Source of the DNA: Patescibacteria group bacterium
GTDB taxonomy: Bacteria > Patescibacteriota > Patescibacteriia > UBA9934 > GWF2-40-263
Assembly (NCBI GenBank): GCA_038065075.1
Contig: JBBTRQ010000001.1
Location: 2,823-66,822, forward strand
DNA length: 64,000 bases
Reading direction: 5' to 3'
In this document: positions 1 through 64,000 of the stretch, piece by piece
Numbering within the stretch: position 1 is the first letter of the stretch
Layout of the letters: every line of letters starts with the position of its first letter
Translations under genes and position numbers: made by a program
Notes under the pieces: generated by a model
What the model was told of the DNA's origin: nothing
Databases searched by the model: none
What the model saw: the letters and a program-made list of their open reading frames with translations, nothing else

Positions 1-3000
1 GTTGAAATCTCCACACAGACCCGAGTCGCAGGACGTACTGCTCGTACACACGTCACTGGCATCCGAAGCGCTCGCGCAGACTCCGCTGGCGTTACACGCG
101 CCCGAGCCATACGACGGAGTGACAAAGTACGCATCACATTGCGTATCGACAATACAGGTCTCGCCCGCATCATCGAAATCCGTACAAATATCCCCTACAC
201 CGCAGGCCGCGCCACCGCCGCCGCAGGTTCCCGTGTCGCAATCTGCATCAGTCGTACAGATTGTTCCGTCCGAGCACAGCGCTCCCTCCCAATCTTCATA
301 ATCGCCATCACATTCCTCCGAGCCGTTCACGCGACCATCGCCGCAAATAAGTCCTGGGGATGTGCAATTATAGGCACAAGCATCCGTCGCGTTGTACTGG
401 CCATTGGAAACCGCGCACTCGGCGGCCAGATTGAGGTACGCCCAGCTTGCCGTGTCCGCGATCACACTCGAGTAGTTGGATGTCGTTCCGCAATCGCACT
501 GTTCACTGGAGGCCAAGTATCCGTCACCACAGTAGATGGCATCACCCGCGCCACACTCATCATCGCAATGACCGTAGGTTCCATTGAGCGAACCGTCGTC
601 GCAGGTCTCACCCGTTTCGACAACGCCGTTGCCACACTCATAGGCGCTGCATGATGATGTGTTGGTCGTATCCCAGTAACACTGATTCGACGAATTGATC
701 GCACAGGCGTACGTCGTTGTGCCGCTCGCACACGTTCCACCCGTTCCGCACTGGGCATCACTCTCGCACCCTTCATCGCCGTCATACGTATCGTCATCTG
801 GATTTACGCACACCGTACACGTTGCGCCGGTCGTAGTATCACCAAGTTCACAGGTTTCACTCGCTCCTTGTGTTCCGTCACCGCACAACGAGGAGTCTCC
901 CCATGTGCTTCCGTCACAGAATACCGGCGTGGCCGAGAATCCTGAAAGGGCGGAAGCCGGCGCATAGTCTGTCGGATACTCTACGTACACCGTCACCTCA
1001 TCGGAAAGCTCTGTATCAAGCGCGTAGCCCCATGTGTACTCGCCCCCGTCAGACTCGAGCACCGCGTACAGTTTGTATGCCTCCCCTCCCACGCTCTGGT
1101 ATCCATAGAGGTGCGAGTTCTCTGGACAGATAAACGACCCCTCTTCTCCGTTCCAGCAAGAAGCAGAGTCGTATCCGTCTTCCGAACAGTCATAAAACTC
1201 GTTCACCGGATCGCTCGGAAGCGCCGTGCCTAAGTCGTTCCCTAACGACGCACTCCAGGAACTCCAGATAGAGTTAGACAACGCGGGCACAAATGTTCCA
1301 GACTGCACCTCGGGGAATCCCGCCATGCACTCCTCCTCCCCTGGACAATTATAATCTGTATCACAGGACTGTCCCTTTGTGACCGAGCAGTGACCGTTGG
1401 CGTCGCCATACTCGTCAATCGTCGTCGCTATATCGACCACGTCCAAGAGACGCGTCATGTCACGCGTGAGCTTTCCCTTCTGGGCGTCACACATGATCGA
1501 GCTGTCCTCGAATGCCTCATAGCAATCCCCATCCCACTCGCATGTCACGTATTCTCCCGAGGTGTCATCATCACTCTCGTAATACAGTTCATAACTCAAC
1601 GTCGTTTCATCCTGGCACAAGTTGATATCCGTCACCTCGTCCGTGTTGCCGTTGAAGCGCCAGTTCGCGAGAAGCTGATTAAAAATTTCCTGCGCGTCAT
1701 CGCTGGCGTCCTCGTTGTAAGAGACGATGTAGATGTTGGGATAGATGGTTGTCCCACTCACATTCGCGGCCGCGGCATACAGCGTGTTGCCGGCTGAGAC
1801 GGCTGGATATCCGTCGAGTTCTGTTTCCGAAAAGGTGCCGGTAAACTCCTGTCCCTCAACCCAGGCACTGGGAGTTAAATACGATCCATTTCCTAAACAC
1901 GATTCGCCTGATGGACAATCTGAGTCGGCGCTACAAGAGGTGGAAGTTGTCGTCGAACAGAAGGAAACGTTGGGGATGACGCGTACACCGATCGCATCAC
2001 TGGAATCTTCCACTTTAAAAATGAGTTCCTGAAGAATGCCAGAAGATGCGAGAGATGTGACATCGATCGGATCCTCGAGTGCTGGCAGGTCATCCTCGGT
2101 TCCTGTCTCACCGGCATCGCGGCAGTAATAGAATGAAAAGTTACTCGGCAAAACATCTTCCAGATACGGGAAATCAAGCGTCGTCGATTCAAGCGACGGC
2201 CACGGGTTCTCACAAACGAGGGCGGTCACCTCGAGGAGCCCCGTGACGGTGCGCGCGGCGATCGCGGGGATGGCGGCGCTCGTGGCAGTCGCGGGGATCG
2301 CGGCAACGGCGACGGTTGTCGGTTCAAAGAGTTCATCAGTCGTGATGGTCGCGGTCGCAAAGACTTGCTCTCGGCCGGAGGCACCGCTTGCGGTGTAATT
2401 GCGTGTCGTGTCCTGCGGCGTCTCAGGCGCGGAGGCGACCACGTCTGTTTCTCCCGCGTCCGTCAACGAGGATGCCCACCCCCACTCCCACGCGTAGAGC
2501 TCTGGCAACGGCGCGATCTCTTCATACCCTCCCGCGCGGTAACTCTGGGGGGTGGCGATGAAGGCGTGCTCCTCGCCGGTTGCGCTAAACAGCCCCACGC
2601 TTGCACCCTCGTTGACGCTCACGTCAACATTCCCGAGATCCTCCAGGGTGACTCGATCCAGATCGCAAACCTCCGAACCCACGGCAAACGTGCGGACGAA
2701 TTGCGCGCTACCGCACGCGTCTCCCAGGCACAGGGTCACGTCCGAAGGCGTAAGCATGCCATCCTTATTTTCATCGTGGCCAACGTTGTCCGCGACGACC
2801 ACCAAGCGATAGACGGCGTTCTCCTCCAGAAGCTGGCCGTAGGCAAGTGCCACGCGCGCGGTTCCGGCTTGCGCGTCGACAATCGTCTGGGAATACGTCA
2901 CCGGCACATGGCAAGCAAACGTCGAGGAAGCCGACGCGTCGTTTCCAAACAGACCCATCACGAACCGCTTGAACCAATGCCATAGGCGCATGGCCGAACT

Positions 3001-6000
3001 GGACTCGGGCGGGAGCGCCGCGCCGACGTAGCCTGTGGGACAGTCGGTGATCTCGTCCACCGCTTCCTGCGCCCCGTCGCCGTTCCCGTCCACGCTCACC
3101 AAGTCCAAATAGAGATTCGCGTGAAATTCGTTTTGCTGGATGATGCCATCGCCGTCGGTGAGCTCGACCACGCCGTCCTGATCGTTGTCCTGCGTTGAGT
3201 CAAACGTGGCGGCGTCCATGAACTCGCTGAACTCCACCCAGACGGCCGTGTTACGGCACAAGCCGTTGGCCGTGTCTGTCTCAAACGCCGCGAGGTTGTC
3301 CGTCGGACTGACGGTTCCCAGCGTGGGGCGCGCAAAACAGCAAGACTCCGCGCCGCAACCCAGTGCGGCTCCGCCACAAGAGTCATTGGTGGTACAAGCG
3401 CATTGCAGGCGCAGCGTGGCATCGTCGGTCACGTCTTCGTCGACCGTGACGGATATGGTGGAGACCGCGTAGCCGGTTGTCTCGTTGACTTCCCTGGGAG
3501 CGCCCGGCGCCACTTGGGCGACGGAATACGAGCCCGCAGAGAACACTGAGGAAGCGGGCGCGTCACATTCCTCGCCCACGCCTTGTGCGTTGCCGTCTCC
3601 GCAAAAGGACGGAATCGAGTATAGGTAGGAGGAGCCCGACCACAAACAGCGGTTGCCACAGCCTTCCTCCCCGTCGCACTCCTCGCCCAGATCAAGGTCA
3701 GTGTTGCCGCAACAGTTGGGCGACGCGGAAGTGGGGCACGAGGGCGTTCCCTCCCACAGGCAGGAGCTTGAACAACCGTCAGGCGCCACGAGCGTGGAAG
3801 AAGCCAGCGCCGTGGGAATGGGATCGCAATCCTCTCCCGGCTCAACGACCTGGTTGCCGCAGATGGCGTAGACGTTCTCTTCCGACTCCGACCCTTCCAA
3901 CAGACATCGGTTCGAACAGCCGTCGCCGGAAATCGCGTTGCCGTCGTCGCAGTCCTCGCCGCCGGTATTGCTCGCCCAGTCACGCGGGCCCGCGTCCCCG
4001 CACGTCGCCCCCACCAAGAGCGATCCTTCGTTCTTGCAGATGGAAGAACAGCCGTCGCCGCTGGCGAGATTTCCGTCGTCGCAGTCCTCGCCGCCGGTCT
4101 CGATCGTCCACTGGCGAATCCCGTCCCCGCAGCAGCCGATTCCCGTCAGTTCGCACGTGTCGCCCACCGCGTAGGTACAATCCGAATCCTGACCGTTGCA
4201 AGAGTCGCCCGTGATCGAACACGACCCAACGCAGGAAAGGGAGTCGCATTGGGTGAAGCTCCCGCAGGCCTCATCGGCATCGGCAAAATCTTCGCATTGA
4301 CCCGACGTCGAACAGGCTCCGCTGTCACATTCGCTGTCAAGCGCGCAGGCCTGGTTCACATCCGCGGCGGAAGCGCACACCGCTTCCGCGCAGACTTCCT
4401 CGCACGAGGCATCATTCACGCACGGCGCGTCGGATTCTTCGCAGGCCAAGGGGCATTGGGCATGCTCCTCAAACACGCCTTCATTCAAACAGTTCTGCGA
4501 ACAGCCGTCGCCTGGCAATGTGGCGCCGTCATCGCACTCCTCCGGCGCCTCCACGCTTCCGTTACCGCACACGCCGTCTTCCACGCTCACCGTCGAGCCG
4601 GCGTTGAGACAGGCCGCCGTGCAGTACGCCGGGAGCGTGCCGGCAAGCTCAATGGCGCCGCCCAAAATCATGTAGGCGACGACCTCGTCGTTATTGAGAG
4701 CCAAGCTGGCGGCCGCGCCAACGGCGTTGGGCGTATCCGTGGCCGTCCAGGCTTCCCATGCGTAATCGCCCGCCTGAAGCGTCTGGCCTTGTGCGGAACA
4801 CTCATCAGGCTCGCCCAAAGCCGTGGCCGCAAACTCGGCGCGCGCGCCGACATAGCCCAGGGTGGCAAGGGCGGGATCGATCTCCACCGAGTCAATCGAA
4901 CAGCTGACCGCATCGTTCTTGGTGCGGAAGATCCAAGAAAAGTCTCCGGGGAAGTACCGGTTCTCATCCGTGCCATAATTGGAGCCCGACTGTGCAAGCG
5001 CGATGCCCGTTTGGGAGACAACGGCGTCGCCGTCCACGACCACGCGGTACCACGTGTTGGGATCCATCGTCAGCGGGGGGGCAAACAGAATCGAGAACCG
5101 GCGCGTGGTCGCGCTATACCCGATGGCGCTCACTAAATCCACATCGTCAAGACCGGACGTCTCGCACAGCGAATTCAAACACTCGTACAGCGTGATACTG
5201 TTCTCCCCGATCGTGGCCTCGTCCATGACCGTGTTGAACTCGCCCCATGGCAAGGCGTTGACGCAGGCCGCGGTACACCGCGGGAAGTAATCGTCGATTT
5301 TCGGGTCGAGGAAATTGATCGTGAGATCGCCCGTGCCGGACGGATCGTTCACCGCGTTGGTGACCGTAGCGGTAATGAGAGCCGGATCGTTCGCGGGCGT
5401 CTCCGCTTGGGCGTTCACGACGTTCGCGCAGATCCCGATCCCGGGCGCGGACACGGGGATCAACGCGCCGTCAAAATCCGATTCCCAGTCAAGCGCGTAG
5501 CCGGCGCAGGAAAGCGCCACGCACCGGTCGTTTTGGGCGGTGAGCTGGGCGGAGTAGTCCACGTCCGCTTGTTGGGTCTGCGTGTACTCATTTGGCCGGA
5601 CGTTCACGTCCCCCACCTCGCAGGGAGTGTTCACGGCGCTGGTGGTAAAGTCCCATTCGTAATCCTCTTCCAAATAGCCGCCCGCGGCGCTCCGGATTTG
5701 ATCCGCGCCCTGCAGACTCACGCGGTACCAAGTGTCGGTTGCGAGGCTACCGACAATGGGCGTCCATGAAAACCCGGTCACGTCCGGGACGACGCTACCG
5801 GGCACCAAGACCCAATTTTTGCATGCGCCTTCTTGCGCGAGCAGACACGTTTCATCGGGATTCTCACAATCGAAATCGCTCGAGCACTCCGCGGCCGCGA
5901 ACGAACAGACTTCCAGCGCGCTCGTTTCCTCTGCGAGCGTGAAGGTCTGCGCGCACGCGCGCACCAACACGGTGGAAGCGTTCATGGTCGGTTTCACCAT

Positions 6001-8961
6001 CGTCATGTTGAACTCGGCCTCCACCGCGGCGTTCACGCATACGTCCTGCGGATCGCTCCACCCCTCCCAGGGGCTGGGTGAGACACCCGTTCCCGTGCAC
6101 TGGACGAGCACGTGCGGGGTGTTGGGTGTGATTCCCGTGGTGATCATGAAGGCGTAGTGGGCCTCAACCTCAGTCACGTCCTCACATGACGTCGAACACG
6201 CTCCGTTGGAACAACAGCTCTCTCCTTCGGCACACAAATCCGCATCCTCCCGACAGTCGCCGACGGTAAAGGTGATCGAATTGGAGGAGTATCCGTTTTC
6301 CGCTTCCTCAACGTACACAGGACCGGTCACGGCCTCGTCGGGCACGACAACGGAAGAAATCTCGTCATTCTCCCACAACGTGAAGCCGGCTTCTTGAATA
6401 CGATAAAACGTCACGGTTCCGTCGTCGGTTCCAAAATTTTCACCGTAAATTGTCACCTCAACTTCCGCCGGCGCGCTCGATGGATCAATGTCACAGATGG
6501 CCGGTCCCGGGGTGTCGTCCAAAACGACGAAATCTGTCGCGTCCGATTCCTGCCCGTCCGCGCGCTCAAGCGTGAGCGCGTGGGTTACGGCTTCGATCGC
6601 GTCCAAGCTTTCTGTTTGATAGACCTCCGGAACCTTCACGGTTACGTACGTGTCATGCCAGAAATCGTCCCCACACGCGTCCGGAAAATCGGTGTCGCCC
6701 AGGGCGGTATAGCCCAAGGACTCATTCTCAAAAAAGATTGATCCGGTTGTCGTTCCAAATCCTGTTCCGTACACGGTGATGTATTGTCCAGCTGGCCCCC
6801 AGTTCAGCGCGTCCTCACACGTCGCTCCCTCGCCACAGTCATCGTCATCGCCACAGTGCACATTGTCGTCGGAACACGCCTTCCAACCGGAATCGACCGA
6901 GGAGATGACTGGACTCGAGGAACTCGAAACATCGACTGCCGTGAACGTGACCTTATTTGATCCCACACGCACAGACTCGCAACTTCCGCCCTCGTCGCCA
7001 CAATCATCGTCGTCGCCGCAATACTTGAGCGTCTCGGAACACCACGACGTCGCGCAACTCTCACCTGTCTCGGTGTCACAATCCTCATCGTCTGAGCAGG
7101 TCGTCGCCGTTGCCTCGCCATCGGAGGTGATACAAACGTAGTCGCCTGTAAACACCTGCGTAAGATACGTTCCCGAGTTTACGTTGGGAACAACGACATC
7201 GAGTTGGTCGTCAGACCAAGAAATGTACGAGCTCGCTTCGTAGTTTGTAAAATAGAACGTCGACGAACCTTGGGTCTCGCCGAAACTGTTGCCGTACACA
7301 TCGATCGAAGAGCCGTAATCATCTTCATCAGGGTCAAGCAAACACACGCCCGGACGTTCAATCGCGTTGACATCGAAGTCTGCAATCGACGGGCCATAGT
7401 CGTCGTCGGTGCGCTCGGTCTCGTCGTCCGATGTTGTGACAGAAACAGGGCCATCCACGGCGGCGCTTGGAACCTGAACAATGATCTGCGAATCCGACCA
7501 CTGCGTGGAAGCGTTACATTCGTACGCACTCAGTTCAACTTCATCTCCCGATTCCGTTCCTAGGAACGCAATAACACCTTCGTCTTCTCCAAAGCCCTCA
7601 CCGGAAATCGTGATCAGATTTCCCCCAGCGCCGTCTCCTGGCGACACGCCTTCAATCTTCGGAGTCGTCACGCAGGAACCGTCCACACATTGGCCGCTGG
7701 CGCACTCCGCGTCTTCCGTACACTCATCGCCGTCACAGGAGCCGCAGTAGTACGCGCTCGTGGAGTCGCCACCGCAGTCGATTTCCTCCTCACCCAAATC
7801 TTCGTCGAGGACTTCGTTGTTACAGTTGGCGGCACGCAAAACGATGCTTACGCGGGAGGCGGTATCCGTATTCCCCGCGCAATCGTATCCGGTCGCCCAC
7901 ACGTCATATTCCTCGTTGGTGGTGTAGCCTTCCGTATCCCATTCTTCTGCCGAGTCGGTGAAAAATGCATTCTCGACGCTCGCGCCTGTCACGGCTCCCG
8001 TGGATGAGAAGTCTACTCCCGAGGAGTAGATCGCCTCGTCATCATCGATCACATAAAAATCGACGGTCGAAACACCACTGTCATCTGTCGTAAGTACCTG
8101 AAGCATTTCGATCGATCCCGCGTAGAGACTCTCCCCGTCTTCTGGCGCGTCCATCGTGACGCTTGGATCGTCGATATCGACCTCGGTCCCGGTTGTGAAA
8201 CCAAAGGTGCAGGGATAGGTCGTCGTGCACGTCAGGGATGAGCCGGCTGAGGACTCGACCACGCTCGAATCTACATCAATCGTGTACTCCGACGACGCAT
8301 CGAAACAAAACTCTGTCTCGTACGGGCTGTCACAGGCCTGGGATGGTGTGAATGTCACGGTGCGGCCGGACGTCGAAAACGTTCCGACCACGGGACTGCC
8401 ACCAGAGTCGGCAACCACGATTCCCTCCTCCACGCTGTCAGAATCGACACTCTTGGAAAAAACAAATTGAAGCTGGAGGTTTTGGAGAGACTCGGCACAT
8501 TCTGTATTGACTGAGCTCAGATAAAACACCGAACTGCTACTGCTATCCGAGTAGGAACTCGAGTTTGAACTGCTTCCAGAAATATCCGTCCCGGTCGCGT
8601 CCACGAGCGCCCCCAGCACAAACGACACAATGGCGAAGCTCGCAAACACCAACAGCAGACCGATGATGGCGTTTGTGATGATACCCTTGGCTTTCTTCAA
8701 CCGCTCTGGATTCCCTCCGGCGGTCATGTACACAAATCCTCCGTAAACCATGAACGCAACAGTCACGACTCCCACGAACGTAATGGCCGTGCGGATGAGT
8801 CGGGCAATAATGACCGTGATGGTGGCGTCGGTCGAAAACCCGGCCGTTTCCGCAAACGACTCCATGTCCACATCCTGTGCAAACGCCGGCACGGCGACAA
8901 AAACCCCGGCACTGAGGATCAGTGCAAGTAGGAAGCTGTGGATGTAACGATTCATCTTCAT
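1..8961 (-). CDS. giant secreted/cell-surface protein, 5' end complete and 3' end beyond window start (>=2987 aa in window); N-terminal signal peptide plus TrbC/VirB2-like (T4SS pilin-like) two-helix module, then Cys/Asp/Gly-rich adhesin-like region with myxo-type cysteine-rich repeats (CGDG..GEDCDDGN..SGDGCS..C), IPT/TIG-like repeats (xYGxxFG) and Ser/Thr-rich linkers
   Basis: Manual translation of the minus strand from ATG at 8959-8961 gives MKMNRYIHSFLLALILSAGVFVAVPAFAQD... Frame checked stop-free at several sampled places down to nt 1 (no TTA/CTA/TCA in + triplets starting at 3k+1). It is absent from the ORF track because it has no in-window stop. All other-frame ORFs in 1-8900 are short and are interpreted as spurious high-GC antisense/out-of-frame ORFs. 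Confidence 0.6.
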   Translation of the reverse strand, partial: MKMNRYIHSFLLALILSAGVFVAVPAFAQDVDMESFAETAGFSTDATITVIIARLIRTAITFVGVVTVAFMVYGGFVYMTAGGNPERLKKAKGIITNAIIGLLLVFASFAIVSFVLGALVDATGTDISGSSSNSSSYSDSSSSSVFYLSSVNTECAESLQNLQLQFVFSKSVDSDSVEEGIVVADSGGSPVVGTFSTSGRTVTFTPSQACDSPYETEFCFDASSEYTIDVDSSVVESSAGSSLTCTTTYPCTFGFTTGTEVDIDDPSVTMDAPEDGESLYAGSIEMLQVLTTDDSGVSTVDFYVIDDDEAIYSSGVDFSSTGAVTGASVENAFFTDSAEEWDTEGYTTNEEYDVWATGYDCAGNTDTASRVSIVLRAANCNNEVLDEDLGEEEIDCGGDSTSAYYCGSCDGDECTEDAECASGQCVDGSCVTTPKIEGVSPGDGAGGNLITISGEGFGEDEGVIAFLGTESGDEVELSAYECNASTQWSDSQIIVQVPSAAVDGPVSVTTSDDETERTDDDYGPSIADFDVNAIERPGVCLLDPDEDDYGSSIDVYGNSFGETQGSSTFYFTNYEASSYISWSDDQLDVVVPNVNSGTYLTQVFTGDYVCITSDGEATATTCSDDEDCDTETGESCATSWCSETLKYCGDDDDCGDEGGSCESVRVGSNKVTFTAVDVSSSSSPVISSVDSGWKACSDDNVHCGDDDDCGEGATCEDALNWGPAGQYITVYGTGFGTTTGSIFFENESLGYTALGDTDFPDACGDDFWHDTYVTVKVPEVYQTESLDAIEAVTHALTLERADGQESDATDFVVLDDTPGPAICDIDPSSAPAEVEVTIYGENFGTDDGTVTFYRIQEAGFTLWENDEISSVVVPDEAVTGPVYVEEAENGYSSNSITFTVGDCREDADLCAEGESCCSNGACSTSCEDVTEVEAHYAFMITTGITPNTPHVLVQCTGTGVSPSPWEGWSDPQDVCVNAAVEAEFNMTMVKPTMNASTVLVRACAQTFTLAEETSALEVCSFAAAECSSDFDCENPDETCLLAQEGACKNWVLVPGSVVPDVTGFSWTPIVGSLATDTWYRVSLQGADQIRSAAGGYLEEDYEWDFTTSAVNTPCEVGDVNVRPNEYTQTQQADVDYSAQLTAQNDRCVALSCAGYALDWESDFDGALIPVSAPGIGICANVVNAQAETPANDPALITATVTNAVNDPSGTGDLTINFLDPKIDDYFPRCTAACVNALPWGEFNTVMDEATIGENSITLYECLNSLCETSGLDDVDLVSAIGYSATTRRFSILFAPPLTMDPNTWYRVVVDGDAVVSQTGIALAQSGSNYGTDENRYFPGDFSWIFRTKNDAVSCSIDSVEIDPALATLGYVGARAEFAATALGEPDECSAQGQTLQAGDYAWEAWTATDTPNAVGAAASLALNNDEVVAYMILGGAIELAGTLPAYCTAACLNAGSTVSVEDGVCGNGSVEAPEECDDGATLPGDGCSQNCLNEGVFEEHAQCPLACEESDAPCVNDASCEEVCAEAVCASAADVNQACALDSECDSGACSTSGQCEDFADADEACGSFTQCDSLSCVGSCSITGDSCNGQDSDCTYAVGDTCELTGIGCCGDGIRQWTIETGGEDCDDGNLASGDGCSSICKNEGSLLVGATCGDAGPRDWASNTGGEDCDDGNAISGDGCSNRCLLEGSESEENVYAICGNQVVEPGEDCDPIPTALASSTLVAPDGCSSSCLWEGTPSCPTSASPNCCGNTDLDLGEECDGEEGCGNRCLWSGSSYLYSIPSFCGDGNAQGVGEECDAPASSVFSAGSYSVAQVAPGAPREVNETTGYAVSTISVTVDEDVTDDATLRLQCACTTNDSCGGAALGCGAESCCFARPTLGTVSPTDNLAAFETDTANGLCRNTAVWVEFSEFMDAATFDSTQDNDQDGVVELTDGDGIIQQNEFHANLYLDLVSVDGNGDGAQEAVDEITDCPTGYVGAALPPESSSAMRLWHWFKRFVMGLFGNDASASSTFACHVPVTYSQTIVDAQAGTARVALAYGQLLEENAVYRLVVVADNVGHDENKDGMLTPSDVTLCLGDACGSAQFVRTFAVGSEVCDLDRVTLEDLGNVDVSVNEGASVGLFSATGEEHAFIATPQSYRAGGYEEIAPLPELYAWEWGWASSLTDAGETDVVASAPETPQDTTRNYTASGASGREQVFATATITTDELFEPTTVAVAAIPATATSAAIPAIAARTVTGLLEVTALVCENPWPSLESTTLDFPYLEDVLPSNFSFYYCRDAGETGTEDDLPALEDPIDVTSLASSGILQELIFKVEDSSDAIGVRVIPNVSFCSTTTSTSCSADSDCPSGESCLGNGSYLTPSAWVEGQEFTGTFSETELDGYPAVSAGNTLYAAAANVSGTTIYPNIYIVSYNEDASDDAQEIFNQLLANWRFNGNTDEVTDINLCQDETTLSYELYYESDDDTSGEYVTCEWDGDCYEAFEDSSIMCDAQKGKLTRDMTRLLDVVDIATTIDEYGDANGHCSVTKGQSCDTDYNCPGEEECMAGFPEVQSGTFVPALSNSIWSSWSASLGNDLGTALPSDPVNEFYDCSEDGYDSASCWNGEEGSFICPENSHLYGYQSVGGEAYKLYAVLESDGGEYTWGYALDTELSDEVTVYVEYPTDYAPASALSGFSATPVFCDGSTWGDSSLCGDGTQGASETCELGDTTTGATCTVCVNPDDDTYDGDEGCESDAQCGTGGTCASGTTTYACAINSSNQCYWDTTNTSSCSAYECGNGVVETGETCDDGSLNGTYGHCDDECGAGDAIYCGDGYLASSEQCDCGTTSNYSSVIADTASWAYLNLAAECAVSNGQYNATDACAYNCTSPGLICGDGRVNGSEECDGDYEDWEGALCSDGTICTTDADCDTGTCGGGGAACGVGDICTDFDDAGETCIVDTQCDAYFVTPSYGSGACNASGVCASASDASDVCTSSTSCDSGLCGDFN

Positions 8962-8966
8962 GTTTT

Positions 8967-8994
8967 GGTAGCCGCAAGCTTTAGCTTGCGTGCG
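8967..8994. repeat. palindromic repeat family 2 copy (GGTAGCC-GCAAGC-TTTA-GCTTGC-GTGCG), intergenic between the two pilin-like genes
   Basis: Same architecture as copies at 13467-13524 and 24991-25018. Confidence 0.6.
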
Positions 8995-8996
8995 TT

Positions 8997-10904
8997 CTAC
9001 AGTTCCGTCTCCGTGTTATCTGGGAGCGTCTCATCTTCCGCCGCCGCTTCTTGTTCCTCTGTCTGACATGCGCTTGCGGAAGAAATCCCGTTACAGCAGT
9101 AAGGTTGGTCTTCGTCTCTTCCTTCCGTGCAGTTCGATCCCGGGCCGATCGCCGGGTACATGCAGATCTGGTACGCGCTCTTGATCCCCTCGCTCAAGAC
9201 CGGCCAGTAGTCCCAGCCGCCAAGGTCTGTACTTACGAGCGTCGGATGCTCGATCAGTACGGTCGTGCGCTCTTCCACATCGTCATTGGACTTGCGGATC
9301 GCGAACCAAAATTCGTAATACGGATCAGGCCACAGGGACACACTGCTCGTATTCACCGTCGAAGACTTCAGATAGCTGTTGAACGTGACCTCCACGTCGG
9401 CGCTGGTACTGATCTCATCCTCCTCTATCTCGGGGTCGAGACCACCCGTAATAATCTGCGGCACGGTGTCTTCAATCTCGTCGTTGGTCGTGAAGCTCCA
9501 CTCGTAATTATCGTTGTCGCCAGCATCTTCACACTCGATGGTGTCTGACTCAGATCCACAAATGGTTCCCGCGACTTCCGGATCATAATCATTGTCGCCA
9601 TCCAGCGAATTGGCGGCCGCGTCCACGACTCCATCAAACGTGTATCCCGTTGGCTCTGCTTGAGGAATCTCTTCCTCGTTCAATGTTGCCGCTTTGGCCA
9701 TGGCCGAGATGAGCTGGTTGGTCGGGAGACAGTAAATGGTGTCCCCACACGGGTCTTCTCCACACGCGTCGGTCGTCGTGAAACTGATCGTGCGATACGC
9801 ATTGCTGATCTCAAACGTGCCTTCAACGTTGGCGAGTGCCGCATCGAGAACTTCAATGTTCGTGAATAGAGGCTCCTCGCCGATGATGTAGGAACCTGTA
9901 GTCGCAACTGGATCCATGGCCTCGCTGAAATTGATCTCGACGGTCACGTTGCGTGGCTCGTCCGCATCCGCCGCCGGAACAATGCTGGTCACATACGGTG
10001 GTGTCAGGTCGATTTCTGTAGAAACTTCAAACGTCCAGGAGTACCCACTCGCGTACGCACCGGAAAACGCGGCCGTGCCAGATGCCCGCTCAATGTCGGT
10101 TGTGAGCGACACGGTGTAATTTGTGTCTTGTTCGGATGAGCCGAGATACTCGACGGGATCAAAGACGAAAATCTCAAAGCCCTCATCGTGGGTCACGACC
10201 ACCTCATCGGAGGCAAGAGCCGATCCCGGACCCTCATCCGTTGGATAGATAACAACGGAATCGGTATTGAGATCCGTGGAGTCAGGATCCTCATCGTATC
10301 CGGAAATCATGGACGCAGGATTGATCGCCTCCTTGAACGTCACGAAGATTCTGGTGTTGCGAGGGATCTCGGTAGCGTCACGCTCGGGATAGTGGTCGTC
10401 GAGAATACCGCCGCCCAGTGAACCGGAAAGCGGCTCCGAATACGCGTCGGCCACGGCGGCGGACGAGCCGGTGAATGCCGCGTCCAACAGACGGTTCAAA
10501 ATGAACGTGGCGATCGAATAGGCGGAAAAAATGATAATGAGGCCGATGATGGACTGCTGGAAAATCTTCTTAGCTTTCTTGATCGGCTCTGGTTCCCCAC
10601 GAGCCAGCAAGTAGAGAAACCCCGCATAGATGATGACGCAGACAAAGATGATGCCGACCAAGGTCAGAGCCACGCGAATGACGCGCGCGATGATGATGGC
10701 GATCGAATCTTGTGAAAGGGTAGAGGCGTCCGCAAACTGTTCGAAGGAGGTGTCTTGCGCGAGGGCAGGAAACGCCACCGCGAAGAATCCAACAACGCAA
10801 AACGCCACGATCAAAACAATGAGCGCGCGTGCAAAAGGTCTAAATGGGTGCGCGAGAGGTCGATGCATGTTGGGACGCCTGCGCGTGCCTCTATTGTATC
10901 GCAT
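8997..10904 (-). CDS. secreted surface protein, 635 aa: signal peptide (..AFPALAQD) plus TrbC/VirB2-like pilin module paralogous to the giant gene N-terminus, followed by bacterial Ig-like/Big-type extracellular domains and an acidic C-terminus
   Basis: ORF track. The N-terminal 150 aa align motif by motif with the giant gene N-terminus (..IIAR.IR.A.T.VG....V..Y.GF.Y...G.PE..KKAK.I....IIGL...F). Possible alternative start at Met13. Confidence 0.6.
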   Translation of the reverse strand: MRYNRGTRRRPNMHRPLAHPFRPFARALIVLIVAFCVVGFFAVAFPALAQDTSFEQFADASTLSQDSIAIIIARVIRVALTLVGIIFVCVIIYAGFLYLLARGEPEPIKKAKKIFQQSIIGLIIIFSAYSIATFILNRLLDAAFTGSSAAVADAYSEPLSGSLGGGILDDHYPERDATEIPRNTRIFVTFKEAINPASMISGYDEDPDSTDLNTDSVVIYPTDEGPGSALASDEVVVTHDEGFEIFVFDPVEYLGSSEQDTNYTVSLTTDIERASGTAAFSGAYASGYSWTFEVSTEIDLTPPYVTSIVPAADADEPRNVTVEINFSEAMDPVATTGSYIIGEEPLFTNIEVLDAALANVEGTFEISNAYRTISFTTTDACGEDPCGDTIYCLPTNQLISAMAKAATLNEEEIPQAEPTGYTFDGVVDAAANSLDGDNDYDPEVAGTICGSESDTIECEDAGDNDNYEWSFTTNDEIEDTVPQIITGGLDPEIEEDEISTSADVEVTFNSYLKSSTVNTSSVSLWPDPYYEFWFAIRKSNDDVEERTTVLIEHPTLVSTDLGGWDYWPVLSEGIKSAYQICMYPAIGPGSNCTEGRDEDQPYCCNGISSASACQTEEQEAAAEDETLPDNTETEL

Positions 10905-10981
10905 TTCTCTTCAATGGTCGCTCAAAATATGTGGACAAAACAAAAAGAGCGAGCCTTGCGCCCGCTCTTTCTCTTGAATGA

Positions 10982-11734
10982 TTATCCGATCTCCTGCAGA
11001 ACAAGCGTGCTGATGCCAAAGAGGCCGGCAACGATCAGGGTGGCGAAGATGCCGTACGTCATCTTGGTGAGGGCGTCCGTATGCAAGTCATCGCGATTGG
11101 AGGCGATCATGTAAGCAAACCCGCCTTGTAGGATCAACGTAATCGCCGCAACGCCCAGCCAAAGCATAAGCACACGAACGATCCTCAACATAAACTCCGC
11201 GTAGGCAGGACCGCTTGAAAATGTCTCGATAAGCGGAACCGCGGCAAGAGCCTCGTGCGAGAAACTCAGTCCTACAACCACGAGCACGAACCCAGCCAAG
11301 AGCGATCCCACAATGTCCTTCACGCGAGATCCATCCGCGCGCCCGGCGACGGCGGCCATGGCCGCTCCCATCACCTTGCCCATATCGGCCTTGCTGGTCG
11401 CGCCGCTTTTTTCCACGACCTCCTTCACGATCCGCGCAAGCTCTTCGTCGCTCATCTGAGTGGGAAGATACTGTTCCAAGACGCCGATCTCCACCTGGAC
11501 ACTCACAGCCAAATCTTCTCTCCCGCCAGCCTTAAAGGACTCAATGGAATCCTTGAGCTGTTTGACCTGCGTCTTCACCACGTCCTGGACTTCCGCGTCC
11601 GAGAGTTCGTGTTGCACGTCGATCTTTTTATTCTTCATGGCAGAAAGCAACAAACGCAACGTGGAAAGCGTTGCGCTGTCTTTGGCTTTCATGGCAGCCT
11701 TCATGTTTTCTGTAATCTTCTCTGCCAGGGACAT
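10982..11734 (-). CDS. yqeY: GatB/YqeY-domain protein (aa 1-150, full-length match to YqeY) fused to a C-terminal TM segment plus TrbC/VirB2-like pilin module (aa 150-250)
   Basis: N-terminal half matches the YqeY consensus through ..SKADMGKVMGA...G.ADG; the C-terminal 100 aa match the paralogous pilin module (..RIVRVLMLWLGVAAITLILQGGFAYMIASNRDD..YGIFATLIVAGLF). Conserved rpsU-yqeY gene order. Confidence 0.65.
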   Translation of the reverse strand: MSLAEKITENMKAAMKAKDSATLSTLRLLLSAMKNKKIDVQHELSDAEVQDVVKTQVKQLKDSIESFKAGGREDLAVSVQVEIGVLEQYLPTQMSDEELARIVKEVVEKSGATSKADMGKVMGAAMAAVAGRADGSRVKDIVGSLLAGFVLVVVGLSFSHEALAAVPLIETFSSGPAYAEFMLRIVRVLMLWLGVAAITLILQGGFAYMIASNRDDLHTDALTKMTYGIFATLIVAGLFGISTLVLQEIG

Positions 11735-11743
11735 AGTCGAGGA

Positions 11744-11992
11744 TTAACGACGAGGGCCGCCCTGTGGACGTACAGTCTCTTCAAGCTGACCCACGCGAAT
11801 GAGATACTCGCGTCGGGCTCGGGCGACGATACGTCGCAGAGCGCTCTTTTTGACCTTCGTCTTATTAGGCTCCTCTACACGGAAACGTGTCTTCCTTACT
11901 TGAAGCATGCTTCCGCTTTGTTGGACGCGTCGAGAGAAGCGTCGGTAGAGGCTTTCAAAACTCTCGCCTTTTTTACGTTTAACGTTCACCAC
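11744..11992 (-). CDS. rpsU: 30S ribosomal protein S21
   Basis: 82 aa, basic, ..ESLYRRFSRRVQQSG...ARRE.. bS21-like. Confidence 0.75.
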   Translation of the reverse strand: MVNVKRKKGESFESLYRRFSRRVQQSGSMLQVRKTRFRVEEPNKTKVKKSALRRIVARARREYLIRVGQLEETVRPQGGPRR

Positions 11993-12022
11993 AGGATTTC
12001 CTTATCTATTATTTGGGAAGAA

Positions 12023-13456
12023 TTAAGCGATTGGATTTTGCGGAATGTTAGGGATTTTGTCAAGTTCTTCGTGCAGAAGCTTGCGCTTTACCAATCCCAC
12101 CACCTTTTTGACATCGACAATTTCCTGAGCCCCTGATTCCATGTCTCGAATGATGATGGTCCCATCAAGCACCTCTTTTTGACCCAAGATGAGGGTGAGT
12201 TCGACACCCATCTTGTTGGCAGCCTCGAGTTGGCCTTTCAGGGCATTCTTTCCAAACGCCTCCGCAACGGGTATGCCAGACTGGCGAAACTCCTCAAACA
12301 GTTTAAGGCCTACGCGTCGTGACGCATCCCCGAGCTGGGCGAAAAACACTTTTGCTGGTGGACGCTCCGGGGGGTTGATCCCCTTTGCTTCAAGCGCGCG
12401 AGCGATGCGCTCGATCCCCAGAGCAAACCCACAGGCGGGCGTAGGTCGGCCGCCAAGAAGTTCAACCAGACCGTCATATCGTCCACCCCCGCCCAAGGCA
12501 CTTTGTGAAAAATCTCCCACGTCTTCTTGAAGCGTGTACTCAAATACGGTGTGCGTGTAGTAGTCGAGTCCGCGAACGAGGTAAGGGTTAAGCTGATAAG
12601 GCACTTCAACCTCTTCGAGGAATTCCAAGACTTTCATGAAGTGTTCCTTACTCTTCTCGTCGAGCCAATCCAGAATCTGCGGCGCGCCCTGCAAGAGTTC
12701 GCGTGTCACTTCTTCTTTACTATCTAGGATGCGCAGAGGGTTCTTCTGCAAGCGACGTTTGTCGTCCTCGGAAAGTTTACTGCGATGTTGACGGAAGTAG
12801 GCCACCAGCTCGGTCAAGTACGCCACACGGCACTCAGACGTACCAATCGAGTTGATCTCGACCTTCACGTCCAGTCCAAGCTGTTTAAAAATCTGGTACC
12901 CGATGACGATAAGCTGGGCGTCCACAATAGACTCGTCCACGCCAAAGCTCTCAAATCCCGCCTGATAAAACTGACGATAGCGTCCAGCTTGCGGGCGATC
13001 GTGACGGAACATGGGTCCTAAGTACCACATCTTTACCGGCTGAGGACGATCGAGCATCCCGTGGCTGATGTAGGCACGCGCGGCACTGGCCGTCGCTTCG
13101 GGACGCAAAGCCACGGAGCGGTTTGAAGGATCGGTAAACACATACATCTCTTTCTCGACGATATCAGTCCCTTTCCCGATCGTGCGCTGGAACAAATCCG
13201 AGCGCTCCAGAATCGGAAGATCGATACGGTCAAAACTGTAGGACTCAGCAATGGACCGAATGGTGTCGCGCACTAAATTCCATCTTCCCTGCTCCTCTGG
13301 AAGGATGTCTCGAAATCCGCGTAAAAGCTCAAACGTCTTCCCGGATTTTCCTTCGCCTTCCTCCTCAACGCCCTCTTTCTTTGGCTCCTCCTTTGGTGGC
13401 GTCATTTTTTTCGAGGCTATCTCCTTTGCTGGAGCTTTTGATTTTTTCGGGAACAT
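12023..13456 (-). CDS. hisS: histidine--tRNA ligase with Lys/Glu-rich N-terminal extension
   Basis: Class II HisRS motifs (FELLRGFRDILPEE, GGGRYDGLVELLGG, CGFALGIERI). Confidence 0.9.
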   Translation of the reverse strand: MFPKKSKAPAKEIASKKMTPPKEEPKKEGVEEEGEGKSGKTFELLRGFRDILPEEQGRWNLVRDTIRSIAESYSFDRIDLPILERSDLFQRTIGKGTDIVEKEMYVFTDPSNRSVALRPEATASAARAYISHGMLDRPQPVKMWYLGPMFRHDRPQAGRYRQFYQAGFESFGVDESIVDAQLIVIGYQIFKQLGLDVKVEINSIGTSECRVAYLTELVAYFRQHRSKLSEDDKRRLQKNPLRILDSKEEVTRELLQGAPQILDWLDEKSKEHFMKVLEFLEEVEVPYQLNPYLVRGLDYYTHTVFEYTLQEDVGDFSQSALGGGGRYDGLVELLGGRPTPACGFALGIERIARALEAKGINPPERPPAKVFFAQLGDASRRVGLKLFEEFRQSGIPVAEAFGKNALKGQLEAANKMGVELTLILGQKEVLDGTIIIRDMESGAQEIVDVKKVVGLVKRKLLHEELDKIPNIPQNPIA

Positions 13457-13466
13457 ATGTTTCTTG

Positions 13467-13524
13467 GTAGCCCCAGGCTTTAGCCTGGGTGCAGCCGCAG
13501 CCCAGGCTAAAGCCTGGGACTACC
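13467..13524. repeat. palindromic repeat family 2, two inverted copies (GGTAGCC-CCAGGC-TTTA-GCCTGG-GTGCAGC / mirror) in the lepB-hisS spacer, 11 nt upstream of the hisS start
   Basis: Perfect nested hairpins seen in sequence. Confidence 0.65.
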
Positions 13525-13552
13525 TCATCGGGTGCAGTCGCAACCCGGTTGA

Positions 13553-14158
13553 CTACAAATTATAACTGGGAAGATCGAACGTGCCGATGCGAGAGAACGG
13601 AAGGCCGCGAACCCAGACGCGTCCGATGACGTCATCGCGGGTGATGGCGCCGAAACTGCGGGAGTCCAGGCTGGAGTCGCGGTTGTCACCAAACATGTAG
13701 TACTCATTATCCCCGAGGGTCACCCGAACCTTGCCGGTCGTCGACTCCTCTAGGTATGCCTCTTCGAGCACCAAACCGTTTGGATGCTCTGTGTTATAGA
13801 CCATGACGTTCCCGCCGGTCACTTCTATCGTCTCGCCAGGGAGTCCCACCACACGCTTGATGAAATACTGGCTGCGATCGCGTGGATATTTGAAGACGAC
13901 GATCTCTCCACGAAATGGATTACGGAAACGATAGGTGAGCTCGTCGATGATGAGATACTCTTGATCGTAGAAATTTGGTTCCATGCTTGCCCCTTTAACG
14001 TAGAACGGCTGGATGAGGAAGTATCGGATGGGAATGATGATGGCGCTGGAGATGATCACGATCTGGACGATCTCGAACAAAAAGGACAGCACAGCGCCCC
14101 CCACAGGCCCAAACCGATCGTAGAGTTTATCTTCAAAAGCCGAAAAACGTGAGGACAT
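13553..14158 (-). CDS. lepB: signal peptidase I
   Basis: S26 motifs GASMEPNF, YFIKRVVGLPGE, GDNRDSSLDSR. Confidence 0.85.
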   Translation of the reverse strand: MSSRFSAFEDKLYDRFGPVGGAVLSFLFEIVQIVIISSAIIIPIRYFLIQPFYVKGASMEPNFYDQEYLIIDELTYRFRNPFRGEIVVFKYPRDRSQYFIKRVVGLPGETIEVTGGNVMVYNTEHPNGLVLEEAYLEESTTGKVRVTLGDNEYYMFGDNRDSSLDSRSFGAITRDDVIGRVWVRGLPFSRIGTFDLPSYNL

Positions 14159-14255
14159 AAAGATGTGTACAGCGTATCAAGAAAATCAGACCGGGGCAAT
14201 AGATCACCACGAAAAAACAAAACGGATGCTTAGTCCGTTTTGATCTTGCGAATAT

Positions 14256-14570
14256 CTATTTATTTATCCACTCAAGCATTCGATTGAGTGCCGACTTGGG
14301 AGCCAGTTGCAAATACCCTTGCGGAAGATTATAGCCAGGTACTGTGTAACCTGGTGGTGATGTATAGCCGCCCGGGGTGGTGTATCCAGGTGTTCCATAA
14401 CCGGGAACGAGGCTTCCACCAAACAAACTTCCACCTGAGCGGTTCTTGAGTGAAACAGCTCCCGCGGCTGCCGCGGCCGCTAAGACAACCACCAGACCAA
14501 CGGCTACGGCCGTCCGTGTCGAACTAGTTACCTGCGTCTTCGTCATAGATATCAAATGAAGTGAATTCAT
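14256..14570 (-). CDS. small secreted/membrane protein with PGY/TPGG tyrosine-glycine-proline repeats
   Basis: ORF track; N-terminal hydrophobic segment plus GYTTPGGYTSPPGYTVPGYNLPQGY low-complexity. Overlaps the start of the upstream gene, so start uncertain. Confidence 0.35.
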   Translation of the reverse strand: MNSLHLISMTKTQVTSSTRTAVAVGLVVVLAAAAAAGAVSLKNRSGGSLFGGSLVPGYGTPGYTTPGGYTSPPGYTVPGYNLPQGYLQLAPKSALNRMLEWINK

Positions 14571-16614
14571 AAATGGTCATGCCCTCCTGATTCAATAGAC
14601 GATCAGCTCCTTCCTCCAGCTCCGCAAGAAGCTCCGGCGTCCACGCCCAATAGGCTGGCGCGGCAAAGTAGATGCGACGAACACCTGTCTCTTGAGCCAT
14701 TCGCAAGTAGGCTTCCTGAGAGGGCCCTTCATAGATCGTCGAGGTGTAGAGCCCGTAGAGTGATCCCCCTGTAGGGATAGCATACCAGAGAATCTCTTGA
14801 CCTTCATACCGATAGGTGTGGGCAAAACCAAACTCCTGAATAGCCGCCGCGCTCATGAGTTGGTGAGAAAGCACCAGATAAGGTTCGCCCTGACTCGCTT
14901 CCTCAATCAAATGGACTCCTTCGACATCGACAGCACTAACACCTGGAGAGAAGAACGGATACTTCAGGTTGTACTGCGGATAGGAAAAAAACCAAACGAC
15001 CACGACCAGAAGCGCCAGGAGAAACACCCTCCCAAACTCGAATCGGTGCAGACGTGCGAACACAACGACAAGGGGTGGAAGTGCAAACGTATAAAGAGCC
15101 TGCAGGAGACGAAGAGCGAACTCGAGCTGTTCATGCTGGATGATCCCTTCAAACGTGAACAGCGTCGACGCTCCCCAAATCGTCAGGAGGAGTCCAAGGG
15201 AAAACGTCAGGTGCCCTCGTGCGTTCGCGCGAACCGACGTACATGCGCATACAACGACCAACGATGTGAGGAACACCACGATGGGCAACCAATATCGGAA
15301 GTCATACAGGAAATCGAGTGCCCAGGGAATATACGGATACGGACCCCAGTAGGGACTCGCGAACAATCGGAAGAAGTCTGGAAGTTTTGTGACGAGCAGA
15401 CGGAGGCTACCACCGAGGTTCGTGTGCGATGCAATGGCTAGCATCGCGGGAACGGTGAGACCGACGAGCAGGACAGCGGCGGCGATGAACGCTATCCTCG
15501 CCAAAAAACTCTGCCGACCGACCACGAGGCGCTCGAAGAACAAAAAGACGAGAAGCGGCACAGCCAAGAGCGGATGGAACAGGACAGCGGCGACGAGTGC
15601 GAGCATGACCGACGCAAAACAAACTCGTGGTGCGCGAGCAACCCACGGATATGCCACCATAAAACCCAGGAATAGAACATACGTGACCGTGAACGGAACG
15701 GTGAATGTCGCCAGCATGAAGGGAATCGCAAGGATCCCGATCCACCACATGCGGGCCTGGCGTCGTGTAAGTCCCCACCCATGCTCGAACCCAAGGGTAG
15801 CCATGATTGGCAACCAAAGGCTCTCCACAACCGGCACGAGCCAGATGTCGATGAGCTTCACACTCAAGCCAGTCAGATGATGCAACGCGGCGACGATGAC
15901 GTACTGGCCGCTGTAGAGGAGTCGAACGGGCTCGACGACTCCTGTCTGCACGAGTGCCTCCTCAGCCGCGCGGTGCAGGAAGGGATCAAAGCCAAAGCCG
16001 ATGGCATACACGATCGCGGAAACGCTCAATGCGCTGAATGTCACAAACATCCATCCAATGAGCGGAACATCATCATCCCGCTCGCGTGCCGCAAGGATAG
16101 CCGAAACGATCGCGACGAACAGCAGAACAAAAGGCTCAGGACCAAACAGATTCCACGGGCTCACCAGAGGGATGTCTGTGCGCGCCAAGACCATGAGGCT
16201 AATGAGTAGCAGGCTTGCCAGAAGGCTGATGGCGCTGAAGAGCCAGGGTTGATTGCGTTCAATGCTCGGACACGGAAAAAAGCACATAACCCGACCTGAC
16301 CCCACGAGCAAACATCCGATGGTCACGAGCCAGAGGGTGAGCAGAATCATCCTCTCGTCCAAACGACCAACCGAGAGGTAAAGCCCGACCAAAAAAATCG
16401 TCGAGGTACCAAACACGGCCAGGGAACCAACAACAAGGCGCTCCCAAACATCCCTCCCAAAAACGGCCACGCGGCCAATCAAGACGACAACGCAACCAAA
16501 AAAGAGGAGGCTTCCAACCACCCCTATCCACCACATTCCAACACCCACGTTCATGCTCAAAATCACGCTGGCAACCAAAAGCACGATCCGTGGAGGATCC
16601 CAACGCATACTCAC
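14524..16614 (-). CDS. polytopic membrane protein (>=14 TM helices) with C-terminal extracytoplasmic domain; function unknown (glycosyltransferase-C-like topology)
   Basis: ORF track, hydrophobicity pattern. Confidence 0.5.
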   Translation of the reverse strand: MSMRWDPPRIVLLVASVILSMNVGVGMWWIGVVGSLLFFGCVVVLIGRVAVFGRDVWERLVVGSLAVFGTSTIFLVGLYLSVGRLDERMILLTLWLVTIGCLLVGSGRVMCFFPCPSIERNQPWLFSAISLLASLLLISLMVLARTDIPLVSPWNLFGPEPFVLLFVAIVSAILAARERDDDVPLIGWMFVTFSALSVSAIVYAIGFGFDPFLHRAAEEALVQTGVVEPVRLLYSGQYVIVAALHHLTGLSVKLIDIWLVPVVESLWLPIMATLGFEHGWGLTRRQARMWWIGILAIPFMLATFTVPFTVTYVLFLGFMVAYPWVARAPRVCFASVMLALVAAVLFHPLLAVPLLVFLFFERLVVGRQSFLARIAFIAAAVLLVGLTVPAMLAIASHTNLGGSLRLLVTKLPDFFRLFASPYWGPYPYIPWALDFLYDFRYWLPIVVFLTSLVVVCACTSVRANARGHLTFSLGLLLTIWGASTLFTFEGIIQHEQLEFALRLLQALYTFALPPLVVVFARLHRFEFGRVFLLALLVVVVWFFSYPQYNLKYPFFSPGVSAVDVEGVHLIEEASQGEPYLVLSHQLMSAAAIQEFGFAHTYRYEGQEILWYAIPTGGSLYGLYTSTIYEGPSQEAYLRMAQETGVRRIYFAAPAYWAWTPELLAELEEGADRLLNQEGMTIYEFTSFDIYDEDAGN

Positions 16615-17570
16615 GACTGTTTATCCCCCACCCAATCGTCAACAACCTCCTGAATGTCTCTGGCGGTCACACAGTCCTCGCATGTCTTAGCCGCGGCGTG
16701 CACGAGTCCTAGCGGGACACCGTGCCCGCGTCGTGAAAATTCAATCGCCACCTTGGCAGACGCCTCATCCATTACATCGATTGCCTTATCCGGAAGGAAT
16801 CGATTTTTGATTCGTTCATTCGAAAGCCGCACCGCTTCTTCAAGTGCTTCATCTTCAATCTTCACCTTATGGAACGTCTCATAGGCTGGGCGAATATGCT
16901 TGAGCATAGCCAACGCTTCCTGCGGGGTCGGTTCATCAACCGTCACGGGCTGGAATCGACGATCGAGCGGTTGGTCTTTTTGAATTGTACGCTCGTACTC
17001 CGCCCAGGTTGTCGCACCAATAACTTGAACCTCCCCACGAGCCAGCACAGGCTTGAAAACATCAGACACGTTGAGCGATCCCTCGGCACCCGAAAGCTGA
17101 TCGAGCATATGCACTTCGTCGATGAACAAGATCGCGCGACCTTGCATGCCTTGAAGTTCTGCTAACATCCGACGAAGCCGCGACTCCATCTCACCGCGAT
17201 ACTTGGTATCAGAAACAATCGAAGTCAAATCCAATGAGAGCAGCTGCTTATCCTTGAGTCCCTCGGGAACATCCCCGCTTGCTATACGACCGGCGAGCCC
17301 TTCGACAATGGCGGACTTCCCAACACCGGGCTGTCCGATAAGCAAAGGATTGTTCTTGGTTTTGCGCATGAGGATGTGGATCATGCGTTCAATCTCTTCC
17401 TCACGGCCAAAGAACAACTCCAGCTTATGCTCGCGAGCGAGCTGAGTAAGATCCTTTGAAAACGATCCAAACGAAGCTGGCTTTTTGGACGAAGGCCGGC
17501 GAAAGAAGACGAAGAATCCTCCCGCCGCAACCAAGATGAGAACCAGAACAAACAAGAGAGAGTCAGACAT
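16611..17570 (-). CDS. membrane-anchored AAA+ ATPase resembling the first nucleotide-binding domain of ClpA/ClpB/ClpC
   Basis: N-terminal TM helix; Walker A GQPGVGKSAIVEGLA, ..YRGEMESRLRRML.., ILFIDEVH. Confidence 0.7.
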   Translation of the reverse strand: MSDSLLFVLVLILVAAGGFFVFFRRPSSKKPASFGSFSKDLTQLAREHKLELFFGREEEIERMIHILMRKTKNNPLLIGQPGVGKSAIVEGLAGRIASGDVPEGLKDKQLLSLDLTSIVSDTKYRGEMESRLRRMLAELQGMQGRAILFIDEVHMLDQLSGAEGSLNVSDVFKPVLARGEVQVIGATTWAEYERTIQKDQPLDRRFQPVTVDEPTPQEALAMLKHIRPAYETFHKVKIEDEALEEAVRLSNERIKNRFLPDKAIDVMDEASAKVAIEFSRRGHGVPLGLVHAAAKTCEDCVTARDIQEVVDDWVGDKQS

Positions 17571-17575
17571 ATGAA

Positions 17576-20269
17576 TTACCAGTTACCCAATGATCCACCA
17601 TAGGCTCCAGCGTCAGCCGGAGATCCGTCGACATCGGTTTCAGAAGAATCGATGTCGACACCCGGTGAACCCGGTTGGAGATGGAAGTCGAAGTTAAGAA
17701 TGTCGGTGCTGAGCGTCGGGTCGGTTGTCGTGCCGTCACCGATGTAGAGAGGTTCTGCGTCGATATTTCCGACCCCGCTATCGAAGAGATCCCACGCACC
17801 GTTTGCAGACACGCCCGGAGGAACAGCCCAGAGCAACGAGTAGTCCAAGCTGGAGCTCGCGTATCCCTGCATTTGCAAGTCGTTGTTGTGTGAAGCAATC
17901 AGATGCTCAAAGGATGAGTCCGGCCCAGTGATCGCCGCGATGGTACCGCTGTTGTCGGCAAACGTGAGGTAGTCGACTTCGACTGTTCCGGCTTCCAGCG
18001 GATCGACATTGAGCGCGCTTGGCAGGGTTGGATGATTGGTTCCAACCACGTTGCGAGCAAACACGGCGTTGTGGATGATGCCCTTCTGCGGTTGAAGCGA
18101 AATGCCGGCCGGGGCGTAATGGGAGCTATTGTCGCGTACGTCCATCGCTTCACCTTCGAACTCCCCGCCGAGAATCGACCCAACGCCGTGAGTGATGGCC
18201 GAATTCCCCGTCGCGGTCACCCCAACCATGCTTGTTGATGTGTCCGCCACACCCATCCAGTTGAACTGAAATGCTCCGTGCGCGCCGTGTGAAAGATTGT
18301 TTATAAAGGAAACTTCTTTGAGGCCGGAATCGGTAGCGAGCGAAAGCATCGCACCACCCTCAGCGGAGATATTCCCTTCAAACAAGACATCAACAAACGA
18401 CTGTGTAAGAGAAGCTGTTCGTACAGCGCCGCCCTGCATGGTCGCCTCGTTCCCGATGAAGGATGCCGAGGCAATGTCAAGAACCACTTCCTGCACCGGC
18501 AAATTATTGGACGATCCCCAGATCGCCCCGCCAGCGTTTCCCGCGACGTTATTCGTGAAGGTCGTATGATCCTCAACAGAAAGGTCGCACCCATCAACGG
18601 AAATCGCGCCACCGAAGCCCCAATTGGCGCTCGCGGCCATGTTTCCGTCGAAACTCGATGTGCCCACATCAAACGCGGAAATACCTTGATTATCTACGCA
18701 AGAGAGCGCGCCGCCGTATCCATACCCCGTCGTGCCCGCTTGATTGCCGTTGAATGTGGATCCATCTATGACGACGCTTGTGTCACTCGCATTGACGGCA
18801 ATGGCTCCGCCGTTCGCACGGGCGGAATTGTCTGTGAATACGTTCACCTCAACCAGCACATCAGAATTATCCAAAACGTATATCGCACCGCCATCTTGCC
18901 CAGCGCTATTTTGCGTGAACGTCGACTCGACAACATCTACATTCCCACCGGAGACAAACAACGCTCCGCCTATGCCGGCTTCGTTGCTCTGGAACTGCGA
19001 TGATTCGATGAGCACGTCGGTAATGTTGACGGCGGAAAGAGCGCCGGCGGTGGCGGCCGCATTGTCCGTAAACTGTGCGCGAGCCACGCGAACCACTGTC
19101 TCACCTGAAACCCAAACACCTCCACCGGTTCCAGATGGAGCGGAGTTTTGCGAAAATGTCGAATCTTGAACTTTCAAACTTCCAGATCCCAAGTAATTTG
19201 TATTGTGAAAGATGGCTCCTCCGCCACCGGTCGCGGCCTGGTTGTTTTCAAATATCGCATTCGCGAGGTCTATCGAAATGTCACTACCGTCCGCGTATAT
19301 GGCTCCTCCGGCCTGTTGAGAAATGTTGCCTGTGAAAACGACATTGCGGCCGCTATAGTCCGCCTCTTCCGAGAGATAGATCGCCCCTCCACCCTCTCCA
19401 TATGGCGCGGTCGATGCTTCATTCCCGCTATAGGTCGATCCGACGTCGCTAACCACCGCGGAACCGGCCAAGGAAATGGCCGATCCTCGATTGGCCTCAT
19501 TGGAATCGAACGTATTGTTTTCAAAGGTTGCCTGCACCTCGCCCGTAAGCAGAAAAGCTTTTCCAAGAAGATTGGAAAATGTGGAGTTACGAACAATAAG
19601 TTGGCTTGAGTAGGCGGCAAGCACCCCGACCGCTTCACTGCTCACTGAAGAAAGCCCATCCATGAGTACTCCCACAAGAGTAAGGTTCACCGATGTGTTG
19701 CTCGCGGCAATCGCAAGCGGACCTGAGGTGAATCCGATCCGCTGAATCGTAAGCATGCGCAACGACGTGGGCGCGGCTGACGAATCGTACGGATGCAACA
19801 GAGTAGCGCTTGGATTTTCCCAATGAGTCAATTGGGAACCCGCATCCGAGAAAATCAACACGGGTTCTGTGCCCGTGCCATATGACGTCGACCATGGGGC
19901 AAGATCCAGGTCGATCGTTGTTCCTGTCTGCGTGTACGTAATCGCCCCGCCGCTCGACGATCCTCCACGCAAACAAATCTTGATCACTCCATCCCCATCG
20001 CGGTCGCCGTAGACTTGCGCGTCCGCAAACGCCAAAGACGGGAGCGCGTATTCAAACGGATTCACGGGCGTGGGTCGCACGATATAGTCTGCGGTGAGTA
20101 AGCCCAGGCCACAGACTATGGGCACAGGAGCCACCTTCACTTTCGTTTGCTTTTTCAAAAGGGCGGCACCTGACACGGCCGCAAATCCGCTCACCACCGC
20201 CAAAAAAAAGATAACGGCTGTGGCAACGAATACTTTTGCAAATGTAACGGAACGTGTTTGTGTCGTCAT
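17576..20269 (-). CDS. secreted parallel beta-helix protein with Pmp-like GGA[I/L/V]..FxxN repeats (897 aa)
   Basis: N-terminal signal/TM; about 15 repeats of GGAIY/GGALF followed by F..N(S/Q)A. Confidence 0.6.
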   Translation of the reverse strand: MTTQTRSVTFAKVFVATAVIFFLAVVSGFAAVSGAALLKKQTKVKVAPVPIVCGLGLLTADYIVRPTPVNPFEYALPSLAFADAQVYGDRDGDGVIKICLRGGSSSGGAITYTQTGTTIDLDLAPWSTSYGTGTEPVLIFSDAGSQLTHWENPSATLLHPYDSSAAPTSLRMLTIQRIGFTSGPLAIAASNTSVNLTLVGVLMDGLSSVSSEAVGVLAAYSSQLIVRNSTFSNLLGKAFLLTGEVQATFENNTFDSNEANRGSAISLAGSAVVSDVGSTYSGNEASTAPYGEGGGAIYLSEEADYSGRNVVFTGNISQQAGGAIYADGSDISIDLANAIFENNQAATGGGGAIFHNTNYLGSGSLKVQDSTFSQNSAPSGTGGGVWVSGETVVRVARAQFTDNAAATAGALSAVNITDVLIESSQFQSNEAGIGGALFVSGGNVDVVESTFTQNSAGQDGGAIYVLDNSDVLVEVNVFTDNSARANGGAIAVNASDTSVVIDGSTFNGNQAGTTGYGYGGALSCVDNQGISAFDVGTSSFDGNMAASANWGFGGAISVDGCDLSVEDHTTFTNNVAGNAGGAIWGSSNNLPVQEVVLDIASASFIGNEATMQGGAVRTASLTQSFVDVLFEGNISAEGGAMLSLATDSGLKEVSFINNLSHGAHGAFQFNWMGVADTSTSMVGVTATGNSAITHGVGSILGGEFEGEAMDVRDNSSHYAPAGISLQPQKGIIHNAVFARNVVGTNHPTLPSALNVDPLEAGTVEVDYLTFADNSGTIAAITGPDSSFEHLIASHNNDLQMQGYASSSLDYSLLWAVPPGVSANGAWDLFDSGVGNIDAEPLYIGDGTTTDPTLSTDILNFDFHLQPGSPGVDIDSSETDVDGSPADAGAYGGSLGNW

Positions 20270-20318
20270 AGGATAAAATCAGTATATCAAAAATCCCCAA
20301 GACTAGCTTGGAGATTTT

Positions 20319-20395
20319 TGGTGGGCGTGAGAGGGCTCGAACCTCTGACCTCTGTCGTGTGAGGACAGCGCTCTAACCAACTGAGCTACACGCCC
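20319..20395 (-). tRNA. tRNA-Val (anticodon CAC), CCA encoded
   Basis: Cloverleaf folded by eye from the reverse complement GGGCGTGTAGCTCAGTTGGTTAGAGCGCTGTCCTCACACGACAGAGGTCAGAGGTTCGAGCCCTCTCACGCCCACCA. Confidence 0.85.
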
Positions 20396-20402
20396 GTGAG
20401 GT

Positions 20403-20427
20403 CGAGCGACAGAGTAACACGGTGTGC
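20403..20427 (-). promoter_or_regulatory. conserved 25-nt block 7 nt upstream of tRNA-Val, identical to the block at 24213-24237
   Basis: cgagcgacagagtaacacggtgtgc present at the same spacing upstream of both tRNA-Val genes. Confidence 0.4.
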
Positions 20428-20470
20428 GCCCCCAGTCCTTGAAGTTTCCGGATGATCTGATAAGCTCCGG

Positions 20471-21154
20471 ATGGGTACTCGAACACTGGAGGTTCTCATG
20501 ACCGACAATCGGACATCGGTGGCTCGATTGCTGGACCAGATGTCCAGGGAACGCCTGCAAGCCTTGGATGAACGCCTGGCCAAGCTCGAACGGCCATGGA
20601 TCGAGCGGACGCACGATGCGTTCAAGGCTATCCCTGGTGCGCTTCGGGAGCTTGCGTCCGCGCCGGGCCCGTGGGGAGCCATGGTACTGATAATGCTGGC
20701 TCTGGTGGTCGGCATGCCTCTCATGGATCCAAACACCCGAAGCGCCATTGCCGAAGACTGGGTCATGGTCATGCTGCAACTGGGAGAGATCTTCCTGGCA
20801 CTGATCCTTGCCCTGCTGGTCTTCATGGGTCTGGTACAAGCAATCGATCGCTGGTCTGCGCTGCGCGGCATGGTACGCCGTGGCGAGATCGATCTGGTAC
20901 GAGCGTTTCGCCGCCGACCGGAGGTCTTCCTGCGCGCGCATAATCTGACGCTGCAACGACAGGGTCTGGAGTGGGTGTTGGAGGCGCTGGAGTTCCTTCA
21001 GAGACACCCGGACGCGACCGGCTTCGACGCGGCCGACTTGGACGCGGCCAAGACGCGCACCACGCTCGCGCTCATCCAGATCATCGAACAGATCGACCAT
21101 AACGCAGCGGAGCTTGGCGATCCGCTGCAAAGACGATCTCGACGGCCAGCTTGA
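20471..21154 (+). CDS. hypothetical membrane protein (227 aa), high GC3
   Basis: ORF track; the + frame has TM segments and a coding-like composition, whereas the overlapping minus ORF 20303..21295 is Arg-rich and judged spurious. Confidence 0.4.
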   Translation: MGTRTLEVLMTDNRTSVARLLDQMSRERLQALDERLAKLERPWIERTHDAFKAIPGALRELASAPGPWGAMVLIMLALVVGMPLMDPNTRSAIAEDWVMVMLQLGEIFLALILALLVFMGLVQAIDRWSALRGMVRRGEIDLVRAFRRRPEVFLRAHNLTLQRQGLEWVLEALEFLQRHPDATGFDAADLDAAKTRTTLALIQIIEQIDHNAAELGDPLQRRSRRPA

Positions 21155-21363
21155 TCCCGCCGCTATCGACTGACGCCACGCGACGCCATACGCAAGGCGA
21201 GCTAGCCATCGCCACCTTCCCACCCGGGGAGGTTTTTTATACAAGGCATTTTCAAATTCAATATCGCTGCACGGTATCCGGACGAACAGCAACAATTCGC
21301 GAAACGATACGACAACAAAAAAACGGCTAAGGCGTATCTGGACAACACCAACTCCATACTTCT

Positions 21364-21693
21364 ATGGCTACAAAAAAAGTTCCGAAACAGATAAAAGAGC
21401 TCGTACTGGGATATACCAACCGTGTGGAAAAAGAGATGAGGCTACCTGTCGGCAGTGTCTATGTCTACGGATCCCATGCGAAAGGCACTGCGACAAAGCA
21501 CTCTGATATTGACGTATGTGTTATCTCTCCGACATTCCGTGATCCACTCAAGGCGCTCCAACAGCTACTTGGGTACCGCACCGTCGACGAGGTCATGGCG
21601 GGGATTGAGCCGGTTGGTTTTTCTGCCAAACAATTCAAGCGCGGTGGAATCCTCATTGACGAAATCAAACGGACAGGGATACAGGTTCGATAA
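21364..21693 (+). CDS. nucleotidyltransferase-domain protein (Pol-beta superfamily, MNT antitoxin-like), no adjacent HEPN partner
   Basis: GSHAKGTATKHSDIDVCV motif. Confidence 0.75.
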   Translation: MATKKVPKQIKELVLGYTNRVEKEMRLPVGSVYVYGSHAKGTATKHSDIDVCVISPTFRDPLKALQQLLGYRTVDEVMAGIEPVGFSAKQFKRGGILIDEIKRTGIQVR

Positions 21694-21737
21694 AAAACCC
21701 TCGAACGAAAAACACTCCATGCTAGGTGGAGTGTTTT

Positions 21738-21797
21738 TGGTGGGCGTGAGAGGGCTCGAACCTCTGACCTCTGTCGTGTGAGGACGGCGCTCTAACT
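21738..21797 (-). pseudogene. 3' fragment of tRNA-Val (positions about 17-76 plus CCA), 63/64 identical to the 20319-20378 part of the intact tRNA-Val
   Basis: Direct repeat tttttggtgggcgtgagagggctcgaacctctgacctctgtcgtgtgaggacGgcgctctaac; lacks the 5' acceptor/D-arm strand. Confidence 0.6.
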
Positions 21798-21823
21798 GAT
21801 AAAAAAAGACGCTCAAGTGAGCG

Positions 21824-22927
21824 TCAGCGCGTCGTCCTGGGTCTGCGCGGCGGGAGGACGTTGCCGCCAGGAGCCTGGGTCGTCGCCTCAATTTCATGGT
21901 CGGCGGCATTCGCGGCGACGTTGTGAGTCACGTCGCGCCGAAGTTCGCGTAGCTTCCTATCCAAGTCGTCGCACTGGGGAACGCTCATGAGCAGGCCCAT
22001 CGCGATGGGCTCGATGTCCTTGGGGAAGAATGCATCGAGTTCACCGGCCTGCAGCCGAGCCGTCGAAGTCTGTTCGATGAGCGCAAACGCGCGTTGGCGA
22101 TCCTCATGCGTCTGGCACTCGATGAGACGCGTGGCAAGACGATCACGCAACCCCTGTGCACGCTCCCGGAGCGTCTGCAGATGCATCTGCGCCTCGCTGG
22201 ACGCTCCGGACAGTACTGCCGCCATCTGCTCTTCATTCCTCTTCATCGACACAAGCGCCGCGTCGATGACCCTCAGAGCTTCTCCGGTTTCCCTTAGCGC
22301 CTGGGTGATACTGTCGGGCTTCTTGGGCCGCAAGTTCTCTATGCCGTCGGGGTAGTCCTCAAACAGCGCGCCCCCAAGCCAGGGCGACACGGAGCGCAGA
22401 GCGCTCTGAAGCACCGCCTGGATTTTGAGCACGGCATGCCGTTCGTGCCACAAGCGTATATGTTCTTCCGCGGATTCGATTCCCTCCTGCACCGCCGCCA
22501 GCGTCTTCTGGTGTTCGCCGAGTTGGAGCGTAGGCATCGGAGCTGTGTATCGCTGCTGCAGCTCCGTAAGGAGCGAGCGCAGATCCTTGCACTGCCGCTC
22601 CAGCCGCCGCGCGTTCTGCACTGCCTCTTCCATTGCGCCGTCCACGGGCGAACCATGTCGCCAATCACGGTATCTCTTATCACGCGCCTCTTTCCAGCTC
22701 TCGTACGCGGTGAGGATTCCGAAGAAACACATCCGCAAGACGAAAGCGATCAGGAAGGCGCCTCCAAGACACACGGCCAGCACAACCAAGATCTGAACGG
22801 CCACGATAAGGATGTGGACAAGCGCGCGAACCGCTTCGACCACGAAAATGCCCACGGCCACAACGCACAAGACGGCGAGGAGGCCAATGCACCCATAGAT
22901 GGTGTCGTCTCCCTGGTTGTTGCTCAT
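21824..22927 (-). CDS. membrane-anchored (2 TM) coiled-coil protein, 367 aa, unknown function
   Basis: ORF track; high GC3. Confidence 0.5.
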   Translation of the reverse strand: MSNNQGDDTIYGCIGLLAVLCVVAVGIFVVEAVRALVHILIVAVQILVVLAVCLGGAFLIAFVLRMCFFGILTAYESWKEARDKRYRDWRHGSPVDGAMEEAVQNARRLERQCKDLRSLLTELQQRYTAPMPTLQLGEHQKTLAAVQEGIESAEEHIRLWHERHAVLKIQAVLQSALRSVSPWLGGALFEDYPDGIENLRPKKPDSITQALRETGEALRVIDAALVSMKRNEEQMAAVLSGASSEAQMHLQTLRERAQGLRDRLATRLIECQTHEDRQRAFALIEQTSTARLQAGELDAFFPKDIEPIAMGLLMSVPQCDDLDRKLRELRRDVTHNVAANAADHEIEATTQAPGGNVLPPRRPRTTR

Positions 22928-22962
22928 GGTGAGCTCCTTACGGGAACAATTCCGTATCTTGT

Positions 22963-24003
22963 CTACCGGTTACCGCTCTCGTTGGAACCTCGACGTCGCC
23001 CTCCGATCGCATCGGCAATCGTCTTGCCTAGGAATGCAAGCGTCGGATCCACTCCGGCTCCCGAAAGCTCTTTGACGGCGCAGTGTCCTTCCGCCACGGT
23101 TGAACGGACGCTCTGCCAGGCCACGGATCGAGCAACGAACCCGATCTGCCGAATGTGCTCATTCAGGAGACCTCCGCCGTCCTGCGCCATAAGCCTGTTG
23201 AGCTCTCCAAATCGCGCCGGGGTGAGCTCCACCGACCGGGTAATGCCGGCAGCGCCCAACGCCAGCTGCGCGACGGTCTGCACCCGCCCGCGAATGGCGG
23301 CCTCGGCCTCCATGTTGAGCTCGGTGAGCACAAGCCGTGCCGTCTGCGGCGTCACGTGCCGCTGGTCATCCACCATGACTCCCGCCACCACGCGCAACTG
23401 CGCCTCCATCCTTTCCCCGCCCGGGTTGAGATGCACCGTCACATCGAACTCTTGATCCGATGTATTGATGATAGCCACAGGCTCGCCCAAGTAGGGAAAC
23501 CCTGTGCTGAATCTCCCGCGCTGGAGCGCAGAATCGTTGCTGGCCGTAATCCAGCCGCGATCGCTACCCCTGCGAGCCATGAAACGGTTTATACACACGA
23601 GCTCCTCATTGGGCTGTAGGAGCCTCACCCATGTGAAGTCCGCCGGGCGAACGAACTTGCCGGTGTGGATCTTGAATCCGTGCAGCTTTTCGAAGTCGAC
23701 TGGCTCGGATTTCGAACGGCTCTTCTCGGACAGCTTGAAAGCCGCCAAGCCCACAACGACAACCGCGATGAGCATGCCCGCCAGAATCGGAAGGATCACT
23801 TTCATGAGCATCAACGCAAGCGGGATGCCCAGAACCACCGCGAGCACCCGAACCCAGGGCTTCTTCATCGCCGCGGCCATCGGAGGTGGGAGCTTGATGC
23901 GCTTGGGCGAGTTCACCGGCGCCGCCGTCTTCACAGGAAGATCGCTCTGATCCCGAAGAACCGGGAGCGCTCCTTTGCGTCCTTCTTCATTGTTTCCAGT
24001 CAT
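22963..24003 (-). CDS. single-pass membrane protein with a C-terminal domain weakly resembling SPFH/band-7 (346 aa)
   Basis: ORF track; TM at aa 50-90. Confidence 0.45.
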   Translation of the reverse strand: MTGNNEEGRKGALPVLRDQSDLPVKTAAPVNSPKRIKLPPPMAAAMKKPWVRVLAVVLGIPLALMLMKVILPILAGMLIAVVVVGLAAFKLSEKSRSKSEPVDFEKLHGFKIHTGKFVRPADFTWVRLLQPNEELVCINRFMARRGSDRGWITASNDSALQRGRFSTGFPYLGEPVAIINTSDQEFDVTVHLNPGGERMEAQLRVVAGVMVDDQRHVTPQTARLVLTELNMEAEAAIRGRVQTVAQLALGAAGITRSVELTPARFGELNRLMAQDGGGLLNEHIRQIGFVARSVAWQSVRSTVAEGHCAVKELSGAGVDPTLAFLGKTIADAIGGRRRGSNESGNR

Positions 24004-24128
24004 GATGCACTCTCCTTATGTAAGGAACTTTCCGATCACACATTCACATAAATTCTCGCGTACGTCAATGCATCGTGCATAGCAAAAACCGAACAAGGGA
24101 TCTGTCCGGTTTTGTTGAGTCGATCAGA

Positions 24129-24205
24129 TGGTGGATGTTGGAGGACTCGAACCTCCGACCTCTGTCGTGTGAGGACAGCGCTCTAACCAGCTGAGCTAAA
24201 CATCC
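24129..24205 (-). tRNA. tRNA-Val (anticodon CAC), second copy with a different acceptor/T stem
   Basis: Reverse complement GGATGTTTAGCTCAGCTGGTTAGAGCGCTGTCCTCACACGACAGAGGTCGGAGGTTCGAGTCCTCCAACATCCACCA. Confidence 0.85.
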
Positions 24206-24283
24206 ATATATGCGAGCGACAGAGTAACACGGTGTGCACCCCTTTTCAAGAGCGGGTAGAATCGTTAGAATGAACCAGGAACT

Positions 24284-25978
24284 ATGGTCGAGAAGCCACG
24301 CGTCAATTTACTCAAACGGCATCACACCCCGCGAGCGACGAAACGATCGCCCGCGCTTTTTTTTGGTCGCCGGTTGTTTATCACGTTAGCGGTGTTAGCG
24401 GCGGTCGGCATCATCTTCTCCTCTCAAGTAAGCTCGACCTCCGAAAGCTCCGGCTCCTTCCCTGACTTTTCTCTTTTCTCAGCCATCAAGCATCTTGTAT
24501 CTTCGGGAGACCGGGACCTTGAAGGTGAGGAAGAAGACCGCGTGAATTTCCTTCTCCTGGGCATCGGAGGTGAGGGACACGACGGTCCGCAACTGACTGA
24601 CACCATTATCTTTACGAGTTTTCGTCCTTCCGACGGCGCGGTCGCGATGATGTCGCTCCCCCGCGACATGACGGTTCCCATCCCTAATTATGGGTATCGC
24701 AAAGTGAACCATGCCAATGCCTACGGCGAGATGGACAATCCGGGTTCGGGGCCTGAACTCGCCTCGCAAGTCATCGGGGACGTCTTGGACGAAGAGATCA
24801 ACTATTACCTCCGCATAGACTTTAAGGGCTTTGAAGAATTTGTGGACGCCATCGGCGGCGTGGATGTGTACATCGAAAACGGATTCACCGATTCAAACTA
24901 TCCGATTGAAGGAAAAGAATACGACGAGTGCGGTGACGAACCGTCCGAAACATCCGACCTCTTGGTCGAATCTGACCCAGAAACGACAGAGGTAGCCGCA
25001 GGCTTTAGCCTGCGCGAGTCGCAGGAAGAACCCACCGAGCTCGCGCAGATTCTCGCGATCGACGAAGAGGAAGAAATCCTCGAAGAAGCCCTCGATGAAG
25101 AAAATCTCCCCGAGGTAGTGCCGGACTATTCCTGCCGCTTTGAGTCCATCACCTTTTATGAGGGCTGGACGCACATGGATGGAAGAACCGCGCTCAAGTT
25201 CGCCCGCTCACGACATGGGAACAGCGGTGATGGCTCGGACTTTGCTCGCAGTAAGCGCCAACAAAAAATCATCCTCGCCGTAAAAGACAAAGTGCTGTCG
25301 GCCTCGACCTTTTTGAACCCCTCACGCATCTCCAAGATGATGGACACGCTGAAAGCCAACATCTCGACCAACCTGGACGTGTGGGAGATTGTTCGACTGG
25401 CGGGTGAGTTCAAAAACGTGAGCGCTTCGGAAATCACCAACCATGTCATCGACGCGTCCGACGCTTCCCCGTTGTACGCGACGGTTCTCAACGGCGCGTA
25501 TGTGCTCCTCCCCAAGAACGACGATTGGGAACCGATTCAAAACATCGCTGAACATATTTTCACGCCGGACTCAGAACTCAACACCCAGTTTGCTGATGCC
25601 CCTGAACAGAAACCGAAATTCGTGAAAGTAGAAATCCAAAACGGCACAAACATCACGGGACTGGCGTTCACCACCTCGCAACTGTTGGACGGCCAGGGAT
25701 TTGACGTGGTGAAGGTCGGCAACGCCGTGAGCCGCGACTATGCCCATACGGTCATCTACGATCTCACCAACGGCCAGCGCTCAGATGAACTCAAGGCCTT
25801 GCGTGACTACCTGCAGGCGGACGTGACCTTGTCGGCAACCGGTTGGATGCTTTCCGGCGACGTCGTGCCACAGGAAATTGCATTCTCTTCGGACGATTAC
25901 GAACGATTAGCCACCCAAGAAAACATTGACTTTTTGGTCATTCTGGGAGAGTCTGCGAGCGGCCTGGCACGATACTAA
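24284..25978 (+). CDS. LytR-CpsA-Psr (LCP) family cell-wall polymer ligase with an acidic insertion and a C-terminal LytR_C domain
   Basis: N-terminal TM; LCP motifs (DTIIFTS.., MSLPRDM, YLRIDF.GF, ..KFARSRH.., RQQ); insert aa about 205-275 is Glu/Asp-rich and contains a repeat family 2 copy. Confidence 0.85.
   Translation: MVEKPRVNLLKRHHTPRATKRSPALFFGRRLFITLAVLAAVGIIFSSQVSSTSESSGSFPDFSLFSAIKHLVSSGDRDLEGEEEDRVNFLLLGIGGEGHDGPQLTDTIIFTSFRPSDGAVAMMSLPRDMTVPIPNYGYRKVNHANAYGEMDNPGSGPELASQVIGDVLDEEINYYLRIDFKGFEEFVDAIGGVDVYIENGFTDSNYPIEGKEYDECGDEPSETSDLLVESDPETTEVAAGFSLRESQEEPTELAQILAIDEEEEILEEALDEENLPEVVPDYSCRFESITFYEGWTHMDGRTALKFARSRHGNSGDGSDFARSKRQQKIILAVKDKVLSASTFLNPSRISKMMDTLKANISTNLDVWEIVRLAGEFKNVSASEITNHVIDASDASPLYATVLNGAYVLLPKNDDWEPIQNIAEHIFTPDSELNTQFADAPEQKPKFVKVEIQNGTNITGLAFTTSQLLDGQGFDVVKVGNAVSRDYAHTVIYDLTNGQRSDELKALRDYLQADVTLSATGWMLSGDVVPQEIAFSSDDYERLATQENIDFLVILGESASGLARY
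24991..25018. repeat. palindromic repeat family 2 copy (GGTAGCC-GCAGGC-TTTA-GCCTGC-GCGAG) in-frame inside the LCP gene (encodes ..EVAAGFSLRE..)
   Basis: Sequence identity of architecture with 8967-8994 and 13467-13524. Confidence 0.6.
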
Positions 25979-25987
25979 CCTTTTTTC

Positions 25988-27352
25988 ATGAATACCCATC
26001 CTCCCGTCGTCGCGCTCGTTGGAAGAACGAACGTCGGAAAATCCACCTTGTTCAACCGACTCCTTGAAACCCAAAAGGCGCTGGTTTCGCCTGTCGCCGG
26101 CACCACCCGCGACCGCAATGAGGGCGATTGTCTCTGGCGTGGGCGTGTGATTCGGCTTGTCGACACGGGTGGAATGGACGTGAACATGGGCGACGAGATC
26201 GAAGCCAACATTTTGAAGCAGGCACAATATGCGATCGAACGCGCGGATCTCCTCTTGTTTATTGTCGATGCAAAAGTTGGCGCGATGCCCCAGGAAAAAA
26301 TGCTCGCCTCCACCCTTCGAAAATCCGGTAAACCTGTGATCGTTGTCGCCAACAAGGCCGAGAAGGTCGCGGATCGGTTGAGCGTGGAAAACGCTGAGTG
26401 GAGATTCCAGGGACTCTCTGAACCTATGGCTATTTCCGCCATCCGCGGAATGGGGATTGGGGACTTACTCGATCAGGTGTACGAAAAACTCGAAGCGATG
26501 GGAAAACCCGCCACAGATCCTCGCGAAACCGAAGGGATCAAGGTGGCCGTCATCGGCAAACCAAACGTCGGTAAGTCCACACTCCTCAATGCGATCATTG
26601 GCGAGGAACGTTTTATCACCAGCTCGGTTGCCCACACCACACGCGAACCAAACGACATGTTGCTCACGCGCGGGGACAAGCGCTACATCTTCATCGACAC
26701 CGCCGGCATGCGCAAGCAAGGTAAGGTCAACAAGTCGGGTGGACTGGAGCGTGAAGCGGTGCGTCGCAATGAGTACATCGTCAAAATTGCCGATGTGACC
26801 ATCCTCGTGGTCGACGCGAGCCAACCGCTTGGGGCGCAAGAAAAAACGCTCGCAGGGTTTTTGAAAACTTCAGGTTCAGCGGTGATCGTCGTCGTCAACA
26901 AATGGGACTTGGTGGAAGACAAAAAGACGAACACGATGAATGAGTACCGCGAGTATATCGCCGGCACCATCCCCTTCCTCGCGTGGGCACCGGTCTTATT
27001 CGTCTCCGCGCTCACCAAGCAACGCGTGCAAACGTTGTTCGACGAGATCGACCGCGTCGTCGGTAATCGCTCGATGAAGATTTCAGACCAAGACCTCGCG
27101 GGCTTTCTCAAGGAAGCGCAGACGCGACACGCGCCAATGAAAGGCGCGGGGCAAAGCGTCCCCAAACTTCTGGGATTCAAGCAGACCCGAAGCGAGCCGC
27201 CGGAGTTTGATCTCATCATGAAAGCCAAGCGCACGGACGCCTTGTCTGTGGCCTACATCCGATTTCTGGAGAACCGTCTGCGCGAGAGGTTCAACCTCGT
27301 GGGAACTCCACTACGCATCAACATCCGCATCGCGACATCGGTATCGAAGTAA
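25988..27352 (+). CDS. der: ribosome-associated GTPase Der/EngA (two GTPase domains plus KH-like)
   Basis: GRTNVGKST and GKPNVGKST P-loops, DTGG/DTAG. Confidence 0.9.
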   Translation: MNTHPPVVALVGRTNVGKSTLFNRLLETQKALVSPVAGTTRDRNEGDCLWRGRVIRLVDTGGMDVNMGDEIEANILKQAQYAIERADLLLFIVDAKVGAMPQEKMLASTLRKSGKPVIVVANKAEKVADRLSVENAEWRFQGLSEPMAISAIRGMGIGDLLDQVYEKLEAMGKPATDPRETEGIKVAVIGKPNVGKSTLLNAIIGEERFITSSVAHTTREPNDMLLTRGDKRYIFIDTAGMRKQGKVNKSGGLEREAVRRNEYIVKIADVTILVVDASQPLGAQEKTLAGFLKTSGSAVIVVVNKWDLVEDKKTNTMNEYREYIAGTIPFLAWAPVLFVSALTKQRVQTLFDEIDRVVGNRSMKISDQDLAGFLKEAQTRHAPMKGAGQSVPKLLGFKQTRSEPPEFDLIMKAKRTDALSVAYIRFLENRLRERFNLVGTPLRINIRIATSVSK

Positions 27353-27392
27353 CAAGCAAACTCAAAAGTAGCCACGCACGGCTACTTTTGAT

Positions 27393-27611
27393 TTAGGCTC
27401 GAACCGAAATAGGCAACTCGTTTCGTTTCAAGGACGCACACACAGAGGAAGTGAGACGTCGGGAGGCATCGAGAATCTCGATGCCGACCAATTTCTTTTT
27501 GCTGTTGTAATCAAAGACAATCCCCTCTTCGACCTCATCGCTTTCCTTGTAGACACTCTCGTCGAAGCGGATATAGAGAGCATCTTTCTTGTCGTCGTAG
27601 TGGAATCTCAT
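27393..27611 (-). CDS. DUF2283-family protein (putative antitoxin)
   Basis: M.F.YD...DALYIRF..., ..LVGIEILDAS. Confidence 0.6.
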   Translation of the reverse strand: MRFHYDDKKDALYIRFDESVYKESDEVEEGIVFDYNSKKKLVGIEILDASRRLTSSVCASLKRNELPISVRA

Positions 27612-27859
27612 AAGTATTTTTTTACTTTAGAAGAGACAAAGGCCGTCACAACTTCCATTCGTCTGCCCGATATGACATCATAGACGACGATCAACACGTA
27701 GCGGTTTCTCGTTTCTGGGAGATACCCGATGGCACGGAACCGATCTTTGCTCTGCCGGTGAAGAACCTCTGGCTGTCGGATGACGAGTCGTATCGACGCC
27801 TCAGATAAGCAACGCTCCTTCATCTGTTGCTTCGCATGATCGGAAAATACGATCCTCAT
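27608..27859 (-). CDS. DUF4258-family protein (putative toxin), 4-nt overlap with the downstream DUF2283 gene
   Basis: MRIVFSDHAKQQMKER.. motif. Confidence 0.6.
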   Translation of the reverse strand: MRIVFSDHAKQQMKERCLSEASIRLVIRQPEVLHRQSKDRFRAIGYLPETRNRYVLIVVYDVISGRRMEVVTAFVSSKVKKYL

Positions 27860-27983
27860 ATATGATAGTTTACCAACAAGAGGCGTTGTGTCAATCTGTA
27901 AATAAAAATAAAAGAGCCCCCGGTACGGACGTATCCGTACAAGGGTCTCTTTCGTGGTGATAGCTTAAAGATAAACGATCATA

Positions 27984-28526
27984 GTGAAAAAGTCAAACCA
28001 CTCTATGAAAGCCATCTTCGGCCTTGGCAACCCGGGAAAAGAATACGTTGGGACACGACACAACGTCGGGTTCTTGGTTGTCGATGAGTTGGCTCGCCGA
28101 TATGGTGGCGAATTTGCGAACAAGCGTTCGCTCGAGGCAGAGATCGCGGAAGTCCTGATCGACGAACAACGTGTTCTCCTCGTGAAGCCCCAAACCTTTA
28201 TGAACGTCAGCGGCCGGTCGCTGTCGGCCGTTCTCTCGAAGTATCCGGTGAAACTGGAGGAAGTGGTCGTGGTCTACGATGATGCCGACCTCCCCTTTGG
28301 CGATGTGCGCGAGAAGGCGAGCGGGAGTAGCGCCGGACATCGGGGCATGGAATCAATTCTCTCAACCCTTCCCAAAGGCTCGAGTGTTTCTCGCGTTCGT
28401 GTCGGCATTGGCCGGCCCACGCATCCAGATATCCCACTGGACGAATTCGTTCTCGCAAAATGGACCGCAGACGAACAAAAGCAGATCCCATCCGCCATCG
28501 ACTCGGCGATTGAAAAACTTGTATGA
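27984..28526 (+). CDS. pth: peptidyl-tRNA hydrolase
   Basis: FGLGNPG..Y..TRHNVGF. Confidence 0.9.
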   Translation: MKKSNHSMKAIFGLGNPGKEYVGTRHNVGFLVVDELARRYGGEFANKRSLEAEIAEVLIDEQRVLLVKPQTFMNVSGRSLSAVLSKYPVKLEEVVVVYDDADLPFGDVREKASGSSAGHRGMESILSTLPKGSSVSRVRVGIGRPTHPDIPLDEFVLAKWTADEQKQIPSAIDSAIEKLV

Positions 28527-29605
28527 CCGAGGCCGACCGACCATATTGGGTCGCACTTGCCCAGTTCCGGCCCTTCGGAGCTGTGCGGCTCTCACGGCTT
28601 GCACGTCGCTTTCCAACGATGGAGCGCGCATTTGGGGCGAGCGCGGTGGAGCTTGTCGAAGCCGGGATCGAACCGGAGATCGCCAGCCGTTTTTTACAAG
28701 AACGTATCCACATCAATCCGGAGGAACTCTCTCGCGAGCTTGAGGTCCATGGGGTTCGGCTGGTCACCATTCAAGACGCCATCTATCCACCGCTCCTCAA
28801 AGAAATTTACGATCCACCGGCGGTCCTGTTTGTGCGCGGTGTCCTGCCAGACCCCAACCGCAAACATCTCGCCGTGGTGGGTTCGCGCAAAGCGTCCAAG
28901 TACGGCCTGCGCGTCGTCGACGAACTGATCGAGCCGGTGGCGCGCGCGGGTGTGGTCATCGTGAGTGGCTTGGCGTACGGCATCGACGCGACCGCGCACG
29001 ACGCGGCTCTGCGCGCGGACGGGACGACGATCGCCGTCTTGGGAAGCGGTGTGGATCCTGAGAGTATCTACCCCTCCCATAACCGGGCACTGGCCTCGCG
29101 GATTCTTGCACAGGGTGGCGCTCTGATCTCTGAGTTTCCTCTGCATACCGCCCCGCTCACACAACACTTTCCGATTCGCAACCGTATCATCGCGGGACTC
29201 TGTCACGGCACGCTGGTCGTAGAAGCCGCAATCAAGTCGGGTTCGCTCATCACCGCCCGTTCAGCCATGGACTCCAACCGGGATGTGTACGCGGTTCCAG
29301 GATCCATCCATTCTCTGCTTTCAGAAGGCCCTCACGAGCTCATCAAAAATGGCGCCACGCCCGTGACCAAACCCGAGGACATCTTTGGCATTGAACCGAT
29401 GCCCGAACCTGTCGCGTCCTACCAACCGGTCAACGAAGAAGAAACACTCATCTGGTCGCGCCTGTCGCGCACGCCACTTCACGTCGACGAGCTGATCCGC
29501 TCCACACATCTGCCCACGCCCAAACTCTTGAGCACGCTCACGCTCATGGAAATGAAAGGCGGAATCCGTCACGAGGGAGGACAATTTTATACGCGTCACG
29601 CTTGA
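28523..29605 (+). CDS. dprA: DNA processing protein DprA/Smf
   Basis: VVGSRKAS.YG..V, SGLAYGIDA, Rossmann-like DprA core plus C-terminal wHTH. Confidence 0.85.
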   Translation: MTEADRPYWVALAQFRPFGAVRLSRLARRFPTMERAFGASAVELVEAGIEPEIASRFLQERIHINPEELSRELEVHGVRLVTIQDAIYPPLLKEIYDPPAVLFVRGVLPDPNRKHLAVVGSRKASKYGLRVVDELIEPVARAGVVIVSGLAYGIDATAHDAALRADGTTIAVLGSGVDPESIYPSHNRALASRILAQGGALISEFPLHTAPLTQHFPIRNRIIAGLCHGTLVVEAAIKSGSLITARSAMDSNRDVYAVPGSIHSLLSEGPHELIKNGATPVTKPEDIFGIEPMPEPVASYQPVNEEETLIWSRLSRTPLHVDELIRSTHLPTPKLLSTLTLMEMKGGIRHEGGQFYTRHA

Positions 29606-29629
29606 CGGATTTTCTACAAACCCTTACTA

Positions 29630-31969
29630 ATGGAAGCCATGTCGCACCATCTACTCATCGTCGAGTCACCGACGAAGGCAAAAACCATTTCAAAATACCT
29701 CGGGCAGGACTACAAAGTCCTTTCCTCTTTTGGTCACATCCGCGATCTGCCCAAGAGCAAACTTGGCGTGGATTTGGAGAACCATTTCGCCCCCACGTAC
29801 ACGATTCCCACCAAGAGCAAGAAAGCCGTGACAGAACTCAAAGCCGCGGCAAAGAACGCGGACATGATCTACCTAGCGACGGACGAAGACCGTGAAGGAG
29901 AGGCGATCGCCTGGCACATTCAGGAGGCGCTCAAGCTCAAACCAGAAAACACCCGCCGCATTACGTTTCATGAAATTACCCGCGCGGCCGTTGAGGACGC
30001 TGTGGCACACCCACGCGACATCGACCAGAATCTGGTGAACGCCCAGCAGGCGCGCCGCATTCTGGATCGTTTGGTCGGCTATGAGCTCTCTCCGTTCCTG
30101 TGGCAAAAAATCCGCTATGGTCTCTCGGCGGGACGTGTGCAGTCAGTCGCCATGCGGCTCATTGTCGAGCGCGAACGCGAGCGCCGGGCGTTCAACATCG
30201 AGGAGTACTGGACCGTCGACGCCGAATTCGAAAAATCCAACGTGACCTTCCCTGCGAAGCTTATTGAGGCTGACGGGAAAAAAGTCGACAAGCTCGAAAT
30301 CAAGACACAGGGCGATGCGAAGAGGCTCGTCGAAAAACTCGAGGGTGCTCCAGCAACGGTCATGGCCGTCGAGAAAAAGCTCGTGAAGAAAGCGCCGCCG
30401 ACACCGCTCACCACGTCGACCCTCCAGATCGACGGCAACACCAAATTGGGATTCAGTTCCAAACAAACGATGCGACTCGCGCAGGAGCTCTACGAAACCG
30501 GCCGCATCACCTACATGCGTACCGACTCGATGAACCTGGCGGAGAAATTCCTCGACGAAGCGCAGGCCTACATTCGCACGACCTTCGGCGAAAAGTATGC
30601 CGAAGGCGCACGACGATTCAAGACAAACAAAAAAGGCGCGCAGGAGGCGCACGAAGCGATCCGCCCAACAGAGGTCACGGCGACTCCGGATTCGTTGCGC
30701 TCCACCCTGGAGCCACGCGCCTGGAAACTCTACAATCTCATCTGGAGCCGCACCGTCGCCTCCCAGCTCCCAAGCGCGCAACTCAACCGCACCACGGTGG
30801 ACATTGAGGTCTCCCCCCCTGCCCGAGGGGGGGCTAGGGGGGGTGGGAGGGAGGTTGCTGTATTCCGTGCATCCGGCTCCTCGGTCGCGTTCCCGGGCTT
30901 CATGAAAGTCTACCAGTCGGCGAAAGAAAAAATTCTTCCCGAGCTCGCCAAGGGAGACACCGTCGATACCAAATCAATCATCCCCAACCAACATTTTACT
31001 GAGCCACCCGCACGCTATTCAGACGCAACTCTGGTCAAAGCCCTCGAGGAATTCGGCATCGGTCGCCCATCCACCTACGCCCCGACAATCTCCACGATCA
31101 TCGATCGCGGCTATGTGGAGCGTGACGAGAACAAGAAACTCGCGCCCACGGACATCGCTCTTATTGTCAACGACGTCCTGGTGAACCACTTCCCGCAGAT
31201 CGTCGGCTATGAGTTCACCGCGACGATGGAGAATACGCTCGATGAGATCGCGGAAGGAAAAGTCGAATGGGTTCCGACGCTGGAGGCATTCTACGGCCCG
31301 TTCCATCAAAATTTGGAAGCCAAGACAAAGGAACTCGATCGAGCCGACATCATGCCCGACCGAGTGCTGGGCACGGATCCAGAGAGCGGACTCCCCATCA
31401 CTCTCAAAACGGGTCGCTTCGGCGGATTCGTCCAGGTGGGTGAGTACACAAAGGAGGACAAAAAAGCCGGCAAACCAAAACCTAAGAGCGCCTCACTCCT
31501 CAAAGGCATGAACGTCGAGTCCGTGACGCTTGAGCAGGCCCTCGCCTGTCTCTCCCTTCCCCGCGACGTCGGCGTCAGCGAGAACGGCGAAAAAATCGTC
31601 GCGGCCGTCGGACGGTTTGGTCCGTATGTGAAAGTCGGCGACGTGTACGCGAGCATCAAGGAGCCACTGGATCCCCTGACCATCGATGAGGCAACGGCGC
31701 GAACACTTCTGAAGGAATCTGCCGAGCTCAAAAAGAAAATGGCCACACCCATTGCCGAATTCGGCAATGATCCGGTGAGCGGCGGAGCGATCCTGCTCAA
31801 ACATGGCCGCTTCGGTCCCTACCTCACCGACGGAACCACAAATGCGTCGCTTGGGAAGAAACGCGACCCGGCCGAAGTCACTCGCGAATCTGCCATCGAG
31901 ATCCTGGGAAAAAAACGGGCGATGGAAGCAAAGAACGGAAAGTCAAAATTCAGATCCAAGAAAAAGTAA
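29630..31969 (+). CDS. topA: DNA topoisomerase I with an in-frame Gly/Arg/Pro-rich insertion (SPPARGGARGGGR) derived from a palindromic repeat
   Basis: TOPRIM (SPTKAKTISKYLG), active-site region (TYMRTDS), C-terminal Zn-ribbon-like/GFG repeats. Confidence 0.9.
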   Translation: MEAMSHHLLIVESPTKAKTISKYLGQDYKVLSSFGHIRDLPKSKLGVDLENHFAPTYTIPTKSKKAVTELKAAAKNADMIYLATDEDREGEAIAWHIQEALKLKPENTRRITFHEITRAAVEDAVAHPRDIDQNLVNAQQARRILDRLVGYELSPFLWQKIRYGLSAGRVQSVAMRLIVERERERRAFNIEEYWTVDAEFEKSNVTFPAKLIEADGKKVDKLEIKTQGDAKRLVEKLEGAPATVMAVEKKLVKKAPPTPLTTSTLQIDGNTKLGFSSKQTMRLAQELYETGRITYMRTDSMNLAEKFLDEAQAYIRTTFGEKYAEGARRFKTNKKGAQEAHEAIRPTEVTATPDSLRSTLEPRAWKLYNLIWSRTVASQLPSAQLNRTTVDIEVSPPARGGARGGGREVAVFRASGSSVAFPGFMKVYQSAKEKILPELAKGDTVDTKSIIPNQHFTEPPARYSDATLVKALEEFGIGRPSTYAPTISTIIDRGYVERDENKKLAPTDIALIVNDVLVNHFPQIVGYEFTATMENTLDEIAEGKVEWVPTLEAFYGPFHQNLEAKTKELDRADIMPDRVLGTDPESGLPITLKTGRFGGFVQVGEYTKEDKKAGKPKPKSASLLKGMNVESVTLEQALACLSLPRDVGVSENGEKIVAAVGRFGPYVKVGDVYASIKEPLDPLTIDEATARTLLKESAELKKKMATPIAEFGNDPVSGGAILLKHGRFGPYLTDGTTNASLGKKRDPAEVTRESAIEILGKKRAMEAKNGKSKFRSKKK
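30811..30850. repeat. C7-N7-G7-CTA-G7 palindromic element inserted in-frame in topA
   Basis: ctccccccctgcccgagggggggctagggggggtgggaggg; near-identical architecture to 46659-46692 in asnS. Confidence 0.6.
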
Positions 31970-32002
31970 AACGCCCTGAGCTTGTCGAAGGGCGTTTTAT
32001 TT
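31970..32002. terminator. bidirectional intrinsic terminator between topA(+) and the 32003..32764(-) gene
   Basis: aaaacgccct-gagcttgtcgaa-gggcgtttt-atttttat. Confidence 0.7.
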
Positions 32003-32764
32003 TTATGCGGCCTTAGCCGCTTCGGCCGGTGCCGCGGCTGGAGCTGGTTCTGCTTTTGCCGCTTCTGCGTTTTCTAAATCTTCGAACTCCCCTTCAAGCG
32101 CCGCGGCTACATCCTCGCCCAACACCTCCTTGAGTTTCTTTTGTCGAGTCTTCTTCTTCGCCGCATCGTCCACTTTCTTCTCGGCAGCTTTCTGTGCTTT
32201 GTTATAATCCTCAAATACCTTCTTCGCGAGCTTCTTCCGATCCTCCGCGTTCTTCTTCAAATGCTCGACGAGCGTCTTGTCGATCCCGAGCGACTTGGCG
32301 GACTTATCAATCAACGACACTAATGGGTTCACAAGCCAACGGAGAATCGGGAATTTCTTGTCGATGAGCTTATCAGCCCAGCTGTTCATCTTTTGTCCGA
32401 TCCAGTCCAACGCATGCGCCGCGGTGAATAACACAGGACGACTGGTTTGATATCCAAGATACGTAAAAGCAACCAGAGATCCGCCCATGACCTGAAGCCC
32501 TCCTTTTCCAACCCCCACAGCTATATCTTTGGCTCGAGTCGCAAAGCTGAAAACGGGTTTTTCTTCCTCCTTCTTCTCTTCTCGTGCTGTCACACCCGCC
32601 GCAAGAGCGCGAGCACGAGCCGCCTCGATGGCCGCTGTGTCCGTTGTGGCGATACCTCTGTCTACGGGTGGCGCGACTTCTCTTAATCGATCGCGGCGTC
32701 CTCGTCGCTCGCGACGACCTTCACGCGATCCTTCTGTTCCCCGTTCTCGTGATTCTGTTGCCAT
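32003..32764 (-). CDS. hypothetical protein with Arg/Glu-rich N-terminus and Lys/Ala-rich C-terminus
   Basis: ORF track only. Confidence 0.4.
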   Translation of the reverse strand: MATESRERGTEGSREGRRERRGRRDRLREVAPPVDRGIATTDTAAIEAARARALAAGVTAREEKKEEEKPVFSFATRAKDIAVGVGKGGLQVMGGSLVAFTYLGYQTSRPVLFTAAHALDWIGQKMNSWADKLIDKKFPILRWLVNPLVSLIDKSAKSLGIDKTLVEHLKKNAEDRKKLAKKVFEDYNKAQKAAEKKVDDAAKKKTRQKKLKEVLGEDVAAALEGEFEDLENAEAAKAEPAPAAAPAEAAKAA

Positions 32765-32855
32765 AGTTGATGATTGAATTGCTCAAAATGTAGCACGAAA
32801 ATCCGCTTTCGTCAACGCGATTCTCCCTTTACGGCGGCCCGGTCTGTGAGGTATC

Positions 32856-34364
32856 GTGCATCTCATGAGTGAACTCCCACGCACCTACGACGAGCTCGAA
32901 CGGCTCGTCCAAAAGACGTACAAGAACCCGGATCTCGAAACGTTACGGCGGGCTTTTGCGTTGGCAGATCAGGCACACGCAGGCGAGGTGCGGCTCACGG
33001 GGCATCCCGTCATCAGCCATCCCCTTGCGGTTGCGTATCGCCTGGCAGACATGGGTCTCCACCTCAACGTCGTGACAGCCGGGCTCCTTCATGACGTCGT
33101 CGAGGACTCTCCCGTGACGATCGAAGACCTCAAGGCACAATTTGGAGAAGACATTGCGGGGCTGGTCGAAGCGGTGACCAAGCTCAAGCATGGGATCAAG
33201 TATCGAGGAGCCGAACGCTACGCCGAGAATATGCGCAAGATGTTTTTGGCGATGGCCAGCGACGTGCGCGTCGTCTTCATGAAATTTGCCGACCGACTCC
33301 ACAACCTGGAAACTCTCTACGGTCAGCCTAAACACAAACAGGAACGCATCGCTCGCGAGTCGTTGGAGATTTACGCGCCGATCGCTGGACGATTAGGCAT
33401 GAGCGAATTCAAGGGGGAACTCGAAGATGGGTCGTTCGCCTATCTCCAACCAAAAGAGTTTGAGCGCATGAAAAGTATCATGAACGTGAAAGTCCGCGAG
33501 AAGGGCGCCTATGTCAGCCGCATCATCGATTCGGTCGAGAAGCTCCTCGCTGGAACATCGATTGAAGACTTCCAGGTGCACGGCCGCATCAAACGTCTCT
33601 ACAGTCTCTACAAAAAACTCAACAAGTACCAGGGCGACCTGAGTAAAATTTACGACCTCATCGCCGTGCGTATCATCGTCAGCGACGTTGAGGAGTGCTA
33701 CATGGCCTTGGGACTTCTGCATCAACACTGGCGTCCTGTCCCTGGTCGTATCAAGGACTACATCGCCCAACCCAAACCAAACGGCTACCAGTCGCTCCAC
33801 ACGACCGTATTCACCGAAAACGGCGAGATTGTCGAGTTTCAAATCCGAACGCTCGAGATGCACGAGCTGGCCGAATACGGTATCGCCTCCCACTGGCGCT
33901 ACAAGGAAGGTTCCAACAAACCTGTGCGCAACACGCGCTGGATGGAAGAACTCGCGCAGATCCAAAAAGAACTGCAGAGTAAGAAAGACTTCATGGAGCA
34001 ACTCGAGGTCATGAAGATCGATGTCTTCAAGGACCGGATCTTTGTCTTCACGCCGCAGGGCGATGTCATTGATCTCCCCGAAGGAGCCACGCCCGTTGAC
34101 TTTGCCTACGCCATCCACACCGAGGTCGGCAACAAGTGCACGGCCGCGCGCGTCAATGAGGTCATGCGCAACCTGGATACCACATTGCTGTCTGGCGATA
34201 TCGTCGAGGTCATCACCGACAAAAATCGCCGCGGCCCCAACCCTGACTGGCTCAAGTTCGCCAAGACCCGCCATGCGCGCAATAAAATCAAAGACTCAAC
34301 CCGTCACACGGTGAAAGGCTGGTTCGCGGAAGTGTTGAAAGGAAGGGAGAAGGCGAAGAAATGA
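32856..34364 (+). CDS. rel: short RelA/SpoT-family (p)ppGpp synthetase/hydrolase (HD + synthetase + TGS, no ACT)
   Basis: HD motif HPLAVA...LHDVVED; synthetase RIKRLYSLYKK; TGS VFTPQGDVIDLP. Confidence 0.85.
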   Translation: MHLMSELPRTYDELERLVQKTYKNPDLETLRRAFALADQAHAGEVRLTGHPVISHPLAVAYRLADMGLHLNVVTAGLLHDVVEDSPVTIEDLKAQFGEDIAGLVEAVTKLKHGIKYRGAERYAENMRKMFLAMASDVRVVFMKFADRLHNLETLYGQPKHKQERIARESLEIYAPIAGRLGMSEFKGELEDGSFAYLQPKEFERMKSIMNVKVREKGAYVSRIIDSVEKLLAGTSIEDFQVHGRIKRLYSLYKKLNKYQGDLSKIYDLIAVRIIVSDVEECYMALGLLHQHWRPVPGRIKDYIAQPKPNGYQSLHTTVFTENGEIVEFQIRTLEMHELAEYGIASHWRYKEGSNKPVRNTRWMEELAQIQKELQSKKDFMEQLEVMKIDVFKDRIFVFTPQGDVIDLPEGATPVDFAYAIHTEVGNKCTAARVNEVMRNLDTTLLSGDIVEVITDKNRRGPNPDWLKFAKTRHARNKIKDSTRHTVKGWFAEVLKGREKAKK

Positions 34365-34403
34365 CACGACCACGTCGCGTCATCCCGAGCTTGTCGAGGG
34401 ATC

Positions 34404-35084
34404 TCAAAAAAGAAGCACGTATCCAATCGTCAGGATCGTCGCGTCGACAAGAATGTGACTCAACCAACTCGTGACAAGCGAGTTGGTTTTTTGATACAAT
34501 AGGCACCAACAGGCACCAGCGATCGCAATCGTGAGCCCAAAGAGCAGGGCGATCACGGGCGGAAAAAACTGCCACAAGATCACAACATGATGAGCCGAAA
34601 ATGCCAGTGACCCAAGCGCGATCGCGGTGTTCGTCTTCATGAGCAACCTCAAGCCACCAAAGACAAACCATCGCCAATAGAGCTCCTCAAAAAGAGAATG
34701 AAAGACTGAGAGAAAAATGGCGAATGGGATGTACCAACTCAAGATACCGAATGTCTCTGCAACCCCCTGGAGCGCTGGAACGAAAGAGCGGAAGAAAGGC
34801 TCGAACAGAAAGAACGTGAGAATAATGATCGTGGAGAAAAGAATTCCCGAACAAAGACCAAAAAGAACCCAATTCTTTTTTGAACCTTTATAAACGGCAG
34901 GGCGAAATCCTGCGAGATACCATCCAAGCGGCCAGGCAAGCATGAGAATTTTCGTCGCCGGATAGAGAAACGAGGAATATCCTGGAAGCGCAACGAAGTA
35001 CAGACTCGCACCGGTCAACTGAAACAACAGCATGGGTACGAGGATGAACATGAGAACCGATCTTGATGAAAAGCGCGTCGTCAT
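34404..35084 (-). CDS. CPBP-family intramembrane metalloprotease (CAAX protease/Abi)
   Basis: EELYWRWF.. and ..FSAHHV motifs, 6+ TM. Confidence 0.7.
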   Translation of the reverse strand: MTTRFSSRSVLMFILVPMLLFQLTGASLYFVALPGYSSFLYPATKILMLAWPLGWYLAGFRPAVYKGSKKNWVLFGLCSGILFSTIIILTFFLFEPFFRSFVPALQGVAETFGILSWYIPFAIFLSVFHSLFEELYWRWFVFGGLRLLMKTNTAIALGSLAFSAHHVVILWQFFPPVIALLFGLTIAIAGACWCLLYQKTNSLVTSWLSHILVDATILTIGYVLLF

Positions 35085-35108
35085 AGGAAAAACAGGCTGA
35101 GCCTGTTT

Positions 35109-35969
35109 TTAAAATCCTGATAATCGATCCAGGAGGTCGAGGAGTTCATCCCTCGAGTAAAATGCGATCGAGATATTTCCCTTTCCGCCGGACTCTTTGA
35201 TCTCGACTTTTGTGCCGAGAATCTCGCGTAAACGTTTTTCGTGTGCAAGAAGATTGGGATCTTTCTTTGATGAGGCCTTCGAGGAAGACTTCCGTGGAGC
35301 GGTGACCACCCGAGCTTCTGCCTCGCGCACACTCACGCCACCATTCAACATTGCCTCAAAGAGCGCTTCCCGTTTCACGTCGTTGGACTCGGCCAGGAGC
35401 GTGCGGGCGTGTGACTTCGTGATCTTTCCGTCGCGTAGGGCGTAAAGCATCTCTTCCGGGAGTTCAAGCAGACGCAGGATGTTGGCGACGTTGGAGCGGC
35501 TCTTCCCTACCCGCTTGCCAACTTCCTCTTGCGTGAGGTTGAACTCGTCCACCAACGCCTTGTAGGCGAGCGCCTCTTCAAACGCGTTGAGGTCCTGACG
35601 CTGGATGTTCTCAATGAGCGCGAGCTCGAGTTTTTGTTGCTCGTTGGCGTCACGGACGATCACGGGAACCGTCTTCAGACCCAGCGTGCGAGAAGCTCGC
35701 AGTCGACGCTCTCCGGCGATCAGCTCGTACTTGTTGCCGGCTCGAGTCGCCACGAGCGGCTGCAAAATGCCATGCTCTTTTATCGACGCAATAAGATCCT
35801 CGAGCTCTGCCGGCGAAAAGTGGTGACGCGGCTGACGTGGGTTTTCCACAATGTCACCGACCGGGACTTCAAGAACCTGTGTGCGCGCCTGCGGGATCAC
35901 CTGCTCGGTGATGCTTTGTTTTTGCGGAATCAGGGAACCAAGCCCTCTTCCTAGTGCTGAATGTACCAT
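35109..35969 (-). CDS. parB: chromosome partitioning protein ParB/Spo0J
   Basis: LVATRAGNKYELIAGERRLRAS.., HTH. Confidence 0.85.
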   Translation of the reverse strand: MVHSALGRGLGSLIPQKQSITEQVIPQARTQVLEVPVGDIVENPRQPRHHFSPAELEDLIASIKEHGILQPLVATRAGNKYELIAGERRLRASRTLGLKTVPVIVRDANEQQKLELALIENIQRQDLNAFEEALAYKALVDEFNLTQEEVGKRVGKSRSNVANILRLLELPEEMLYALRDGKITKSHARTLLAESNDVKREALFEAMLNGGVSVREAEARVVTAPRKSSSKASSKKDPNLLAHEKRLREILGTKVEIKESGGKGNISIAFYSRDELLDLLDRLSGF

Positions 35970-35972
35970 ACG

Positions 35973-36746
35973 TTAAATACGTCCCTCCTCGCGGAGTAAA
36001 AATTCGCGTGCCAGACGTTCGTACGCCTTGGCCGCCTTGGATGCCGGGTCATAGCCCAAAATCGTTTTCCCAAAACTCGGTGCCTCCGCCAACCGAATAG
36101 AGCGTGGAATGACTGAACGAAAAATCTTGTCCGGGAAGTAGCGATAGAGTTCCTCGAGGACTTCTTTGGAGAGTCGCGTGCGACCGTCGTACATCGTGAT
36201 GACCGCTCCCATCACCTCCAGGTCTGGTTTGAGATTGTCGCGCACGAGGTTCACGGTGTTGAGAAGCTGTGAGAGACCTTCGAGGGCGAAGTACTCAGCC
36301 TGCACTGGAATCAACACGGAGTCGGCCGCCACAAGGCCGTTGATCGTGAGCATGCCTAGGGAGGGCGGGTTATCGATGAAGATGTAATCGTAATCGTTGC
36401 GGACTTCCAGAAGCGCCTTGCGTAGAAAATGCTCTCGTTCCTCTGCATTGACCAACTCGACGCTGGCGCCAGCAAGGGCTTGCGTTGCCGGCAAGATGCT
36501 TAAGCCCTCATGATCGGTGGGGTGAATGAGGTTGCGCATGGAGTGAGTGCCCACGAGTCCCTCGTACACGCCAGCCGGTAGCGTCTTGTGGTCGATACCC
36601 ACTCCGGAAGTCGCGTTGGCTTGTGGATCCAAGTCGACGAGCAGAATGAACTTTCCGGCAGAAGCTAAAAACGCGGCCAAATTCAAAGCCGTCGTTGTTT
36701 TCCCCACACCTCCTTTTTGATTAACCACGGAAATAATGTGCGCCAT
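35973..36746 (-). CDS. soj: chromosome partitioning ATPase ParA/Soj (likely start at MAHIISV; the ORF-track start at 36854 adds a 36-aa extension)
   Basis: KGGVGKTTTALNLAAFLA deviant Walker A. Confidence 0.85.
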   Translation of the reverse strand: MAHIISVVNQKGGVGKTTTALNLAAFLASAGKFILLVDLDPQANATSGVGIDHKTLPAGVYEGLVGTHSMRNLIHPTDHEGLSILPATQALAGASVELVNAEEREHFLRKALLEVRNDYDYIFIDNPPSLGMLTINGLVAADSVLIPVQAEYFALEGLSQLLNTVNLVRDNLKPDLEVMGAVITMYDGRTRLSKEVLEELYRYFPDKIFRSVIPRSIRLAEAPSFGKTILGYDPASKAAKAYERLAREFLLREEGRI

Positions 36747-36844
36747 AAGGAGTGAGACTATTATACCGCAGACATCTGAGTGCGCATAGGAATTTATTGA
36801 CAAGAGACCTCTCATCGTGTGAACTGGGCCACGGAGAAGCACGC

Positions 36845-37255
36845 ATGAATTCACACGAGCAGTTGAGAACGATCACGGCGGACGCTCGCCACGAGAACGT
36901 CGAGGGCATCGTCCTCACGGTCAACTACCGTCGCGCTTGCTTCATTCACTTCGTCGTCCACGGCGAACTGCGTGAACAGGCTCGCCTCACCTTCCGCAAC
37001 GCCCGAGACCTCCTCATCACGATCCGACAGGAGGCTCATGTCGGCAAGACGGGAACGAACGGCGAGAGCGAAGGTCTGCTCGTCTACCGTCGCACGGCCG
37101 AGTACTGGAAGGTCTTCGTGATCGCCGGTGACGACAGGACGGAAGTGGTTCTGCGCTACATCCCCGGCGATCTGGAGGAAGCCGTCGCCAGGCTGAAGCT
37201 CCCGCGCACGCCTCCCACGCTCAAGGCCTTCGCCAAGATCGACGAAGTCGCTTGA
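36845..37255 (+). CDS. hypothetical protein (136 aa), very high GC3
   Basis: GC3 near 90% in the + frame; the antisense ORF 36851..37258 is judged spurious. Confidence 0.4.
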   Translation: MNSHEQLRTITADARHENVEGIVLTVNYRRACFIHFVVHGELREQARLTFRNARDLLITIRQEAHVGKTGTNGESEGLLVYRRTAEYWKVFVIAGDDRTEVVLRYIPGDLEEAVARLKLPRTPPTLKAFAKIDEVA

Positions 37256-37374
37256 CATCTCACCACGACCGCCCCAGGCGGCCTGTCCCCCGAAGCTTCA
37301 CGCGAAGGGGGATTTTCTCTTTGTGGAAAATTATTGTTTCACTCTTCGACAAAAAAGAAGTATCCTATCTGTGT

Positions 37375-37602
37375 ATGACAAAATCATCATCGCTCCTTAA
37401 CGTGCTTCGCGACGCCGTGGGCGGCGCGGTCGCAGGACTGATCGCGGGTCTGATCCTTGGACTCGCCATTAAGTTCATCAGCATCATCCTTCTTCCGTTT
37501 GATGGAGAAGGACCAGACATGCTCGCCCCGTTCATGGGGATGGGGTTTGGCACCCTCGTGGGCGCGATCCTCGGCGGATTGGCGGGTCTGAAAAACGAAT
37601 AA
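37375..37602 (+). CDS. small glycine-zipper membrane protein
   Basis: GGAVAGLIAGLILGLA...GAILGGLAGL. Confidence 0.35.
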   Translation: MTKSSSLLNVLRDAVGGAVAGLIAGLILGLAIKFISIILLPFDGEGPDMLAPFMGMGFGTLVGAILGGLAGLKNE

Positions 37603-37677
37603 GCAGTACCAAACTCATGCTAGACAGTCGGAATTCTTTTTGATATTCTTTCGTCGCCCATTGATCGAAAGGTGTTT

Positions 37678-37764
37678 GCCGCGGTGGCGGAATTGGTAGA
37701 CGCGCAGGACTCAAAATCCTGTATGGGCAACCATGTGAGGGTTCGATTCCCTCCCGCGGCACCA
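37678..37764 (+). tRNA. tRNA-Leu (anticodon CAA), class II long variable arm
   Basis: GCCGCGGTGGCGGAATTGGTAGACGCGCAGGACTCAAAATCCTG..GAGGGTTCGATTCCCTCCCGCGGCACCA. Confidence 0.85.
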
Positions 37765-37901
37765 AGAAGCCTCAAAAAAGCGATCTGCTCGTGCTTCGGT
37801 CGGAAACTCGTTCGTCGTAGGATTACCTACGTCTCGCGAGCTTTCCTCCCTACAGCACATCGCATCTCATCTTTTTTGAATCTTCTTGTCAGGTACCAGA
37901 T

Positions 37902-37978
37902 GGCTGGGTAGCTCAGTTGGTTAGAGCGTGGGACTCATAAGCCCGAGGTCGTGGGTTCAACTCCCACCCCAGCTACCA
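37902..37978 (+). tRNA. tRNA-Met elongator type (anticodon CAT; could be a lysidine-modified tRNA-Ile2)
   Basis: GGCTGGGTAGCTCAGTTGGTTAGAGC...CTCATAA...GGTTCAACTCCCACCCCAGCTACCA; G1-C72 paired. Confidence 0.8.
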
Positions 37979-37980
37979 AC

Positions 37981-38015
37981 AAAAACACTCGTGAGTGATC
38001 ACGAGTGTTTTTGGT
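37981..38015. terminator. bidirectional intrinsic terminator shared by convergent tRNA-Met(+) and tRNA-fMet(-)
   Basis: aaaaa-CACTCGTG-agtgat-CACGAGTG-ttttt. Confidence 0.7.
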
Positions 38016-38351
38016 TGCGGGGACCGGATTTGAACCGGTGACCTCTTGGTTATGCTTACCACTACAGTTTTCACTGCCTCTGAATTTCATCAGAGTTTGT
38101 AGTCTGGACTTTCCCTTGTCCGTCTTCATTGTGAAGGACGGACCCTACCATCAAGTCTCTACACTTTCCTCTCTTATGTAAGAAAGGCTTAGCTCGGGAT
38201 TACCACCATAGGAGGCTTCCCCGAATTTGATAGGATTCATCCGACCGTTTCTGGTCGGACAGCCCATTGCGATATCAGATGCCATCTACGTTGGTTTCGT
38301 TGCATCCGATCGAATCGAGCCAAGCGAGCTGCCAGGCTGCTCTACCCCGCG
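38012..38351 (-). tRNA. initiator tRNA-fMet (CAT) interrupted in the anticodon loop (after U33) by a 263-nt intron; exons 38318-38351 (34 nt) and 38012-38054 (43 nt incl. CCA)
   Basis: Exons concatenate to CGCGGGGTAGAGCAGCCTGGCAGCTCGCTTGGCT|CATAACCAAGAGGTCACCGGTTCAAATCCGGTCCCCGCAACCA, near-identical to E. coli tRNA-fMet; C1:A72 mismatch and A11:U24 initiator identity elements. Confidence 0.75.
38055..38317 (-). ncRNA. group I-like self-splicing intron (no ORF) within tRNA-fMet
   Basis: 5' exon ends in U, intron ends in G; P/Q/R-like elements (AAATTCGGGGAAGCC, AATCCCGAGC, GTCCAGACTACAAAC); P9-like hairpin ACTACAAACTCTGATGAAATTCAGAGG..CTGTAGTGG. Confidence 0.6.
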
Positions 38352-38411
38352 AGCGCTAGGATAGAGGAGTTTGTCGGATGAGTCAAGAAAATGCTACACT
38401 TCTAGTACGTT

Positions 38412-38876
38412 ATGACTCTCACGACCCACGCGACCCTTGGGGCAGTCATTGGACACGCAACAGGTAGCCCGTTGCTTGCTTTTATTTTCGGGTTCATTTC
38501 ACATTTCTTGATCGACATGATCCCCCACGGAGATACGGGAATTGCGGACAACTACAAAATCCACAAACGCCGACGCAAGCAGGCCTTGGCCTATGTGATG
38601 GTTGATGCGGTCTTCGCGATCTTCTTCGTCCTGCTCTTGGCAAACACGCGCGATATCGAATCCATGCGGGCGTACTCGTGGGGGATCGCCGGAGGCGTCC
38701 TGCCAGATTTACTCGTCGGCATCTACGAGGTCACCAAGACTCGGCTTCTGCGCTGGTTCAACACGCTTCACTTTCTCTTCCACGACTACTTTGTTAAACG
38801 CAAAGGTGATGTGCCGCTCTACTACGCCATCATGGCGCAGATCGTCCTCATCGCGTACTTGCAAACGAAACTCTAA
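38412..38876 (+). CDS. membrane-bound metal-dependent hydrolase (DUF457/YdjM-like)
   Basis: SHFLIDMIPHGD motif, 3-4 TM. Confidence 0.5.
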   Translation: MTLTTHATLGAVIGHATGSPLLAFIFGFISHFLIDMIPHGDTGIADNYKIHKRRRKQALAYVMVDAVFAIFFVLLLANTRDIESMRAYSWGIAGGVLPDLLVGIYEVTKTRLLRWFNTLHFLFHDYFVKRKGDVPLYYAIMAQIVLIAYLQTKL

Positions 38877-38885
38877 ACACACATT

Positions 38886-39278
38886 ATGAAACTCTTTTCC
38901 CGACCGTCAACGACCGCCGAGTGGGTTCTGCGCATAGCGGTGGCTGGCGAATTTATCGGCCACGGCGCGTTTGCTCTGCAAGGCAAAGAAGGTTGGTTTA
39001 AATACTTCACGCCGTTTGGTATCACCGATGAACAGACGATGGTGAACATCCTGTTGGTCGTGGGGATCGTCGATCTCCTCTTGGCGATTCACGTCTTGTT
39101 GCGTCCGGTGCGAGCGCTCGTACTGTGGATGGCGATCTGGGGATTGTGGACGGCCCTCCTGCGCTGGCCGATCGGACCTGATCCGTTCTGGGACTTCGTC
39201 GAACGCTGGGCCAACTGGGGCGCACCACTTGCCTTGCTCCTCTTGATAGGCTGGCCAAAAAAAGGGAAAAACCGGTAA
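38886..39278 (+). CDS. hypothetical 4-TM membrane protein
   Basis: ORF track. Confidence 0.4.
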   Translation: MKLFSRPSTTAEWVLRIAVAGEFIGHGAFALQGKEGWFKYFTPFGITDEQTMVNILLVVGIVDLLLAIHVLLRPVRALVLWMAIWGLWTALLRWPIGPDPFWDFVERWANWGAPLALLLLIGWPKKGKNR

Positions 39279-39308
39279 ACATAAAAACAAAAAAGCTGAT
39301 CGGAGTGA

Positions 39309-40484
39309 TCAGCTTTTTGGTTGCTTCCCAACCTCCTCGAGTATCTTCATCGTCTCCCGCCCCGCGCGTTCCCAGCTAAACTCTGCGGCACGTTTAATCC
39401 CCAGCTCACGGATCTCGCGTACGCCCTCAGGGATAAGCAGACACTGCGTGAGCGCAAAGCTCATCGCTTCAACATCATCAGGATCCACATACACGGCCGC
39501 GTCGCCACCGACTTCTGGGAGCGCGCCGCGATTAGACGCGATCACCGGTGTGCCTACGGCCATCGCCTCCAACAAAGGCAAACCAAACCCTTCATCCCAG
39601 GAGGGATAGAAAAGACACGACGCTCTCGCAAGCAAATTCCACTTTTCTTCCTCGGTCACGGGCCCCAAAAACTGAATCACCCCATTTGGCTCAGCCTCAC
39701 GCCACGCGTGATTGACTGCCACCAGTTCCTCTTCGATCTCTCGCGTATGCCAGCCTTTTTTCCCCGCGACGATAAAGCGCACCAAACCCGCTTGCTCCGG
39801 TCGACCCTCCAAAAATGCATGAAACGCGCGCAAGGCATGGAGCAAATTCTTCCGCGGCTCGATCGTGCCCAAGAACAACACGAAGTCACGGTCGAACGGG
39901 AAACGCGTGCTCGCGTCCGCGCCCTTGAGCGCCTCGTAGGCTTCTGCTAGATCAACTCCTTCATGCACGACATGGACACGCCCAGCCGTCGTAGGAAGAC
40001 GCTCATGGATTTTTTGCTGTGTCGCGCTCGAGACCGCGATCAACTGTGTCGCGTGTTCAAGACTCCGAGGAACAACGACGCGTGTGGAAAAGCTCTGCTC
40101 CGATGGAAACCATTCTGGGTGTTCGTAGATCGCCAGGTCGTGCACGGTCACCACGCTCTTCCCTCGCCACCCTAATGGCAGTTGACCAAACGGCGAGAAC
40201 AGGACGTCGGGACGGTACAGCCAAAAGCGCAGAGGAAGAATCGCGTGCCGCGACACAAAAGACAATTTGGGTCCCCAAGATGGAAGGAGCTTCACGCGAG
40301 CCTCCGTGTGCAAAAGCTCCTGACGACGGACACGACTCATGGCTGGCGGCGTCGAAATAAAAAACTCGTGCGACGAACCGGATCGCAGGAGGGCCATTGC
40401 GATCGACCAGGAGTAATGCTCGATGCCGGCGCCGCGCGAGCCATCCGGCGCGCACAGGGTTGTTCCGTCGATGGCGATTCTCAT
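39309..40484 (-). CDS. glycosyltransferase family 4 (GT1-fold, GT-B)
   Basis: FLGTIEPRKN, E..G..L.EAMA.G.PVIAS. Confidence 0.8.
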   Translation of the reverse strand: MRIAIDGTTLCAPDGSRGAGIEHYSWSIAMALLRSGSSHEFFISTPPAMSRVRRQELLHTEARVKLLPSWGPKLSFVSRHAILPLRFWLYRPDVLFSPFGQLPLGWRGKSVVTVHDLAIYEHPEWFPSEQSFSTRVVVPRSLEHATQLIAVSSATQQKIHERLPTTAGRVHVVHEGVDLAEAYEALKGADASTRFPFDRDFVLFLGTIEPRKNLLHALRAFHAFLEGRPEQAGLVRFIVAGKKGWHTREIEEELVAVNHAWREAEPNGVIQFLGPVTEEEKWNLLARASCLFYPSWDEGFGLPLLEAMAVGTPVIASNRGALPEVGGDAAVYVDPDDVEAMSFALTQCLLIPEGVREIRELGIKRAAEFSWERAGRETMKILEEVGKQPKS

Positions 40485-40993
40485 AGGAGTTGGATGCCGG
40501 AAAACACTCCCAGGCTCACCCCCAAGACTGCGAGTCCGGAAATGAACACACCGGCAATAATCGATGGGACAGCAAGACGCGCGTCAATCTTTAAGAGCAC
40601 TCCCAACAGGCTTGCGCCCCACGCCCCGGTTCCGATCCCTGGGATCACGACGAAAAAGAAAAGAAAGAACGCGCCCCACTTCGAGTAACTCTCGCCGTAG
40701 CGTGTTCTCATGTTTTCAAACCAAGAAACGAGCCAACGATCGATCCAGCGTACATGACGACGCAAAAACTCGAGGCACGCGGGCAGAATCCAAAACAAGA
40801 TGAAAACAGGAAGGCTGTTACCGATGAACGTGTAGATAAATGTCGGGGTCGCGGCCAGATCAAAAACAAACAGCGCCACCGGAATCGCAACACGAGACTC
40901 CGCCACGGGTACGCTCGCCAACAACAGACTCGCGAGCTCGGGCGGAATGCCTGAAAGGGCGTTCACGAGTACATCGATCATAGGGTGTCCCAA
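40481..40993 (-). CDS. small multi-TM membrane protein (possibly small multidrug export-like)
   Basis: ORF track. Confidence 0.4.
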   Translation of the reverse strand: MGHPMIDVLVNALSGIPPELASLLLASVPVAESRVAIPVALFVFDLAATPTFIYTFIGNSLPVFILFWILPACLEFLRRHVRWIDRWLVSWFENMRTRYGESYSKWGAFFLFFFVVIPGIGTGAWGASLLGVLLKIDARLAVPSIIAGVFISGLAVLGVSLGVFSGIQLL

Positions 40994-41955
40994 CCAAAGG
41001 TTTTATACGCCCAGACCGCCAACGACTTCACATCTTGAAAGCGGCCTTCTTTTGTTTCAGCCCCCAGCACGATGACGATAATCTCCCCGCCCTGCTCGTG
41101 CGAGAACATCGTCCCCAGCCCATACCCAGCCTCGGGAAGATACCCGGTCTTACCGCCAAGAATATCGTAGGGAGACTGATCGACGAATGTGCCAAGCAAC
41201 TCGTCCGTGGACTCGATCATGTACGTCCGTCCAGAACTTCCTGTCATCGTGACGCGGGACTGTTGCGTGATCTGCGCAATGGTCTCGTCGCTTAAGATCT
41301 TGTCGAACATGATCGCAAGATCACTCACGACGGAAACATTCTTAGATGAAAGACCTGTCGTATCATCAAACGTCGTGCCCTGCATCCCGAACTCCGCGGC
41401 CGCCTCGTTCATCGAAGCAACAAAGTCGCCATGCGTCATGCCGCTCAAGCGCGCCAGCGCGGCCGTGGAGCTGTTATCACTCCCCACGAGACTCGCCTGC
41501 AAGAGATCACGCACCGTCACCGTCTCCCCAATCGCCAAGTGGAACTGAGCGCCATAACGGATATCCTCTGAGGTTAGCGTTGCGGGAGCGTTGAGGTCGG
41601 GGTTCCCTTGCAAGAACACATAGGCCGTCATGAGCTTCGTGATGGAACCAATCGCTCGCGGCGCGTTTACATTTTTTTCAAACAACACTTCCTTGGAGGC
41701 ACGATCAACGACGATCGCGCTTTGCGCGCTTGTCACGACTCCCATGCTCGCGCTCACCAACTTCACCGGCGCGAGAGACCGATCCGGCGCTTGAGGAAGG
41801 CGATGCGAAATAACGTCGTACGCCTCAAACAGATCAAACGCCCGTGAGGGCGCCTCTGGAAGCACCGCGCGCGTCTGCAGTTCTCCGGCGTCCGCGGGAA
41901 AAAACTGCAGGACGGTCGAGGCAAGGATGAGTTGTGTGAAGAGCTTCACGATCAT
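40978..41955 (-). CDS. D-alanyl-D-alanine carboxypeptidase (serine peptidase S11, PBP5/6-like)
   Basis: SITKLMT (SxxK), SGD, KTG-like motifs. Confidence 0.8.
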   Translation of the reverse strand: MIVKLFTQLILASTVLQFFPADAGELQTRAVLPEAPSRAFDLFEAYDVISHRLPQAPDRSLAPVKLVSASMGVVTSAQSAIVVDRASKEVLFEKNVNAPRAIGSITKLMTAYVFLQGNPDLNAPATLTSEDIRYGAQFHLAIGETVTVRDLLQASLVGSDNSSTAALARLSGMTHGDFVASMNEAAAEFGMQGTTFDDTTGLSSKNVSVVSDLAIMFDKILSDETIAQITQQSRVTMTGSSGRTYMIESTDELLGTFVDQSPYDILGGKTGYLPEAGYGLGTMFSHEQGGEIIVIVLGAETKEGRFQDVKSLAVWAYKTFGWDTL

Positions 41956-42503
41956 ATCTCCTGCGTGTCAGGCTCGCGGCTCAGGAGTTCCGTGACTTTT
42001 TCGTTTGTGCGGAAGGCTTCGTAGTCTGGGAGGGCATCAAGACGGTTCACGCCGATCGCCTGGAGGAACTCGTGGCTGACGCTGTAGACCGGCTGAAGAC
42101 GCTCCTTGTCCTGCTCCTCGAGGATGAAGCCACGGATAAGCAGGTTGCGCAGGATCAGCGAGCAATTCACGCCACGGATCATTTCGATCTCTGGCTTGGT
42201 GATGGGACCACGGTACGCGATGATCGTGAGCGTCTCGAGGCTCGGCCGCGTGAGGGGTCCCGAGGCTTCCTTCTTGAGAAACTTCGCCACTGCCTCCCCC
42301 ACTCCGGCATTGGAGACAAATTGCACGGCGCCGTTTTGTTCCATTAGGTGAATCCCCGACGCTTCAACGTTAAACCGTGCGGCGATATCATCGACGGCTT
42401 CACGGATGACTTCTTCTGAGACGTCCAGATATTTGCGCAAGTCGGAAAGTTTGATCGGCTTTGCCGCGGCAAAAAGCACCGCTTCAATCGTTGTCGTCAC
42501 CAT
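41952..42503 (-). CDS. scpB: segregation and condensation protein B
   Basis: IEAVLFAA..P, two wHTH. Confidence 0.85.
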   Translation of the reverse strand: MVTTTIEAVLFAAAKPIKLSDLRKYLDVSEEVIREAVDDIAARFNVEASGIHLMEQNGAVQFVSNAGVGEAVAKFLKKEASGPLTRPSLETLTIIAYRGPITKPEIEMIRGVNCSLILRNLLIRGFILEEQDKERLQPVYSVSHEFLQAIGVNRLDALPDYEAFRTNEKVTELLSREPDTQEI

Positions 42504-42505
42504 AG

Positions 42506-43225
42506 CTAATCCACACGTGTTATTTCGATTTCATCAAATACTCCCGACTGCACCACCTGTACCGCCCGTTGTTTCACCAGCTCGAGGAGTGCAAGGAAAC
42601 TCACGACCACATCTACTTTCGATTTTCCCGCTTGTGCAATCTGCCGGAAGGTCATCTTGGTGCGCGAGAGGATCGCGTCATGGATTTCACGCAAGCGTTC
42701 CTTCACGGAGATCACTCGCTCCAGCGCCGCGGTCTGAAGTCTGAAGAACGGCTCCAGACGTTTGAGCAGTCCCGCGAAGGCGTCATGTAAATCGTTCTTG
42801 GAAAGATTCGTCACGACCTCGGCGAGTTCAAGCCGCACGATGTCCGGTGTCGCTCGCGCAAGCGACCAAGCCCCACTGTCGAATCGCTCCTCGAGAGTAC
42901 GTGAGGCGTCGACGAATTCTTTGTAGAGTCGGAGCTGGAGCGCGAGGGTCGATGGATCTTCTTCTGGTTCTACTTCGATGGGCAGGATGGCCTGAGATTT
43001 GAGAAGCAACAATTTCGTCGCCACCACCAGAAAATCCGCAAGCTCCTCCGCAGGGACGTCCTGGCTGTTCATGTACTCGAGATACTTCTCGGTCACAGCC
43101 CCAAGCGACACTTCCGTAATCGGGAGATGAGAGGCCTGAATCAACTCCAAAAGCACATGCAGTGGACCATCAAATGTTTCCAGTTTTACCTCAAAGGCCA
43201 TACGTCTATCTATTGTATCAAACAA
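42506..43225 (-). CDS. scpA: segregation and condensation protein A
   Basis: F.V.L..F.GPL.LLL.LI. Confidence 0.8.
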   Translation of the reverse strand: MFDTIDRRMAFEVKLETFDGPLHVLLELIQASHLPITEVSLGAVTEKYLEYMNSQDVPAEELADFLVVATKLLLLKSQAILPIEVEPEEDPSTLALQLRLYKEFVDASRTLEERFDSGAWSLARATPDIVRLELAEVVTNLSKNDLHDAFAGLLKRLEPFFRLQTAALERVISVKERLREIHDAILSRTKMTFRQIAQAGKSKVDVVVSFLALLELVKQRAVQVVQSGVFDEIEITRVD

Positions 43226-43288
43226 ATAGAAAAATAAATGTGGCGCCCCTAAAGGGGCTGTGAAAATTTCATAGGGCCTTTAGGCCCG

Positions 43289-44599
43289 TTACGGTCGTAG
43301 CCGCTGGACATCGCGAGGGAAAATCGTTGCCTCCTTGATGTTCTCCAGACCCAGAATGTTTTGTGTGAGACGTTGCAGGCCCAGTCCCCATCCGCCTTCC
43401 GGAGGAATCCCATACTTGTGCATCATGAGGTAGTCCTCAAACTGAGCGGGGTCGAGACCCTTGTCCTTGATCGCCTGAAGCTGGTCGTCATATTTGTTCA
43501 CGCGCATGCCGCCAGAAATAATCTCGCTGCCAAACCCGATGAGGTCAAAGGTGATCGTGTTGGTCGGATCATTTGGATCGCGAAGCGCGTAGAACGGACG
43601 CTTGCTTGTCGGATAATCGGTGACGATAACAAAGCCACAGTTGTGGTGCTTGGGTCCCCACTCGCGCGAAATCCATTTCTCGGCGCCCGGCGAAAGGTCG
43701 GGCTCGCTGGTTTCATCGACTCCCGTTTCGTCTTTGTATGCTTTGAGCGCGTCCTTAAGTTTGATGCGTGGGAATCGATCTCCCAGCGGTGGAAGCGTTA
43801 CGCCCAGGAGCTCGAGCTCCGACTTACACTCTTCTTCGACGGCCTTGAGCATCTGACGAATCGCGGCCTCGGAGTAAGCAAGCACCTCGTCAAAATCCAC
43901 GAATCCTACCTCGAACTCCAACTGGTTGAACTCCGTGAGGTGACGCGAGGTGGCAAACTTCTCGGCGCGGAAGGAATACGAGACACCATACACACCCTCG
44001 TACACTCCCATCGTAATTTGTTTGTAGAGCTGGGCGGATTGCGTGAGCGTTGCCTCGCGACCGTAATACTCGACACGGAAAAATTCCGCGCCACCTTCGG
44101 AAGCCGCGCCGGCAAGCACGGGGAAGAAAATCTCGGTGAAGCCTTGAGACTCCATGTACTGACGGAAGCCATGCACGATCGCCGCTTGTACGCGAAAGAT
44201 CGCGCGCTGTTTGGGATTGCGCAGGGTGATCACGCGGTTATCCAGAAGCGTGTCGAGTTGAACGTCGACGTCGTCTTTGTTGATCTCGACAGGAACCACG
44301 TCACGCACGGGCGAAAGAACCTCGACCGTTGTCGCCTGGATCTCGACCTCATTCGCGTTTGGATCCTTCGATTGTTTCTTGACGACAGAGCCAGTCACTT
44401 TCAAAACGGTCTCGACCTGGAGGCCTCTGAGACTCTCGAGTTGCTCAGCGCTCAGCACCACTTGTACGAGGCCGGTTCGATCGCGCAAAATCGCGAATCC
44501 GAACTTGGCCATGTCGCGTAGACGATGAAGCCATCCGGCCACGACCACCGTCTCGCCCATTTTTTCTTGTAAGTCACGAACCAATATTCTGTGTTGCAT
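43289..44599 (-). CDS. aspS: aspartate--tRNA ligase, archaeal/eukaryal type (436 aa; likely non-discriminating)
   Basis: QSAQLYKQ motif 2 region, ..FPRDVQRLRP C-terminus typical of archaeal-type AspRS. Confidence 0.8.
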   Translation of the reverse strand: MQHRILVRDLQEKMGETVVVAGWLHRLRDMAKFGFAILRDRTGLVQVVLSAEQLESLRGLQVETVLKVTGSVVKKQSKDPNANEVEIQATTVEVLSPVRDVVPVEINKDDVDVQLDTLLDNRVITLRNPKQRAIFRVQAAIVHGFRQYMESQGFTEIFFPVLAGAASEGGAEFFRVEYYGREATLTQSAQLYKQITMGVYEGVYGVSYSFRAEKFATSRHLTEFNQLEFEVGFVDFDEVLAYSEAAIRQMLKAVEEECKSELELLGVTLPPLGDRFPRIKLKDALKAYKDETGVDETSEPDLSPGAEKWISREWGPKHHNCGFVIVTDYPTSKRPFYALRDPNDPTNTITFDLIGFGSEIISGGMRVNKYDDQLQAIKDKGLDPAQFEDYLMMHKYGIPPEGGWGLGLQRLTQNILGLENIKEATIFPRDVQRLRP

Positions 44600-44612
44600 A
44601 CGCTTTTTAAAT

Positions 44613-45212
44613 TCACTCTACTGGGTAAGGCTGACCGATGAATAAGGTAACCGACTCTGTATCTCCACTGACGGTAAAATAGAAGGTCCCATACTCGCTC
44701 GTTATCGGACTCAAATCAAACTTGAGTGTTTGGGGGCCGATGCCCGCTTCACAAAAATCGTCGTTGGCGTCATGGATCAGTCGAACTCCCGTTTGAGGAG
44801 GAGCCGATTCGGCCCAAAGGCCGTTCCAGTACATGGTGAACTCATGTTCCTGACATCCTCCGCTATATCCTACATTCACGAAAAGCGTGTTCCCTTCGAC
44901 CCAGACAGACTGACCGGTTTCTTCATCGACCATAAAACCAAACGAGTCCATGTGCGAGGGGAGGTCTTCCGTTACGACAACGATTGGCAAAATGGCTGAT
45001 GGTGTTGGTGTATCAACTATCGGCTCGATCGGCACATCTTGACCTGACGGTTCCTCGACGGGCTCATCGACAGCGTTAGCGGGCACAGTGAAATCATCGA
45101 CGACCTCAACCGGCGCCGTCGCGTCCTCAACAGTCTTCCCCCAATACAACGCGGCCATGCCGCCGATGAGGATGATAACGGCGAGGAACAGAAGAGTTTG
45201 AAAGACTTTCAT
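44613..45212 (-). CDS. secreted hypothetical protein
   Basis: Signal peptide, Pro/Glu/Val-rich linker. Confidence 0.45.
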   Translation of the reverse strand: MKVFQTLLFLAVIILIGGMAALYWGKTVEDATAPVEVVDDFTVPANAVDEPVEEPSGQDVPIEPIVDTPTPSAILPIVVVTEDLPSHMDSFGFMVDEETGQSVWVEGNTLFVNVGYSGGCQEHEFTMYWNGLWAESAPPQTGVRLIHDANDDFCEAGIGPQTLKFDLSPITSEYGTFYFTVSGDTESVTLFIGQPYPVE

Positions 45213-45634
45213 AAATTTTTGATGGAAGAAATAGGAATGATCTTTATCGTTTCGCCTGCGCGAGCAATGATCTCTTTGTCCAAGGTGACCAAGGGAAGTT
45301 GAAACTCTACGGCTGTTCCAACGACAATCGCATCCATACCAGCAAGTTTGAGATCTGCGGTTGCATCCAAATATTGAAGGGTTCGGAACGTCGTCAGGTC
45401 TATGAGGCTCAAACCTGAAAATGAAACAAGGCGCATTCCAACGCGCCTTGCCAAACCGGCATCAGATGTTCGACGACTGACAGCGGCAACAACTTCCAAC
45501 AACACCGTAGTCGGAATGACCGCGCTCACCTCACCTGTCTCAATCTTCTCTATAAGGTCAAGGCAGGCCTCAGAATATTTCTCCTGCTCTCGAAACGCAG
45601 CCACAAAAATAGAGCTGTCAACAACCAGTTGCAT
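45209..45634 (-). CDS. vapC: PIN-domain ribonuclease (VapC-like toxin)
   Basis: MQLVVDSSIFVA.. D-x4-S, conserved acidic residues. Confidence 0.75.
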   Translation of the reverse strand: MQLVVDSSIFVAAFREQEKYSEACLDLIEKIETGEVSAVIPTTVLLEVVAAVSRRTSDAGLARRVGMRLVSFSGLSLIDLTTFRTLQYLDATADLKLAGMDAIVVGTAVEFQLPLVTLDKEIIARAGETIKIIPISSIKNL

Positions 45635-45637
45635 ACG

Positions 45638-45796
45638 TTAGGCGTTTCTCTTTCGTTGAGAACGAATCTCGGTTACAGCCGATGCTCCCTTCCAGGCACG
45701 ACTCACTGCCCGACGAAGCGCTTGTAGGCTTTCTTCAGGCTTTTTCAAAGCCTTTTTCTCACGAGGAACGACTCTATAAGCCGTGGAAGTTTTCAT
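45638..45796 (-). CDS. small (52 aa) putative VapB-like antitoxin, not in the ORF track (<60 aa)
   Basis: Manual translation MKTSTAYRVVPREKKALKKPEESLQALRRAVSRAWKGASAVTEIRSQRKRNA; stop lies 4 nt before the vapC start. Confidence 0.45.
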   Translation of the reverse strand: MKTSTAYRVVPREKKALKKPEESLQALRRAVSRAWKGASAVTEIRSQRKRNA

Positions 45797-45894
45797 ACGA
45801 GCATTCGCGTTGATAATATTACCTTCATGCTATAATAATTCGATCCATACGAAAAGGGATCCGAACGGCTAACTACCTAAGGAACCCTTTTCTT

Positions 45895-47259
45895 TTACGG
45901 AGTAATCCGATTAATCATCCTCGGGAACGGAATCGTCTCGCGCACGTGGTGCAATCCGCAGGTCCAGGCGACGATGCGCTCGAGTCCATAGCCGAAGCCG
46001 GAATGTGGAACCGAGCCGTAGCGGCGCAGGTCGAGGTACCAGTCAAAAGGTTTTGGATCGAGATTGTGTTCCGCAATGCGCTTCATAAGGGTCTCGTAGT
46101 CGTCCTCGCGCTGTGAGCCGCCGATGATCTCACCGTAGCCCTCTGGCGCGAGCAAATCGTTATTGAGTACGCGTGTGGGATCAGCTGGATCGCGCTTCAT
46201 GTAGAACGCCTTCACGGCCGCCGGATATTTCTCGACGAAGATCGGTGTCTCGTACTGCTGCGTGAGCCAGGTCTCGTCGTCGGCGCCCAAGTCGTCCATG
46301 TCCCCAATGTCACTTCCGTTGGCACGCAATTTCGCAATCGCCTCGGCGTGCGTGAGATGGACAAATGGCGCTTGGACTTTTTTGAGCGGCTCAACGTCGC
46401 GCTCCAGAACCTTCAGTTCGTACGCACAGTGCTCGAGAACGTCCGCGACGATGCGGCAGATGAGCGCCTCTTGAATCGCCATATTTCCTTCGTGCTCCAC
46501 AAACGCCGCTTCCGCGTCCATCATCCAGAACTCCGTGAGGTGACGACGTGTCTTAGATTTCTCCGCTCGGAACACCGGTCCAAAATCAAACGCTCGACCC
46601 AGACTCATGATCCCCGCCTCCAGATACAGCTGCCCTGACTGCGCGAGGTACGCCTTTCGGCCCCCCTCCTTTTCAAGGAGGGGCTGGGGGTGGTTATCAT
46701 CATCGACGAAGTAATCCATCTCAAACAGCTCGGTCGTGCCCTCACATGAGGTCGGTGTCAAAATCGGTGTGTCGAATTTTACAAATCCGTTTTCGTGGAA
46801 CCACTCGTAGGTGCTGGTGATAATTCGATCGCGGACACGCATCACCGCCCACTGGCTCTCGGCGCGCAACCAGAGGTGACGATTGTCGAGTAAGAAATCT
46901 GGGCCGTGCTCTTTCTTGCCCAATGGGTAATCTTCTTTTGGAATCTGGATCGGCTGAAAAAACGTGCCGGTCAGTTCAAACCCAGACGGTGAACGAGGCT
47001 CGGCTTTCACCACACCGCGCACCGTGACGGACGATTCAAGTTTCAATAAGTCCAATTGGTCCCATTGGTCCGATGGAATCTCGCTCTTGGAGAAAACCAC
47101 CTGCACGCGTCCACTCCCGTCGCGGAACTGTAAAAAGAAAATTTTTCCGCTGGAGCGGAAGTTGTAGCACCAGCCTTTAAGCTCGATCTCTTGACCGACG
47201 TGCTGACTGATTTCAGAAATCATTTTGTTGTGCATAGATTGCTTCGCTGTCGCTCGCAA
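45895..47259 (-). CDS. asnS: asparagine--tRNA ligase (class IIb) with an in-frame repeat-derived insertion (..DDDNHPQPLLEKEGG..)
   Basis: OB-fold N-terminus, KAYLAQSGQLYLE, RHLTEFWMMDAE, FPR C-terminus; the Asn versus Asp call rests on the SGQL/EFWM motifs. Confidence 0.75.
   Translation of the reverse strand: MRATAKQSMHNKMISEISQHVGQEIELKGWCYNFRSSGKIFFLQFRDGSGRVQVVFSKSEIPSDQWDQLDLLKLESSVTVRGVVKAEPRSPSGFELTGTFFQPIQIPKEDYPLGKKEHGPDFLLDNRHLWLRAESQWAVMRVRDRIITSTYEWFHENGFVKFDTPILTPTSCEGTTELFEMDYFVDDDNHPQPLLEKEGGRKAYLAQSGQLYLEAGIMSLGRAFDFGPVFRAEKSKTRRHLTEFWMMDAEAAFVEHEGNMAIQEALICRIVADVLEHCAYELKVLERDVEPLKKVQAPFVHLTHAEAIAKLRANGSDIGDMDDLGADDETWLTQQYETPIFVEKYPAAVKAFYMKRDPADPTRVLNNDLLAPEGYGEIIGGSQREDDYETLMKRIAEHNLDPKPFDWYLDLRRYGSVPHSGFGYGLERIVAWTCGLHHVRETIPFPRMINRITP
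46659..46692. repeat. C-run/N7/G-run/CTG/G5 palindromic element inserted in-frame in asnS
   Basis: ggcccccctccttttcaaggaggggctgggggtgg. Confidence 0.6.
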
Positions 47260-47278
47260 TGACGAGGACTAAAGAAGT

Positions 47279-48055
47279 CTAGCACACGCTACAGGCCGCC
47301 CTCAATGAGCTTGCGGGGATGACCGGAAAATGCGAAATCATGAGGGATTCGACAGCCTCGTGGTAGCCGGCAAGATCCTCGGCCCTGAGATGAGGGCGCA
47401 GATGTGACGCAAACCCTTCTTCGAGTCCAAAACGAACGAGTTTGAGGGCCTCGTCGGTCATAGGGCGAGCCGCGAACCACGTCTCTTGATCGACTCGCGT
47501 ACAGTTCGTGCAGACCACTCCCCCCTTGAGCCCATGCCACTGGTAGGAGCCGGGCGCGATCGTCTGTCGACAACCAAGACAGCGGTTCAGTTGCGGTCGG
47601 TACCCCACGAGCGACAACAGCTTGAGCGAAAACGCGCCGAGCAAAAATCCGGCACGCTCTCGCGAGATGCTTGTGTCTGAATCGAGAAATCCGAGCCAGT
47701 GTTCGATGAGCTCGTAAATGTGCGGATCGGTTTCGTCCGCGCGGGTGCCGATGTCGACTAGGTGCAGAGCGTTTTGTGCCAGGACGAGTCGCGAGAGATC
47801 GTCGTACACTCGACGGAAGCCTCGTCGCCGCTCCACCCCTGCCACGGTCTGGTACGCCCGCCCATGCACCAACAGGAGATCCACTACCGCCACCATCTCC
47901 AGATGCGGCGTGAGTTTTGCCAGCGGCTTATGCCCGCCGCGCGCAAGAAACTCCACCTTGCCATGCTCAGCGGTATAAACCGAATACCACCGGTCGACCT
48001 CTCTATGGTCACGTCGTGAGAGCACGATGCCGGTGGTATGGTAGAGCGAAGCCAT
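47279..48055 (-). CDS. recO: DNA repair protein RecO
   Basis: OB-fold N-terminus plus CLGC....C.NC zinc motif. Confidence 0.8.
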   Translation of the reverse strand: MASLYHTTGIVLSRRDHREVDRWYSVYTAEHGKVEFLARGGHKPLAKLTPHLEMVAVVDLLLVHGRAYQTVAGVERRRGFRRVYDDLSRLVLAQNALHLVDIGTRADETDPHIYELIEHWLGFLDSDTSISRERAGFLLGAFSLKLLSLVGYRPQLNRCLGCRQTIAPGSYQWHGLKGGVVCTNCTRVDQETWFAARPMTDEALKLVRFGLEEGFASHLRPHLRAEDLAGYHEAVESLMISHFPVIPASSLRAACSVC

Positions 48056-49011
48056 TAGTAAGGATACTGATCCTTCAACCGATCAGGGTCGATGGTGCGG
48101 TCAAAGCACACGCGCCCCATGCCGTGTGACCAGACGTCAAAGTTTTCACCCATGTATCCAAAGTCGTACATCATCGGGGTCGCGTAGATATTCTTGTCAG
48201 AGCCATCGGACTCCGTCATGAAGGTCGCACACAACTGGAAGGTTAACTCGCCTGTCACGGTGTACTCATAGGCCTCTGAGGACTCAGGGTCAGCCGGGTT
48301 GCGATAGCCGATGATGTCGTCTTCCATGGCCGCGAGATTCTCAGGCAGAGCCTCTTTATCGCGCCAATAGTCGATGAGGCTGGATTGAATGGTCTGCAGA
48401 TCGGAAACACGAGTCTGATCCAGACGTGCATCCCGTTGCTTTGCTGGACTGCCGACGACAAAGAGGCTGGCGGCAATCGCCACGACAATCACGATGGAAC
48501 TTGCAATGGCCGCCCACATGGTGACTTTCGTCATCTTGGCTGGTTCACGCTTGAGCTCCCAAAGGTAATACCAGAACACCGCGATGGAAACGAGGAGGAC
48601 GGCCAGAACCTTGAGACCAAAGCGAATGCTGATCTCCCCATCAAGATAAGTGTTGATGAGTGTGATGAGGTCGATGATGATCGCGAGCGCGGCCACGAAG
48701 ATCATAAGATGTAAGAGCCACTTGCGGATCCAGATATTTTGCTTGCCCTCATCTGCCCGCAGATCCTTGCCAATAAAAATCGACATGAGAATCATCACCG
48801 GCCAAGAAACGACAAGCGCAGAAATCGCGCCGCGAATCGCTTGGAGCGATCCCTCACGCCACCAGTAGTCCAGCTGATCTGGAAACTGGATGTTGATGTA
48901 CTGGAACAGAAGGGTCAAAAAACTCACCACGCCCACAATGAACATGGCGATGAGCAGAAGGTACGAAAAAACATCTCGGGCGGAGCTTTTTACAGAATGT
49001 TGTGTGGACAT
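48055..49011 (-). CDS. membrane protein (N-terminal multi-TM region, C-terminal extracytoplasmic domain; DUF5671-like)
   Basis: ORF track. Confidence 0.45.
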   Translation of the reverse strand: MSTQHSVKSSARDVFSYLLLIAMFIVGVVSFLTLLFQYINIQFPDQLDYWWREGSLQAIRGAISALVVSWPVMILMSIFIGKDLRADEGKQNIWIRKWLLHLMIFVAALAIIIDLITLINTYLDGEISIRFGLKVLAVLLVSIAVFWYYLWELKREPAKMTKVTMWAAIASSIVIVVAIAASLFVVGSPAKQRDARLDQTRVSDLQTIQSSLIDYWRDKEALPENLAAMEDDIIGYRNPADPESSEAYEYTVTGELTFQLCATFMTESDGSDKNIYATPMMYDFGYMGENFDVWSHGMGRVCFDRTIDPDRLKDQYPY

Positions 49012-49043
49012 ATATATATCTATCAGTATAGCAAAAAACGTCG

Positions 49044-49685
49044 TTACACGTGAGAGAGAATCTCCTCAACCAGACTCTCGTCGAGATCGGTCATATGAGT
49101 GCCATGACCCAGACCGTGACGTTCGATGAGGACGGTCGATGGGTTGAGACGATGAAGTTCGTGCACGCTATCCCACGACGGGCGATCATCGTCGTCACTG
49201 GCAACGAGCACGACTTTCTGGTTCGGTTTGATCGACGTGACCACGTCGTCGGTTTTCACACCGCGATAATCAAGACCTGGCGAGAGGGCAATGGCGAGTG
49301 GAAGACTCGAGTGTTCAGCAAGCGCGCGGATCGCCAGGTTGGCGCCGATCGACGCGCCGATAAGAATCGTGTGCGCGTCGTCGAAGCCGTGTTCTCGAGT
49401 CCATGCGAGCGCCGCCTCAAGGTCAAGTCGCTTCTGTTGCTGCTGCTCTGGCGTAAACGTCTTATAGCCGAGCGTACCACCCATCGTGCTCTCCCCGTGG
49501 CCTCTCATGTCTATCGCCAACGACGCATAACCATGCTCGAGAAGTTTTTTCGCGATCGAATCCCAGCTCTCCTTCGTCGAGGGCATCATGTGCAACAAGA
49601 TGGCGATCTTCTCCTGACCGTCGTGACGATAGATTCCAGCAAGCTCGATGTGGTCTTGGGTCGTGAGTGTGACAGACGAAGTCAT
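49044..49685 (-). CDS. alpha/beta hydrolase (dienelactone hydrolase-like)
   Basis: HG(GES) and IGASIGANLA nucleophile elbow. Confidence 0.7.
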   Translation of the reverse strand: MTSSVTLTTQDHIELAGIYRHDGQEKIAILLHMMPSTKESWDSIAKKLLEHGYASLAIDMRGHGESTMGGTLGYKTFTPEQQQQKRLDLEAALAWTREHGFDDAHTILIGASIGANLAIRALAEHSSLPLAIALSPGLDYRGVKTDDVVTSIKPNQKVVLVASDDDDRPSWDSVHELHRLNPSTVLIERHGLGHGTHMTDLDESLVEEILSHV

Positions 49686-49701
49686 ACAGAAGTTTCAGCA
49701 A

Positions 49702-49980
49702 CTAACGTTTTCGTGGCCCACGCAAGTCACCGAAACGACCTTGTTGGACTCGAATCTCACGGTTAAGAGCGCGCATTTGCTCCCGTAGTTCAAACAGGCG
49801 CGCCTGTAGGATTTCAAGCTCTTCGGGATCCTGTTCGTTTTTGATCTGTATCCCGAGCGAGTCAATTTCTTCGCTCATCGCCTTGAATTGCTCCTCCATC
49901 TTGAGAACTTCGGTTTCTCCAAACATAGCGGAAATCTCTTCCCCGCTCATTGGTGGCTTGTTTTTGTGTTCGTATTCCAT
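49702..49980 (-). CDS. hypothetical coiled-coil protein
   Basis: ORF track. Confidence 0.35.
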   Translation of the reverse strand: MEYEHKNKPPMSGEEISAMFGETEVLKMEEQFKAMSEEIDSLGIQIKNEQDPEELEILQARLFELREQMRALNREIRVQQGRFGDLRGPRKR

Positions 49981-50075
49981 ACGCAGCTATTCTACCAAAT
50001 CCCACGCTTGACGCCCCCCTGTTCTACGATAGCCTCTACGCGGCCACTCCCTTATTTTCTTCCCTCGGAGGTTCC

Positions 50076-50801
50076 GTGTCACTCCACATCAATGCTGACC
50101 CTGGTCAGATCGCTGGCACTGTCCTGTTCCCCGGCGACCCCCTGCGCGCCAAGCGCATCGCCGACGAGGTCCTGCGCGACGTCGTGCAGTACAACACCGT
50201 GCGCGGCATACTCGGATTCACGGGCGTGACCACCATCCCGAACTTCGGCGAAGTCCGCGTGTCGGTACAGGGATCGGGCATGGGAATGCCGTCCTTGTCG
50301 ATCTACGCCAACGAGCTCTTCAACGAGTTCGACGTGGAGACGATCATCCGCGTGGGCACCTGCGGAGGACTGCGGGACGACATGAAGCCGGGAGACCTGG
50401 TCATCGCCCAGGGCGCTTGCTCGGACTCCAACCTCAACCGCCGGCGGTTCAAGGGTCTCGACTTCGCGCCCCTGGCGGACGCCGACCTGTTCATCGCCGC
50501 GGTTCTCGCGGCCCGCGCGCGCGACTGGAAGATCCGCGCCGGCAACATCCTGAGCACCGACCTCTTCTACGCAGACCACGACCCGAACGAGTGGAAGATG
50601 TGGGCGGCCTCGGGCGTGATCGCGGTCGAAATGGAGACGGCGGAGCTGTACACGCTCGCCGCCCGCAAGGGTCGCCGCGCGCTGTCCGTCCTCACGGTCA
50701 GCGACGTCCTCCCCACCCACGAGGCCATGAACGCGCACGAACGCGAGACGAGCTTCCACCGCACGGTGGAGCTCGCCTTGGCCGCCGCCTTCGCGAAGTG
50801 A
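50076..50801 (+). CDS. deoD: purine nucleoside phosphorylase DeoD-type, GTG start with GGAGG RBS, GC3 > 90%
   Basis: Collinear with E. coli DeoD (HINA..G, GDPLRAK.IA, GMGMPS.SIY, IIRVGTCGG, VEMETA). Confidence 0.85.
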   Translation: MSLHINADPGQIAGTVLFPGDPLRAKRIADEVLRDVVQYNTVRGILGFTGVTTIPNFGEVRVSVQGSGMGMPSLSIYANELFNEFDVETIIRVGTCGGLRDDMKPGDLVIAQGACSDSNLNRRRFKGLDFAPLADADLFIAAVLAARARDWKIRAGNILSTDLFYADHDPNEWKMWAASGVIAVEMETAELYTLAARKGRRALSVLTVSDVLPTHEAMNAHERETSFHRTVELALAAAFAK

Positions 50802-50880
50802 TCGACGATCTCCACTGCTGCCCCGATCCTTCACGGACGGGGCGTTTAATTTTGGATAAAATCCAACAAGAATCCCTTCT

Positions 50881-51783
50881 GTGGTAACATACGCGTATAT
50901 GTTTACATCATTTGTTCGTCCGCTTGAGATCGGACTTTTTGCTCTCGTGTTTCTGGGAGTCGGTTGCTCAAGTACCCCGGTCCCTCTGCCGGGAACATGG
51001 AATTTCAATATGGAGGCATCTGCCACCAATCTCTCCGGGAGCGAGTGTGCCACGTCTGGTGGCTTTTCTTCCGGAGGTGAGGCTTCGGTGAACGTGAACG
51101 CACTTGGCGATATCGTAACTATGAATCTCAGCGGACAGACGATTGTCTTTTACGACCACCTTGCTCCTGGAGCTCAGTACAAAACCTATACGCGCACATT
51201 CCCGGTCTTAAACCCGGACGGAACGTCCGGAACAGGAAACGTCTGGTTTGATTTTACGGCCAACGATGAGGAAACACTCTCGGGAACATTGCATTGGAAC
51301 AACTTACGAGGATGTCGCGGAGATTATCCGTTTACCATGACTCTCTTGGAGCTTGAGCTCCCGGATCCTGGCCTGTACGTTCTCTCCGAGGGAACATGGG
51401 ACGTGAACATTGACAGTGTGGCCGACGACTGCGGCGCGGGAGCCGCGGGTATGACCGGCATCCCTGATCAGATCGATCTGAGTAATCCCGTTGATTTGGA
51501 TACCGGCGAGTCCATCACCGATGAACTCCTGCTCGATCCTTGGGGAGTCATCCTTGGTCGAGTGGCGAATACGAATGTCTTCACTCTAGGATCAGGGCCA
51601 AGTTTTGATCCTGGCTTACCACAGGATGCCGATGGGGATGTGAACCTCGACTTTGAAGATGTGACGTTCGATGCCACCATGGAAATGTGGGCCGATGGCC
51701 CTGACTCCGCCCTGGGAACCATCTATGCCTCCGGCGGGGGGTGCAACATCACGATGATGGTCAACATGAGCTTCAGCCCCTAA
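50881..51783 (+). CDS. secreted hypothetical protein
   Basis: N-terminal hydrophobic signal, Gly/Asp/Thr-rich. Confidence 0.45.
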   Translation: MVTYAYMFTSFVRPLEIGLFALVFLGVGCSSTPVPLPGTWNFNMEASATNLSGSECATSGGFSSGGEASVNVNALGDIVTMNLSGQTIVFYDHLAPGAQYKTYTRTFPVLNPDGTSGTGNVWFDFTANDEETLSGTLHWNNLRGCRGDYPFTMTLLELELPDPGLYVLSEGTWDVNIDSVADDCGAGAAGMTGIPDQIDLSNPVDLDTGESITDELLLDPWGVILGRVANTNVFTLGSGPSFDPGLPQDADGDVNLDFEDVTFDATMEMWADGPDSALGTIYASGGGCNITMMVNMSFSP

Positions 51784-51804
51784 AATCCCCCATGAGGGGG
51801 ACTT
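51782..51804. terminator. palindromic repeat family 1 hairpin (aaaaTCCCCCatgaGGGGGActt) between convergent genes
   Basis: Seen in sequence. Confidence 0.55.
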
Positions 51805-51806
51805 GG

Positions 51807-53264
51807 CTACTTGAGAAGCGTGGAGAGATCCAGGGTTTGATCGAAACGAATTTGTCGGACAAATTCCTCGGCGTGACTCACCACCAGCATACATCCTTGG
51901 TAGTCATTGAGTGCCTTGGCGATCACGGGAAGATGCCGAAAGTTAATGTGATTGGTCGGCTCGTCAAAGATAAGCAGTCCGGGTGCTTGAAGCACGAAGC
52001 GCGCAAAACACAGCAAGCCCTTTTGCCCCTCTGAAAGCGCCCCCACGGGAGTCGCCAGCGCGTCCCCGTCCAGCAAGAACTGCGCGCCTGTTCGACGAAT
52101 GGTTTCGTTATCCGGTTGCTCCATGACTTCAGAGAGTGAAGCGTAAGCGGTCTGGGAAAAATTCAATCCAGAAAAATCTTGTCGATAATACCCCACCTTC
52201 ACCCCCGGCGCAATCATCGCTCCCGGTGAATCTCCCTGTGCCAACGATCGCAACAGCGTGCTCTTTCCAATGCCGTTGGGACCCGCAACCAATAGATGCG
52301 TTCCACGACGCAACGACAGATCCACCTCCACATCATGCGCCTCATGGTCGCGGATTACTTTAATGGAACTCAGTCGCACGACCTCTTCGGTAAACGGTTG
52401 CGCGGGAATAGTGAAGTCCTTGATCGTTCGATCATCACGTCGCACATCCACCATGTTCTCTTCTGCTTCCGCGACCTCTTCGCGGAGCTTGCTGGCGAGC
52501 TTGCGCATCTTGCCTCCTTTGTGCGCAAAAAAGTTTACCTTGTCTTTGCGATCTTGAATGGTCTTCAAGAGCTGGGCGTTCTTTGCGCGATCGCGCTCCA
52601 CGCGCGCGGCGATCTCCTCCACCACGTCCGTATAATTTCCGTCGTACTTCTCGACCTTCCCTGTGTAGACATCCAAGTGCAGGACGCCCTCCGTGAAACT
52701 GTTCAAGAAATCGGCATCGTGTGAAATGACCAAGACCGTTTTGGGATACATGATGAGGAACATCGTGAGGTGATCGATCCCCTCGCGGTCAAGATTGTTG
52801 GTCGGCTCGTCGAGCAACAGAATGTCGGGCTCTTGAATGAGCGCGTAGGCCAGGAGAAGTCGCGCCTGCTGACCGCCCGAAAACGATCCCACCAGCTTCT
52901 CCAAGGGCGCGGTCAGATTCACCACCTCCAAAATGTCGGCAATCCGCTTATCAAGATTGTAGGGGACGTCGAGAAACGCTTGTGCAAAGTACTCGCGCAC
53001 GTTCAGAGTCAAACACTCACGCGCCATCACCTGCTTTGCCGTGGCAATGGTCGCGCCCGAAGAAAGATGCACCTGACCATAATCGGGTTTCACCTCGCCC
53101 GTGATGAGTTTAAAGATCGTGCTCTTGCCCGCGCCATTTTGACCCATGAGGGTCAGCTTCGCGTCTTCGCGAACAGAAAAACTCGCCTCATCCAAAATGG
53201 GGCTCTCTGAAATGTATCCGAAGGACACGGTTTCAAAGCGCAAGACGATATTTCCTGATGCCAT
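51807..53264 (-). CDS. ABC-F family ATPase (two ABC domains, no TMD)
   Basis: Two Walker A (GQNGAGKST, GPNGIGKST), two LSGGQ signatures, inter-domain linker. Confidence 0.85.
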   Translation of the reverse strand: MASGNIVLRFETVSFGYISESPILDEASFSVREDAKLTLMGQNGAGKSTIFKLITGEVKPDYGQVHLSSGATIATAKQVMARECLTLNVREYFAQAFLDVPYNLDKRIADILEVVNLTAPLEKLVGSFSGGQQARLLLAYALIQEPDILLLDEPTNNLDREGIDHLTMFLIMYPKTVLVISHDADFLNSFTEGVLHLDVYTGKVEKYDGNYTDVVEEIAARVERDRAKNAQLLKTIQDRKDKVNFFAHKGGKMRKLASKLREEVAEAEENMVDVRRDDRTIKDFTIPAQPFTEEVVRLSSIKVIRDHEAHDVEVDLSLRRGTHLLVAGPNGIGKSTLLRSLAQGDSPGAMIAPGVKVGYYRQDFSGLNFSQTAYASLSEVMEQPDNETIRRTGAQFLLDGDALATPVGALSEGQKGLLCFARFVLQAPGLLIFDEPTNHINFRHLPVIAKALNDYQGCMLVVSHAEEFVRQIRFDQTLDLSTLLK

Positions 53265-53325
53265 AGGCGGACACGATAGCGGATATTTCTCAAAACCTCA
53301 AGAATACGGCATGATAGAGAGAAAT

Positions 53326-54492
53326 ACACATCCTATGAGTCAACGCGCCTCCTTCATCGTTTCCCTGCTTGAATCCGCCGACATTCGTGTAAACGGCTCG
53401 CGGCCGTGGGATCTTCTCGTCCATGACGAGCGGGTGTTTGATCGCACGCTTGCAGAGGGGTCGCTGGGGTTTGGGGAGAGCTACATGGACGGCTGGTGGG
53501 ACTGCGAGGCATTGGATGAAATGCTCACGCGGGTATTTCGGTCCGACATCGACCGTCGCGTTCGAAACTGGCGCACGGCTCTGCGCGTTCTGGGCGCCCG
53601 CGCGCGAAACGCTCAGCGCAAGTCCAAAGCGTTTGAGATCGGTGAACGCCATTACGACGTCGGCAACGATCTCTACAAACAGATGCTCGACCCACGCATG
53701 ACCTACACGTGCGGATACTGGAAGAATGCGAGCGACCTCGCGAGCGCGCAGGAAGCAAAGCTCGACCTCGTGTGTCGCAAGATCGGACTGAAGCCGGGGA
53801 TGCGCGTCCTGGACATCGGATGTGGATGGGGATCGTTCGCCATCTATGCCGCGCAGAAGTACGGCGTGGAAGTCGTGGGTGTCACCGTCTCGAAAGAACA
53901 AGTCGCGCTGGCAACCGAGCGCGGCCGAGGACTGCCGATCGAATTTCGATTGCAGGATTACCGCGACGTGACCGGAACGTTCGATCGTATTGTGTCGCTG
54001 GGAATGTTCGAACACGTCGGCTACAAAAACTATCGAACGTACATGGAAGTGGCTCATCGACTGCTCCCTATCGAAGGACTCTTCTTGCTCCACACCATCG
54101 GCGGTAATCGTTCCGTGCACACCACAGACGCCTGGATCGAAAAGTACATCTTCCCAAACTCGATGCTACCGTCGATCGCGCAGATCGGAAGTTCCACCGA
54201 AGGCCTGTTCGTGATGGAAGACTGGCACAACTTCGGCACCGACTACGACAAGACCCTTCAGTGCTGGTACAAAAACTTTGAGGCCGCCTGGCCGGGACTC
54301 GCCGATCACTACGGCGACCCTTCGACGGAGCTCAGGGTCGGCCTGAGCCAGTCGAAGGCCGAACGCTTCCACCGCATGTGGCGTTTCTATCTTCTCTCCA
54401 GCGCCGCCACCTTCCGCGCGCGAAACAATCAGCTGTGGCAAGTGGTGTTAAGTAAGGACGGGCTCAAGAATAGCTATCAGTCGATACGTTGA
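53326..54492 (+). CDS. cfa: cyclopropane-fatty-acyl-phospholipid synthase (start 53326 or 53301; the track ORF start at 53146 overlaps the ABC-F gene)
   Basis: Collinear with E. coli Cfa: GESYMDGWW, VLDIGCGWG SAM motif, LL..GL..L.H. Confidence 0.8.
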   Translation, partial: THPMSQRASFIVSLLESADIRVNGSRPWDLLVHDERVFDRTLAEGSLGFGESYMDGWWDCEALDEMLTRVFRSDIDRRVRNWRTALRVLGARARNAQRKSKAFEIGERHYDVGNDLYKQMLDPRMTYTCGYWKNASDLASAQEAKLDLVCRKIGLKPGMRVLDIGCGWGSFAIYAAQKYGVEVVGVTVSKEQVALATERGRGLPIEFRLQDYRDVTGTFDRIVSLGMFEHVGYKNYRTYMEVAHRLLPIEGLFLLHTIGGNRSVHTTDAWIEKYIFPNSMLPSIAQIGSSTEGLFVMEDWHNFGTDYDKTLQCWYKNFEAAWPGLADHYGDPSTELRVGLSQSKAERFHRMWRFYLLSSAATFRARNNQLWQVVLSKDGLKNSYQSIR

Positions 54493-54522
54493 CGGCCGTG
54501 AGGGATCCCTTGCGCGGCCGTA

Positions 54523-54551
54523 TTGACATCACTGAGAGATTCGTGAATGAT
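54523..54551 (+). promoter_or_regulatory. sigma70-like promoter (TTGACA-17-AATGAT) and GGGAGG RBS upstream of the tandem-HTH gene
   Basis: Seen in sequence. Confidence 0.4.
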
Positions 54552-54583
54552 CGCTTGGGACAACACTGGCAAACGTCAGGGAG

Positions 54584-55645
54584 GTGATGATGGCCAAACA
54601 CATCAACTGGACACCCGGGATGGATGAGCGGCTCATCGTGCTCAACCGCGAACGCGTGTTCTTCCGTCTCATCGCGGAGGCCCTCGTGGTTCCGCTCGCC
54701 AGCGTGCACCGTCGCGTAAAGGTTCTTGACGCGCGGGGGCTCATCTCCGCGAACGAGGTCAGTCGATACTTCCCTCGCACCAAGCAGACTGTCTTCAAGT
54801 CCAGGGGACCCACCAAGTGGACGCCGGATCGGCTCGCGCGCGTTTCCGAACTCTACCGGAACGGGCACAGCAATGAGCAGATCACGACATTGCTCGGTGA
54901 GACCTGCTCGGCCATTCGAGGCCAGGTGCGCCTGCTGCGCAAACGCGGGGAGCTGCCAAGCGGGCCGCGACCGAGTCGGCACAGTGCACGCCCAAACCGG
55001 CGGATCTTCACCACACAGATGGATGAAACGCTCATCCAACTCCACCCAAGCAAGAGCCGGAATGAAATCGCGCAGGCTCTGGGCGTAACGCCCCGCCAAG
55101 TGACTACGCGTGCCAGCCAACTGCGCAAGCTGGGACATCTAGAGCCCTCGAAGATCGGAGTGGCACAACGCCGCGAAACGATCATCCGCCTGTACCGCGA
55201 TGGCCAGTCCATCGTGCAGATCGCGAAGGCGATCGGATCTACCCCCGGCGCGATTGGTGTCTCCTTGGTCAGATACCGCAAGCAGGGGTGCGTTGGAACC
55301 CGGCCGCGGCCATACACCGCCAACCGTAGCCACAAGGTCGACATGGAAACGGTTGTTGAGATGACATTGAACCACGTCTCCACCGCACAGATAGCGCAGT
55401 ACTTCGGGGCCTCCGAGCACACGATCCTCAAGCACGTCCAGCGGCTCCGCCGCGATGGAACGCTCCCGCGCCCAACGCGCGTCTGGACGAAGGAGCGCAC
55501 GCGACGACTGGTAACGCTCTACGGGAGACGCACGAAGATCCGCGTGATCGCACGCCTGCTGAACGTGAGCGAACGCGCCGTCGCTCACAAGCTCACGCGA
55601 CTGCGGAAGAAAAACCAACTCCCGAGCCGCAACGTCCGCCCGTAA
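54584..55645 (+). CDS. protein of five tandem about 60-aa GcrA-like HTH repeats (353 aa), GTG start
   Basis: Repeats W(T)..R...L..LY..G.S...IA..LG.T..AV..K..RLR..G.LP; high GC3. Confidence 0.5.
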   Translation: MMMAKHINWTPGMDERLIVLNRERVFFRLIAEALVVPLASVHRRVKVLDARGLISANEVSRYFPRTKQTVFKSRGPTKWTPDRLARVSELYRNGHSNEQITTLLGETCSAIRGQVRLLRKRGELPSGPRPSRHSARPNRRIFTTQMDETLIQLHPSKSRNEIAQALGVTPRQVTTRASQLRKLGHLEPSKIGVAQRRETIIRLYRDGQSIVQIAKAIGSTPGAIGVSLVRYRKQGCVGTRPRPYTANRSHKVDMETVVEMTLNHVSTAQIAQYFGASEHTILKHVQRLRRDGTLPRPTRVWTKERTRRLVTLYGRRTKIRVIARLLNVSERAVAHKLTRLRKKNQLPSRNVRP

Positions 55646-55666
55646 CAAGGGCGGTTTTTTGTTGGA
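55635..55666 (+). terminator. intrinsic terminator CCGCCC-gtaacaa-GGGCGG-TTTTTT after the tandem-HTH gene
   Basis: Seen in sequence. Confidence 0.7.
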
Positions 55667-55673
55667 CGTAATC

Positions 55674-55713
55674 CAAACAAACATCCCCCTCGTGTGAGGG
55701 GGATGTTTGTTTG
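55674..55713. repeat. palindromic repeat family 1 copy with a 16-bp perfect stem (caaacaaacaTCCCCCtcgtgtgaGGGGGAtgtttgtttg)
   Basis: Seen in sequence. Confidence 0.6.
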
Positions 55714-55719
55714 TCTTTT

Positions 55720-57342
55720 CTATTTAGCACCGCTGATTAATGTCTTTTCATCTAAAACGGAATCGATAACTCCTTCCTGAAAATAGAACGCCTGAATCTT
55801 TTTAAGCGCGGACAAAAATTCCCGCGTGTACGATTTGAGAAACCGTATTTTTTGCATAGCCATCTCAACTTCCTTTTGTGAAATTCCCATCATTGAGGCA
55901 ACGGAAGTGTTTGTCTTAAATCGCGCCCCGTGAAGAAGAGCCTCCCCCCAAATAGCGTTGAGTTTTTGAATCACGTCTTTGTGGTCTCTGATATATGACT
56001 TCTTGGTGATCAGAACATCGTACAAAATCTGATTTTCTTTTTCTTTGGTTGAGGCCACAATTTTTGCCCCTGAAAGTTCAATAGCTTTTGAAAGCCAGGG
56101 ATCCCATAATACCGCTGCGTCCACATCACCCCGGATCAAAGCTGACCCGATGTCACCCCCAAGCAGAGAAACCTCTTGAACGTCATCCGGAGAAAGGTGG
56201 TGAGCGTGCAAAAGATACCGTAAAAAGAAGTGACTCACGGCCTCACGTTCAATCCCCACTTTTCGTCCTTTCAAGTCCTGCACTCTCTCAATCCCGGGCT
56301 GAGCAATGATGGCGTCTCCCCCGTGTGAGTAGTTGAGTGGAAGAACGATCTGAAGTTCTGGATGTTCGTGAACGGCGCGAACGGCGTAATCCAATGTCAC
56401 GTTCAAGACATCTACCTCATCTCCCAAGAGCATTTCAAGATTCCCAACATTTGAGTCTGTCGAAACTAAGTGCGTTTCCAATCCCTTTTTTTCAAAGATA
56501 CCCTGATCGTGGGCATAGTACCAAGGAGCATTCCCCGACCAAATGAAGAGCCCTAGGTTACAGACCTCGGCCTTGGTTTTTTCCTTGCGCAACGAGGCCT
56601 TTATCGATTCAGCTCGGATCGTATAGACAATGCTCTTCTTCAGTCGGACAAACGCCGGAGAGAAGACCATCTCTGTTGTTCGAGGCCGTGGAAGGTTCAC
56701 GACTATTTCTTGCTGGAGTGCCCCTGTGTCCGCACTGAGAATCAATACCCGATCGGCCAAAAAAATCGCTTCATCGATATCGTGCGTCACAAAGATGATC
56801 GTTTTTTGTTGCTGTCTCCAAAGATCCAGAAGCTGTTCTTGAATTTGAGCTCGTGTTTGAACATCAAGAGCGCCAAATGGTTCATCGAAAAAGATCACCT
56901 CGGTGTTCTGCAACAAGACCCTAGCGATAGCCACTCTCTGACGCATTCCGCCTGACAGCTGACCTGGAAAATAATCCCGGACAGAAAATAGCCCAAGCTG
57001 CTTGAGTGTACTACTGATCAGCCCTTCATCAGCTTGAAGGTTCCCCAGTTGAACATTTTGCCAAACCGTTAACCAAGGAAAATTGGAATACTCTTGCGAA
57101 ACGAATCCAGCTGATTTTTGTGAGAAATACCTGTCTCGAGTCTCTCCGTCGATACGCACCTCTCCTTCACAGTCTGTATCCATTCCAGAAAGACAGCGCA
57201 AAAGCGTGCTCTTCCCTGAACCACTCGAACCCACAATGCAAACGAACTCTCCTTTTTTTACACGAAAAGAAATGTCGTTCAATACGACGCGCCTCCCCGA
57301 TTCTGAATCATACGTTTTTTTGAGTCCAGTCACCTCAATCAT
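55720..57342 (-). CDS. ABC transporter ATP-binding protein (SsuB/TauB/ThiZ-like) fused to a C-terminal NMT1/THI5-like substrate-binding-fold domain
   Basis: Walker A GSSGSGKST, LSGGMRQR, FDEPFGALD; C-terminal 280 aa NMT1-like. Confidence 0.8.
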   Translation of the reverse strand: MIEVTGLKKTYDSESGRRVVLNDISFRVKKGEFVCIVGSSGSGKSTLLRCLSGMDTDCEGEVRIDGETRDRYFSQKSAGFVSQEYSNFPWLTVWQNVQLGNLQADEGLISSTLKQLGLFSVRDYFPGQLSGGMRQRVAIARVLLQNTEVIFFDEPFGALDVQTRAQIQEQLLDLWRQQQKTIIFVTHDIDEAIFLADRVLILSADTGALQQEIVVNLPRPRTTEMVFSPAFVRLKKSIVYTIRAESIKASLRKEKTKAEVCNLGLFIWSGNAPWYYAHDQGIFEKKGLETHLVSTDSNVGNLEMLLGDEVDVLNVTLDYAVRAVHEHPELQIVLPLNYSHGGDAIIAQPGIERVQDLKGRKVGIEREAVSHFFLRYLLHAHHLSPDDVQEVSLLGGDIGSALIRGDVDAAVLWDPWLSKAIELSGAKIVASTKEKENQILYDVLITKKSYIRDHKDVIQKLNAIWGEALLHGARFKTNTSVASMMGISQKEVEMAMQKIRFLKSYTREFLSALKKIQAFYFQEGVIDSVLDEKTLISGAK

Positions 57343-58093
57343 ACTTTCTGTAAGGAAAGAATACGGGATACAACCTCTTAAACACCTGGTCGATCACAAG
57401 TCCAATGATTCCCAGTGTCAGAATCGCAACGTAAACTTTTTCTGTGTTGGAAAACCGTTGTGCCTCTTTGATCACATGTCCGATTCCTGCCTGGGCCGCA
57501 ACAAGTTCCGCGATCACGAGGTAGGTCCAGGCCCATCCCAACGTAATGCGGGCATTGTTGTACAGCTCAGGCAAAATGGCACGCAGCCTAAGAACTCTCA
57601 CTCGCATTCGTGAGAACCCCAATGAAAAAGAGAGGTCGAAGTATCTCGATGGAATGGTGTAGATGTCATCAATAACAAGAAGAATGAGTTGAAAAAATGT
57701 TCCGATAAACAGCAAAGCAATTTTCGATCCTTCTCCTAAACCAAAGAATAAAATCGTTAATGGAATCAACGCGGGAACAGGGAGGTAGCGAATGAAATCG
57801 ATGTACGGTTCAAGTAATCGTTTGACGAATGCAAACTCGGTCATGAGAAGCGCTAGTGGAATCGCGATAACGAACGCTAAAATGAAAGCAGAAAAAACAC
57901 GAAAGACAGAAATCCCAATATCTGATAAAAATTCTTTTTGAACAAACAAATCTAGTGTCGCCAACCAAATTTGCGACGGAGATGGAAGAAAGAGCGAATC
58001 GATCAGTCCCGCTCGCGTCACCCACCACCACACACAAATGAAAAAAAGCAGAGAGACAAGAAACGGCCAGTTCGCTCTCTGCTTTTTATTCAT
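57335..58093 (-). CDS. ABC transporter permease (SsuC/TauC/ThiX-like)
   Basis: 6 TM, EAA-like loop. Confidence 0.8.
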   Translation of the reverse strand: MNKKQRANWPFLVSLLFFICVWWWVTRAGLIDSLFLPSPSQIWLATLDLFVQKEFLSDIGISVFRVFSAFILAFVIAIPLALLMTEFAFVKRLLEPYIDFIRYLPVPALIPLTILFFGLGEGSKIALLFIGTFFQLILLVIDDIYTIPSRYFDLSFSLGFSRMRVRVLRLRAILPELYNNARITLGWAWTYLVIAELVAAQAGIGHVIKEAQRFSNTEKVYVAILTLGIIGLVIDQVFKRLYPVFFPYRKYD

Positions 58094-58110
58094 ACCCCTC
58101 CTTCTATCGT

Positions 58111-59094
58111 TTAGAATGATCGGATGATGGTATCTGTGAGGTGATCCTCAGCACGAATGCGAAGCGTTGCTCCTCCATTAGCTTCAAGGATGTCTCCAAC
58201 GAGCTCGAATGTATCGTAGGCATTGAATTCTGACGATGGATCAAAAAGAACCTTGTTCTCTTCAAGATCTAACCAACTGACACCCGTCTTAAAGTCAGCC
58301 ATTTCTTGTGCGCTCACCTCGAATGCGGTGCCCATAATCTCGTTCGCCTCATCAGGGTTTGACTTCCAGTATTCAACCGCATCAAACCACCCTTGAGCAA
58401 TAGTCCGAAGAACCTCTGGACGTGATTCAACCAGATCTTCAGAGGCGAAGAGAAAGTCCACAATAAGCTTTGGCGTATCCGCACTCGAGACAAGAACTTT
58501 TGCACCGGCAACCTTGCTTGCACTTTCAGAAAGGTAGGGCTCGTAGGTGGCGGCCACATCAAGCTGGCCCGCGACGAAGGCGTTTCCTGCGTCCTGAGAA
58601 GTCACATCTCGAAATTCGACATCATCCAGAGTCATACCCTCTTTATTGAGGAGATACTGCAAAATGAAATGCGGTGGAAATCCAGGTTCCGCACCAACGG
58701 TTTTACCTCGCAGATCCGAAAGCGAGTTAATGCCTTCTCGAACAACGACCCCATCTCCCCCATGGGACTCGTCGACGGCTAAGAAGGCAACCCCAGGTGG
58801 CTCAACCCCTTCCGTGGCTTCAAAAATATCATAGGTTGCTGCGTACATATCGATGTCTCCCGTCTTCATCGCCGCACGAAGATCTCCGATAGATTCAATG
58901 CGAACCAACTCAACAGTGAGATCTGACCCCCATAGCTCCTTTTCTTGTGCGAGATACAAAGGGGCATAGCCCGGGAATGTCACCATTCCAATCTTCACAG
59001 AATCCTTAGATGTTTCTGGGTTCTGAAAGGCAACGACCCCTAACACAACGACGATAACGATTACTAATAAACCGACGAAAAAGTTCTTGTTCAT
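58111..59094 (-). CDS. NMT1/THI5-like periplasmic substrate-binding protein (SsuA/ThiY-like)
   Basis: Signal anchor; NMT1-fold motifs. Confidence 0.75.
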   Translation of the reverse strand: MNKNFFVGLLVIVIVVVLGVVAFQNPETSKDSVKIGMVTFPGYAPLYLAQEKELWGSDLTVELVRIESIGDLRAAMKTGDIDMYAATYDIFEATEGVEPPGVAFLAVDESHGGDGVVVREGINSLSDLRGKTVGAEPGFPPHFILQYLLNKEGMTLDDVEFRDVTSQDAGNAFVAGQLDVAATYEPYLSESASKVAGAKVLVSSADTPKLIVDFLFASEDLVESRPEVLRTIAQGWFDAVEYWKSNPDEANEIMGTAFEVSAQEMADFKTGVSWLDLEENKVLFDPSSEFNAYDTFELVGDILEANGGATLRIRAEDHLTDTIIRSF

Positions 59095-59156
59095 ATTTTT
59101 GTTAGGTGAATTGATTAAATGATAGCATAAGCTTTAATGATTACACATATTTTGTG

Positions 59157-59924
59157 TTACTCTCCCTCGCTCAACGCGAACCACCAACGATCCATCGCAC
59201 CAAGCACCTGGCGAAACCCTCGAGCGAACTCCTCCTGTTTCGCTTCGTTGGTAAGTACGCCCGTCGCGCGCTCACGCAAGAAATCACGGTGACCGACTTC
59301 TAAGTCAACAATGTGGAGAGCAAACCAAGAGCTCATATCCATGGCGTAGGCTTCCTGTGCCGTCTTGATGGTAGGAAGGGCAAACGTTCCATCTTCCTGA
59401 AGGGCGACCTTCTTGATTGGTTCAGGCTTCCCTACCTTTGATGCATAAAGATTGATCGCCGGTCCCACGAGAATCGCAAGTTCAGGAACGGCTGACGCCT
59501 CGAGGGCAAAAGCCTGCCCCAGGGCGAACCAAGGGTTTTCTTTCATCCCATCAAGGACGGTGGCGATGAACTGTTCCGTTGCCCCAGAGCCTTTCACATG
59601 ATCAATATTGAGACTCAGATCTCGCTTCAGACCGTGCTTTAGAATCTGGACGTGGGCAATTCCACCCGTTTCTGAACCGCTCTCCTGTCCCCAGTTCCTC
59701 TCCAATTCCTGATGCACGGGGTGATTCTTTGGAAAATGAGCTGCTGCTCCACGAAGCATCTTCACAATCTCCTCAGGGAAACGCACATACTGACGGATCA
59801 CTTCCCCCAGCACCTCTGTTGGAAGAGAGCCGCTCTTTGCCTTCACAAACACAGGGTTGTTCTTCAAAAAAGTACGGTCAATCATCTCCGTGTTGAGTTG
59901 CTGAAAGAAGAGGCTGTTGGTCAT
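59157..59924 (-). CDS. TenA/PqqC-like heme-oxygenase-fold protein (possible thiaminase II)
   Basis: All-alpha composition, length about 255 aa, operon context with the THI5-like ABC system. Confidence 0.45.
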   Translation of the reverse strand: MTNSLFFQQLNTEMIDRTFLKNNPVFVKAKSGSLPTEVLGEVIRQYVRFPEEIVKMLRGAAAHFPKNHPVHQELERNWGQESGSETGGIAHVQILKHGLKRDLSLNIDHVKGSGATEQFIATVLDGMKENPWFALGQAFALEASAVPELAILVGPAINLYASKVGKPEPIKKVALQEDGTFALPTIKTAQEAYAMDMSSWFALHIVDLEVGHRDFLRERATGVLTNEAKQEEFARGFRQVLGAMDRWWFALSEGE

Positions 59925-60085
59925 ACAAATAATCCCGATGGGTCATGACTTATCCTCATCATCGAGGCAACATTGTAACGCCTTTTCGTATATTTTTCAA
60001 TGTACTTTCATGGTATTCCTATACGGAAACTTGATTATTTAGGTATTTGTTGCTATAATTGTGTATATAGAATCTATACACTTTA

Positions 60086-60840
60086 TGTCTATAAACGACC
60101 GGCTTGGACAAATTGGACTCAATCAGAGCGAGACAAAGGCATACTTGTTTCTTTTGGAACACGGCCTTTCCTCCCCCACGGCCATTGCCAAAGGAGTCGG
60201 GATACAACGGCCAAACGCCTATCAAGTTATCCATTCATTGTTACAACGTGGGCTCATCCTTGAGCAGAAGCAAGGCGGGCGAAGAGCCTACCTCACAGGT
60301 GACCCCGAGGCTCTCCTGATTGGTCTGGAACAAAAAAAGGCGCTGATCGACTCCCTACTACCCGATCTGCGCGGACTTCGGAATTTGCAGAAAAACAAAC
60401 CCACGGTTCAGTACTTCGACGGGCTGTCGCAAATTCAGGACATTTACCTGATGGCGTTGGAATCAGATGAACTCCTCGCTCTGGGATCGACCGACCGGCT
60501 CTATCAGATCATGCCATCCTTCGTTGAGGGTTGGTTGTCAAAGCTCAAAAAGAAAGGCATCGTCCTACACGATATTGTGACGCATGTCTCGAGTAGTGAG
60601 GCGGCGCACAAGATGATCGCCTCGCTTAAGGGGTACTACGATGCGAAGGTTCTGCCCAAGACGAGCGGTGAACTAACAACCGACATCCTTATTTGGGATA
60701 ACCATCTCGCCCTCATTACGCTTGAGGAGCCCTACTTTGGAACAGTGATCACAAACTCATCGCTTGTAAACACCTTCCGTCAGATTCTTAGCATTTTGCG
60801 CAGTGCTCTAGATAAAGTAGAGACATCTGTCCAAACCTAA
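60086..60840 (+). CDS. TrmB-family transcriptional regulator (start at MSINDRLGQ..)
   Basis: N-terminal wHTH ..SETKAYLFLLEHGLSSPTAIAKGVGIQRPNAYQVIHSLLQRGLI. Confidence 0.65.
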
Positions 60841-61122
60841 ATCCCCCTCGTGTGTGAGGTGTGCGCCACATGAGGCGCAAGTGATCTCCGTTCTCACACC
60901 GTCTGCATCCAGTGTGCGTTTCACAGCGCCGGGAATCTCGTCATCAAAACTTGGCCACCCGCAGTGGGCGTCGAATTTATCTGCAGAGCGATACAACGGC
61001 GCGCCGCATTGTCGACACACATACGTCCCTGCCGCTGTTGTGTCGACATACTCACCGCTAAACGGCGCCTCGGTACCTTTGTCGAGGATGACGTACTGTT
61101 CTTCTGGGGTGAGTTCGATCAT
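60808..61122 (-). CDS. msrB: peptide-methionine (R)-S-oxide reductase MsrB with a divergent C-terminus (repeat-derived)
   Basis: Two CxxC zinc pairs, CGWPSF; C-terminal ..HLTHEGDLGLDRCLYFI encoded across a family 1 repeat copy. Confidence 0.75.
   Translation of the reverse strand: MIELTPEEQYVILDKGTEAPFSGEYVDTTAAGTYVCRQCGAPLYRSADKFDAHCGWPSFDDEIPGAVKRTLDADGVRTEITCASCGAHLTHEGDLGLDRCLYFI
60841..60862. repeat. half-degenerate palindromic repeat family 1 copy (aaaTCCCCCtcgtgtgtgagg) embedded in the msrB 3' end / trmB-like stop overlap
   Basis: Compare with 55684-55707. Confidence 0.5.
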
Positions 61123-61240
61123 ATCGATTCAACGTTTTAGAGTGGCTATCACGAAATGTACCAAAGATCACGGGGAACAGGGATCATCTCTCACGTTATC
61201 CCCAGCCTTTCTTATTCTTGCTTGACAGGTCTATCTTGCT

Positions 61241-61258
61241 GTACTAGCGTACTAGTAC
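61241..61258. promoter_or_regulatory. TrpR-type operator GTACTAG-CG-TACTAGTAC (CTAG boxes 8 bp apart) overlapping the promoter (TTGACA at 61223-61228) of the TrpR-like gene
   Basis: Seen in sequence; mirrors the E. coli trp operator ACTAGTTAACTAGT architecture. Confidence 0.55.
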
Positions 61259-61269
61259 ATTGATACTCT

Positions 61270-61605
61270 ATGATTGAAGACTCCTCCTGGCGCCGAGAAC
61301 TTTACGCCCTTCTGAAAATCGCGGGGAAAGACGCCGACCTCTTGAAAGACGTCCTGAATGACCTGCTCACTCCTGAAGAAATCTCCGTTCTGGCACAGCG
61401 GTGGCAGATCGTGAAAGGACTCGCCCAAAACAGGCCACAGCGCGAAATCGCTGAAGAACTCGGAGTCGGTATTGCGACAGTCACACGTGGAGCACGATTA
61501 CTCAAAAAACCTCAAGGCGGCCTACGCCGCATGATCGATATGATCCATTCAACCAAAACCTTCCGAGGACTTCCCAAGTCCTGGCGCGACCAACTCATGG
61601 AATAG
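61270..61605 (+). CDS. TrpR-like YerC/YecD-family DNA-binding protein
   Basis: LLTPEEISVLAQRWQIVKGL..QREIAEELGVGIATVTRG. Confidence 0.75.
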   Translation: MIEDSSWRRELYALLKIAGKDADLLKDVLNDLLTPEEISVLAQRWQIVKGLAQNRPQREIAEELGVGIATVTRGARLLKKPQGGLRRMIDMIHSTKTFRGLPKSWRDQLME

Positions 61606-61680
61606 TCCTTGAGCTAAGGTTTGCGTTTCTAGAACGATCGCCTGACTCATGGGCGGTCGTTTTCTGTTCACGAGGTTCCC

Positions 61681-62265
61681 ATGCACGTTCGTCTTCTCAC
61701 CTCCATCCCCTCCCTCCATGACGCCATCCTCTCCGCCTCGGAGGGGTTCGGCCAGCCCATCGACCAGGCATTGAGTCTGGACGTGGCACAACACCTGGAC
61801 GCCTGCGGCTTCGGCTTCCAGTTCCTGACCGACGAGAACGAGATCGCCGGCTTCACTCTGTTCAAGCACTACGGCTCACTGCTGTACGGCGGCGGCATGA
61901 TGATCCGCCCCGCCTTCCAGAAGTCGGGTCTCGTCCGGCAGGGCATCCTGCTCGCGCAGGAACACACCCACGCCCGCCACTTCGCCTTCCGCACCCAGTC
62001 GCCGCGGATGTGGTCCGCCGGCCGTCGCGTGACCCGGCTGTGGTCGCCCACGCCCGAGCAGGGATTCTTCCACCCCGAGCTCGACGAGGTGCGCTCCATC
62101 GCGGCTGACCTCCTGCACATCAAGCCGACGGTGACGCGCGCGGTGTTCGACCGCCCGCTCTACGGGCAGAAGCCCACGCACCTGAATCCCGCCATCCAGA
62201 CGTGGTGGGACTCGATGTGCGACTTCGACAAAGGCGACATGGTTCTGTGTGTCGGCGCGTTCTAA
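61681..62265 (+). CDS. hypothetical protein, possibly GNAT-fold acyltransferase; GC3 very high
   Basis: ORF track; weak GNAT motif A (RPAFQKSGL). Confidence 0.3.
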   Translation: MHVRLLTSIPSLHDAILSASEGFGQPIDQALSLDVAQHLDACGFGFQFLTDENEIAGFTLFKHYGSLLYGGGMMIRPAFQKSGLVRQGILLAQEHTHARHFAFRTQSPRMWSAGRRVTRLWSPTPEQGFFHPELDEVRSIAADLLHIKPTVTRAVFDRPLYGQKPTHLNPAIQTWWDSMCDFDKGDMVLCVGAF

Positions 62266-62312
62266 CGCCTGTGGGTCGAGGGCTCCGGCTCTCGACCCAC
62301 TCATCTTCTTCT

Positions 62313-63041
62313 ATGAAACTCTATCAATCATCTTCTCCTCGCAAACCGTTCCTCTCGATCGTTGCCTGCCAACACGGCAATGAACCGTTCGGCCGCGAGA
62401 TTATCGAAGCCCTTCGCCCACGACTCGAGGAATTCCCCGGCCTGCAACTCATCGTCGCCAACGAAGAAGCTCTCGCGATCGACCAACGAGGAGTCGAGGG
62501 AGATCTGAATCGTTCCTGTCCTGGTGAACCATTGGGAAATCATGAATCCCGTCTGGCGAATGAAATCCTCGGACACGTCCGAGAAACGCGATACCTTCTA
62601 GACATCCATACATCGGTTTCCTCCTGCGGGTTCCTCGTCCCCATTGTGGCCGAGCTCAATGACGAAACCCGCCAGCTGATCAATCTATTGGAGCCAACAC
62701 GCGTCGTCTGCATTGAGCGTCCACTCTCAGGCACATCACTCATCGGAAATGTGAAAGCAGGTCTCTCTCTCGAATTTCAAAAAAGCCTCGCTGACCAAAC
62801 CGCGATCAAATTGACGACGAAGCTTGTTGAGGATCTCTATGATTGCCGCCGAGCACCAACTCGAGCACGGGACGTCTTCATGGTCACAGGGATTCTGGAG
62901 GCTGACCTTGTGCTTCCCGACACCGCTCGAGACTTTGAGCTCGTCGAGAAACTCGGCCTCTATCCCGTCTTGCTCAAAGACCCAAGCTACATGGGAAACC
63001 AGGGTCTGAAAGCAACAAGAAAAGAGGTGATGAACCTTTGA
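62313..63041 (+). CDS. succinylglutamate desuccinylase/aspartoacylase (AstE/AspA) family zinc hydrolase (start at MKLYQSS; the track start at 62202 overlaps the previous gene)
   Basis: QHGNEPFG, DLNRSCPG, E..D.HT motifs. Confidence 0.7.
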   Translation: MKLYQSSSPRKPFLSIVACQHGNEPFGREIIEALRPRLEEFPGLQLIVANEEALAIDQRGVEGDLNRSCPGEPLGNHESRLANEILGHVRETRYLLDIHTSVSSCGFLVPIVAELNDETRQLINLLEPTRVVCIERPLSGTSLIGNVKAGLSLEFQKSLADQTAIKLTTKLVEDLYDCRRAPTRARDVFMVTGILEADLVLPDTARDFELVEKLGLYPVLLKDPSYMGNQGLKATRKEVMNL

Positions 63042-63046
63042 GTTTC

Positions 63047-63070
63047 AAAAATCCCCCGCGAGGGGGATCT
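63047..63070. terminator. palindromic repeat family 1 hairpin (aaaaaTCCCCCgcgaGGGGGAtct) between convergent genes
   Basis: Seen in sequence. Confidence 0.55.
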
Positions 63071-63359
63071 AGGAAACGGTCACCTTGAGTTTTGCTTCTA
63101 AAGCATCGGCGACTTTGTAAAGGAACCCGACGGTTGGGTTGTATGTCCCGGACTCGAATCGAGAGATTGCCGCCTGCTTGGTGCCGATCATCTGTGCGAG
63201 CTGACCTTGCGTCACACCCTTCTTGAGTCGTCTGTCGATTAACATCTGGATCACGGCAAACTCCGGACCCAGCTCGTCGTAGGCCTTCTTTACGATCTTG
63301 TCTGTCAGGAATTTCTTTTTGAGAGACGTATACGATTTCATACATTTTGAATATAACAC
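63069..63359 (-). CDS. XRE-family HTH protein (HigA-like antitoxin)
   Basis: ..LKKGVTQGQLAQMIGTKQAAISRFESG.. Confidence 0.7.
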   Translation of the reverse strand: MLYSKCMKSYTSLKKKFLTDKIVKKAYDELGPEFAVIQMLIDRRLKKGVTQGQLAQMIGTKQAAISRFESGTYNPTVGFLYKVADALEAKLKVTVS

Positions 63360-63369
63360 ATCTGTTATA

Positions 63370-63528
63370 TCACGTCACCTCGTCACCGACTTTCTTGCTA
63401 TGTGGCATCCCAAGACGGTGACCAAACATCTCAAGCAGATCAAACGTCCGCAACACTTTGGCAATGGTTGCCTTCTCAAGTGATGCGATGAATTGTTCGA
63501 TCTCTTGGTTGAAAAACCGAATCTCCAT
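63370..63528 (-). pseudogene. truncated Gp49/HigB-like RelE/ParE-superfamily toxin (N-terminal about 52 aa only)
   Basis: MEIRFFNQEIEQFIASLEKATIAKVLRTFDLLEMFGHRLGMPHSKKVGD matches the N-terminal half of Gp49-like toxins, then a stop; the ORF-track start at 63579 runs through a repeat hairpin. Confidence 0.5.
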
Positions 63529-63545
63529 AGTTCGTTCATGGTACC

Positions 63546-63574
63546 AAAAATCCCCCCGCGAGGGGGTTTTAAAA
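63546..63574. terminator. palindromic repeat family 1 hairpin (aaaaaTCCCCCCgcgaGGGGGtttt) immediately after the stop of the 63569..63832(-) gene
   Basis: Seen in sequence. Confidence 0.55.
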
Positions 63575-63832
63575 TTCACGATTCACGATCTGACCCTTGG
63601 GCCTTTCTTTCTTTGGAGGAGGCATGACTTGGACATCAATCTTTTCAATCGCCTTTGGACCGATGTTCGACGACTCCAACTCGCTGATCTGCTGAGAAAA
63701 TTCTTCGACGGTCATCTCTTGTGGATCACGACCTGGGATAGTGACCAAGACGCGGGTGTCAGGAGACAACGTATCAAGAAGTCCAAGGACACTTTCTCGT
63801 TTGTACGCAAATATTCCGTCGTGTGTTTCCAT
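63569..63832 (-). CDS. hypothetical protein (87 aa)
   Basis: ORF track only. Confidence 0.3.
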   Translation of the reverse strand: METHDGIFAYKRESVLGLLDTLSPDTRVLVTIPGRDPQEMTVEEFSQQISELESSNIGPKAIEKIDVQVMPPPKKERPKGQIVNREF

Positions 63833-64000
63833 AGGGATTCTTCTAGGCTACCACAAATCTCCTATGAGGGGATCATCGGCAACGGTCGATCTCCAGGAAG
63901 AAGGTAATCAGACGTCTTCCACTGACTCGTTCCGATCGTCACCATGACCGACAAGCGCCTCATGCTTCCGCTGTGTGTGCCAACAGGTCTCTCCCCAGCT

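Follow-up and report, generated by a model that had tools for sequence, protein, structure and literature searches.

A tRNA-Val recombination hotspot with three tRNA-Val copies in a groundwater Candidatus Uhrbacteria genome

The tRNA-Val(CAC) locus of this groundwater Candidatus Uhrbacteria (Patescibacteria/CPR) genome is a real and fairly ordinary recombination hotspot, which is neither a classical mobile island nor a recognisable defence system. On balance, and with modest confidence, the locus is interpreted as a mosaic that arose by serial recombination between lineage variants of the tRNA-Val locus. It features two intact tRNA-Val genes, Val1 and Val2, and a third, 5'-truncated copy, and their sequences and surroundings suggest that the three are whole-locus copies of different origin.

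Locus extent and assembly

The window, the whole stretch of 64,000 nucleotides that was analysed, contains a variable region of ~10 kb (14.2-24.2 kb) that extends from a signal peptidase I gene to a LytR-CpsA-Psr (LCP) gene. The region is absent in relatives, and close relatives have a single tRNA-Val(CAC) at this site. The preliminary description had treated 20.3-24.25 kb as a unit of 3.9 kb, a delimitation that is replaced here by the larger, mosaic region. The protein-coding genes of the region and of its conserved flanks are as follows.

13553-14158, minus strand: signal peptidase I gene, conserved left flank (Pfam Peptidase_S26, E 3.3e-40)
14256-17570, minus strand: core of segment C, encoding 104-aa, 696-aa, and 319-aa (AAA+) proteins (ORFs)
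17576-20269, minus strand: 897-aa beta-helix/PMP-repeat surface protein, PMP897 (Pfam Chlam_PMP 1.9e-17, Beta_helix 1.9e-16)
20471-21154, plus strand: p227, 2-TM protein, 61% GC (ORF; hydrophobic segments 61-88 and 96-129)
21364-21693, plus strand: orphan minimal nucleotidyltransferase (MNT type), 49% GC (Pfam NTP_transf_2, PF01909, 2.9e-11; Polbeta 2.1e-7)
21824-22927, minus strand: p367, N-terminal membrane anchor and long helical region, 61% GC (ORF; hydrophobic block at residues 6-76)
22963-24003, minus strand: p346, membrane-anchored and strongly divergent protein with an SPFH fold, 61% GC (predicted structure and Foldseek)
24284-25978, plus strand: LCP gene, conserved right flank (Pfam LytR_cpsA_psr 2.8e-34)

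The LCP-Der-Pth gene order is kept in all relatives, and a competence-related gene, dprA, is located at 28523-29605. The arrangement in the window is collinear with three 20-kb loci of other assemblies (L001, L002, and L032) at 99.8-99.99%, one of which carries indel-type errors typical of long reads; because of this collinearity the three-copy arrangement is taken as real and not as an assembly artefact. The locus had been described as a GC-rich island, which holds for p227, p367, and p346 (61.4% GC versus a mean of 55.0%, sd 3.9%, over 1-kb windows, or 1.6 sd), however, the enrichment is mild and non-uniform and the MNT part is GC-poor.

tRNA-Val copies

Both intact genes that had been reported were confirmed by ARAGORN and Rfam.

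20319-20395, minus strand: Val1, tRNA-Val(CAC) copy 1 (Rfam 70.7 bits, gathering score 29)
21738-21796, minus strand: tRNA-Val lacking its 5' part (positions 19-77 kept), allele of the Val1 type, one mismatch (alignments)
24129-24205, minus strand: Val2, tRNA-Val(CAC) copy 2 (Rfam 70.3 bits, gathering score 29)

Val1 carries the allele native to the host clade and shows 100% identity with the tRNA-Val genes of L005, L016, and L023. The 3' fragment repeat was likewise confirmed, with 63/64 identical positions between 21733-21796 and 20314-20377; the repeat is made of 5 T and tRNA positions 19-77, so that its tRNA part is 59 nt long. A 31-nt core pattern of the repeat occurs three times in the window, where shuffles gave an expectation of 0. 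The fragment, for which neither ARAGORN nor Rfam makes a tRNA call, has a single mismatch to Val1 over the 59 tRNA positions (58/59) and 7 mismatches to Val2.

Val2 is identical to Val1 at 67/77 positions. The 10 differences comprise four base pairs changed on both sides, three of the acceptor stem and one of the T stem, together with one base each in the D-loop and the T-loop. Val2 is a wholly different allele, whose two halves are both foreign and fit each other, and the closest sampled allele is that of L011. It occupies the ancestral position beside the putative native promoter. The fragment is located upstream (on the 5' side) of Val1, as had been pointed out, but the argument drawn from this orientation was incomplete, since relative to Val2 the fragment is on the canonical, downstream side. 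Extra tRNA-Val copies of near full length are found in L005, L008, L011, and L023.

Promoters, terminators, and junctions

20289-20318, minus strand: Val1 terminator hairpin (sequence and terminator scan)
20396-20432, minus strand: tRNA-Val promoter region, truncated copy that keeps the extended -10 TGTTACTCT and lacks the -35
20433-20436, no strand: novel join where the promoter copy meets the sequence upstream of p227
21705-21741, both strands: hairpin that serves as terminator for both the tRNA fragment (minus) and the MNT gene (plus); inverted repeat I6 with 15-nt arms, 93% complementary
21808-21825, minus strand: p367 terminator, abutting the tRNA fragment (terminator scan)
24206-24283, minus strand: intergenic spacer between Val2 and the LCP gene, with the putative native promoter region; homologous to L007, L008, and L016 upstream of tRNA-Val

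The native promoter, as assigned from the consensus, would have its -10 hexamer at 24221-24226 and its -35, TTGAAA, at 24244-24249 (plus-strand coordinates). In the truncated copy, which may still function as a promoter, the -10 hexamer is at 20411-20416 (plus strand). The two intact tRNAs have ~37 nt of upstream sequence in common, including a 30-nt block with a TGnTACTCT extended -10 that is 29/30 identical over -8 to -37; the truncated copy matches 24213-24237 exactly over 25 nt, where the chance expectation is 0. The 7 nt that adjoin Val1 on the upstream side resemble L016, and the promoter-proximal flank of Val2 resembles L007 and L008.

Each of the three tRNA-Val copies features its own terminator, and two of the three resemble tRNA-Val terminators of different relatives. 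The Val1 terminator is most similar to that of L016 (z 9.1), followed by L008 (z 6.3), and the terminator at 21705-21741 resembles those of L011 (z 7.5) and L023 (z 6.4), while the downstream terminator of Val2 has no match among the sampled relatives. A simple local duplication with identical flanks, which the preliminary description had allowed for, is contradicted by these different terminators.

The junctions are clean, one at a gene-end terminator and one inside the promoter, and neither join shows a target-site duplication. At the promoter join, which also shows no repeat, homology to the tRNA promoter stops at 20432 and homology to the p227 locus of L029 (91% nt) begins at 20437. At the terminator join, the hairpin and T-run of p367 are homologous to those that follow p367 homologues in L027, L028, and L031, and this homology ends within ~3 nt of the tRNA fragment. 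The window has two different breakpoints, tRNA position 19 and position -37.

Related loci

The proposed comparison with syntenic regions, here of related Uhrbacteria, revealed empty sites. In 12 related loci (L005, L007, L009, L010, L012-L014, L017-L020, and L024) and on the short contig L025, the signal peptidase homologue is located 83-1901 nt from the LCP gene, and these loci hold zero or one tRNA-Val between the two genes. Partial configurations were also found. L016 has the order 104-aa, 696-aa, AAA, tRNA-Val, promoter, LCP, in which the three segment C genes are directly downstream of the Val1-identical tRNA-Val. These genes are missing from the corresponding position in L005, L007, L017, L018, and L024. 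L016 lacks a PMP897 homologue between its tRNA-Val and AAA genes, which marks PMP897, placed between Val1 and AAA in the window, as an insertion of its own. In L029, which is from the same aquifer, p227 directly adjoins the signal peptidase gene with neither a tRNA nor segment C between them. No donor genome with promoter-Val2-p346-p367 or p227-MNT-tRNA-Val was found.

Origin of the locus

The partial repeat had been likened to a classical attL/attR scar, and site-specific integration does leave behind fragments of this extent, running from the anticodon arm to the 3' end and lying downstream of a complete tRNA. A decayed, CIME-like accretion array is a possible alternative. Pfam scans of ten proteins of the locus detected no recombinase domain (p227, MNT109, p367, p346, PMP897, AAA319, LCP, 696aa, 104aa, and SPase) and the precomputed Pfam annotations of the window from ~13 to 64 kb list none, which bears out the reported lack of an integrase. 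The six variable-region ORFs of relatives that were scanned also contain none (three match GIY-YIG, PRTase, and NUDIX, and the other three have no family), and it is an OMP decarboxylase, not a recombinase, that adjoins the extra tRNA copy of L008. The locus is an element without an encoded recombinase and no self-mobile island. The attL/attR reading is further contradicted by the alleles, in that the fragment matches Val1 and not the adjacent upstream Val2, and the two halves of Val2 co-vary. Since three of the four compensated pairs of Val2, those of the acceptor stem, straddle the fragment boundary at position 19, Val2 was not made by classical integration in the tRNA, and this origin is ruled out. 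The label 'non-canonical' was apt, and the earlier interpretation as a whole is partly supported.

The region is a stack of three tRNA-Val locus versions, which serial recombination would have built; to each belong a terminator of its own and a different small set of lineage-specific genes. Version 1 consists of the native promoter, Val2, a terminator, p346, and p367; version 2 of the tRNA-Val truncated at position 19, its terminator, and the adjoining MNT and p227 genes; and version 3 of the 37-nt promoter remnant, Val1, a terminator, PMP897, AAA, 696aa, and 104aa. The order of events and the mechanism are put forward as follows. DNA uptake would plausibly come first, the organism being assumed to be naturally competent. 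Each event among lineage variants of the same locus may have combined a homologous exchange at one end, anchored in a conserved flank (LCP, promoter, or tRNA), with an illegitimate join at the other, that is, homology-facilitated illegitimate recombination or a Campbell-type insertion. A donor tRNA-Val and its cargo would be added each time, and the resident copy would have been cut at tRNA position 19 in one event and at position -37 in the other. The duplication of the 37-nt block would call for a circular intermediate or an exchange between sister chromosomes, because a simple linear one-anchor event would remove sequence instead of duplicating the block. For the promoter blocks themselves, a duplication inside the host genome or a gene conversion is an easier explanation than acquisition from a diverged donor, as they are nearly identical to each other yet each differs at several positions from every relative.

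Encoded proteins

The cargo consists of ordinary accessory envelope genes, mostly for membrane proteins, with no recognisable defence system. In segment C, the 104-aa protein is TM/Gly-Tyr-Pro-rich and the 696-aa protein is a polytopic membrane protein, both having no Pfam match, and the 319-aa protein is a membrane-anchored Clp-like AAA+ protein (Pfam AAA and AAA_lid_9). The hydrophobic segments of p227 and p367 agree with their earlier description as membrane proteins. p227 has no Pfam, PADLOC, or PHROG family and an atypical tetranucleotide usage that was reached by 0/300 null pieces; the sole homologue found is that of L029 (87% aa). The nucleotidyltransferase is an orphan as described, with no adjacent HEPN ORF, and is followed by the terminator and the tRNA fragment. 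It belongs to the PADLOC candidate family PDC-S09 (3.4e-9), and the PADLOC matches are limited to this orphan MNT.

The suggestion that p367 and p346 form a defence module was not upheld. p367 has no significant Pfam, PADLOC, or PHROG family, with marginal PADLOC matches (best E 0.0033), and p346 has neither a Pfam nor a PADLOC match. The pair is also not conserved, as p346 is missing where p367 homologues adjoin lexA and p367 is missing at the best homologue of p346. Four p367 homologues (43-54% identity) were found, and the three contigs retrieved are from other Uhrbacteria/Patescibacteria or undetermined; two of the three adjoin lexA (L027 and L028). These chromosomal lexA neighbours in other Uhrbacteria suggest that the cargo came from within the clade.

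The search with p346 gave 10 matches among 1.84 billion representatives, of which 8 are distant homologues (28-41% identity) and 2 are near-identical fragments of p346 itself. An AF2 model based on a 9-sequence alignment has a pLDDT of 74 overall and 85-95 in the core. The SPFH-like assignment was supported by Foldseek against the PDB, which returned stomatin, prohibitin, QmcA, HflK/C, and flotillin with E from 2e-7 to 1e-3, the best matches being the first four (E ~2e-7, probability 1.0). Isolated SPFH domains give TM scores of 0.7-0.78, and on this structural evidence p346 has an SPFH fold.

Extent of the variable region and empty sites

Twenty related loci were fetched through the LCP protein by pattern scans, and all open reading frames (ORFs) of the window were mapped onto them. 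The relatives, whose loci and contigs are given L numbers here, are labelled mostly as Candidatus Uhrbacteria. The order LCP-Der-Pth-DprA-TopA on the right flank is conserved in the related loci, and the conserved neighbor on the left is the gene of signal peptidase I (13553-14158 in the window), with that of HisRS before it. A gap of 83-244 nt without a tRNA gene separates the two flanks in L009, L010, L012/L019, L014, and L025, while L005, L007, L017, L018, and L024 feature one intact tRNA-Val at this position. L013 and L020 have 1.7-1.9 kb between the flanks, which encode a membrane protein and a NUDIX protein and contain no tRNA. Twelve related loci and the short contig L025 show the empty site, signal peptidase-(tRNA-Val)-LCP. 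The near-empty spacing of the flanks shows that ~10 kb of the window (~14.2-24.2 kb) is absent from those relatives, and the empty-site comparison proposed in the preliminary description is thus positive. The features of the region are listed in plus-strand order, starting from the signal peptidase gene.

Features of the tRNA-Val locus in the window (coordinates, strand, description)
13553-14158, minus, signal peptidase I gene, left flank
14256-17570, minus, segment C, genes of a 104-aa protein, a 696-aa polytopic membrane protein, and a membrane-anchored AAA+ protein
17576-20269, minus, PMP897, 897-aa beta-helix protein
20319-20395, minus, Val1, tRNA-Val(CAC) found by ARAGORN; Rfam tRNA model 70.7 bits (gathering score 29)
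20471-21154, plus, p227, cassette protein
21364-21693, plus, MNT, minimal nucleotidyltransferase
21738-21796, minus, partial third tRNA-Val copy (the fragment), tRNA positions 19-77, 58/59 identical to Val1
21824-22927, minus, p367, cassette protein
22963-24003, minus, p346, cassette protein
24129-24205, minus, Val2, tRNA-Val(CAC) found by ARAGORN; Rfam tRNA model 70.3 bits (gathering score 29)
24284-25978, plus, LCP gene, right flank

All proteins of the ~10-kb region except MNT feature hydrophobic anchors or signal-like N-termini. A further tRNA fragment is absent from the far left junction (14159-14260). Rather than the discrete island for which it had been taken, the region is best regarded as a mosaic, an integrase-less hotspot of gene gain at tRNA-Val.

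The mean GC content of the window is 55.0% with a standard deviation of 3.9% (1-kb windows). The genes of p227, p367, and p346 have 61.4% GC, 1.6 standard deviations above this mean, and a GC3 of 0.70-0.74. MNT has 49% GC and segment C 54%. By tetranucleotide distance only p227 stands out, as none of 300 null pieces reaches its value, and the distance of cassette A is reached by 11% of the null pieces. The term GC-rich island is too strong for this signal.

tRNA-Val copies, upstream block, and terminators

A 31-nt core of the tRNA occurs three times in the window, with 0 occurrences expected from shuffles. The fragment aligns with Val2 at 52/59 positions, and the reported identity of 63/64 to the first tRNA was reproduced when the fragment and the five T preceding it were compared with Val1. 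Val1 and Val2 differ at 10/77 positions. In the acceptor stem both sides of three pairs are changed from Val1 to Val2 (G3-C70 to A-U, C4-G69 to U-A, and G7-C66 to U-A), in the T-stem both sides of one pair are changed (A49-U65 to G-C), and the remaining differences are one D-loop base and one T-loop base.

Val1 and Val2 also have in common an upstream block of ~37 nt that was not mentioned in the preliminary description. The two blocks share an exact stretch of 25 nt and match at 29/30 positions from -8 to -37. The block of Val2 reads TTGAAA-17 nt-TACTCT with a TGn extended -10, and in the copy upstream of Val1 the extended -10 is kept and the -35 is gone; these elements point to a promoter role for the blocks. 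Each of the three tRNA copies has a hairpin terminator of its own after it.

The copies do not match the same relatives. Val1 is 100% identical to the tRNA-Val of L005, L016, and L023, and its terminator together with the 7 nt upstream is nearest to that of L016 (z 9.1). The fragment has Val1-type sequence, yet its terminator is nearest to those of L011 (z 7.5) and L023 (z 6.4). Val2 occupies the ancestral position beside the native promoter, which resembles that of L007 and L008. The allele nearest to the body of Val2 is that of L011, and its terminator has no match, both among the sampled relatives. The different affinities of terminators and flanks indicate that the three copies are whole tRNA loci of different lineage origin and not duplicated att cores.

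Authenticity of the arrangement

The same locus was found in several Hainich groundwater assemblies and in GCA_964359885.1, and its proteins bear the NCBI label Patescibacteria group bacterium. A metagenome assembler could in principle have concatenated three strain haplotypes through the shared tRNA repeat. The mosaic indeed looks like an L016-like, an L029-like, and a third haplotype strung together, and short-read contigs end or self-close exactly at the repeats. L003 (2429 nt) has both ends in tRNA repeats, and the first 55 nt of L035 (1474 nt, that is, 1419 + 55) are the same as its last 55 nt. L003 and L035 were considered as circular elements and rejected, since 1419 + 55 is what a k=55 assembly of a repeat-flanked segment at 4x coverage gives. 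Against an artefact, the window is collinear through all three tRNA copies with three 20-kb loci of other assemblies (99.8-99.99% identity), and one of these loci, L032, differs from the window by 1 mismatch and 35 gap openings in 20.6 kb, which is a long-read error profile. The novel junctions at 20433-20436 and 21797/21798 lie outside the sequence shared with other haplotypes, so that an assembler could not have created them. The collinear loci and the position of these junctions outside repeated sequence show that the array is not an assembly chimera; an artefact is largely refuted and hardly credible.

Partial configurations in other genomes

Parts of the array occur separately in other genomes. 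L016, whose LCP gene product is 82% identical, features the 104-aa, 696-aa, and AAA+ genes of segment C, a tRNA-Val, a promoter, and the LCP gene, and this locus contains neither PMP897 nor cassette genes. L029 is a 1.2-kb contig from another Hainich well in which a p227 homologue (91% nucleotide identity) adjoins a signal peptidase gene (82% nucleotide identity). Its homology to the window begins at 20437, at a distance of four bases from where the promoter copy ends. The array of the window can thus be viewed as three joined blocks, one L016-like, one L029-like, and a third. Other relatives carry other genes. In L008 an intact tRNA-Val and one ORF of 231 aa precede a disrupted second tRNA-Val, which an OMP decarboxylase gene follows. 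The interval from the tRNA to the signal peptidase gene is occupied in L007 by a phosphoribosyltransferase gene, and L005 has a GIY-YIG ORF between promoter and tRNA as well as a decayed second tRNA-Val. This varied gene content shows that the locus is a recurrent site of gene gain in the clade.

Additional decayed tRNA-Val copies beside the intact gene were observed in L005 (9428-9556), L008 (~1122-1215), L023 (1-60), and L011 (558-712 and 825-921). Decayed copies of the relatives are interrupted by short (~26-nt) GC-rich palindromes, for example GATCCCCCCGCTCGCGAGCGGGGGGA. The insertion is located at the same point of the D-loop in L005 and L008 (GGTTA|GAGC), and in L005 the variable loop contains a further insertion. 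These palindromes may represent a small element that prefers tRNA-Val sequence or a shared ancestral insertion. The GIY-YIG ORF of L005 (9677-9925, minus strand), which separates the native promoter from the intact tRNA-Val, encodes an 82-aa protein with a GIY-YIG nuclease domain (Pfam E 9e-19). Immediately downstream of this ORF is the displaced, decayed copy of tRNA-Val, and the arrangement resembles a small insertion of a nuclease gene plus a tRNA.

Origin of the array

A Pfam scan of ten proteins between 13.5 and 26 kb revealed no recombinase domain, and no recombinase is annotated in the window from ~13 to 64 kb, which agrees with the earlier statement that an integrase is missing. Likewise, no integrase was found at the locus in the ~20 relatives whose sequence extends to that side of the LCP gene, and recombinase domains are absent from the scanned variable-region ORFs of the relatives. 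IMG/VR gave no match to p367 or to the Val2-specific 3′ end, either of which might have revealed a phage or element with a matching attP.

The fragment had been said to lie on the wrong side of the intact tRNA for a scar of integration. This holds for Val1, the only copy with which it had been compared, but relative to Val2 the order Val2, cargo, fragment is the canonical one. An integrase leaves an intact tRNA that joins a native 5′ part to an element-derived 3′ part, and the native 3′ part becomes the displaced fragment. Val2 was rejected as such a chimera, as the native allele (Val1, the same in L005, L016, and L023) has the other acceptor set. The first 18 nt at the 5′ end of Val2 carry changes that pair with its own 3′ end, and 3/4 of its compensated pairs straddle position 18/19. 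As these 5′ changes find their partners solely in the 3′ end of Val2 itself, Val2 must be foreign over its entire length, and a crossover within the tRNA is excluded. A classical scar of an intact tRNA and a repeat of its own 3′ end was also rejected, since the fragment fits the downstream Val1 (58/59) and not Val2 (52/59). In the second repeat pair, the fragment and Val1, the fragment is on the wrong side for such a scar. The breakpoints vary as well, being at tRNA position 19 and at position -37 in the window, and the copies in relatives are near full length. The locus resembles islands and prophages that target tRNA genes through tyrosine integrases (P4-like) in its position at a tRNA gene, its absence from relatives, a 3′ direct repeat downstream of the intact Val2, and accessory cargo of slightly different composition. 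Unlike these elements, it lacks an integrase, its repeat mismatches the adjacent intact tRNA, which is no chimera, it contains a second complete tRNA with a promoter remnant, its repeat boundaries vary, and its units are tiny (1.3 and 2.3 kb).

The region might instead be an accretion array of decayed tandem integrative elements, which would have integrated serially into the 3′ part of tRNA-Val and lost the integrase and most genes, so that att-like tRNA repeats were left around small cargo remnants that a trans-acting integrase might still move. This is possible but doubtful. The canonical orientation of Val2, cargo, and fragment and the absence of the segment from relatives are in its favor, as is L008, in which an intact tRNA-Val, one ORF, and a second tRNA-Val copy are also found in succession. 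The fragment spans the anticodon arm to the 3′ end, which Williams reportedly described in 2002 in NAR as the part of the tRNA that att sites usually carry. Integrase-less, att-flanked remnants in tandem arrays are documented elsewhere as CIMEs (PMC5704250), and such tandem remnants are also known from the ssrA site of Dehalococcoides, which is likewise a groundwater lineage with small genomes (PMC3146451). The array of the window is like the Streptococcus ICESt/CIME elements and the Dehalococcoides ssrA islands in having tandem units without an integrase between repeats of the end of the target RNA gene, and in being a strain-variable region beside a small RNA gene (PMC5704250, PMC3146451). 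Like a CIME, which would also keep attL and attR, the locus lacks integration and transfer genes. The known systems have one defined core and integrase-bearing kin at the same site (PMC5704250, PMC3146451), whereas the tRNA repeats at this locus differ in extent (position 19, -37, near full length in relatives), and no integrase-bearing element that uses the same att site was found at the locus in the sampled Uhrbacteria loci or in IMG/VR. The allele affinities also speak against an accretion array, as the fragment fits Val1 instead of Val2, its partner on the upstream side, the first 18 nt of Val2 hold the compensating halves of three acceptor pairs, and in the fragment/Val1 pair the fragment is on the wrong side. 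Additionally, the similarity of the copies does not stop at a core but runs on, diverged, into the terminators. Such an array might be served by a recombinase that is encoded elsewhere.

The most likely origin, as we infer it, is homologous exchange that was anchored in a conserved flank or in the tRNA and completed by an illegitimate join at the other end. This could have taken place by homology-facilitated illegitimate recombination or by Campbell-type insertion of a circular intermediate, with DNA of related lineages as a possible substrate. At one end every block passes seamlessly into conserved sequence, and at the other end there is a novel, repeat-free join, a pattern that fits homologous anchoring with an illegitimate join. 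The first join is located where the p367 terminator ends. The hairpin and T-run of this terminator have homologous counterparts downstream of the p367 homologues in L027, L028, and L031, and the boundary between this terminator and the fragment can be placed to within ~3 nt. The second join is inside the promoter, 37 nt upstream of Val1. In natural transformation, homology-facilitated illegitimate recombination is described for Acinetobacter, Streptococcus pneumoniae, and Pseudomonas stutzeri (PMC3240628). The window is alike in that each inserted block continues without a seam into conserved sequence at one end (LCP/promoter, or signal peptidase) and has a new junction lacking repeats and target duplications at the other, and in that the donors are apparently related lineages. 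Homology-facilitated illegitimate recombination is a mechanism and not a family, and its part in the window is putative. The window contains a dprA gene, and competence of Uhrbacteria would be deduced from genes of this kind. A donor genome for the blocks of the window was not found.

Duplication of the 37-nt promoter would need a circular or a sister-chromosome intermediate. Between the promoter blocks of Val1 and Val2 the similarity is higher than between either block and that of any relative, which hints at a step of intragenomic duplication or gene conversion. This likeness would also be expected if the locus had evolved purely locally, by an old tandem duplication of tRNA-Val and promoter, divergence of the copies, partial deletion, and independent gene insertions. 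The extra decayed copies beside the intact gene in L005, L008, L011, and L023 agree with such a history, and the palindromic insertion at the same D-loop site in L005 and L008 shows that duplication at the locus is old and recurrent in the clade. However, Val1 and Val2 differ by 13%, with four double-sided compensated pairs, yet their promoter blocks are nearly identical, and a single duplication followed by divergence predicts the reverse. The identity of Val1 to the tRNA of three other lineages, the proximity of Val2 to L011, the resemblance of the three terminators to those of different relatives, and the separate occurrence of the pieces in L016 and L029 are further points against it, and purely local evolution is distinctly unlikely. 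It is rather unlikely, too, that the tRNA-Val locus of Uhrbacteria is an integrase-independent "landing pad" of portable promoter-tRNA-terminator homology, or that an unrecognized trans-acting recombinase is at work there. With such a landing pad, CPR lineages would exchange and stack cassettes through DNA uptake and recombination, and displaced tRNA copies would be inactivated by truncation or, in relatives, by the GC-rich palindromes at fixed positions. Were either reading true, it would be a specific route of gene gain in tiny genomes with few classical mobile elements.

tRNA-linked variable regions and arrays of decayed or non-autonomous elements are an already known kind of locus to which that of the window belongs. 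A literature search for tRNA-linked islands of CPR or Patescibacteria revealed nothing relevant. The locus is a clean, well-bounded case of a reduced CPR genome that gained accessory envelope genes at one tRNA-linked hotspot without a recombinase at the locus, and the intermediates, one of its useful points, are preserved in neighboring populations of the same aquifer. Another is the case that the tRNA alleles make against a classical scar. In practice the locus mainly cautions that tRNA fragments and foreign-looking genes alone do not indicate an integrase-driven island. A comparison of tRNA alleles and flanks can separate integration scars from recombination mosaics.

Cargo proteins

The p346 protein has no Pfam hit. 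It is not matched by Pfam Band_7 (PF01145), which is reached by 1/9 homologues at E 0.03, and a profile search of the p346 homologues against PDB sequences gave only noise. Among 1.84 billion representative proteins only 8 distant homologues were found. AlphaFold with the single sequence gave an unusable model (pLDDT 43), and the prediction was rerun with a 9-sequence alignment. The resulting AF2 model has a pLDDT of 74, with a core of 85-95, and the N-terminal hydrophobic block (residues 48-93) is modelled as a helix. In a Foldseek search of the PDB the model matches stomatin, prohibitin, QmcA, HflK/C, and flotillin at E 2e-7 to 1e-3 with a probability of 1.0, and comparison with isolated SPFH domains gives TM scores of 0.7-0.78. 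The earlier designation of p346 as SPFH-like holds at the level of the predicted fold. Like the SPFH/Band-7 scaffolds (stomatin, prohibitin, HflK/C, QmcA-YbbJ), the model features an N-terminal anchor, an alpha/beta SPFH domain, and long helices; unlike them, p346 is below detection by Pfam Band_7, has no NfeD partner, and belongs to a very small set of homologues. It represents a very divergent family of predicted SPFH fold that sequence profiles overlook, which is a further useful point of the locus.

A partner gene of the NfeD family is common in SPFH operons of prokaryotes but is not universal. The neighbor of p346, p367, is a membrane-anchored, helical protein that is translated 35 nt downstream from the same strand, and it has neither an NfeD hit nor another significant Pfam hit. 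It has four homologues with 43-54% identity, and the contigs of three of these were retrieved, L027 being from an Uhrbacteria/Patescibacteria genome. None of the three contigs carries a p346-like gene, and the 3.1-kb contig of the best p346 homologue has no p367-like neighbor. As the homologues of p367 and p346 occur without each other, the pair is not a conserved module. The p367 homologues lie directly upstream of lexA in L027 (2993-4976) and L028 (2171-4175), followed by small ORFs and, in L027, also by a Y-family polymerase gene, which hints that the p367 family is linked to the SOS region.

MNT is a 109-aa minimal nucleotidyltransferase (PF01909, E 2.9e-11). It is like MNT-HEPN toxin-antitoxin pairs in having the minimal nucleotidyltransferase domain of MNT type and differs from them in that no HEPN gene adjoins it; a terminator and the tRNA fragment lie downstream, and upstream is p227, which has no Pfam family. 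MNT is therefore a solo MNT.

The pair of p346 and p367 had been suggested to be a membrane-stress or defence module, and such a function, with or without MNT, would explain the tRNA-linked position. Variable regions beside tRNA genes often hold defence genes, and the modelled SPFH fold and N-terminal membrane anchor of p346, together with the same-strand, membrane-anchored helical p367 and the PADLOC candidate-family match of MNT, are consistent with a membrane-stress or anti-phage module. In PADLOC-DB 2.0 only MNT matches, to the single-gene candidate family PDC-S09 (3.4e-9), while p227 and p346 have no hits and p367 has only marginal ones (best E 0.0033). A PHROGs scan of the four cassette proteins revealed nothing significant, with generic nucleotidyltransferase hits for MNT only. 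The lack of a convincing PADLOC match for p346 and p367, the lack of conservation of the pair, a p367 that is not NfeD-like, and an MNT without a HEPN partner that is parted from p346-p367 by the tRNA fragment and two terminators make a defence module very improbable.

In segment C, the AAA+ protein (16611-17570) is Clp-like (AAA + AAA_lid_9) with an N-terminal membrane anchor. The 696-aa polytopic membrane protein beside it (14524-16614) has no Pfam family, and the pair is conserved in L016.

Other features of the window

Hairpins of the TCCCCC...GGGGGA type, as in the palindromes of the relatives, are located at 37286-37312 and 55684-55703 (2 found, 0.08 expected), and one of them is ~370 nt upstream of the tRNA-Leu at 37678. 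A long near-perfect palindrome is present at 13466-13520 between the HisRS and signal peptidase genes. Of this palindrome 30 nt match L027, another Uhrbacteria contig, at 97%, which suggests that it is a member of a dispersed palindromic repeat family.

The stretch at 27393-27859, between Der and Pth, features a DUF2283 ORF (72 aa) and an adjacent ORF of 83 aa. Der and Pth abut or nearly so in most relatives (e.g. L005, L009-L014), which indicates that the two ORFs are another small lineage-specific insertion; they possibly form a toxin-antitoxin-like pair. At the left end of the window (1-8961, minus strand) an ORF of >2900 aa runs off the window start and shows 47-80% identity in relatives.

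Follow-up and report, generated by a model that had tools for sequence, protein, structure and literature searches.

Repeats of the intrastrand triplex type have been on record since the 1990s, and we know of no role found for them, nor of any in vivo sign that the triplex matters. Rickettsia palindromic elements (RPEs) are simple, long, imperfect palindromes of ~100–150 bp that are not known to have a third arm or to occur outside Rickettsia. The dispersed cyanobacterial repeats of 21–27 nt that Elhai and colleagues treated in 2008 are said to be seemingly mobile and nested and to interrupt genes occasionally, and triplex architecture is reportedly not part of their description. The G/C-rich class II intrastrand triplex motifs named BoxC, PIT elements or TMECO were defined as a class by Holder et al., 2015 (PMC4666352), where Hoyne and Maher, 2000 and 2002, are cited for the same elements. 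Single-stranded DNA of this class forms a triplex in vitro, double-stranded DNA won in vitro, and no DMS protection was found in vivo (PMC4666352). All 23 TMECO/BoxC copies of E. coli K-12 are reportedly intergenic, and inverted pairs and local genomic variability have been reported for the class (PMC4666352); published work on the E. coli triplex repeats found no link to mobile elements. REP/REPIN sequences are species-specific, extragenic repeats that have a GTAG or CGTC tag and are mobilised by RAYT (PMC3116915, PMC3733652), and G-rich/C-rich repeats of Methanomicrobiaceae form, in solution, an antiparallel triplex that is at equilibrium with a quadruplex (PMC8044849).

The stretch of DNA analysed here, 64,000 nucleotides in length (the window), carries two short elements with three arms each, one inside topA and the other inside asnS. 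We consider it probable that both are class II intrastrand triplex repeats of the BoxC/PIT/TM class, present as in-frame passengers.

Three-armed elements in topA and asnS

Element 1 lies in topA (29630–31969, + strand; 779 aa), assigned to the type IA DNA topoisomerases from its open reading frame and homology; the homologues share Toprim/Topoisom_bac/Toprim_C_rpt domains, with 100–89% identity to TopA of Patescibacteria/Candidatus Uhrbacteria. The GC-rich palindromic insert reported in the preliminary description was confirmed within this frame. On the + strand, C7 (30813–30819) is followed by TGCCCGA (30820–30826), G7 (30827–30833), CTA (30834–30836), a second G7 (30837–30843) and then TGGGAGGGAGG, and the insert is translated as S395-PPARGGARGGGRE-V409. 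Divided by arms, the same stretch consists of a pyrimidine (Y) arm CCCCCCCT (30813–30820), a first loop GCCCG (30821–30825), a purine (R) arm AGGGGGGG that is the Watson-Crick partner of the Y arm (30826–30833), a second loop CTA (30834–30836) and a reverse-Hoogsteen (RH) arm GGGGGGGT that mirrors the R arm (30837–30844; seven G.G-C triplets and one T.A-T triplet). The hairpin energy computed as DNA was −14.1 kcal/mol, and the flanks read GAGGTCT upstream and GGTTGCT downstream. A G-rich extension, (G)GGAGGGAGG (30845–30854), belongs to a lineage-specific 11-nt addition seen by DNA comparison with the orthologous loci L129 and L002.

Element 2 lies in asnS (45895–47259, − strand), which encodes an asparaginyl-tRNA synthetase of 454 aa, and its 33 nt (46663–46695) encode HPQPLLEKEGG. 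Read on the + strand, it has a Y arm CCCCTCCTT (46663–46671), a loop TTC (46672–46674), an R arm AAGGAGGGG (46675–46683), a loop CTG (46684–46686) and an RH arm GGGGTGGTT (46687–46695) that gives nine perfect triplets and is the canonical tail of a cross-phylum family. Its hairpin energy was −10.0 kcal/mol and its flanks read TTCGGCC and ATCATC.

Both elements show the same block order on the + strand, 5′ pyrimidine arm, purine arm, RH arm 3′ (30813–30844 and 46663–46695). The ITxF definition of class II sets stems of 6–15 nt with at most one mismatch and loops of 1–6 nt, and the class permits only G.G-C, A.A-T or T.A-T triplets (PMC4666352). We found that the Y and R arms are Watson-Crick complementary over stems of 8 (topA) and 9 (asnS) without mismatch, that loop lengths of 5/3 and 3/3 fall inside the class limit, and that permitted triplets make up 8/8 and 9/9 of the total with the third arm running antiparallel to the R arm. 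By sequence, both are perfect class II purine-motif intrastrand triplex motifs. A finder for perfect Y-R-RH motifs returned two sites in the whole window, namely the topA and asnS elements, and none in 200 dinucleotide-preserving shuffles of it, which rules out a chance origin. A covariance model (R1) built from 15 copies, all from other organisms, scored the asnS element at 58.1 bits (E 5.5e-21), bearing out the earlier suggestion that it is a true relative of the topA insert, and the topA element at 28.1 bits (E 9.5e-9); both matched at full length the cross-phylum CCCCTCCTT...GGGGTGGTT subfamily defined via this model. Weak model matches at 61698–61751 and 16514–16537 were rejected as further copies, being ordinary coding sequence with incomplete architecture.

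The element had initially been read as a simple hairpin followed by 'CTR, G-run', and this reading is not supported. As judged from its bases, the second G-run is the third arm of the triplex motif, a base-for-base mirror of the purine arm (G→G, A→T/A). In a test on 206 oriented hairpins not chosen by search pattern, 84 carried a perfect mirror tail, vs 0.84% of random segments; a direct repeat of the G arm (AGGGGGGGCT/AGGGGGGGTG) was rejected in its favour, with 44 perfect matches that stem mostly from near-symmetric arms. The mirror rule was valid across >20 arm sequences (e.g. AAGGGGAGGG→GGGTGGGGTA and GAGAGGGG→GGGGTGAG), and the third arm covaried with the stem across many stems in ~15 phyla and was conserved as strongly as the hairpin. 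Mimicry of Shine-Dalgarno/anti-Shine-Dalgarno sequences (CCUCC/GGAGG) was dropped because poly-C/poly-G variants share the architecture. Triplex folding of the elements is predicted from sequence.

A G-quadruplex/hairpin switch, in which the G-runs owe their importance to quadruplex formation in competition with the hairpin and not to a triplex, is decidedly unlikely in our judgement. The topA copy does hold four G-tracts (G7 CTA G7 T GGG A GGG), the literature calls the same repeats quadruplex-hairpin-duplex switches, and the archaeal analogues show a triplex/G4 equilibrium. However, this copy fits the (G3+ N1–7)x4 pattern solely through the lineage-specific 11-nt addition, which supplies two further G-tracts and is missing in L002 and L129, and only two tracts of ≥3 G are present in the asnS copy and in most family members. 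In addition, T/A of the third arm always stands opposite A of the purine arm, as predicted by a triplex and not by a quadruplex.

Insertion history and variability of the two sites

We compared the insert sites with those of related proteins. Most of 120 TopA homologues have a 2–4 residue turn at the insert site, upholding the claim of an in-frame, lineage-specific insertion; the turn has 2 residues in close relatives, and against these the insert amounts to ~13 residues, so that the insertion itself stood and the earlier size of ~10 did not. Solved TopA structures show a gap at the insert position, mycobacterial TopA has a longer loop there, and alignment of the asnS product with Thermus AsnRS gave a gap at the element site. 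Going by these alignments, the topA and asnS elements are derived, lineage-specific in-frame insertions at beta-turns.

An assembly artefact is ruled out, as another assembly record (ENA NODE_192, locus L001) contains the identical topA gene and orthologous topA copies of the same architecture occur in three further independent assemblies, L002 (NCBI), L003 (Logan) and L129 (JGI). Three orthologous copies keep both arms and differ in their loops (the 7-nt loop reads TTTCCAA in L002 and TTCCCAA in L129). The frame of the window insert also differs from that in L129 and L002 (SPPARGGARGGGRE vs SPLPKGGLGG), and relative to these two loci the 11-nt addition plus one extra C in the C-run restores the topA reading frame. 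Since the frame shifts while the arms are kept, the peptide is unconstrained and the DNA arms are retained.

For asnS, an empty allele in L212 showed a clean 30 nt difference from the window and no target-site duplication. The L208 copy is 32/33 identical to element 2, against 71% identity over the whole gene, and its single change lies in loop 2 (CTG), the sole differing position. The preliminary description had connected the same residues in unrelated lineages with an ancestral loop, and for asnS the outcome was unexpected: the 33-nt insert occurs at the same codon in distant relatives (71% DNA identity) and is absent from the closest, which argues for a DNA-level element and not for an ancestral protein loop.

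The insertion sites are indel hot spots of topA and asnS. Among the ten closest TopA sequences the element site alone is a multi-state indel site, with 7 states, and the asnS element loop takes 10 states in 10 sequences. Window topA was placed as sister to an empty allele. An NJ tree built from the ten nearest TopA sequences is a poorly resolved near-star that decides nothing, and we drew no gain or loss from it. The patchy presence is possibly due to recurrent insertion or to one old insertion with many losses, either of which explains it. The conserved synonymous sites of the element may point to a host function and not to recent arrival. No sign of mobility, such as a transposase or a target-site duplication, came to light.

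A cross-phylum family and its copies in reading frames

The family is distributed over ~15 phyla in units of 30–44 nt. Its 5′ edge is sharp, falling between (T)C and CCCTCC (83 copies), and GGG(G)TGGT lies ≤80 nt downstream in 52/83 copies vs 1.3% of control segments; this tail appears as GGGTGGTT in the family alignment, with random sequence beyond it. The linker consists of 4–8 nt or of an entire additional hairpin that shows covariation. Copies of the form CCCCCC...GGGGGG CTA GGGGGGATC are present in cyanobacteria and may overlap with the repeats of Elhai and colleagues. Copy number is low (2 per 64 kb in the window; few across related loci totalling 1.03 Mb), so that spread, if any, is rare. 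The 7 pattern matches obtained in 2.9 million viral contigs record presence and not a vector, and phage carriage between phyla was set aside. Some pattern matches were coding coincidences, among them L072, probably sigma-70 (a PLLSKEG...AKRIE sequence), which had no third arm. No curated Rfam RNA family covered the element in the whole window at gathering thresholds or in 18 loci, permissive Rfam scans with both copy types gave noise only, and no match to the encoded peptides or DNA strings of the elements was found in the literature.

Copies within ORFs make up at most 28/149 perfect motifs, as this count relies on open frames. Domain matches or homology validated ~14 host proteins, including topA and asnS of the window, and the validated element copies number at least 16 when orthologous topA and asnS copies are counted. 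Elsewhere, in-frame copies were observed in DnaG, UDP-glucose dehydrogenase (ugd), UxuA, an FGE-sulfatase, a Ser/Thr kinase and a peptidase M56, and further hosts are DprA, a second TopA site, DnaE (as an inverted pair) and an NRPS. These in-ORF copies use both orientations and several frames. Motif length was divisible by 3 in 95/149 perfect motifs, and the length distribution peaked at 30 and 33 nt. Two topA sites carry triplex elements, one in the lineage of the window, L002 and L129 and the other in that of L158, a recurrence whose count is biased, as many of the loci examined were topA-centred.

The elements might instead be a host-useful non-B DNA device, a supercoiling- or R-loop-sensitive triplex or hairpin on the topA non-template strand that tunes transcription or replication of a gene for an enzyme in control of supercoiling. 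The triplex-forming strand in topA is indeed the coding (non-template) strand, dprA, dnaG and dnaE are hosts in addition to the two topA sites, and the arms are kept at synonymous sites. Yet the orientation of the triplex strand relative to transcription is opposite in asnS, validated ORF copies point both ways (~7 along with their gene, 4 against it), close relatives live without the element, the topA-centred sampling biases the count, and no promoter, terminator or regulatory effect was found in published tests. We regard such a device as very unlikely, and saw no evidence of a benefit of the element to topA or asnS.

A transposase-mobilised palindrome of the RPE, MITE or REP type, of which the hairpin alone is relevant, is highly improbable. 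Such a palindrome would fit with the in-frame colonisation of ORFs, the presence/absence polymorphism and the occurrence in two genes, and inverted pairs resembling REPIN doublets occur in other genomes. However, the third arm is conserved as much as the hairpin, many phyla carry the element, terminal inverted repeats and target duplication are absent, and the GTAG/CGTC tetranucleotide was absent directly beside the hairpin at the topA and asnS copies. The likeness to RPEs put forward in the preliminary description thus survives for the in-frame colonisation of ORFs; RPE membership is unsupported, because units of 30–44 nt in ~15 phyla stand against ~100–150 bp in Rickettsia only. An adaptive Gly/Arg-rich nucleic-acid-binding loop to which the DNA palindrome is incidental is barely credible, for although the peptide is RGG-like in a DNA-binding enzyme and mycobacterial TopA has its longer loop at this site, one DNA unit, when read in another frame or orientation, yields peptides unrelated to each other (PLLEKEG, PSLKRRG, PPFQGG and others), the window topA loop is frame-shifted against its orthologous copies, and close relatives make do with the 2-residue turn.

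Proposed explanation and comparison with known systems

If the elements are class II intrastrand triplex repeats carried as in-frame passengers, arms one and two would pair as a hairpin in the single-stranded state, and the third arm would lie antiparallel on the purine arm in reverse-Hoogsteen G.G-C, T.A-T and A.A-T triplets. We infer that the unit arrives whole from the 30-nt difference between filled and empty asnS without target-site duplication, and copying would presumably proceed via single-stranded DNA. Survival in ORFs could follow from geometry, as three equal arms plus 3-nt loops would come to 30 or 33 nt, and pyrimidine-only or purine-only arms would make stop codons impossible on the strand as written. 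Selection would retain only insertions into tolerant surface loops. At the protein level the element would be translated as a passenger Pro/Gly/Arg-rich loop, and at the DNA level it would predispose the site to slippage and rearrangement.

Copies inside essential ORFs are natural experiments because protein- and DNA-level constraint can be separated there. With topA (peptide frame-shifted, arms kept) and asnS (32/33 vs 71%), selection for the triplex fold in cells becomes testable. Inserts of this kind account for the odd Pro/Gly/Arg-rich loops and the local hypervariability seen in conserved proteins, in CPR bacteria as in other phyla, and the loops should be taken neither for functional protein features nor for assembly errors. 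A bolder proposal, which we hold to be rather unlikely, is that intrastrand-triplex units are pan-bacterial, structure-defined mobile DNA, made into in-frame modules by their three equal, stop-free arms and 3-nt loops, that seed surface loops in essential proteins, with synonymous-site conservation of the three arms as the first in vivo evidence for fold selection; in its stronger form, their repeated presence in topA (at two sites) as well as in dnaG, dnaE and dprA would mean that they are targeted to, or act at, places of single-stranded DNA and supercoiling stress.

Among known systems, the Methanomicrobiaceae repeats share a G-rich third strand and a GC hairpin with the present elements and differ in being archaeal and intergenic, with the C-tract 3′ of the G-tracts (PMC8044849). 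REP/REPIN sequences are likewise structure-defined hairpin repeats of 20–40 nt, often in inverted doublets, whereas the elements here are tag-free, have a third arm and keep near-identical sequence across phyla. As RPEs are described, they share in-frame insertion into conserved protein genes, translated extra loops and lineage-specific presence, and differ from the present units (30–44 nt, with a third arm) in size, architecture and host; kinship in sequence with them is not expected. The likeness to TMECO/BoxC extends to the order of Y arm, loop of 3–6 nt, R arm, 3-nt loop and RH arm on one strand, to equal triplet rules, stems of 8–9 nt and a total of 32–37 nt, and to inverted pairs, locally variable sequence and abundance in cyanobacteria; CTA in loop 2 of element 1 also resembles TTA at this place in E. 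coli TMECO type A. In contrast, the arms are CCCCCCCT and CCCCTCCTT here vs CCCTCNCCC in TMECO, and neither element matches the TMECO/BoxC pattern CCCTCNCCC N3–6 GGGNGAGGG N3 GGGNGAGGG. The host is Candidatus Uhrbacteria (CPR) with few copies, some copies of the present family lie on viral contigs, and the ORFs around the topA and asnS copies show strong homology to either side of the element. What appears to be new is this context, in-frame within essential genes, unlike the reportedly intergenic copies of E. coli. On their arm sequences and architecture, the elements are members of the BoxC/TMECO class that form a different sequence family.

Derived in-frame insertions in topA and asnS

The topA element lies on the plus strand at 30813-30844 and consists of C7, TGCCCGA, G7, CTA, G7 and T, followed by GGGAGGGAGG. 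This sequence, which the preliminary description had read as a C7/G7 hairpin, was matched exactly, inside an open reading frame (29630-31969) encoding a 779-aa type IA topoisomerase that is 100% identical to one Patescibacteria MAG protein and shares 85-89% identity with its nine closest relatives, three of them named Candidatus Uhrbacteria TopA. The second site, already proposed in asnS (minus strand) with a nearly identical architecture, also carried a perfect motif (46663-46695). Stem, loop 1 and loop 2 measured 8, 5 and 3 nt in topA and 9, 3 and 3 nt in asnS. These copies were exactly the two matches of a perfect-motif finder in the window, none being found in 200 dinucleotide-preserving shuffles of it, and homopolymer statistics placed long G-runs of this kind at these two sites only.

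Most of 120 aligned TopA homologues showed a turn of 2-4 residues (KN, KQ, EK etc.) between '..VDIxV' and 'xxFRAxGS', where the window protein has 13 extra residues; the insertion was therefore real, but larger than the roughly 10 residues first given. Solved TopA structures had a gap opposite the insert. The ancestral state of AsnRS is DYF-D[LMV]G-KAYL, and Thermus AsnRS had an alignment gap opposite the window's VDDDNHPQPLLEKEG. Both elements are derived in-frame insertions at turns. Aligned topA orthologs from other genomes showed close relatives to be polymorphic, some being empty (L004, L128 and L130 with QD, and L211 with KN) and some carrying an orthologous element (L002/L003 and L129); L006 had unrelated S/T-rich inserts at the same site. 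An assembly artefact was ruled out, because a gene identical to the window topA was found in a second assembly record (L001) and orthologous copies came from NCBI, Logan and JGI assemblies.

At asnS, an empty allele (L212; GAT GAT GAC AAC followed by GGG CAA AAA) and the window allele (GAT GAT GAT AAC, 30 nt, GGC CGA AAG) differed by a clean 30 nt, with no target duplication at the site between the two. The asnS genes of L208 and L209, with only 70-71% DNA identity to the window gene, held the same element at the same codon. The L208 unit was identical to the window unit at 32/33 nt, the single change falling in loop 2, and was flanked by scrambled synonymous sites; in L209, C was replaced by T at two positions of the pyrimidine arm, and in L210 the site was taken by a degenerate element of the poly-C type. 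The closest AsnS relatives (88-90% protein identity) had other sequences there. At the protein level, another insert, (M/L)GKGEPE.V..., recurred in this asnS loop in many Uhrbacteria (homologues including P0131, P0136, P0137, P0140, P0143, P0145, P0146, P0148, P0153 and P0155).

The three orthologous topA copies kept their arms and differed in their loops. Relative to L129/L002, the window copy is longer by one C and by a G-rich stretch of 11 nt, and is therefore translated in another frame, which is restored downstream. Just five internal indel sites were present in the ten closest TopA sequences, the element site being the sole many-state one (7 states in 10 sequences), and the AsnS element loop had ten states in ten sequences. 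Both element sites act as indel hot spots, a pattern that agrees with the published link of triplex motifs to local instability. It may reflect repeated insertion at a hot spot or one old insertion followed by many losses; the indel pattern and tree of the ten closest TopA sequences fit the two alike.

A cross-phylum family and its third arm

A search of GTDB contigs (one genome per species) with the hairpin part only (CCCYCCTTTYCAAGGRGGG) returned at least 120 loci, against a few tens of chance matches expected for the whole collection by our own rough estimate. The matches listed came from Cyanobacteria, Burkholderiales, Hymenobacter, Planctomycetes, Acidobacteria, Kapaibacteria, Armatimonadota, Patescibacteria and others. 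Among them, the flanks were conserved yet left free by the search pattern, with a sharp 5' edge between (T)C and CCCTCC, and GGG(G)TGGT occurred within 80 nt downstream in 52/83 copies vs 1.3% of control segments. The hairpin was followed 3' by 4-8 nt or by an entire extra GC hairpin with obvious covariation, then by GGGTGGTT and random sequence. A covariance model built from 15 copies from other organisms, with the window copies left out, gave 58 bits (E 5.5e-21) for asnS and 28 bits (E 9.5e-9) for topA, with no further convincing match in the window; no Rfam family for the element was found in a scan of the window and related loci. The window elements thus belong to a cross-phylum family.

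The covariance-model search of related loci uncovered variants with other stems and correspondingly changed tails. As a rule, the tail mirrors the purine arm, G staying G and A becoming T or A (canonically, pyrimidine arm CCCCTCCTT, purine arm AAGGAGGGG, tail GGGGTGGTT). As judged from sequence, this rule matches the pairing scheme of a purine-motif triplex with an antiparallel third arm (G.G-C, T.A-T, A.A-T); it would account for the end of the element exactly after TT, nine triplets matching nine base pairs, and for a linker of either three bases or a whole hairpin. For 206 oriented pyrimidine/purine hairpins outside the search-pattern selection, with the tail sought within 50 nt, a perfect mirror tail was present in 84 vs 0.84% of random segments, and one with at most one mismatch in 124 vs 8.1%. 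A 'direct repeat' model of the tail fit these hairpins far worse than the mirror. More than 20 different arm sequences obeyed the mirror rule. Arm and tail covary as a predicted triplex architecture demands, and the element first noted is real and more structured than that reading had it.

Poly-C type units in Cyanobacteria were embedded in larger composite repeats (L013, L074, L084, L087, L089, L093, L118 and L124), typically with a hairpin AAATCCCCC..GGGGGACTTTGA upstream and a conserved TTGTGTGTAYACGGTAG downstream. Seven IMG/VR viral contigs (L213-L219) matched the hairpin pattern, five or six with a proper third arm; the motif does occur, rarely, on putative phage DNA.

Copies in other proteins and neighboring palindromes

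In-frame copies of the family were found in host proteins confirmed by Pfam domains flanking or surrounding the insert, among them DnaG of another Uhrbacterium (L125), UDP-glucose dehydrogenase (L041), Prevotella UxuA (L049), an FGE-sulfatase protein (L081), a Ser/Thr kinase with an AAA domain (L106), peptidase M56 (L109), DprA (L137) and, at a second site, TopA of a distant CPR lineage (L158). Two further hosts confirmed in this way carry inverted pairs. In DnaE of a Caulobacterales MAG (L101, 3891-3985), an in-frame pair of 33-nt units splits the HhH domain match, and in a Microcoleus NRPS (L096, 5579-5680) an in-frame pair of 29-nt units lies between methyltransferase and carrier domains. 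L101 holds a second inverted pair of 33-nt units (7031-7125) in a putative open frame of 491 codons. Orientation and reading frame vary among in-ORF copies, and the encoded peptides are unrelated (PLLEKEG, PSLKRRG, PSFSRRG, PPFQGG, PLLFKEG, SPLEKGG), so that the DNA is the conserved entity and peptide constraint on the element is lacking.

Two features of the architecture would explain why ORFs tolerate the element. In 1.97 Mb, 149 perfect motifs were counted, with length peaks at 30 and 33 nt and 95/149 lengths divisible by three; and arms of pyrimidines only or of purines only leave no room for a stop codon on the strand as written. At most 28/149 lay deep inside long open frames, far below the coding-density prediction; most genic insertions are therefore presumably lost. 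We propose that the unit would be copied whole via some process with single-stranded DNA, would be a passenger in topA and asnS, and may raise local slippage and rearrangement.

Other C5-loop-G5 hairpins in the window (51786-51801, 55685-55702, 63053-63066 and 63552-63566) are similar to the pyrimidine and purine arms of the triplex element, with no third arm. Flanked by an A-run and a T-run, they look like intergenic terminators and are probably the bidirectional intrinsic ones of this genome. A GTAG-tagged palindrome (GGTAGC CCCAGGC TTTA GCCTGGG) with an inverted partner lies just upstream of hisS (13466-13518), and another (24991-25014; GGTAGC CGCAGGC TTTA GCCTGCG) lies in frame within a LytR_cpsA_psr ORF (24284-25978; peptide EVAAGFSLRE). 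With a GTAG tag and a hairpin, they resemble REP sequences and would represent a second type of small palindrome residing in frame. The close-relative TopA of L211 (10001-12316; P0008) has at aa 197 an in-frame 30-nt perfect palindrome, TCCGCCAAAGGCGGA/TCCGCCTTTGGCGGA (SAKGGSAFGG), in the same loop that holds the triplex element in L158; in P0010, a further insert (DPSTGLGP) was seen at aa 650. An Rfam group I intron match (38078-38281, minus strand; 56 bits, gathering threshold 50) was seen about 100 nt downstream of a tRNA gene cluster (37678-37761 and 37902-37975).

Relation to known intrastrand triplex motifs

Holder et al. (2015; PMC4666352) defined four classes of intrastrand triplex motif. 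In class II the order is 5' pyrimidine - purine - reverse-Hoogsteen 3', and its G/C-rich members are over-represented in bacteria, above all enterobacteria and cyanobacteria. TMECO, the family of E. coli formerly known as BoxC and PIT elements, folds in vitro into a stable triplex as single-stranded DNA; triplex was not detected in vivo, and purine-motif triplexes are stated to be unable to form in RNA (PMC4666352). TMECO was associated with neither promoters, terminators nor any gene class, and a connection to transposons, phages or plasmids was not found; inverted pairs were noted, and between-strain variability was unusually high at its loci (PMC4666352). Its 23 K-12 copies are stated to be always intergenic, and coding or in-frame copies of triplex motifs are not mentioned (PMC4666352). 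Copies residing in frame within essential genes, in CPR bacteria as in other phyla, seem undescribed, as does the geometric reason for their tolerance there. The element type itself is already known; its copies in ORFs allow a clean test of selection on the triplex fold.

A TMECO example, CCCTCTCCC TTGA GGGAGAGGG TTA GGGTGAGGG (PMC4666352), has the same layout and kind of second loop as the window elements but unlike arm sequences, which therefore places the latter in the class and outside the TMECO sequence family. The preliminary description had likened the element to Rickettsia palindromic elements; the analogy holds for its behavior, in-frame colonization of ORFs, but not for membership, since by its sequence layout the element belongs to the known class of BoxC/PIT/TM intrastrand triplex motifs.

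Follow-up and report, generated by a model that had tools for sequence, protein, structure and literature searches.

The minus-strand segment 38351-38012 of the window (the whole stretch of DNA analysed, 64 kb in length) raises the questions of what interrupts the tRNA gene located there, where the interruption came from, whether the gene is still functional and which tRNA it encodes. Our answer, given with high confidence, is that the tRNA-fMet gene of an Uhrbacteria-like CPR bacterium carries, between its U33 and C34, an intron of subgroup IC3 that is 263 nt long, an ORF-deleted descendant of a mobile element of the I-Ssp6803I type, which would be removed by splicing. The 340-nt pre-tRNA-fMet(CAU) consists of a 77-nt tRNA and a 263-nt insert.

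38318..38351, minus strand: 5' exon, tRNA positions 1-33, 34 nt, CGCGGGGTAGAGCAGCCTGGCAGCTCGCTTGGCT; the last base, U33, is the U(-1) of the intron.
38055..38317, minus strand: group I intron of subgroup IC3 type without ORF, 263 nt (Rfam RF00028, ARAGORN and comparative structure).
38055, minus strand: omega-G, the final intron nucleotide; G in 17 of the 17 aligned introns.
38012..38054, minus strand: 3' exon, tRNA positions 34-76, 43 nt, CATAACCAAGAGGTCACCGGTTCAAATCCGGTCCCCGCAACCA; the CCA is encoded.

The joined exons were folded by ARAGORN into a 77-nt cloverleaf and identified as tRNA-Met(CAU). With introns allowed, the same gene was detected in the unspliced DNA as i(35,263), the intron following linear position 34 (= U33), while the default ARAGORN run on the window missed the split tRNA-fMet gene. 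The coordinates 38012-38351, proposed for a split initiator tRNA in a previous sequence-only reading of this DNA, proved to be exact in both analyses.

The insertion lies between U33 and C34, with U(-1) present and omega-G as the 3'-terminal intron nucleotide. With the Rfam model RF00028 (Intron_gpI), a match was determined at 38281-38078 (minus strand) with 56.1 bits against a gathering threshold of 50, a margin of only 6 bits, and an E-value of 1.5e-11 for the whole window. The match spans the full model (1-253), although the matched stretch does not reach P1 or the intron's 3' end. Bacterial introns are absent from the seed of this model according to 10.1101/2020.01.27.920355. The intron is the only group I match of Rfam in the 64-kb window, and no ORF of at least 50 aa was found inside its 263 nt. 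The Rfam search had been named as a check when the insert was first described as a 263-nt group I-like intron that contains no ORF and ends in G; its result and the U(-1)/omega-G arrangement at 33/34 agree with that description.

By insertion site and sequence, the intron belongs to the classical family of tRNA-fMet 33/34 introns (fMet.2Ug); the subgroup, IC3, is assigned solely by alignment to introns labelled IC3 in PMC13011429. Its core could be aligned end to end with those of cyanobacterial fMet introns at 63-72 % identity, and 78 columns were invariant among the 17 sequences aligned. Ten of these are from CPR (the window intron and 9 others), four are fMet 33/34 introns of cyanobacteria and two of Bacteroidota, and one is a Bacillota_B Ile2 33/34 intron classed as IC3 in PMC13011429 Table S5. 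A hand-specified canonical topology of P2, P3, P4, P5, P6, the P7 pseudoknot, P8, P9.0, P9 and P9.1 was tested on this alignment. With the P2-P9.1 topology including the P3/P7 pseudoknot, 94.9 % of the cells were paired, compared with 31-43 % when the partners were slid. Compensatory changes were detected in 29 of the 56 pairs, and none of 500 shuffles reached the observed values. P4, P5 and P7 are invariant in the 17 sequences, and P2, P3, P6, P8, P9 and P9.1 covary. The covariation thus supports the predicted P3-P8 core and the P3/P7 pseudoknot. The predicted elements, in the order of transcription, are the following.

38268..38316, minus strand: P1 extension hairpin, CGA/UCG and UCGGAUGC/GCAUCUGA, from the centroid fold.
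38261..38267, minus strand: internal guide sequence AUGGGCU; GGGC is invariant in 17 of 17 sequences.
38239..38260, minus strand: P2 hairpin, GUCCGACC / GGUCGGAU, loop AGAAAC; 8 of 8 pairs with compensatory changes.
38229..38234, minus strand: P3 5' strand CCUAUC, partner 38144-38149; 100 % of cells paired, 2 compensatory pairs.
38194..38224, minus strand: P4-P5 domain (P and Q in the classical naming), UCGGGG..GCC / GGU..UCCCGA; invariant, 99 % paired in the 17 sequences.
38168..38187, minus strand: P6 hairpin, CCUUUC / GAGAGG; 5 of 6 pairs compensatory.
38154..38159, minus strand: P7 5' strand (classical R element), GAGACU, in which one A is bulged, partner 38106-38110; invariant, 100 % paired, pseudoknotted with P3.
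38144..38149, minus strand: P3 3' strand GGUAGG, from the 17-sequence comparison.
38118..38143, minus strand: long P8 hairpin, GUCCGUCCUU...GAAGACGGAC; 9 compensatory cells in each of 3 pairs.
38106..38110, minus strand: P7 3' strand AGUCC, the classical S element.
38058..38103, minus strand: P9.0, ACUAC / GUGGU, enclosing P9 and P9.1; 88 % paired, one compensatory pair.
38078-38095, minus strand: P9, CUCUGA/UCAGAG; 6 of 6 pairs compensatory.
38064-38077, minus strand: P9.1, GCAGU-GAAA-ACUGU; 4 of 5 pairs compensatory.

The P, Q and R labels of the sequence-only reading were partly retained. P and Q are present in P4-P5; the R-like stretch beginning with GTCCAGAC corresponds to the 3' strand of P7 (S) together with P9.0, and GUCCGUCCUUCACAAUGAAGACGGAC, taken there for a long P9-like hairpin, is placed by the fold as P8. 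RNAalifold proposed a pairing between the guide sequence and the P7 3' strand and a GUG/ACU hairpin; both were rejected as spurious, because pseudoknots such as P3/P7 cannot be drawn by RNAalifold and the exon is absent from the alignment.

In the centroid fold, the GGC(U) of the guide pairs with (G30)G31-C32-U33, including a U33-G wobble. The guide AUGGGC is complementary to the ligated junction of GCU and CAU (G31-C, C32-G, U33-G, C34-G, A35-U, U36-A), from which we infer that its AUG may form P10 with C34-A35-U36 of the 3' exon. P7 is the guanosine-binding helix of group I introns. The gene is flanked by putative expression signals and by a second tRNA.

38358..38386, minus strand: predicted sigma-70-like promoter from a consensus scan, TTGACT, 17 nt, TATCCT; its downstream end is 7 nt ahead of the first tRNA position.
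37981..38011, both strands: palindrome bordered by runs of A and T that folds into a hairpin of -23 to -24 kcal/mol with a z of about -6.2.
37902..37978, plus strand: second CAU tRNA of the elongator type with G1-U72 and without C1xA72 (ARAGORN and Rfam); in relatives it is found in the same neighbourhood.

The motif TTGAC...TATCCTATCGCT was detected also upstream of the tRNA-fMet gene in contigs L060 and L017. The hairpin at 37981-38011 was not picked up by the consensus terminator scan and is clearly seen in folding; it would act as a bidirectional intrinsic terminator for the converging tRNA-fMet (minus) and tRNA-Met (plus) genes. In the mechanism that we propose, the precursor would be transcribed from its own sigma-70-like promoter to this shared terminator. 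The guide AUGGGC would form P1 with the last bases of the 5' exon (G31-C, C32-G and the U33-G wobble), and exogenous guanosine in P7 would attack after U33. The omega-G (38055) would then occupy the P7 site while the AUG of the guide aligns the CAU of the 3' exon in P10, and ligation of the exons would restore a normal anticodon loop, CUCAUAA.

To place the host, the window was compared with contigs of MAGs, not all of which are labelled consistently at NCBI. Nucleotide identities of 67-80 % were determined with Ca. Uhrbacteria contigs (L071, L011, L073) and the Patescibacteria contig L049, and the gene order of RelA/SpoT, ParB, ParA, tRNA cluster, 154-aa gene, glycosyltransferase, ScpB and others is common to all of them. 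Due to these identities and this gene order, the host is considered an Uhrbacteria-like member of the CPR rather than a cyanobacterium. The Gammaproteobacteria and Bdellovibrionales labels of some related MAGs are contradicted by their tRNA and gene order.

The 3' exon with the CCAAG stem was scanned across one genome per GTDB species (185,579 species representatives), of which 74 matched. Almost all of the matches were CPR/Patescibacteria MAGs (Uhrbacteria, Moraniibacteriota, Saccharibacteria and others), accompanied by a few alphaproteobacteria; with 74 of 185,579 representatives only, the idea of the CCAAG stem as a CPR-wide trait was dropped. The gene is uninterrupted in 69 of the 74 loci, almost all of these 69 CUUGG/CCAAG-stem tRNA-fMet genes being from CPR MAGs, and omega-G precedes C34 in 5. 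A metagenome scan resulted in 8 further loci with omega-G before the 3' exon, and the whole split gene could be delimited in 6 of them. Homologous split genes were found in 13 other contigs. Both exons of the window match uninterrupted tRNA-fMet genes of related CPR MAGs exactly; the 5' exon, for instance, is identical in L060, L011, L038 and L073. The gene is uninterrupted in the same neighbourhood in L060, L071, L011 and L073, and the intron-less CPR site reads GCTCGCTTGGCT followed directly by CATAACCAAGAGG.

The introns of the relatives fall into several size classes: 652-658 nt (L017, L033, L089), 738 nt (L016), 423 nt (L052 = L085) and a minimal class of 233-276 nt to which the window (263 nt), L049, L083, L088 and L082 = L087 belong. 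The 652-658-nt introns contain a 149-aa ORF that starts about 25 nt into the intron, at the position of the P1 extension of the window. The ORF matched Pfam PF11645 with E = 1e-49 and PDB 2OST with E = 2e-60; its identity to 2OST is 59-63 %. The latter is I-Ssp6803I, the PD-(D/E)XK homing endonuclease of the tRNA-fMet intron of Synechocystis PCC 6803 (PMC1995217, PMC3384342), which is 655 nt long and has a 150-aa ORF (PMC1995217). In the full ORFs, the last ~16 codons extend over the 3' strand of P1, the guide and P2. Of the endonuclease, L052 and L085 have kept residues 1-19 and 100-149 alone. For the 152-aa ORF that lies antisense in the L016 intron, no relative was found in Pfam or PDB.

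An intact endonuclease ORF is missing from the window intron, and only a C-terminal remnant of 15 codons was detected.

38237..38284, minus strand: in-frame endonuclease remnant, WHLISQWAVRPETVG followed by a stop, the last ~15 codons; it overlaps the guide sequence and P2.

The remnant and the L017 endonuclease have 80 % identity over residues 135-149 of the latter (tblastn against a small database, E = 1.2e-6). The direction of change was considered in both ways, as the retained 'codons' are constrained also as RNA structure. According to one reading, the ORF-less 263-nt form is ancestral in the lineage and the endonuclease ORF entered the P1 loop of the relatives later. The window, L049, L083 and L088 have a similar 33-nt 5' segment that forms the P1-extension stem GAUGC/GCAUC, and the tail consists of the guide sequence and P2, so that RNA constraint alone could conserve it. 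On the other hand, the tail WHLISQWAVRPETVG is in frame up to the stop codon of the full ORFs, and its WHLI is conserved in I-Ssp6803I too. Deletions do occur in the clade, as the L052/L085 ORF is clearly deleted internally (1-19 and 100-149 kept), and the layout of 655 nt and 150 aa is common with Synechocystis (PMC1995217), so that the intron and the ORF most likely arrived jointly. An ORF-less ancestor is thus rather unlikely, and loss of the ORF from a formerly mobile element is, on the sequence evidence, most likely. The ancestor would have been a mobile intron with an I-Ssp6803I-type PD-(D/E)XK endonuclease in the P1 loop; after deletion of the ORF, the leftover 3' tail would double as P1 3' strand and P2. 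Having lost the endonuclease, the intron would be unable to home by itself and may persist as a phenotypically neutral ribozyme.

The relatives look like stages of a homing cycle, i.e. invasion, decay of the endonuclease, a minimal ribozyme and loss. The earlier proposal of intron mobility in the lineage was borne out insofar as some relatives have the I-Ssp6803I-type endonuclease and others have no intron. At least three sub-lineages of CPR intron cores were distinguished: the window type, L016/L082 and L089. The window core is 65-68 % identical to the L016/L082 and L089 types, comparable with the 63-72 % determined for the cyanobacterial cores. The endonucleases of L017 and L033 are about as distant from that of L089 (65 %) as from I-Ssp6803I (59-63 %). 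These core and endonuclease distances hint that the family entered CPR more than once or has long been present in it.

Judged from its conservation, the ORF-less intron is probably competent in splicing. At columns with agreement among 14 or more of the 16 other sequences, the window intron has zero private substitutions. A decaying pseudogene with a non-splicing ribozyme would require that an intact tRNA-fMet elsewhere supplies the initiator; the view of the genome is limited to 64 kb and one related MAG bin has both a split (L017) and an intact (L060) copy, which would fit. Such decay is nevertheless very unlikely. Every helix is intact with no private change at the conserved core positions, the promoter and the terminator are conserved, and four independent assemblies, one of them with contig CAYHTY010000001.1 of MAG GCA_964359885.1, carry an identical 340-nt pre-tRNA. 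L060 was examined as a second copy or allele of L017 and rejected: because their flanks are only 85-90 % identical and the same downstream gene start is present in both, they stem from two strains in one bin and are not duplicate copies. In the intron-bearing species-representative assemblies L016, L033, L049 and L052, MAGs that may be incomplete, no second tRNA-fMet of the CCAAG type was detected. A functional split gene is hence preferred, and it is plausible that it is the single-copy initiator tRNA-fMet.

The identity of the tRNA was determined from the spliced form, which carries the C1xA72 mismatch, A11:U24 and the CAU anticodon by direct reading and in the ARAGORN cloverleaf. C1xA72 and A11:U24 are hallmarks of bacterial initiator tRNA. 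Of its 77 nucleotides, 66 are identical to E. coli tRNA-fMet, and the acceptor stem is the same as in E. coli tRNA-fMet. These hallmarks, the anticodon and the break after U33 had all been recognised correctly in the sequence-only reading; as a correction to it, the anticodon stem has two, not three, of the canonical G:C pairs. The stem, CUUGG/CCAAG, has U:A at 29:41, so that the series of three consecutive initiator G:C pairs (29:41, 30:40, 31:39) is broken at 29:41. The natural exceptions to the three-G:C rule described so far are A29:U41 (PMC5389676).

With two of the three initiator-specific G:C pairs and a CAU anticodon, an elongator tRNA-Met or a lysidine-modified tRNA-Ile2 had to be considered as well. 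The related Azoarcus and Bacillota_B introns reside in tRNA-Ile2, and some homologous fMet genes are called 'Met' or 'Ile2' by tFind (PMC13011429 Table S5). The presence of C1xA72 and A11:U24, the acceptor stem of the E. coli tRNA-fMet type, the separate elongator-type CAU tRNA 34 nt away and the relatives, in which this exon sequence is the sole tRNA-fMet-like gene at the equivalent locus, make both identities hardly credible. Finally, another structured RNA such as tmRNA or an assembly chimera, to which the tRNA-like 3' end with CCA and the lack of a default ARAGORN tRNA call could point, is effectively refuted: ARAGORN found no tmRNA or tag frame, the alternative that the sequence-only reading had set against its own claim, the sole Rfam tmRNA signal (17.9 bits against a threshold of 47) is on the opposite strand on the neighbouring tRNA-Met, and the 340-nt sequence recurs unchanged in four independent assemblies, with homologous split genes present in 13 other contigs.

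The initiator tRNA reading places the intron among known systems. The class fMet.2Ug (33/34, U-1, omega-G) is one of four classical classes of bacterial tRNA introns, all IC3, according to 10.1101/2020.01.27.920355. Position 33/34 of tRNA-fMet is a well-characterised site, and such introns are known in Cyanobacteriota and Bacteroidota (PMC13011429). Intron-bearing tRNA-fMet had previously been described as mainly cyanobacterial; it is classic in Cyanobacteriota, but the Bacteroidota members already reported (PMC13011429) do not fit this description. Relatives of I-Ssp6803I have been described as generally cyanobacterial (PMC3384342).

The cyanobacterial fMet introns (655 nt with I-Ssp6803I in Synechocystis PCC 6803; ORF-less in Gloeobacter and others) share with the window intron the gene, the 33/34 site, U-1, omega-G, the IC3 core with 63-72 % identity and the guide (A/U)UGGGC. 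In Synechocystis, the endonuclease has the same place in the intron as in the relatives of the window, and the lengths of the intron and ORF are nearly equal. In contrast, the host of the window intron is a CPR bacterium and the ORF has most likely been lost. The homing site differs at 27-29 and 41-43, being CUUGG/CCAAG in the window and UCGGG/CCCGA in cyanobacteria, and P8 is longer in the CPR clade of the window type (window, L017, L033, L049, L052, L083, L088). The Bacteroidota fMet 33/34 IC3 introns (GCA_951812585.1, GCF_001988955.1; PMC13011429 Table S5) correspond to the window intron in gene, site and family, and their 3' end, gcagtgaaaactgtagtggtgtg before CATAACC, is nearly identical. 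They differ by phylum, by their length of 303-305 nt and by a longer P1 insert; they have no ORF, and their cores are 67-68 % identical to that of the window. The IC3 intron of Azoarcus sp. BH72 pre-tRNA-Ile(CAU), compared by its established description (PMC13168695), is likewise a small anticodon-loop ribozyme with P2-P9, a short P1 and GNRA-type loops, whereas it is located after the anticodon (36/37) in tRNA-Ile2 and has neither a P1 extension nor an endonuclease history.

The Patescibacteria tRNA introns of PMC13011429 have the same phylum-level host and are also in the anticodon loop, mostly without endonuclease genes. In that survey of complete genomes, they are almost all of subgroup IA, mostly at 35/36 in tRNA-Asn and tRNA-Asp, unlike the IC3 intron of the window in tRNA-fMet with its I-Ssp6803I-bearing relatives. 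The survey describes horizontal transfer of tRNA introns as apparently limited because most have no endonuclease genes. Two 'Met(CAU) 33/34' introns of Microgenomatia (PMC13011429) were considered as a prior report and rejected, being in another tRNA and having another, shorter sequence. As far as these sources extend, the novelty is the CPR host lineage of a known fMet intron family and not the kind of element, and an earlier automated detection in CPR MAGs is possible.

A CPR (Uhrbacteria-like) host is thereby added to a classic family of mobile ribozymes, and in CPR the endonuclease gene of this IC3 intron is complete in some close relatives, half deleted in others and missing from still others (cf. 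PMC13011429). As a case of a cross-phylum mobile ribozyme with endonuclease decay, it is a neat example that is new in neither mechanism nor category. We tentatively suggest, at somewhat short of even confidence, that an I-Ssp6803I-type fMet intron crossed into CPR and cycles there, its endonuclease presumably retargeted to the CUUGG/CCAAG stem, and that in the window the ORF-less ribozyme occupies the sole initiator gene, so that all initiation would depend on self-splicing. If the gene is single-copy, the whole initiator tRNA supply of an organism with a very small genome would hang on a ribozyme. With the relatives, homing can be studied in a compact natural series, and they offer a family of endonucleases presumably adapted to another target sequence. 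As default tRNA finders miss the split gene, MAG annotation may falsely report the initiator tRNA as missing. Matches with omega-G and the fMet 3' exon occurred also in three viral contigs; they have no 5' exon and no tRNA call, were rejected as split genes, and are probably tRNA-fragment (att-like) sites.

The anticodon stem of the window's initiator tRNA was compared with the three G:C pairs of initiator tRNAs (the 3GC rule). The two sides of the stem are located as follows.

38318-38325 and 38046-38054: 5' and 3' sides of the tRNA-fMet anticodon stem, CUUGG/CCAAG.

Where the first of these 'universal' G:C pairs is expected, the stem has U29:A41, a pyrimidine:purine pair. Among uninterrupted tRNA-fMet genes, 69 have the identical CUUGG/CCAAG stem, and these come almost entirely from several CPR lineages. 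It is not CPR-wide, as the stem was matched in only 74 of the 185,579 species representatives (loci L008-L081). The natural exceptions to the three G:C pairs described so far, in alphaproteobacteria and mycoplasmas, carry A29:U41 and keep the purine:pyrimidine order (PMC5389676). No report connecting the 3GC rule with Patescibacteria was found in the literature search.

In the introns of three relatives (L017, L033 and L089), the final ~16 codons of the I-Ssp6803I-like ORF serve at the same time as ribozyme elements, namely the 3' strand of P1, the guide sequence and P2. The corresponding dual-use coding/ribozyme stretch of the window, 38237-38284, is probably the remainder left once the ORF was deleted. 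An fMet-intron sub-lineage distinct from that of the window was determined in another locus.

L016, c[7137,7949]: tRNA-fMet gene with a 738-nt intron.

Antisense to the tRNA, this intron contains an ORF of 152 aa, and the introns of L082 and L087 (233 nt) belong to the same sub-lineage but are devoid of the ORF. Pfam and PDB searches with the 152-aa ORF resulted in no relative; the possibilities are a chance ORF and a so far undescribed intron-borne endonuclease.

Both an intron-less allele (L060, on a 2.5-kb contig) and an intron-plus-endonuclease allele (L017) of the same locus were present in the MAG binchicken_co368_97. Their exons are identical, but the flanks are only 85-90 % identical, which indicates two related strains binned together. 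Many TPA_asm MAGs titled 'uncultured Bdellovibrionales' or 'Gammaproteobacteria' (by record titles, loci L008, L015-L018, L020, L028 and others) have a tRNA-fMet identical to Moraniibacteriota or Uhrbacteria genes, and one of them, L017, has its gene order in common with the window. Due to this identity and gene order, these NCBI labels are probably wrong.

Three viral contigs contain a tRNA-fMet 3' half after a G.

L005, 2434-2473
L006, 5927-5966
L007, 853-892

Neither a 5' exon nor a tRNA call was obtained for these halves; they are probably tRNA-fragment, attachment-site-like sequences rather than split genes.

The tRNA cluster of the window (37678-38351) was compared with those of L011, L033, L049, L060, L071 and L073. 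Among these close relatives, the placement and orientation of tRNA-fMet relative to the adjacent tRNA-Leu(CAA) and tRNA-Met varies, being convergent, tandem or upstream. The small cluster is repeatedly rearranged.

37902-37978, plus strand: elongator-type CAU tRNA, a tRNA-Met or tRNA-Ile2, adjoining tRNA-fMet.

In this tRNA, a G1-U72 wobble tops the acceptor stem, and an A31xG39 mismatch lies at the base of the anticodon stem. The conservation of the tRNA among relatives is 91-99 %.

20319-20395 and 24129-24205, minus strand: two tRNA-Val(CAC) genes.

A duplicate isoacceptor is unusual in small CPR genomes. A distance of 3.8 kb separates the two tRNA-Val(CAC) genes, whose acceptor and T stems differ.
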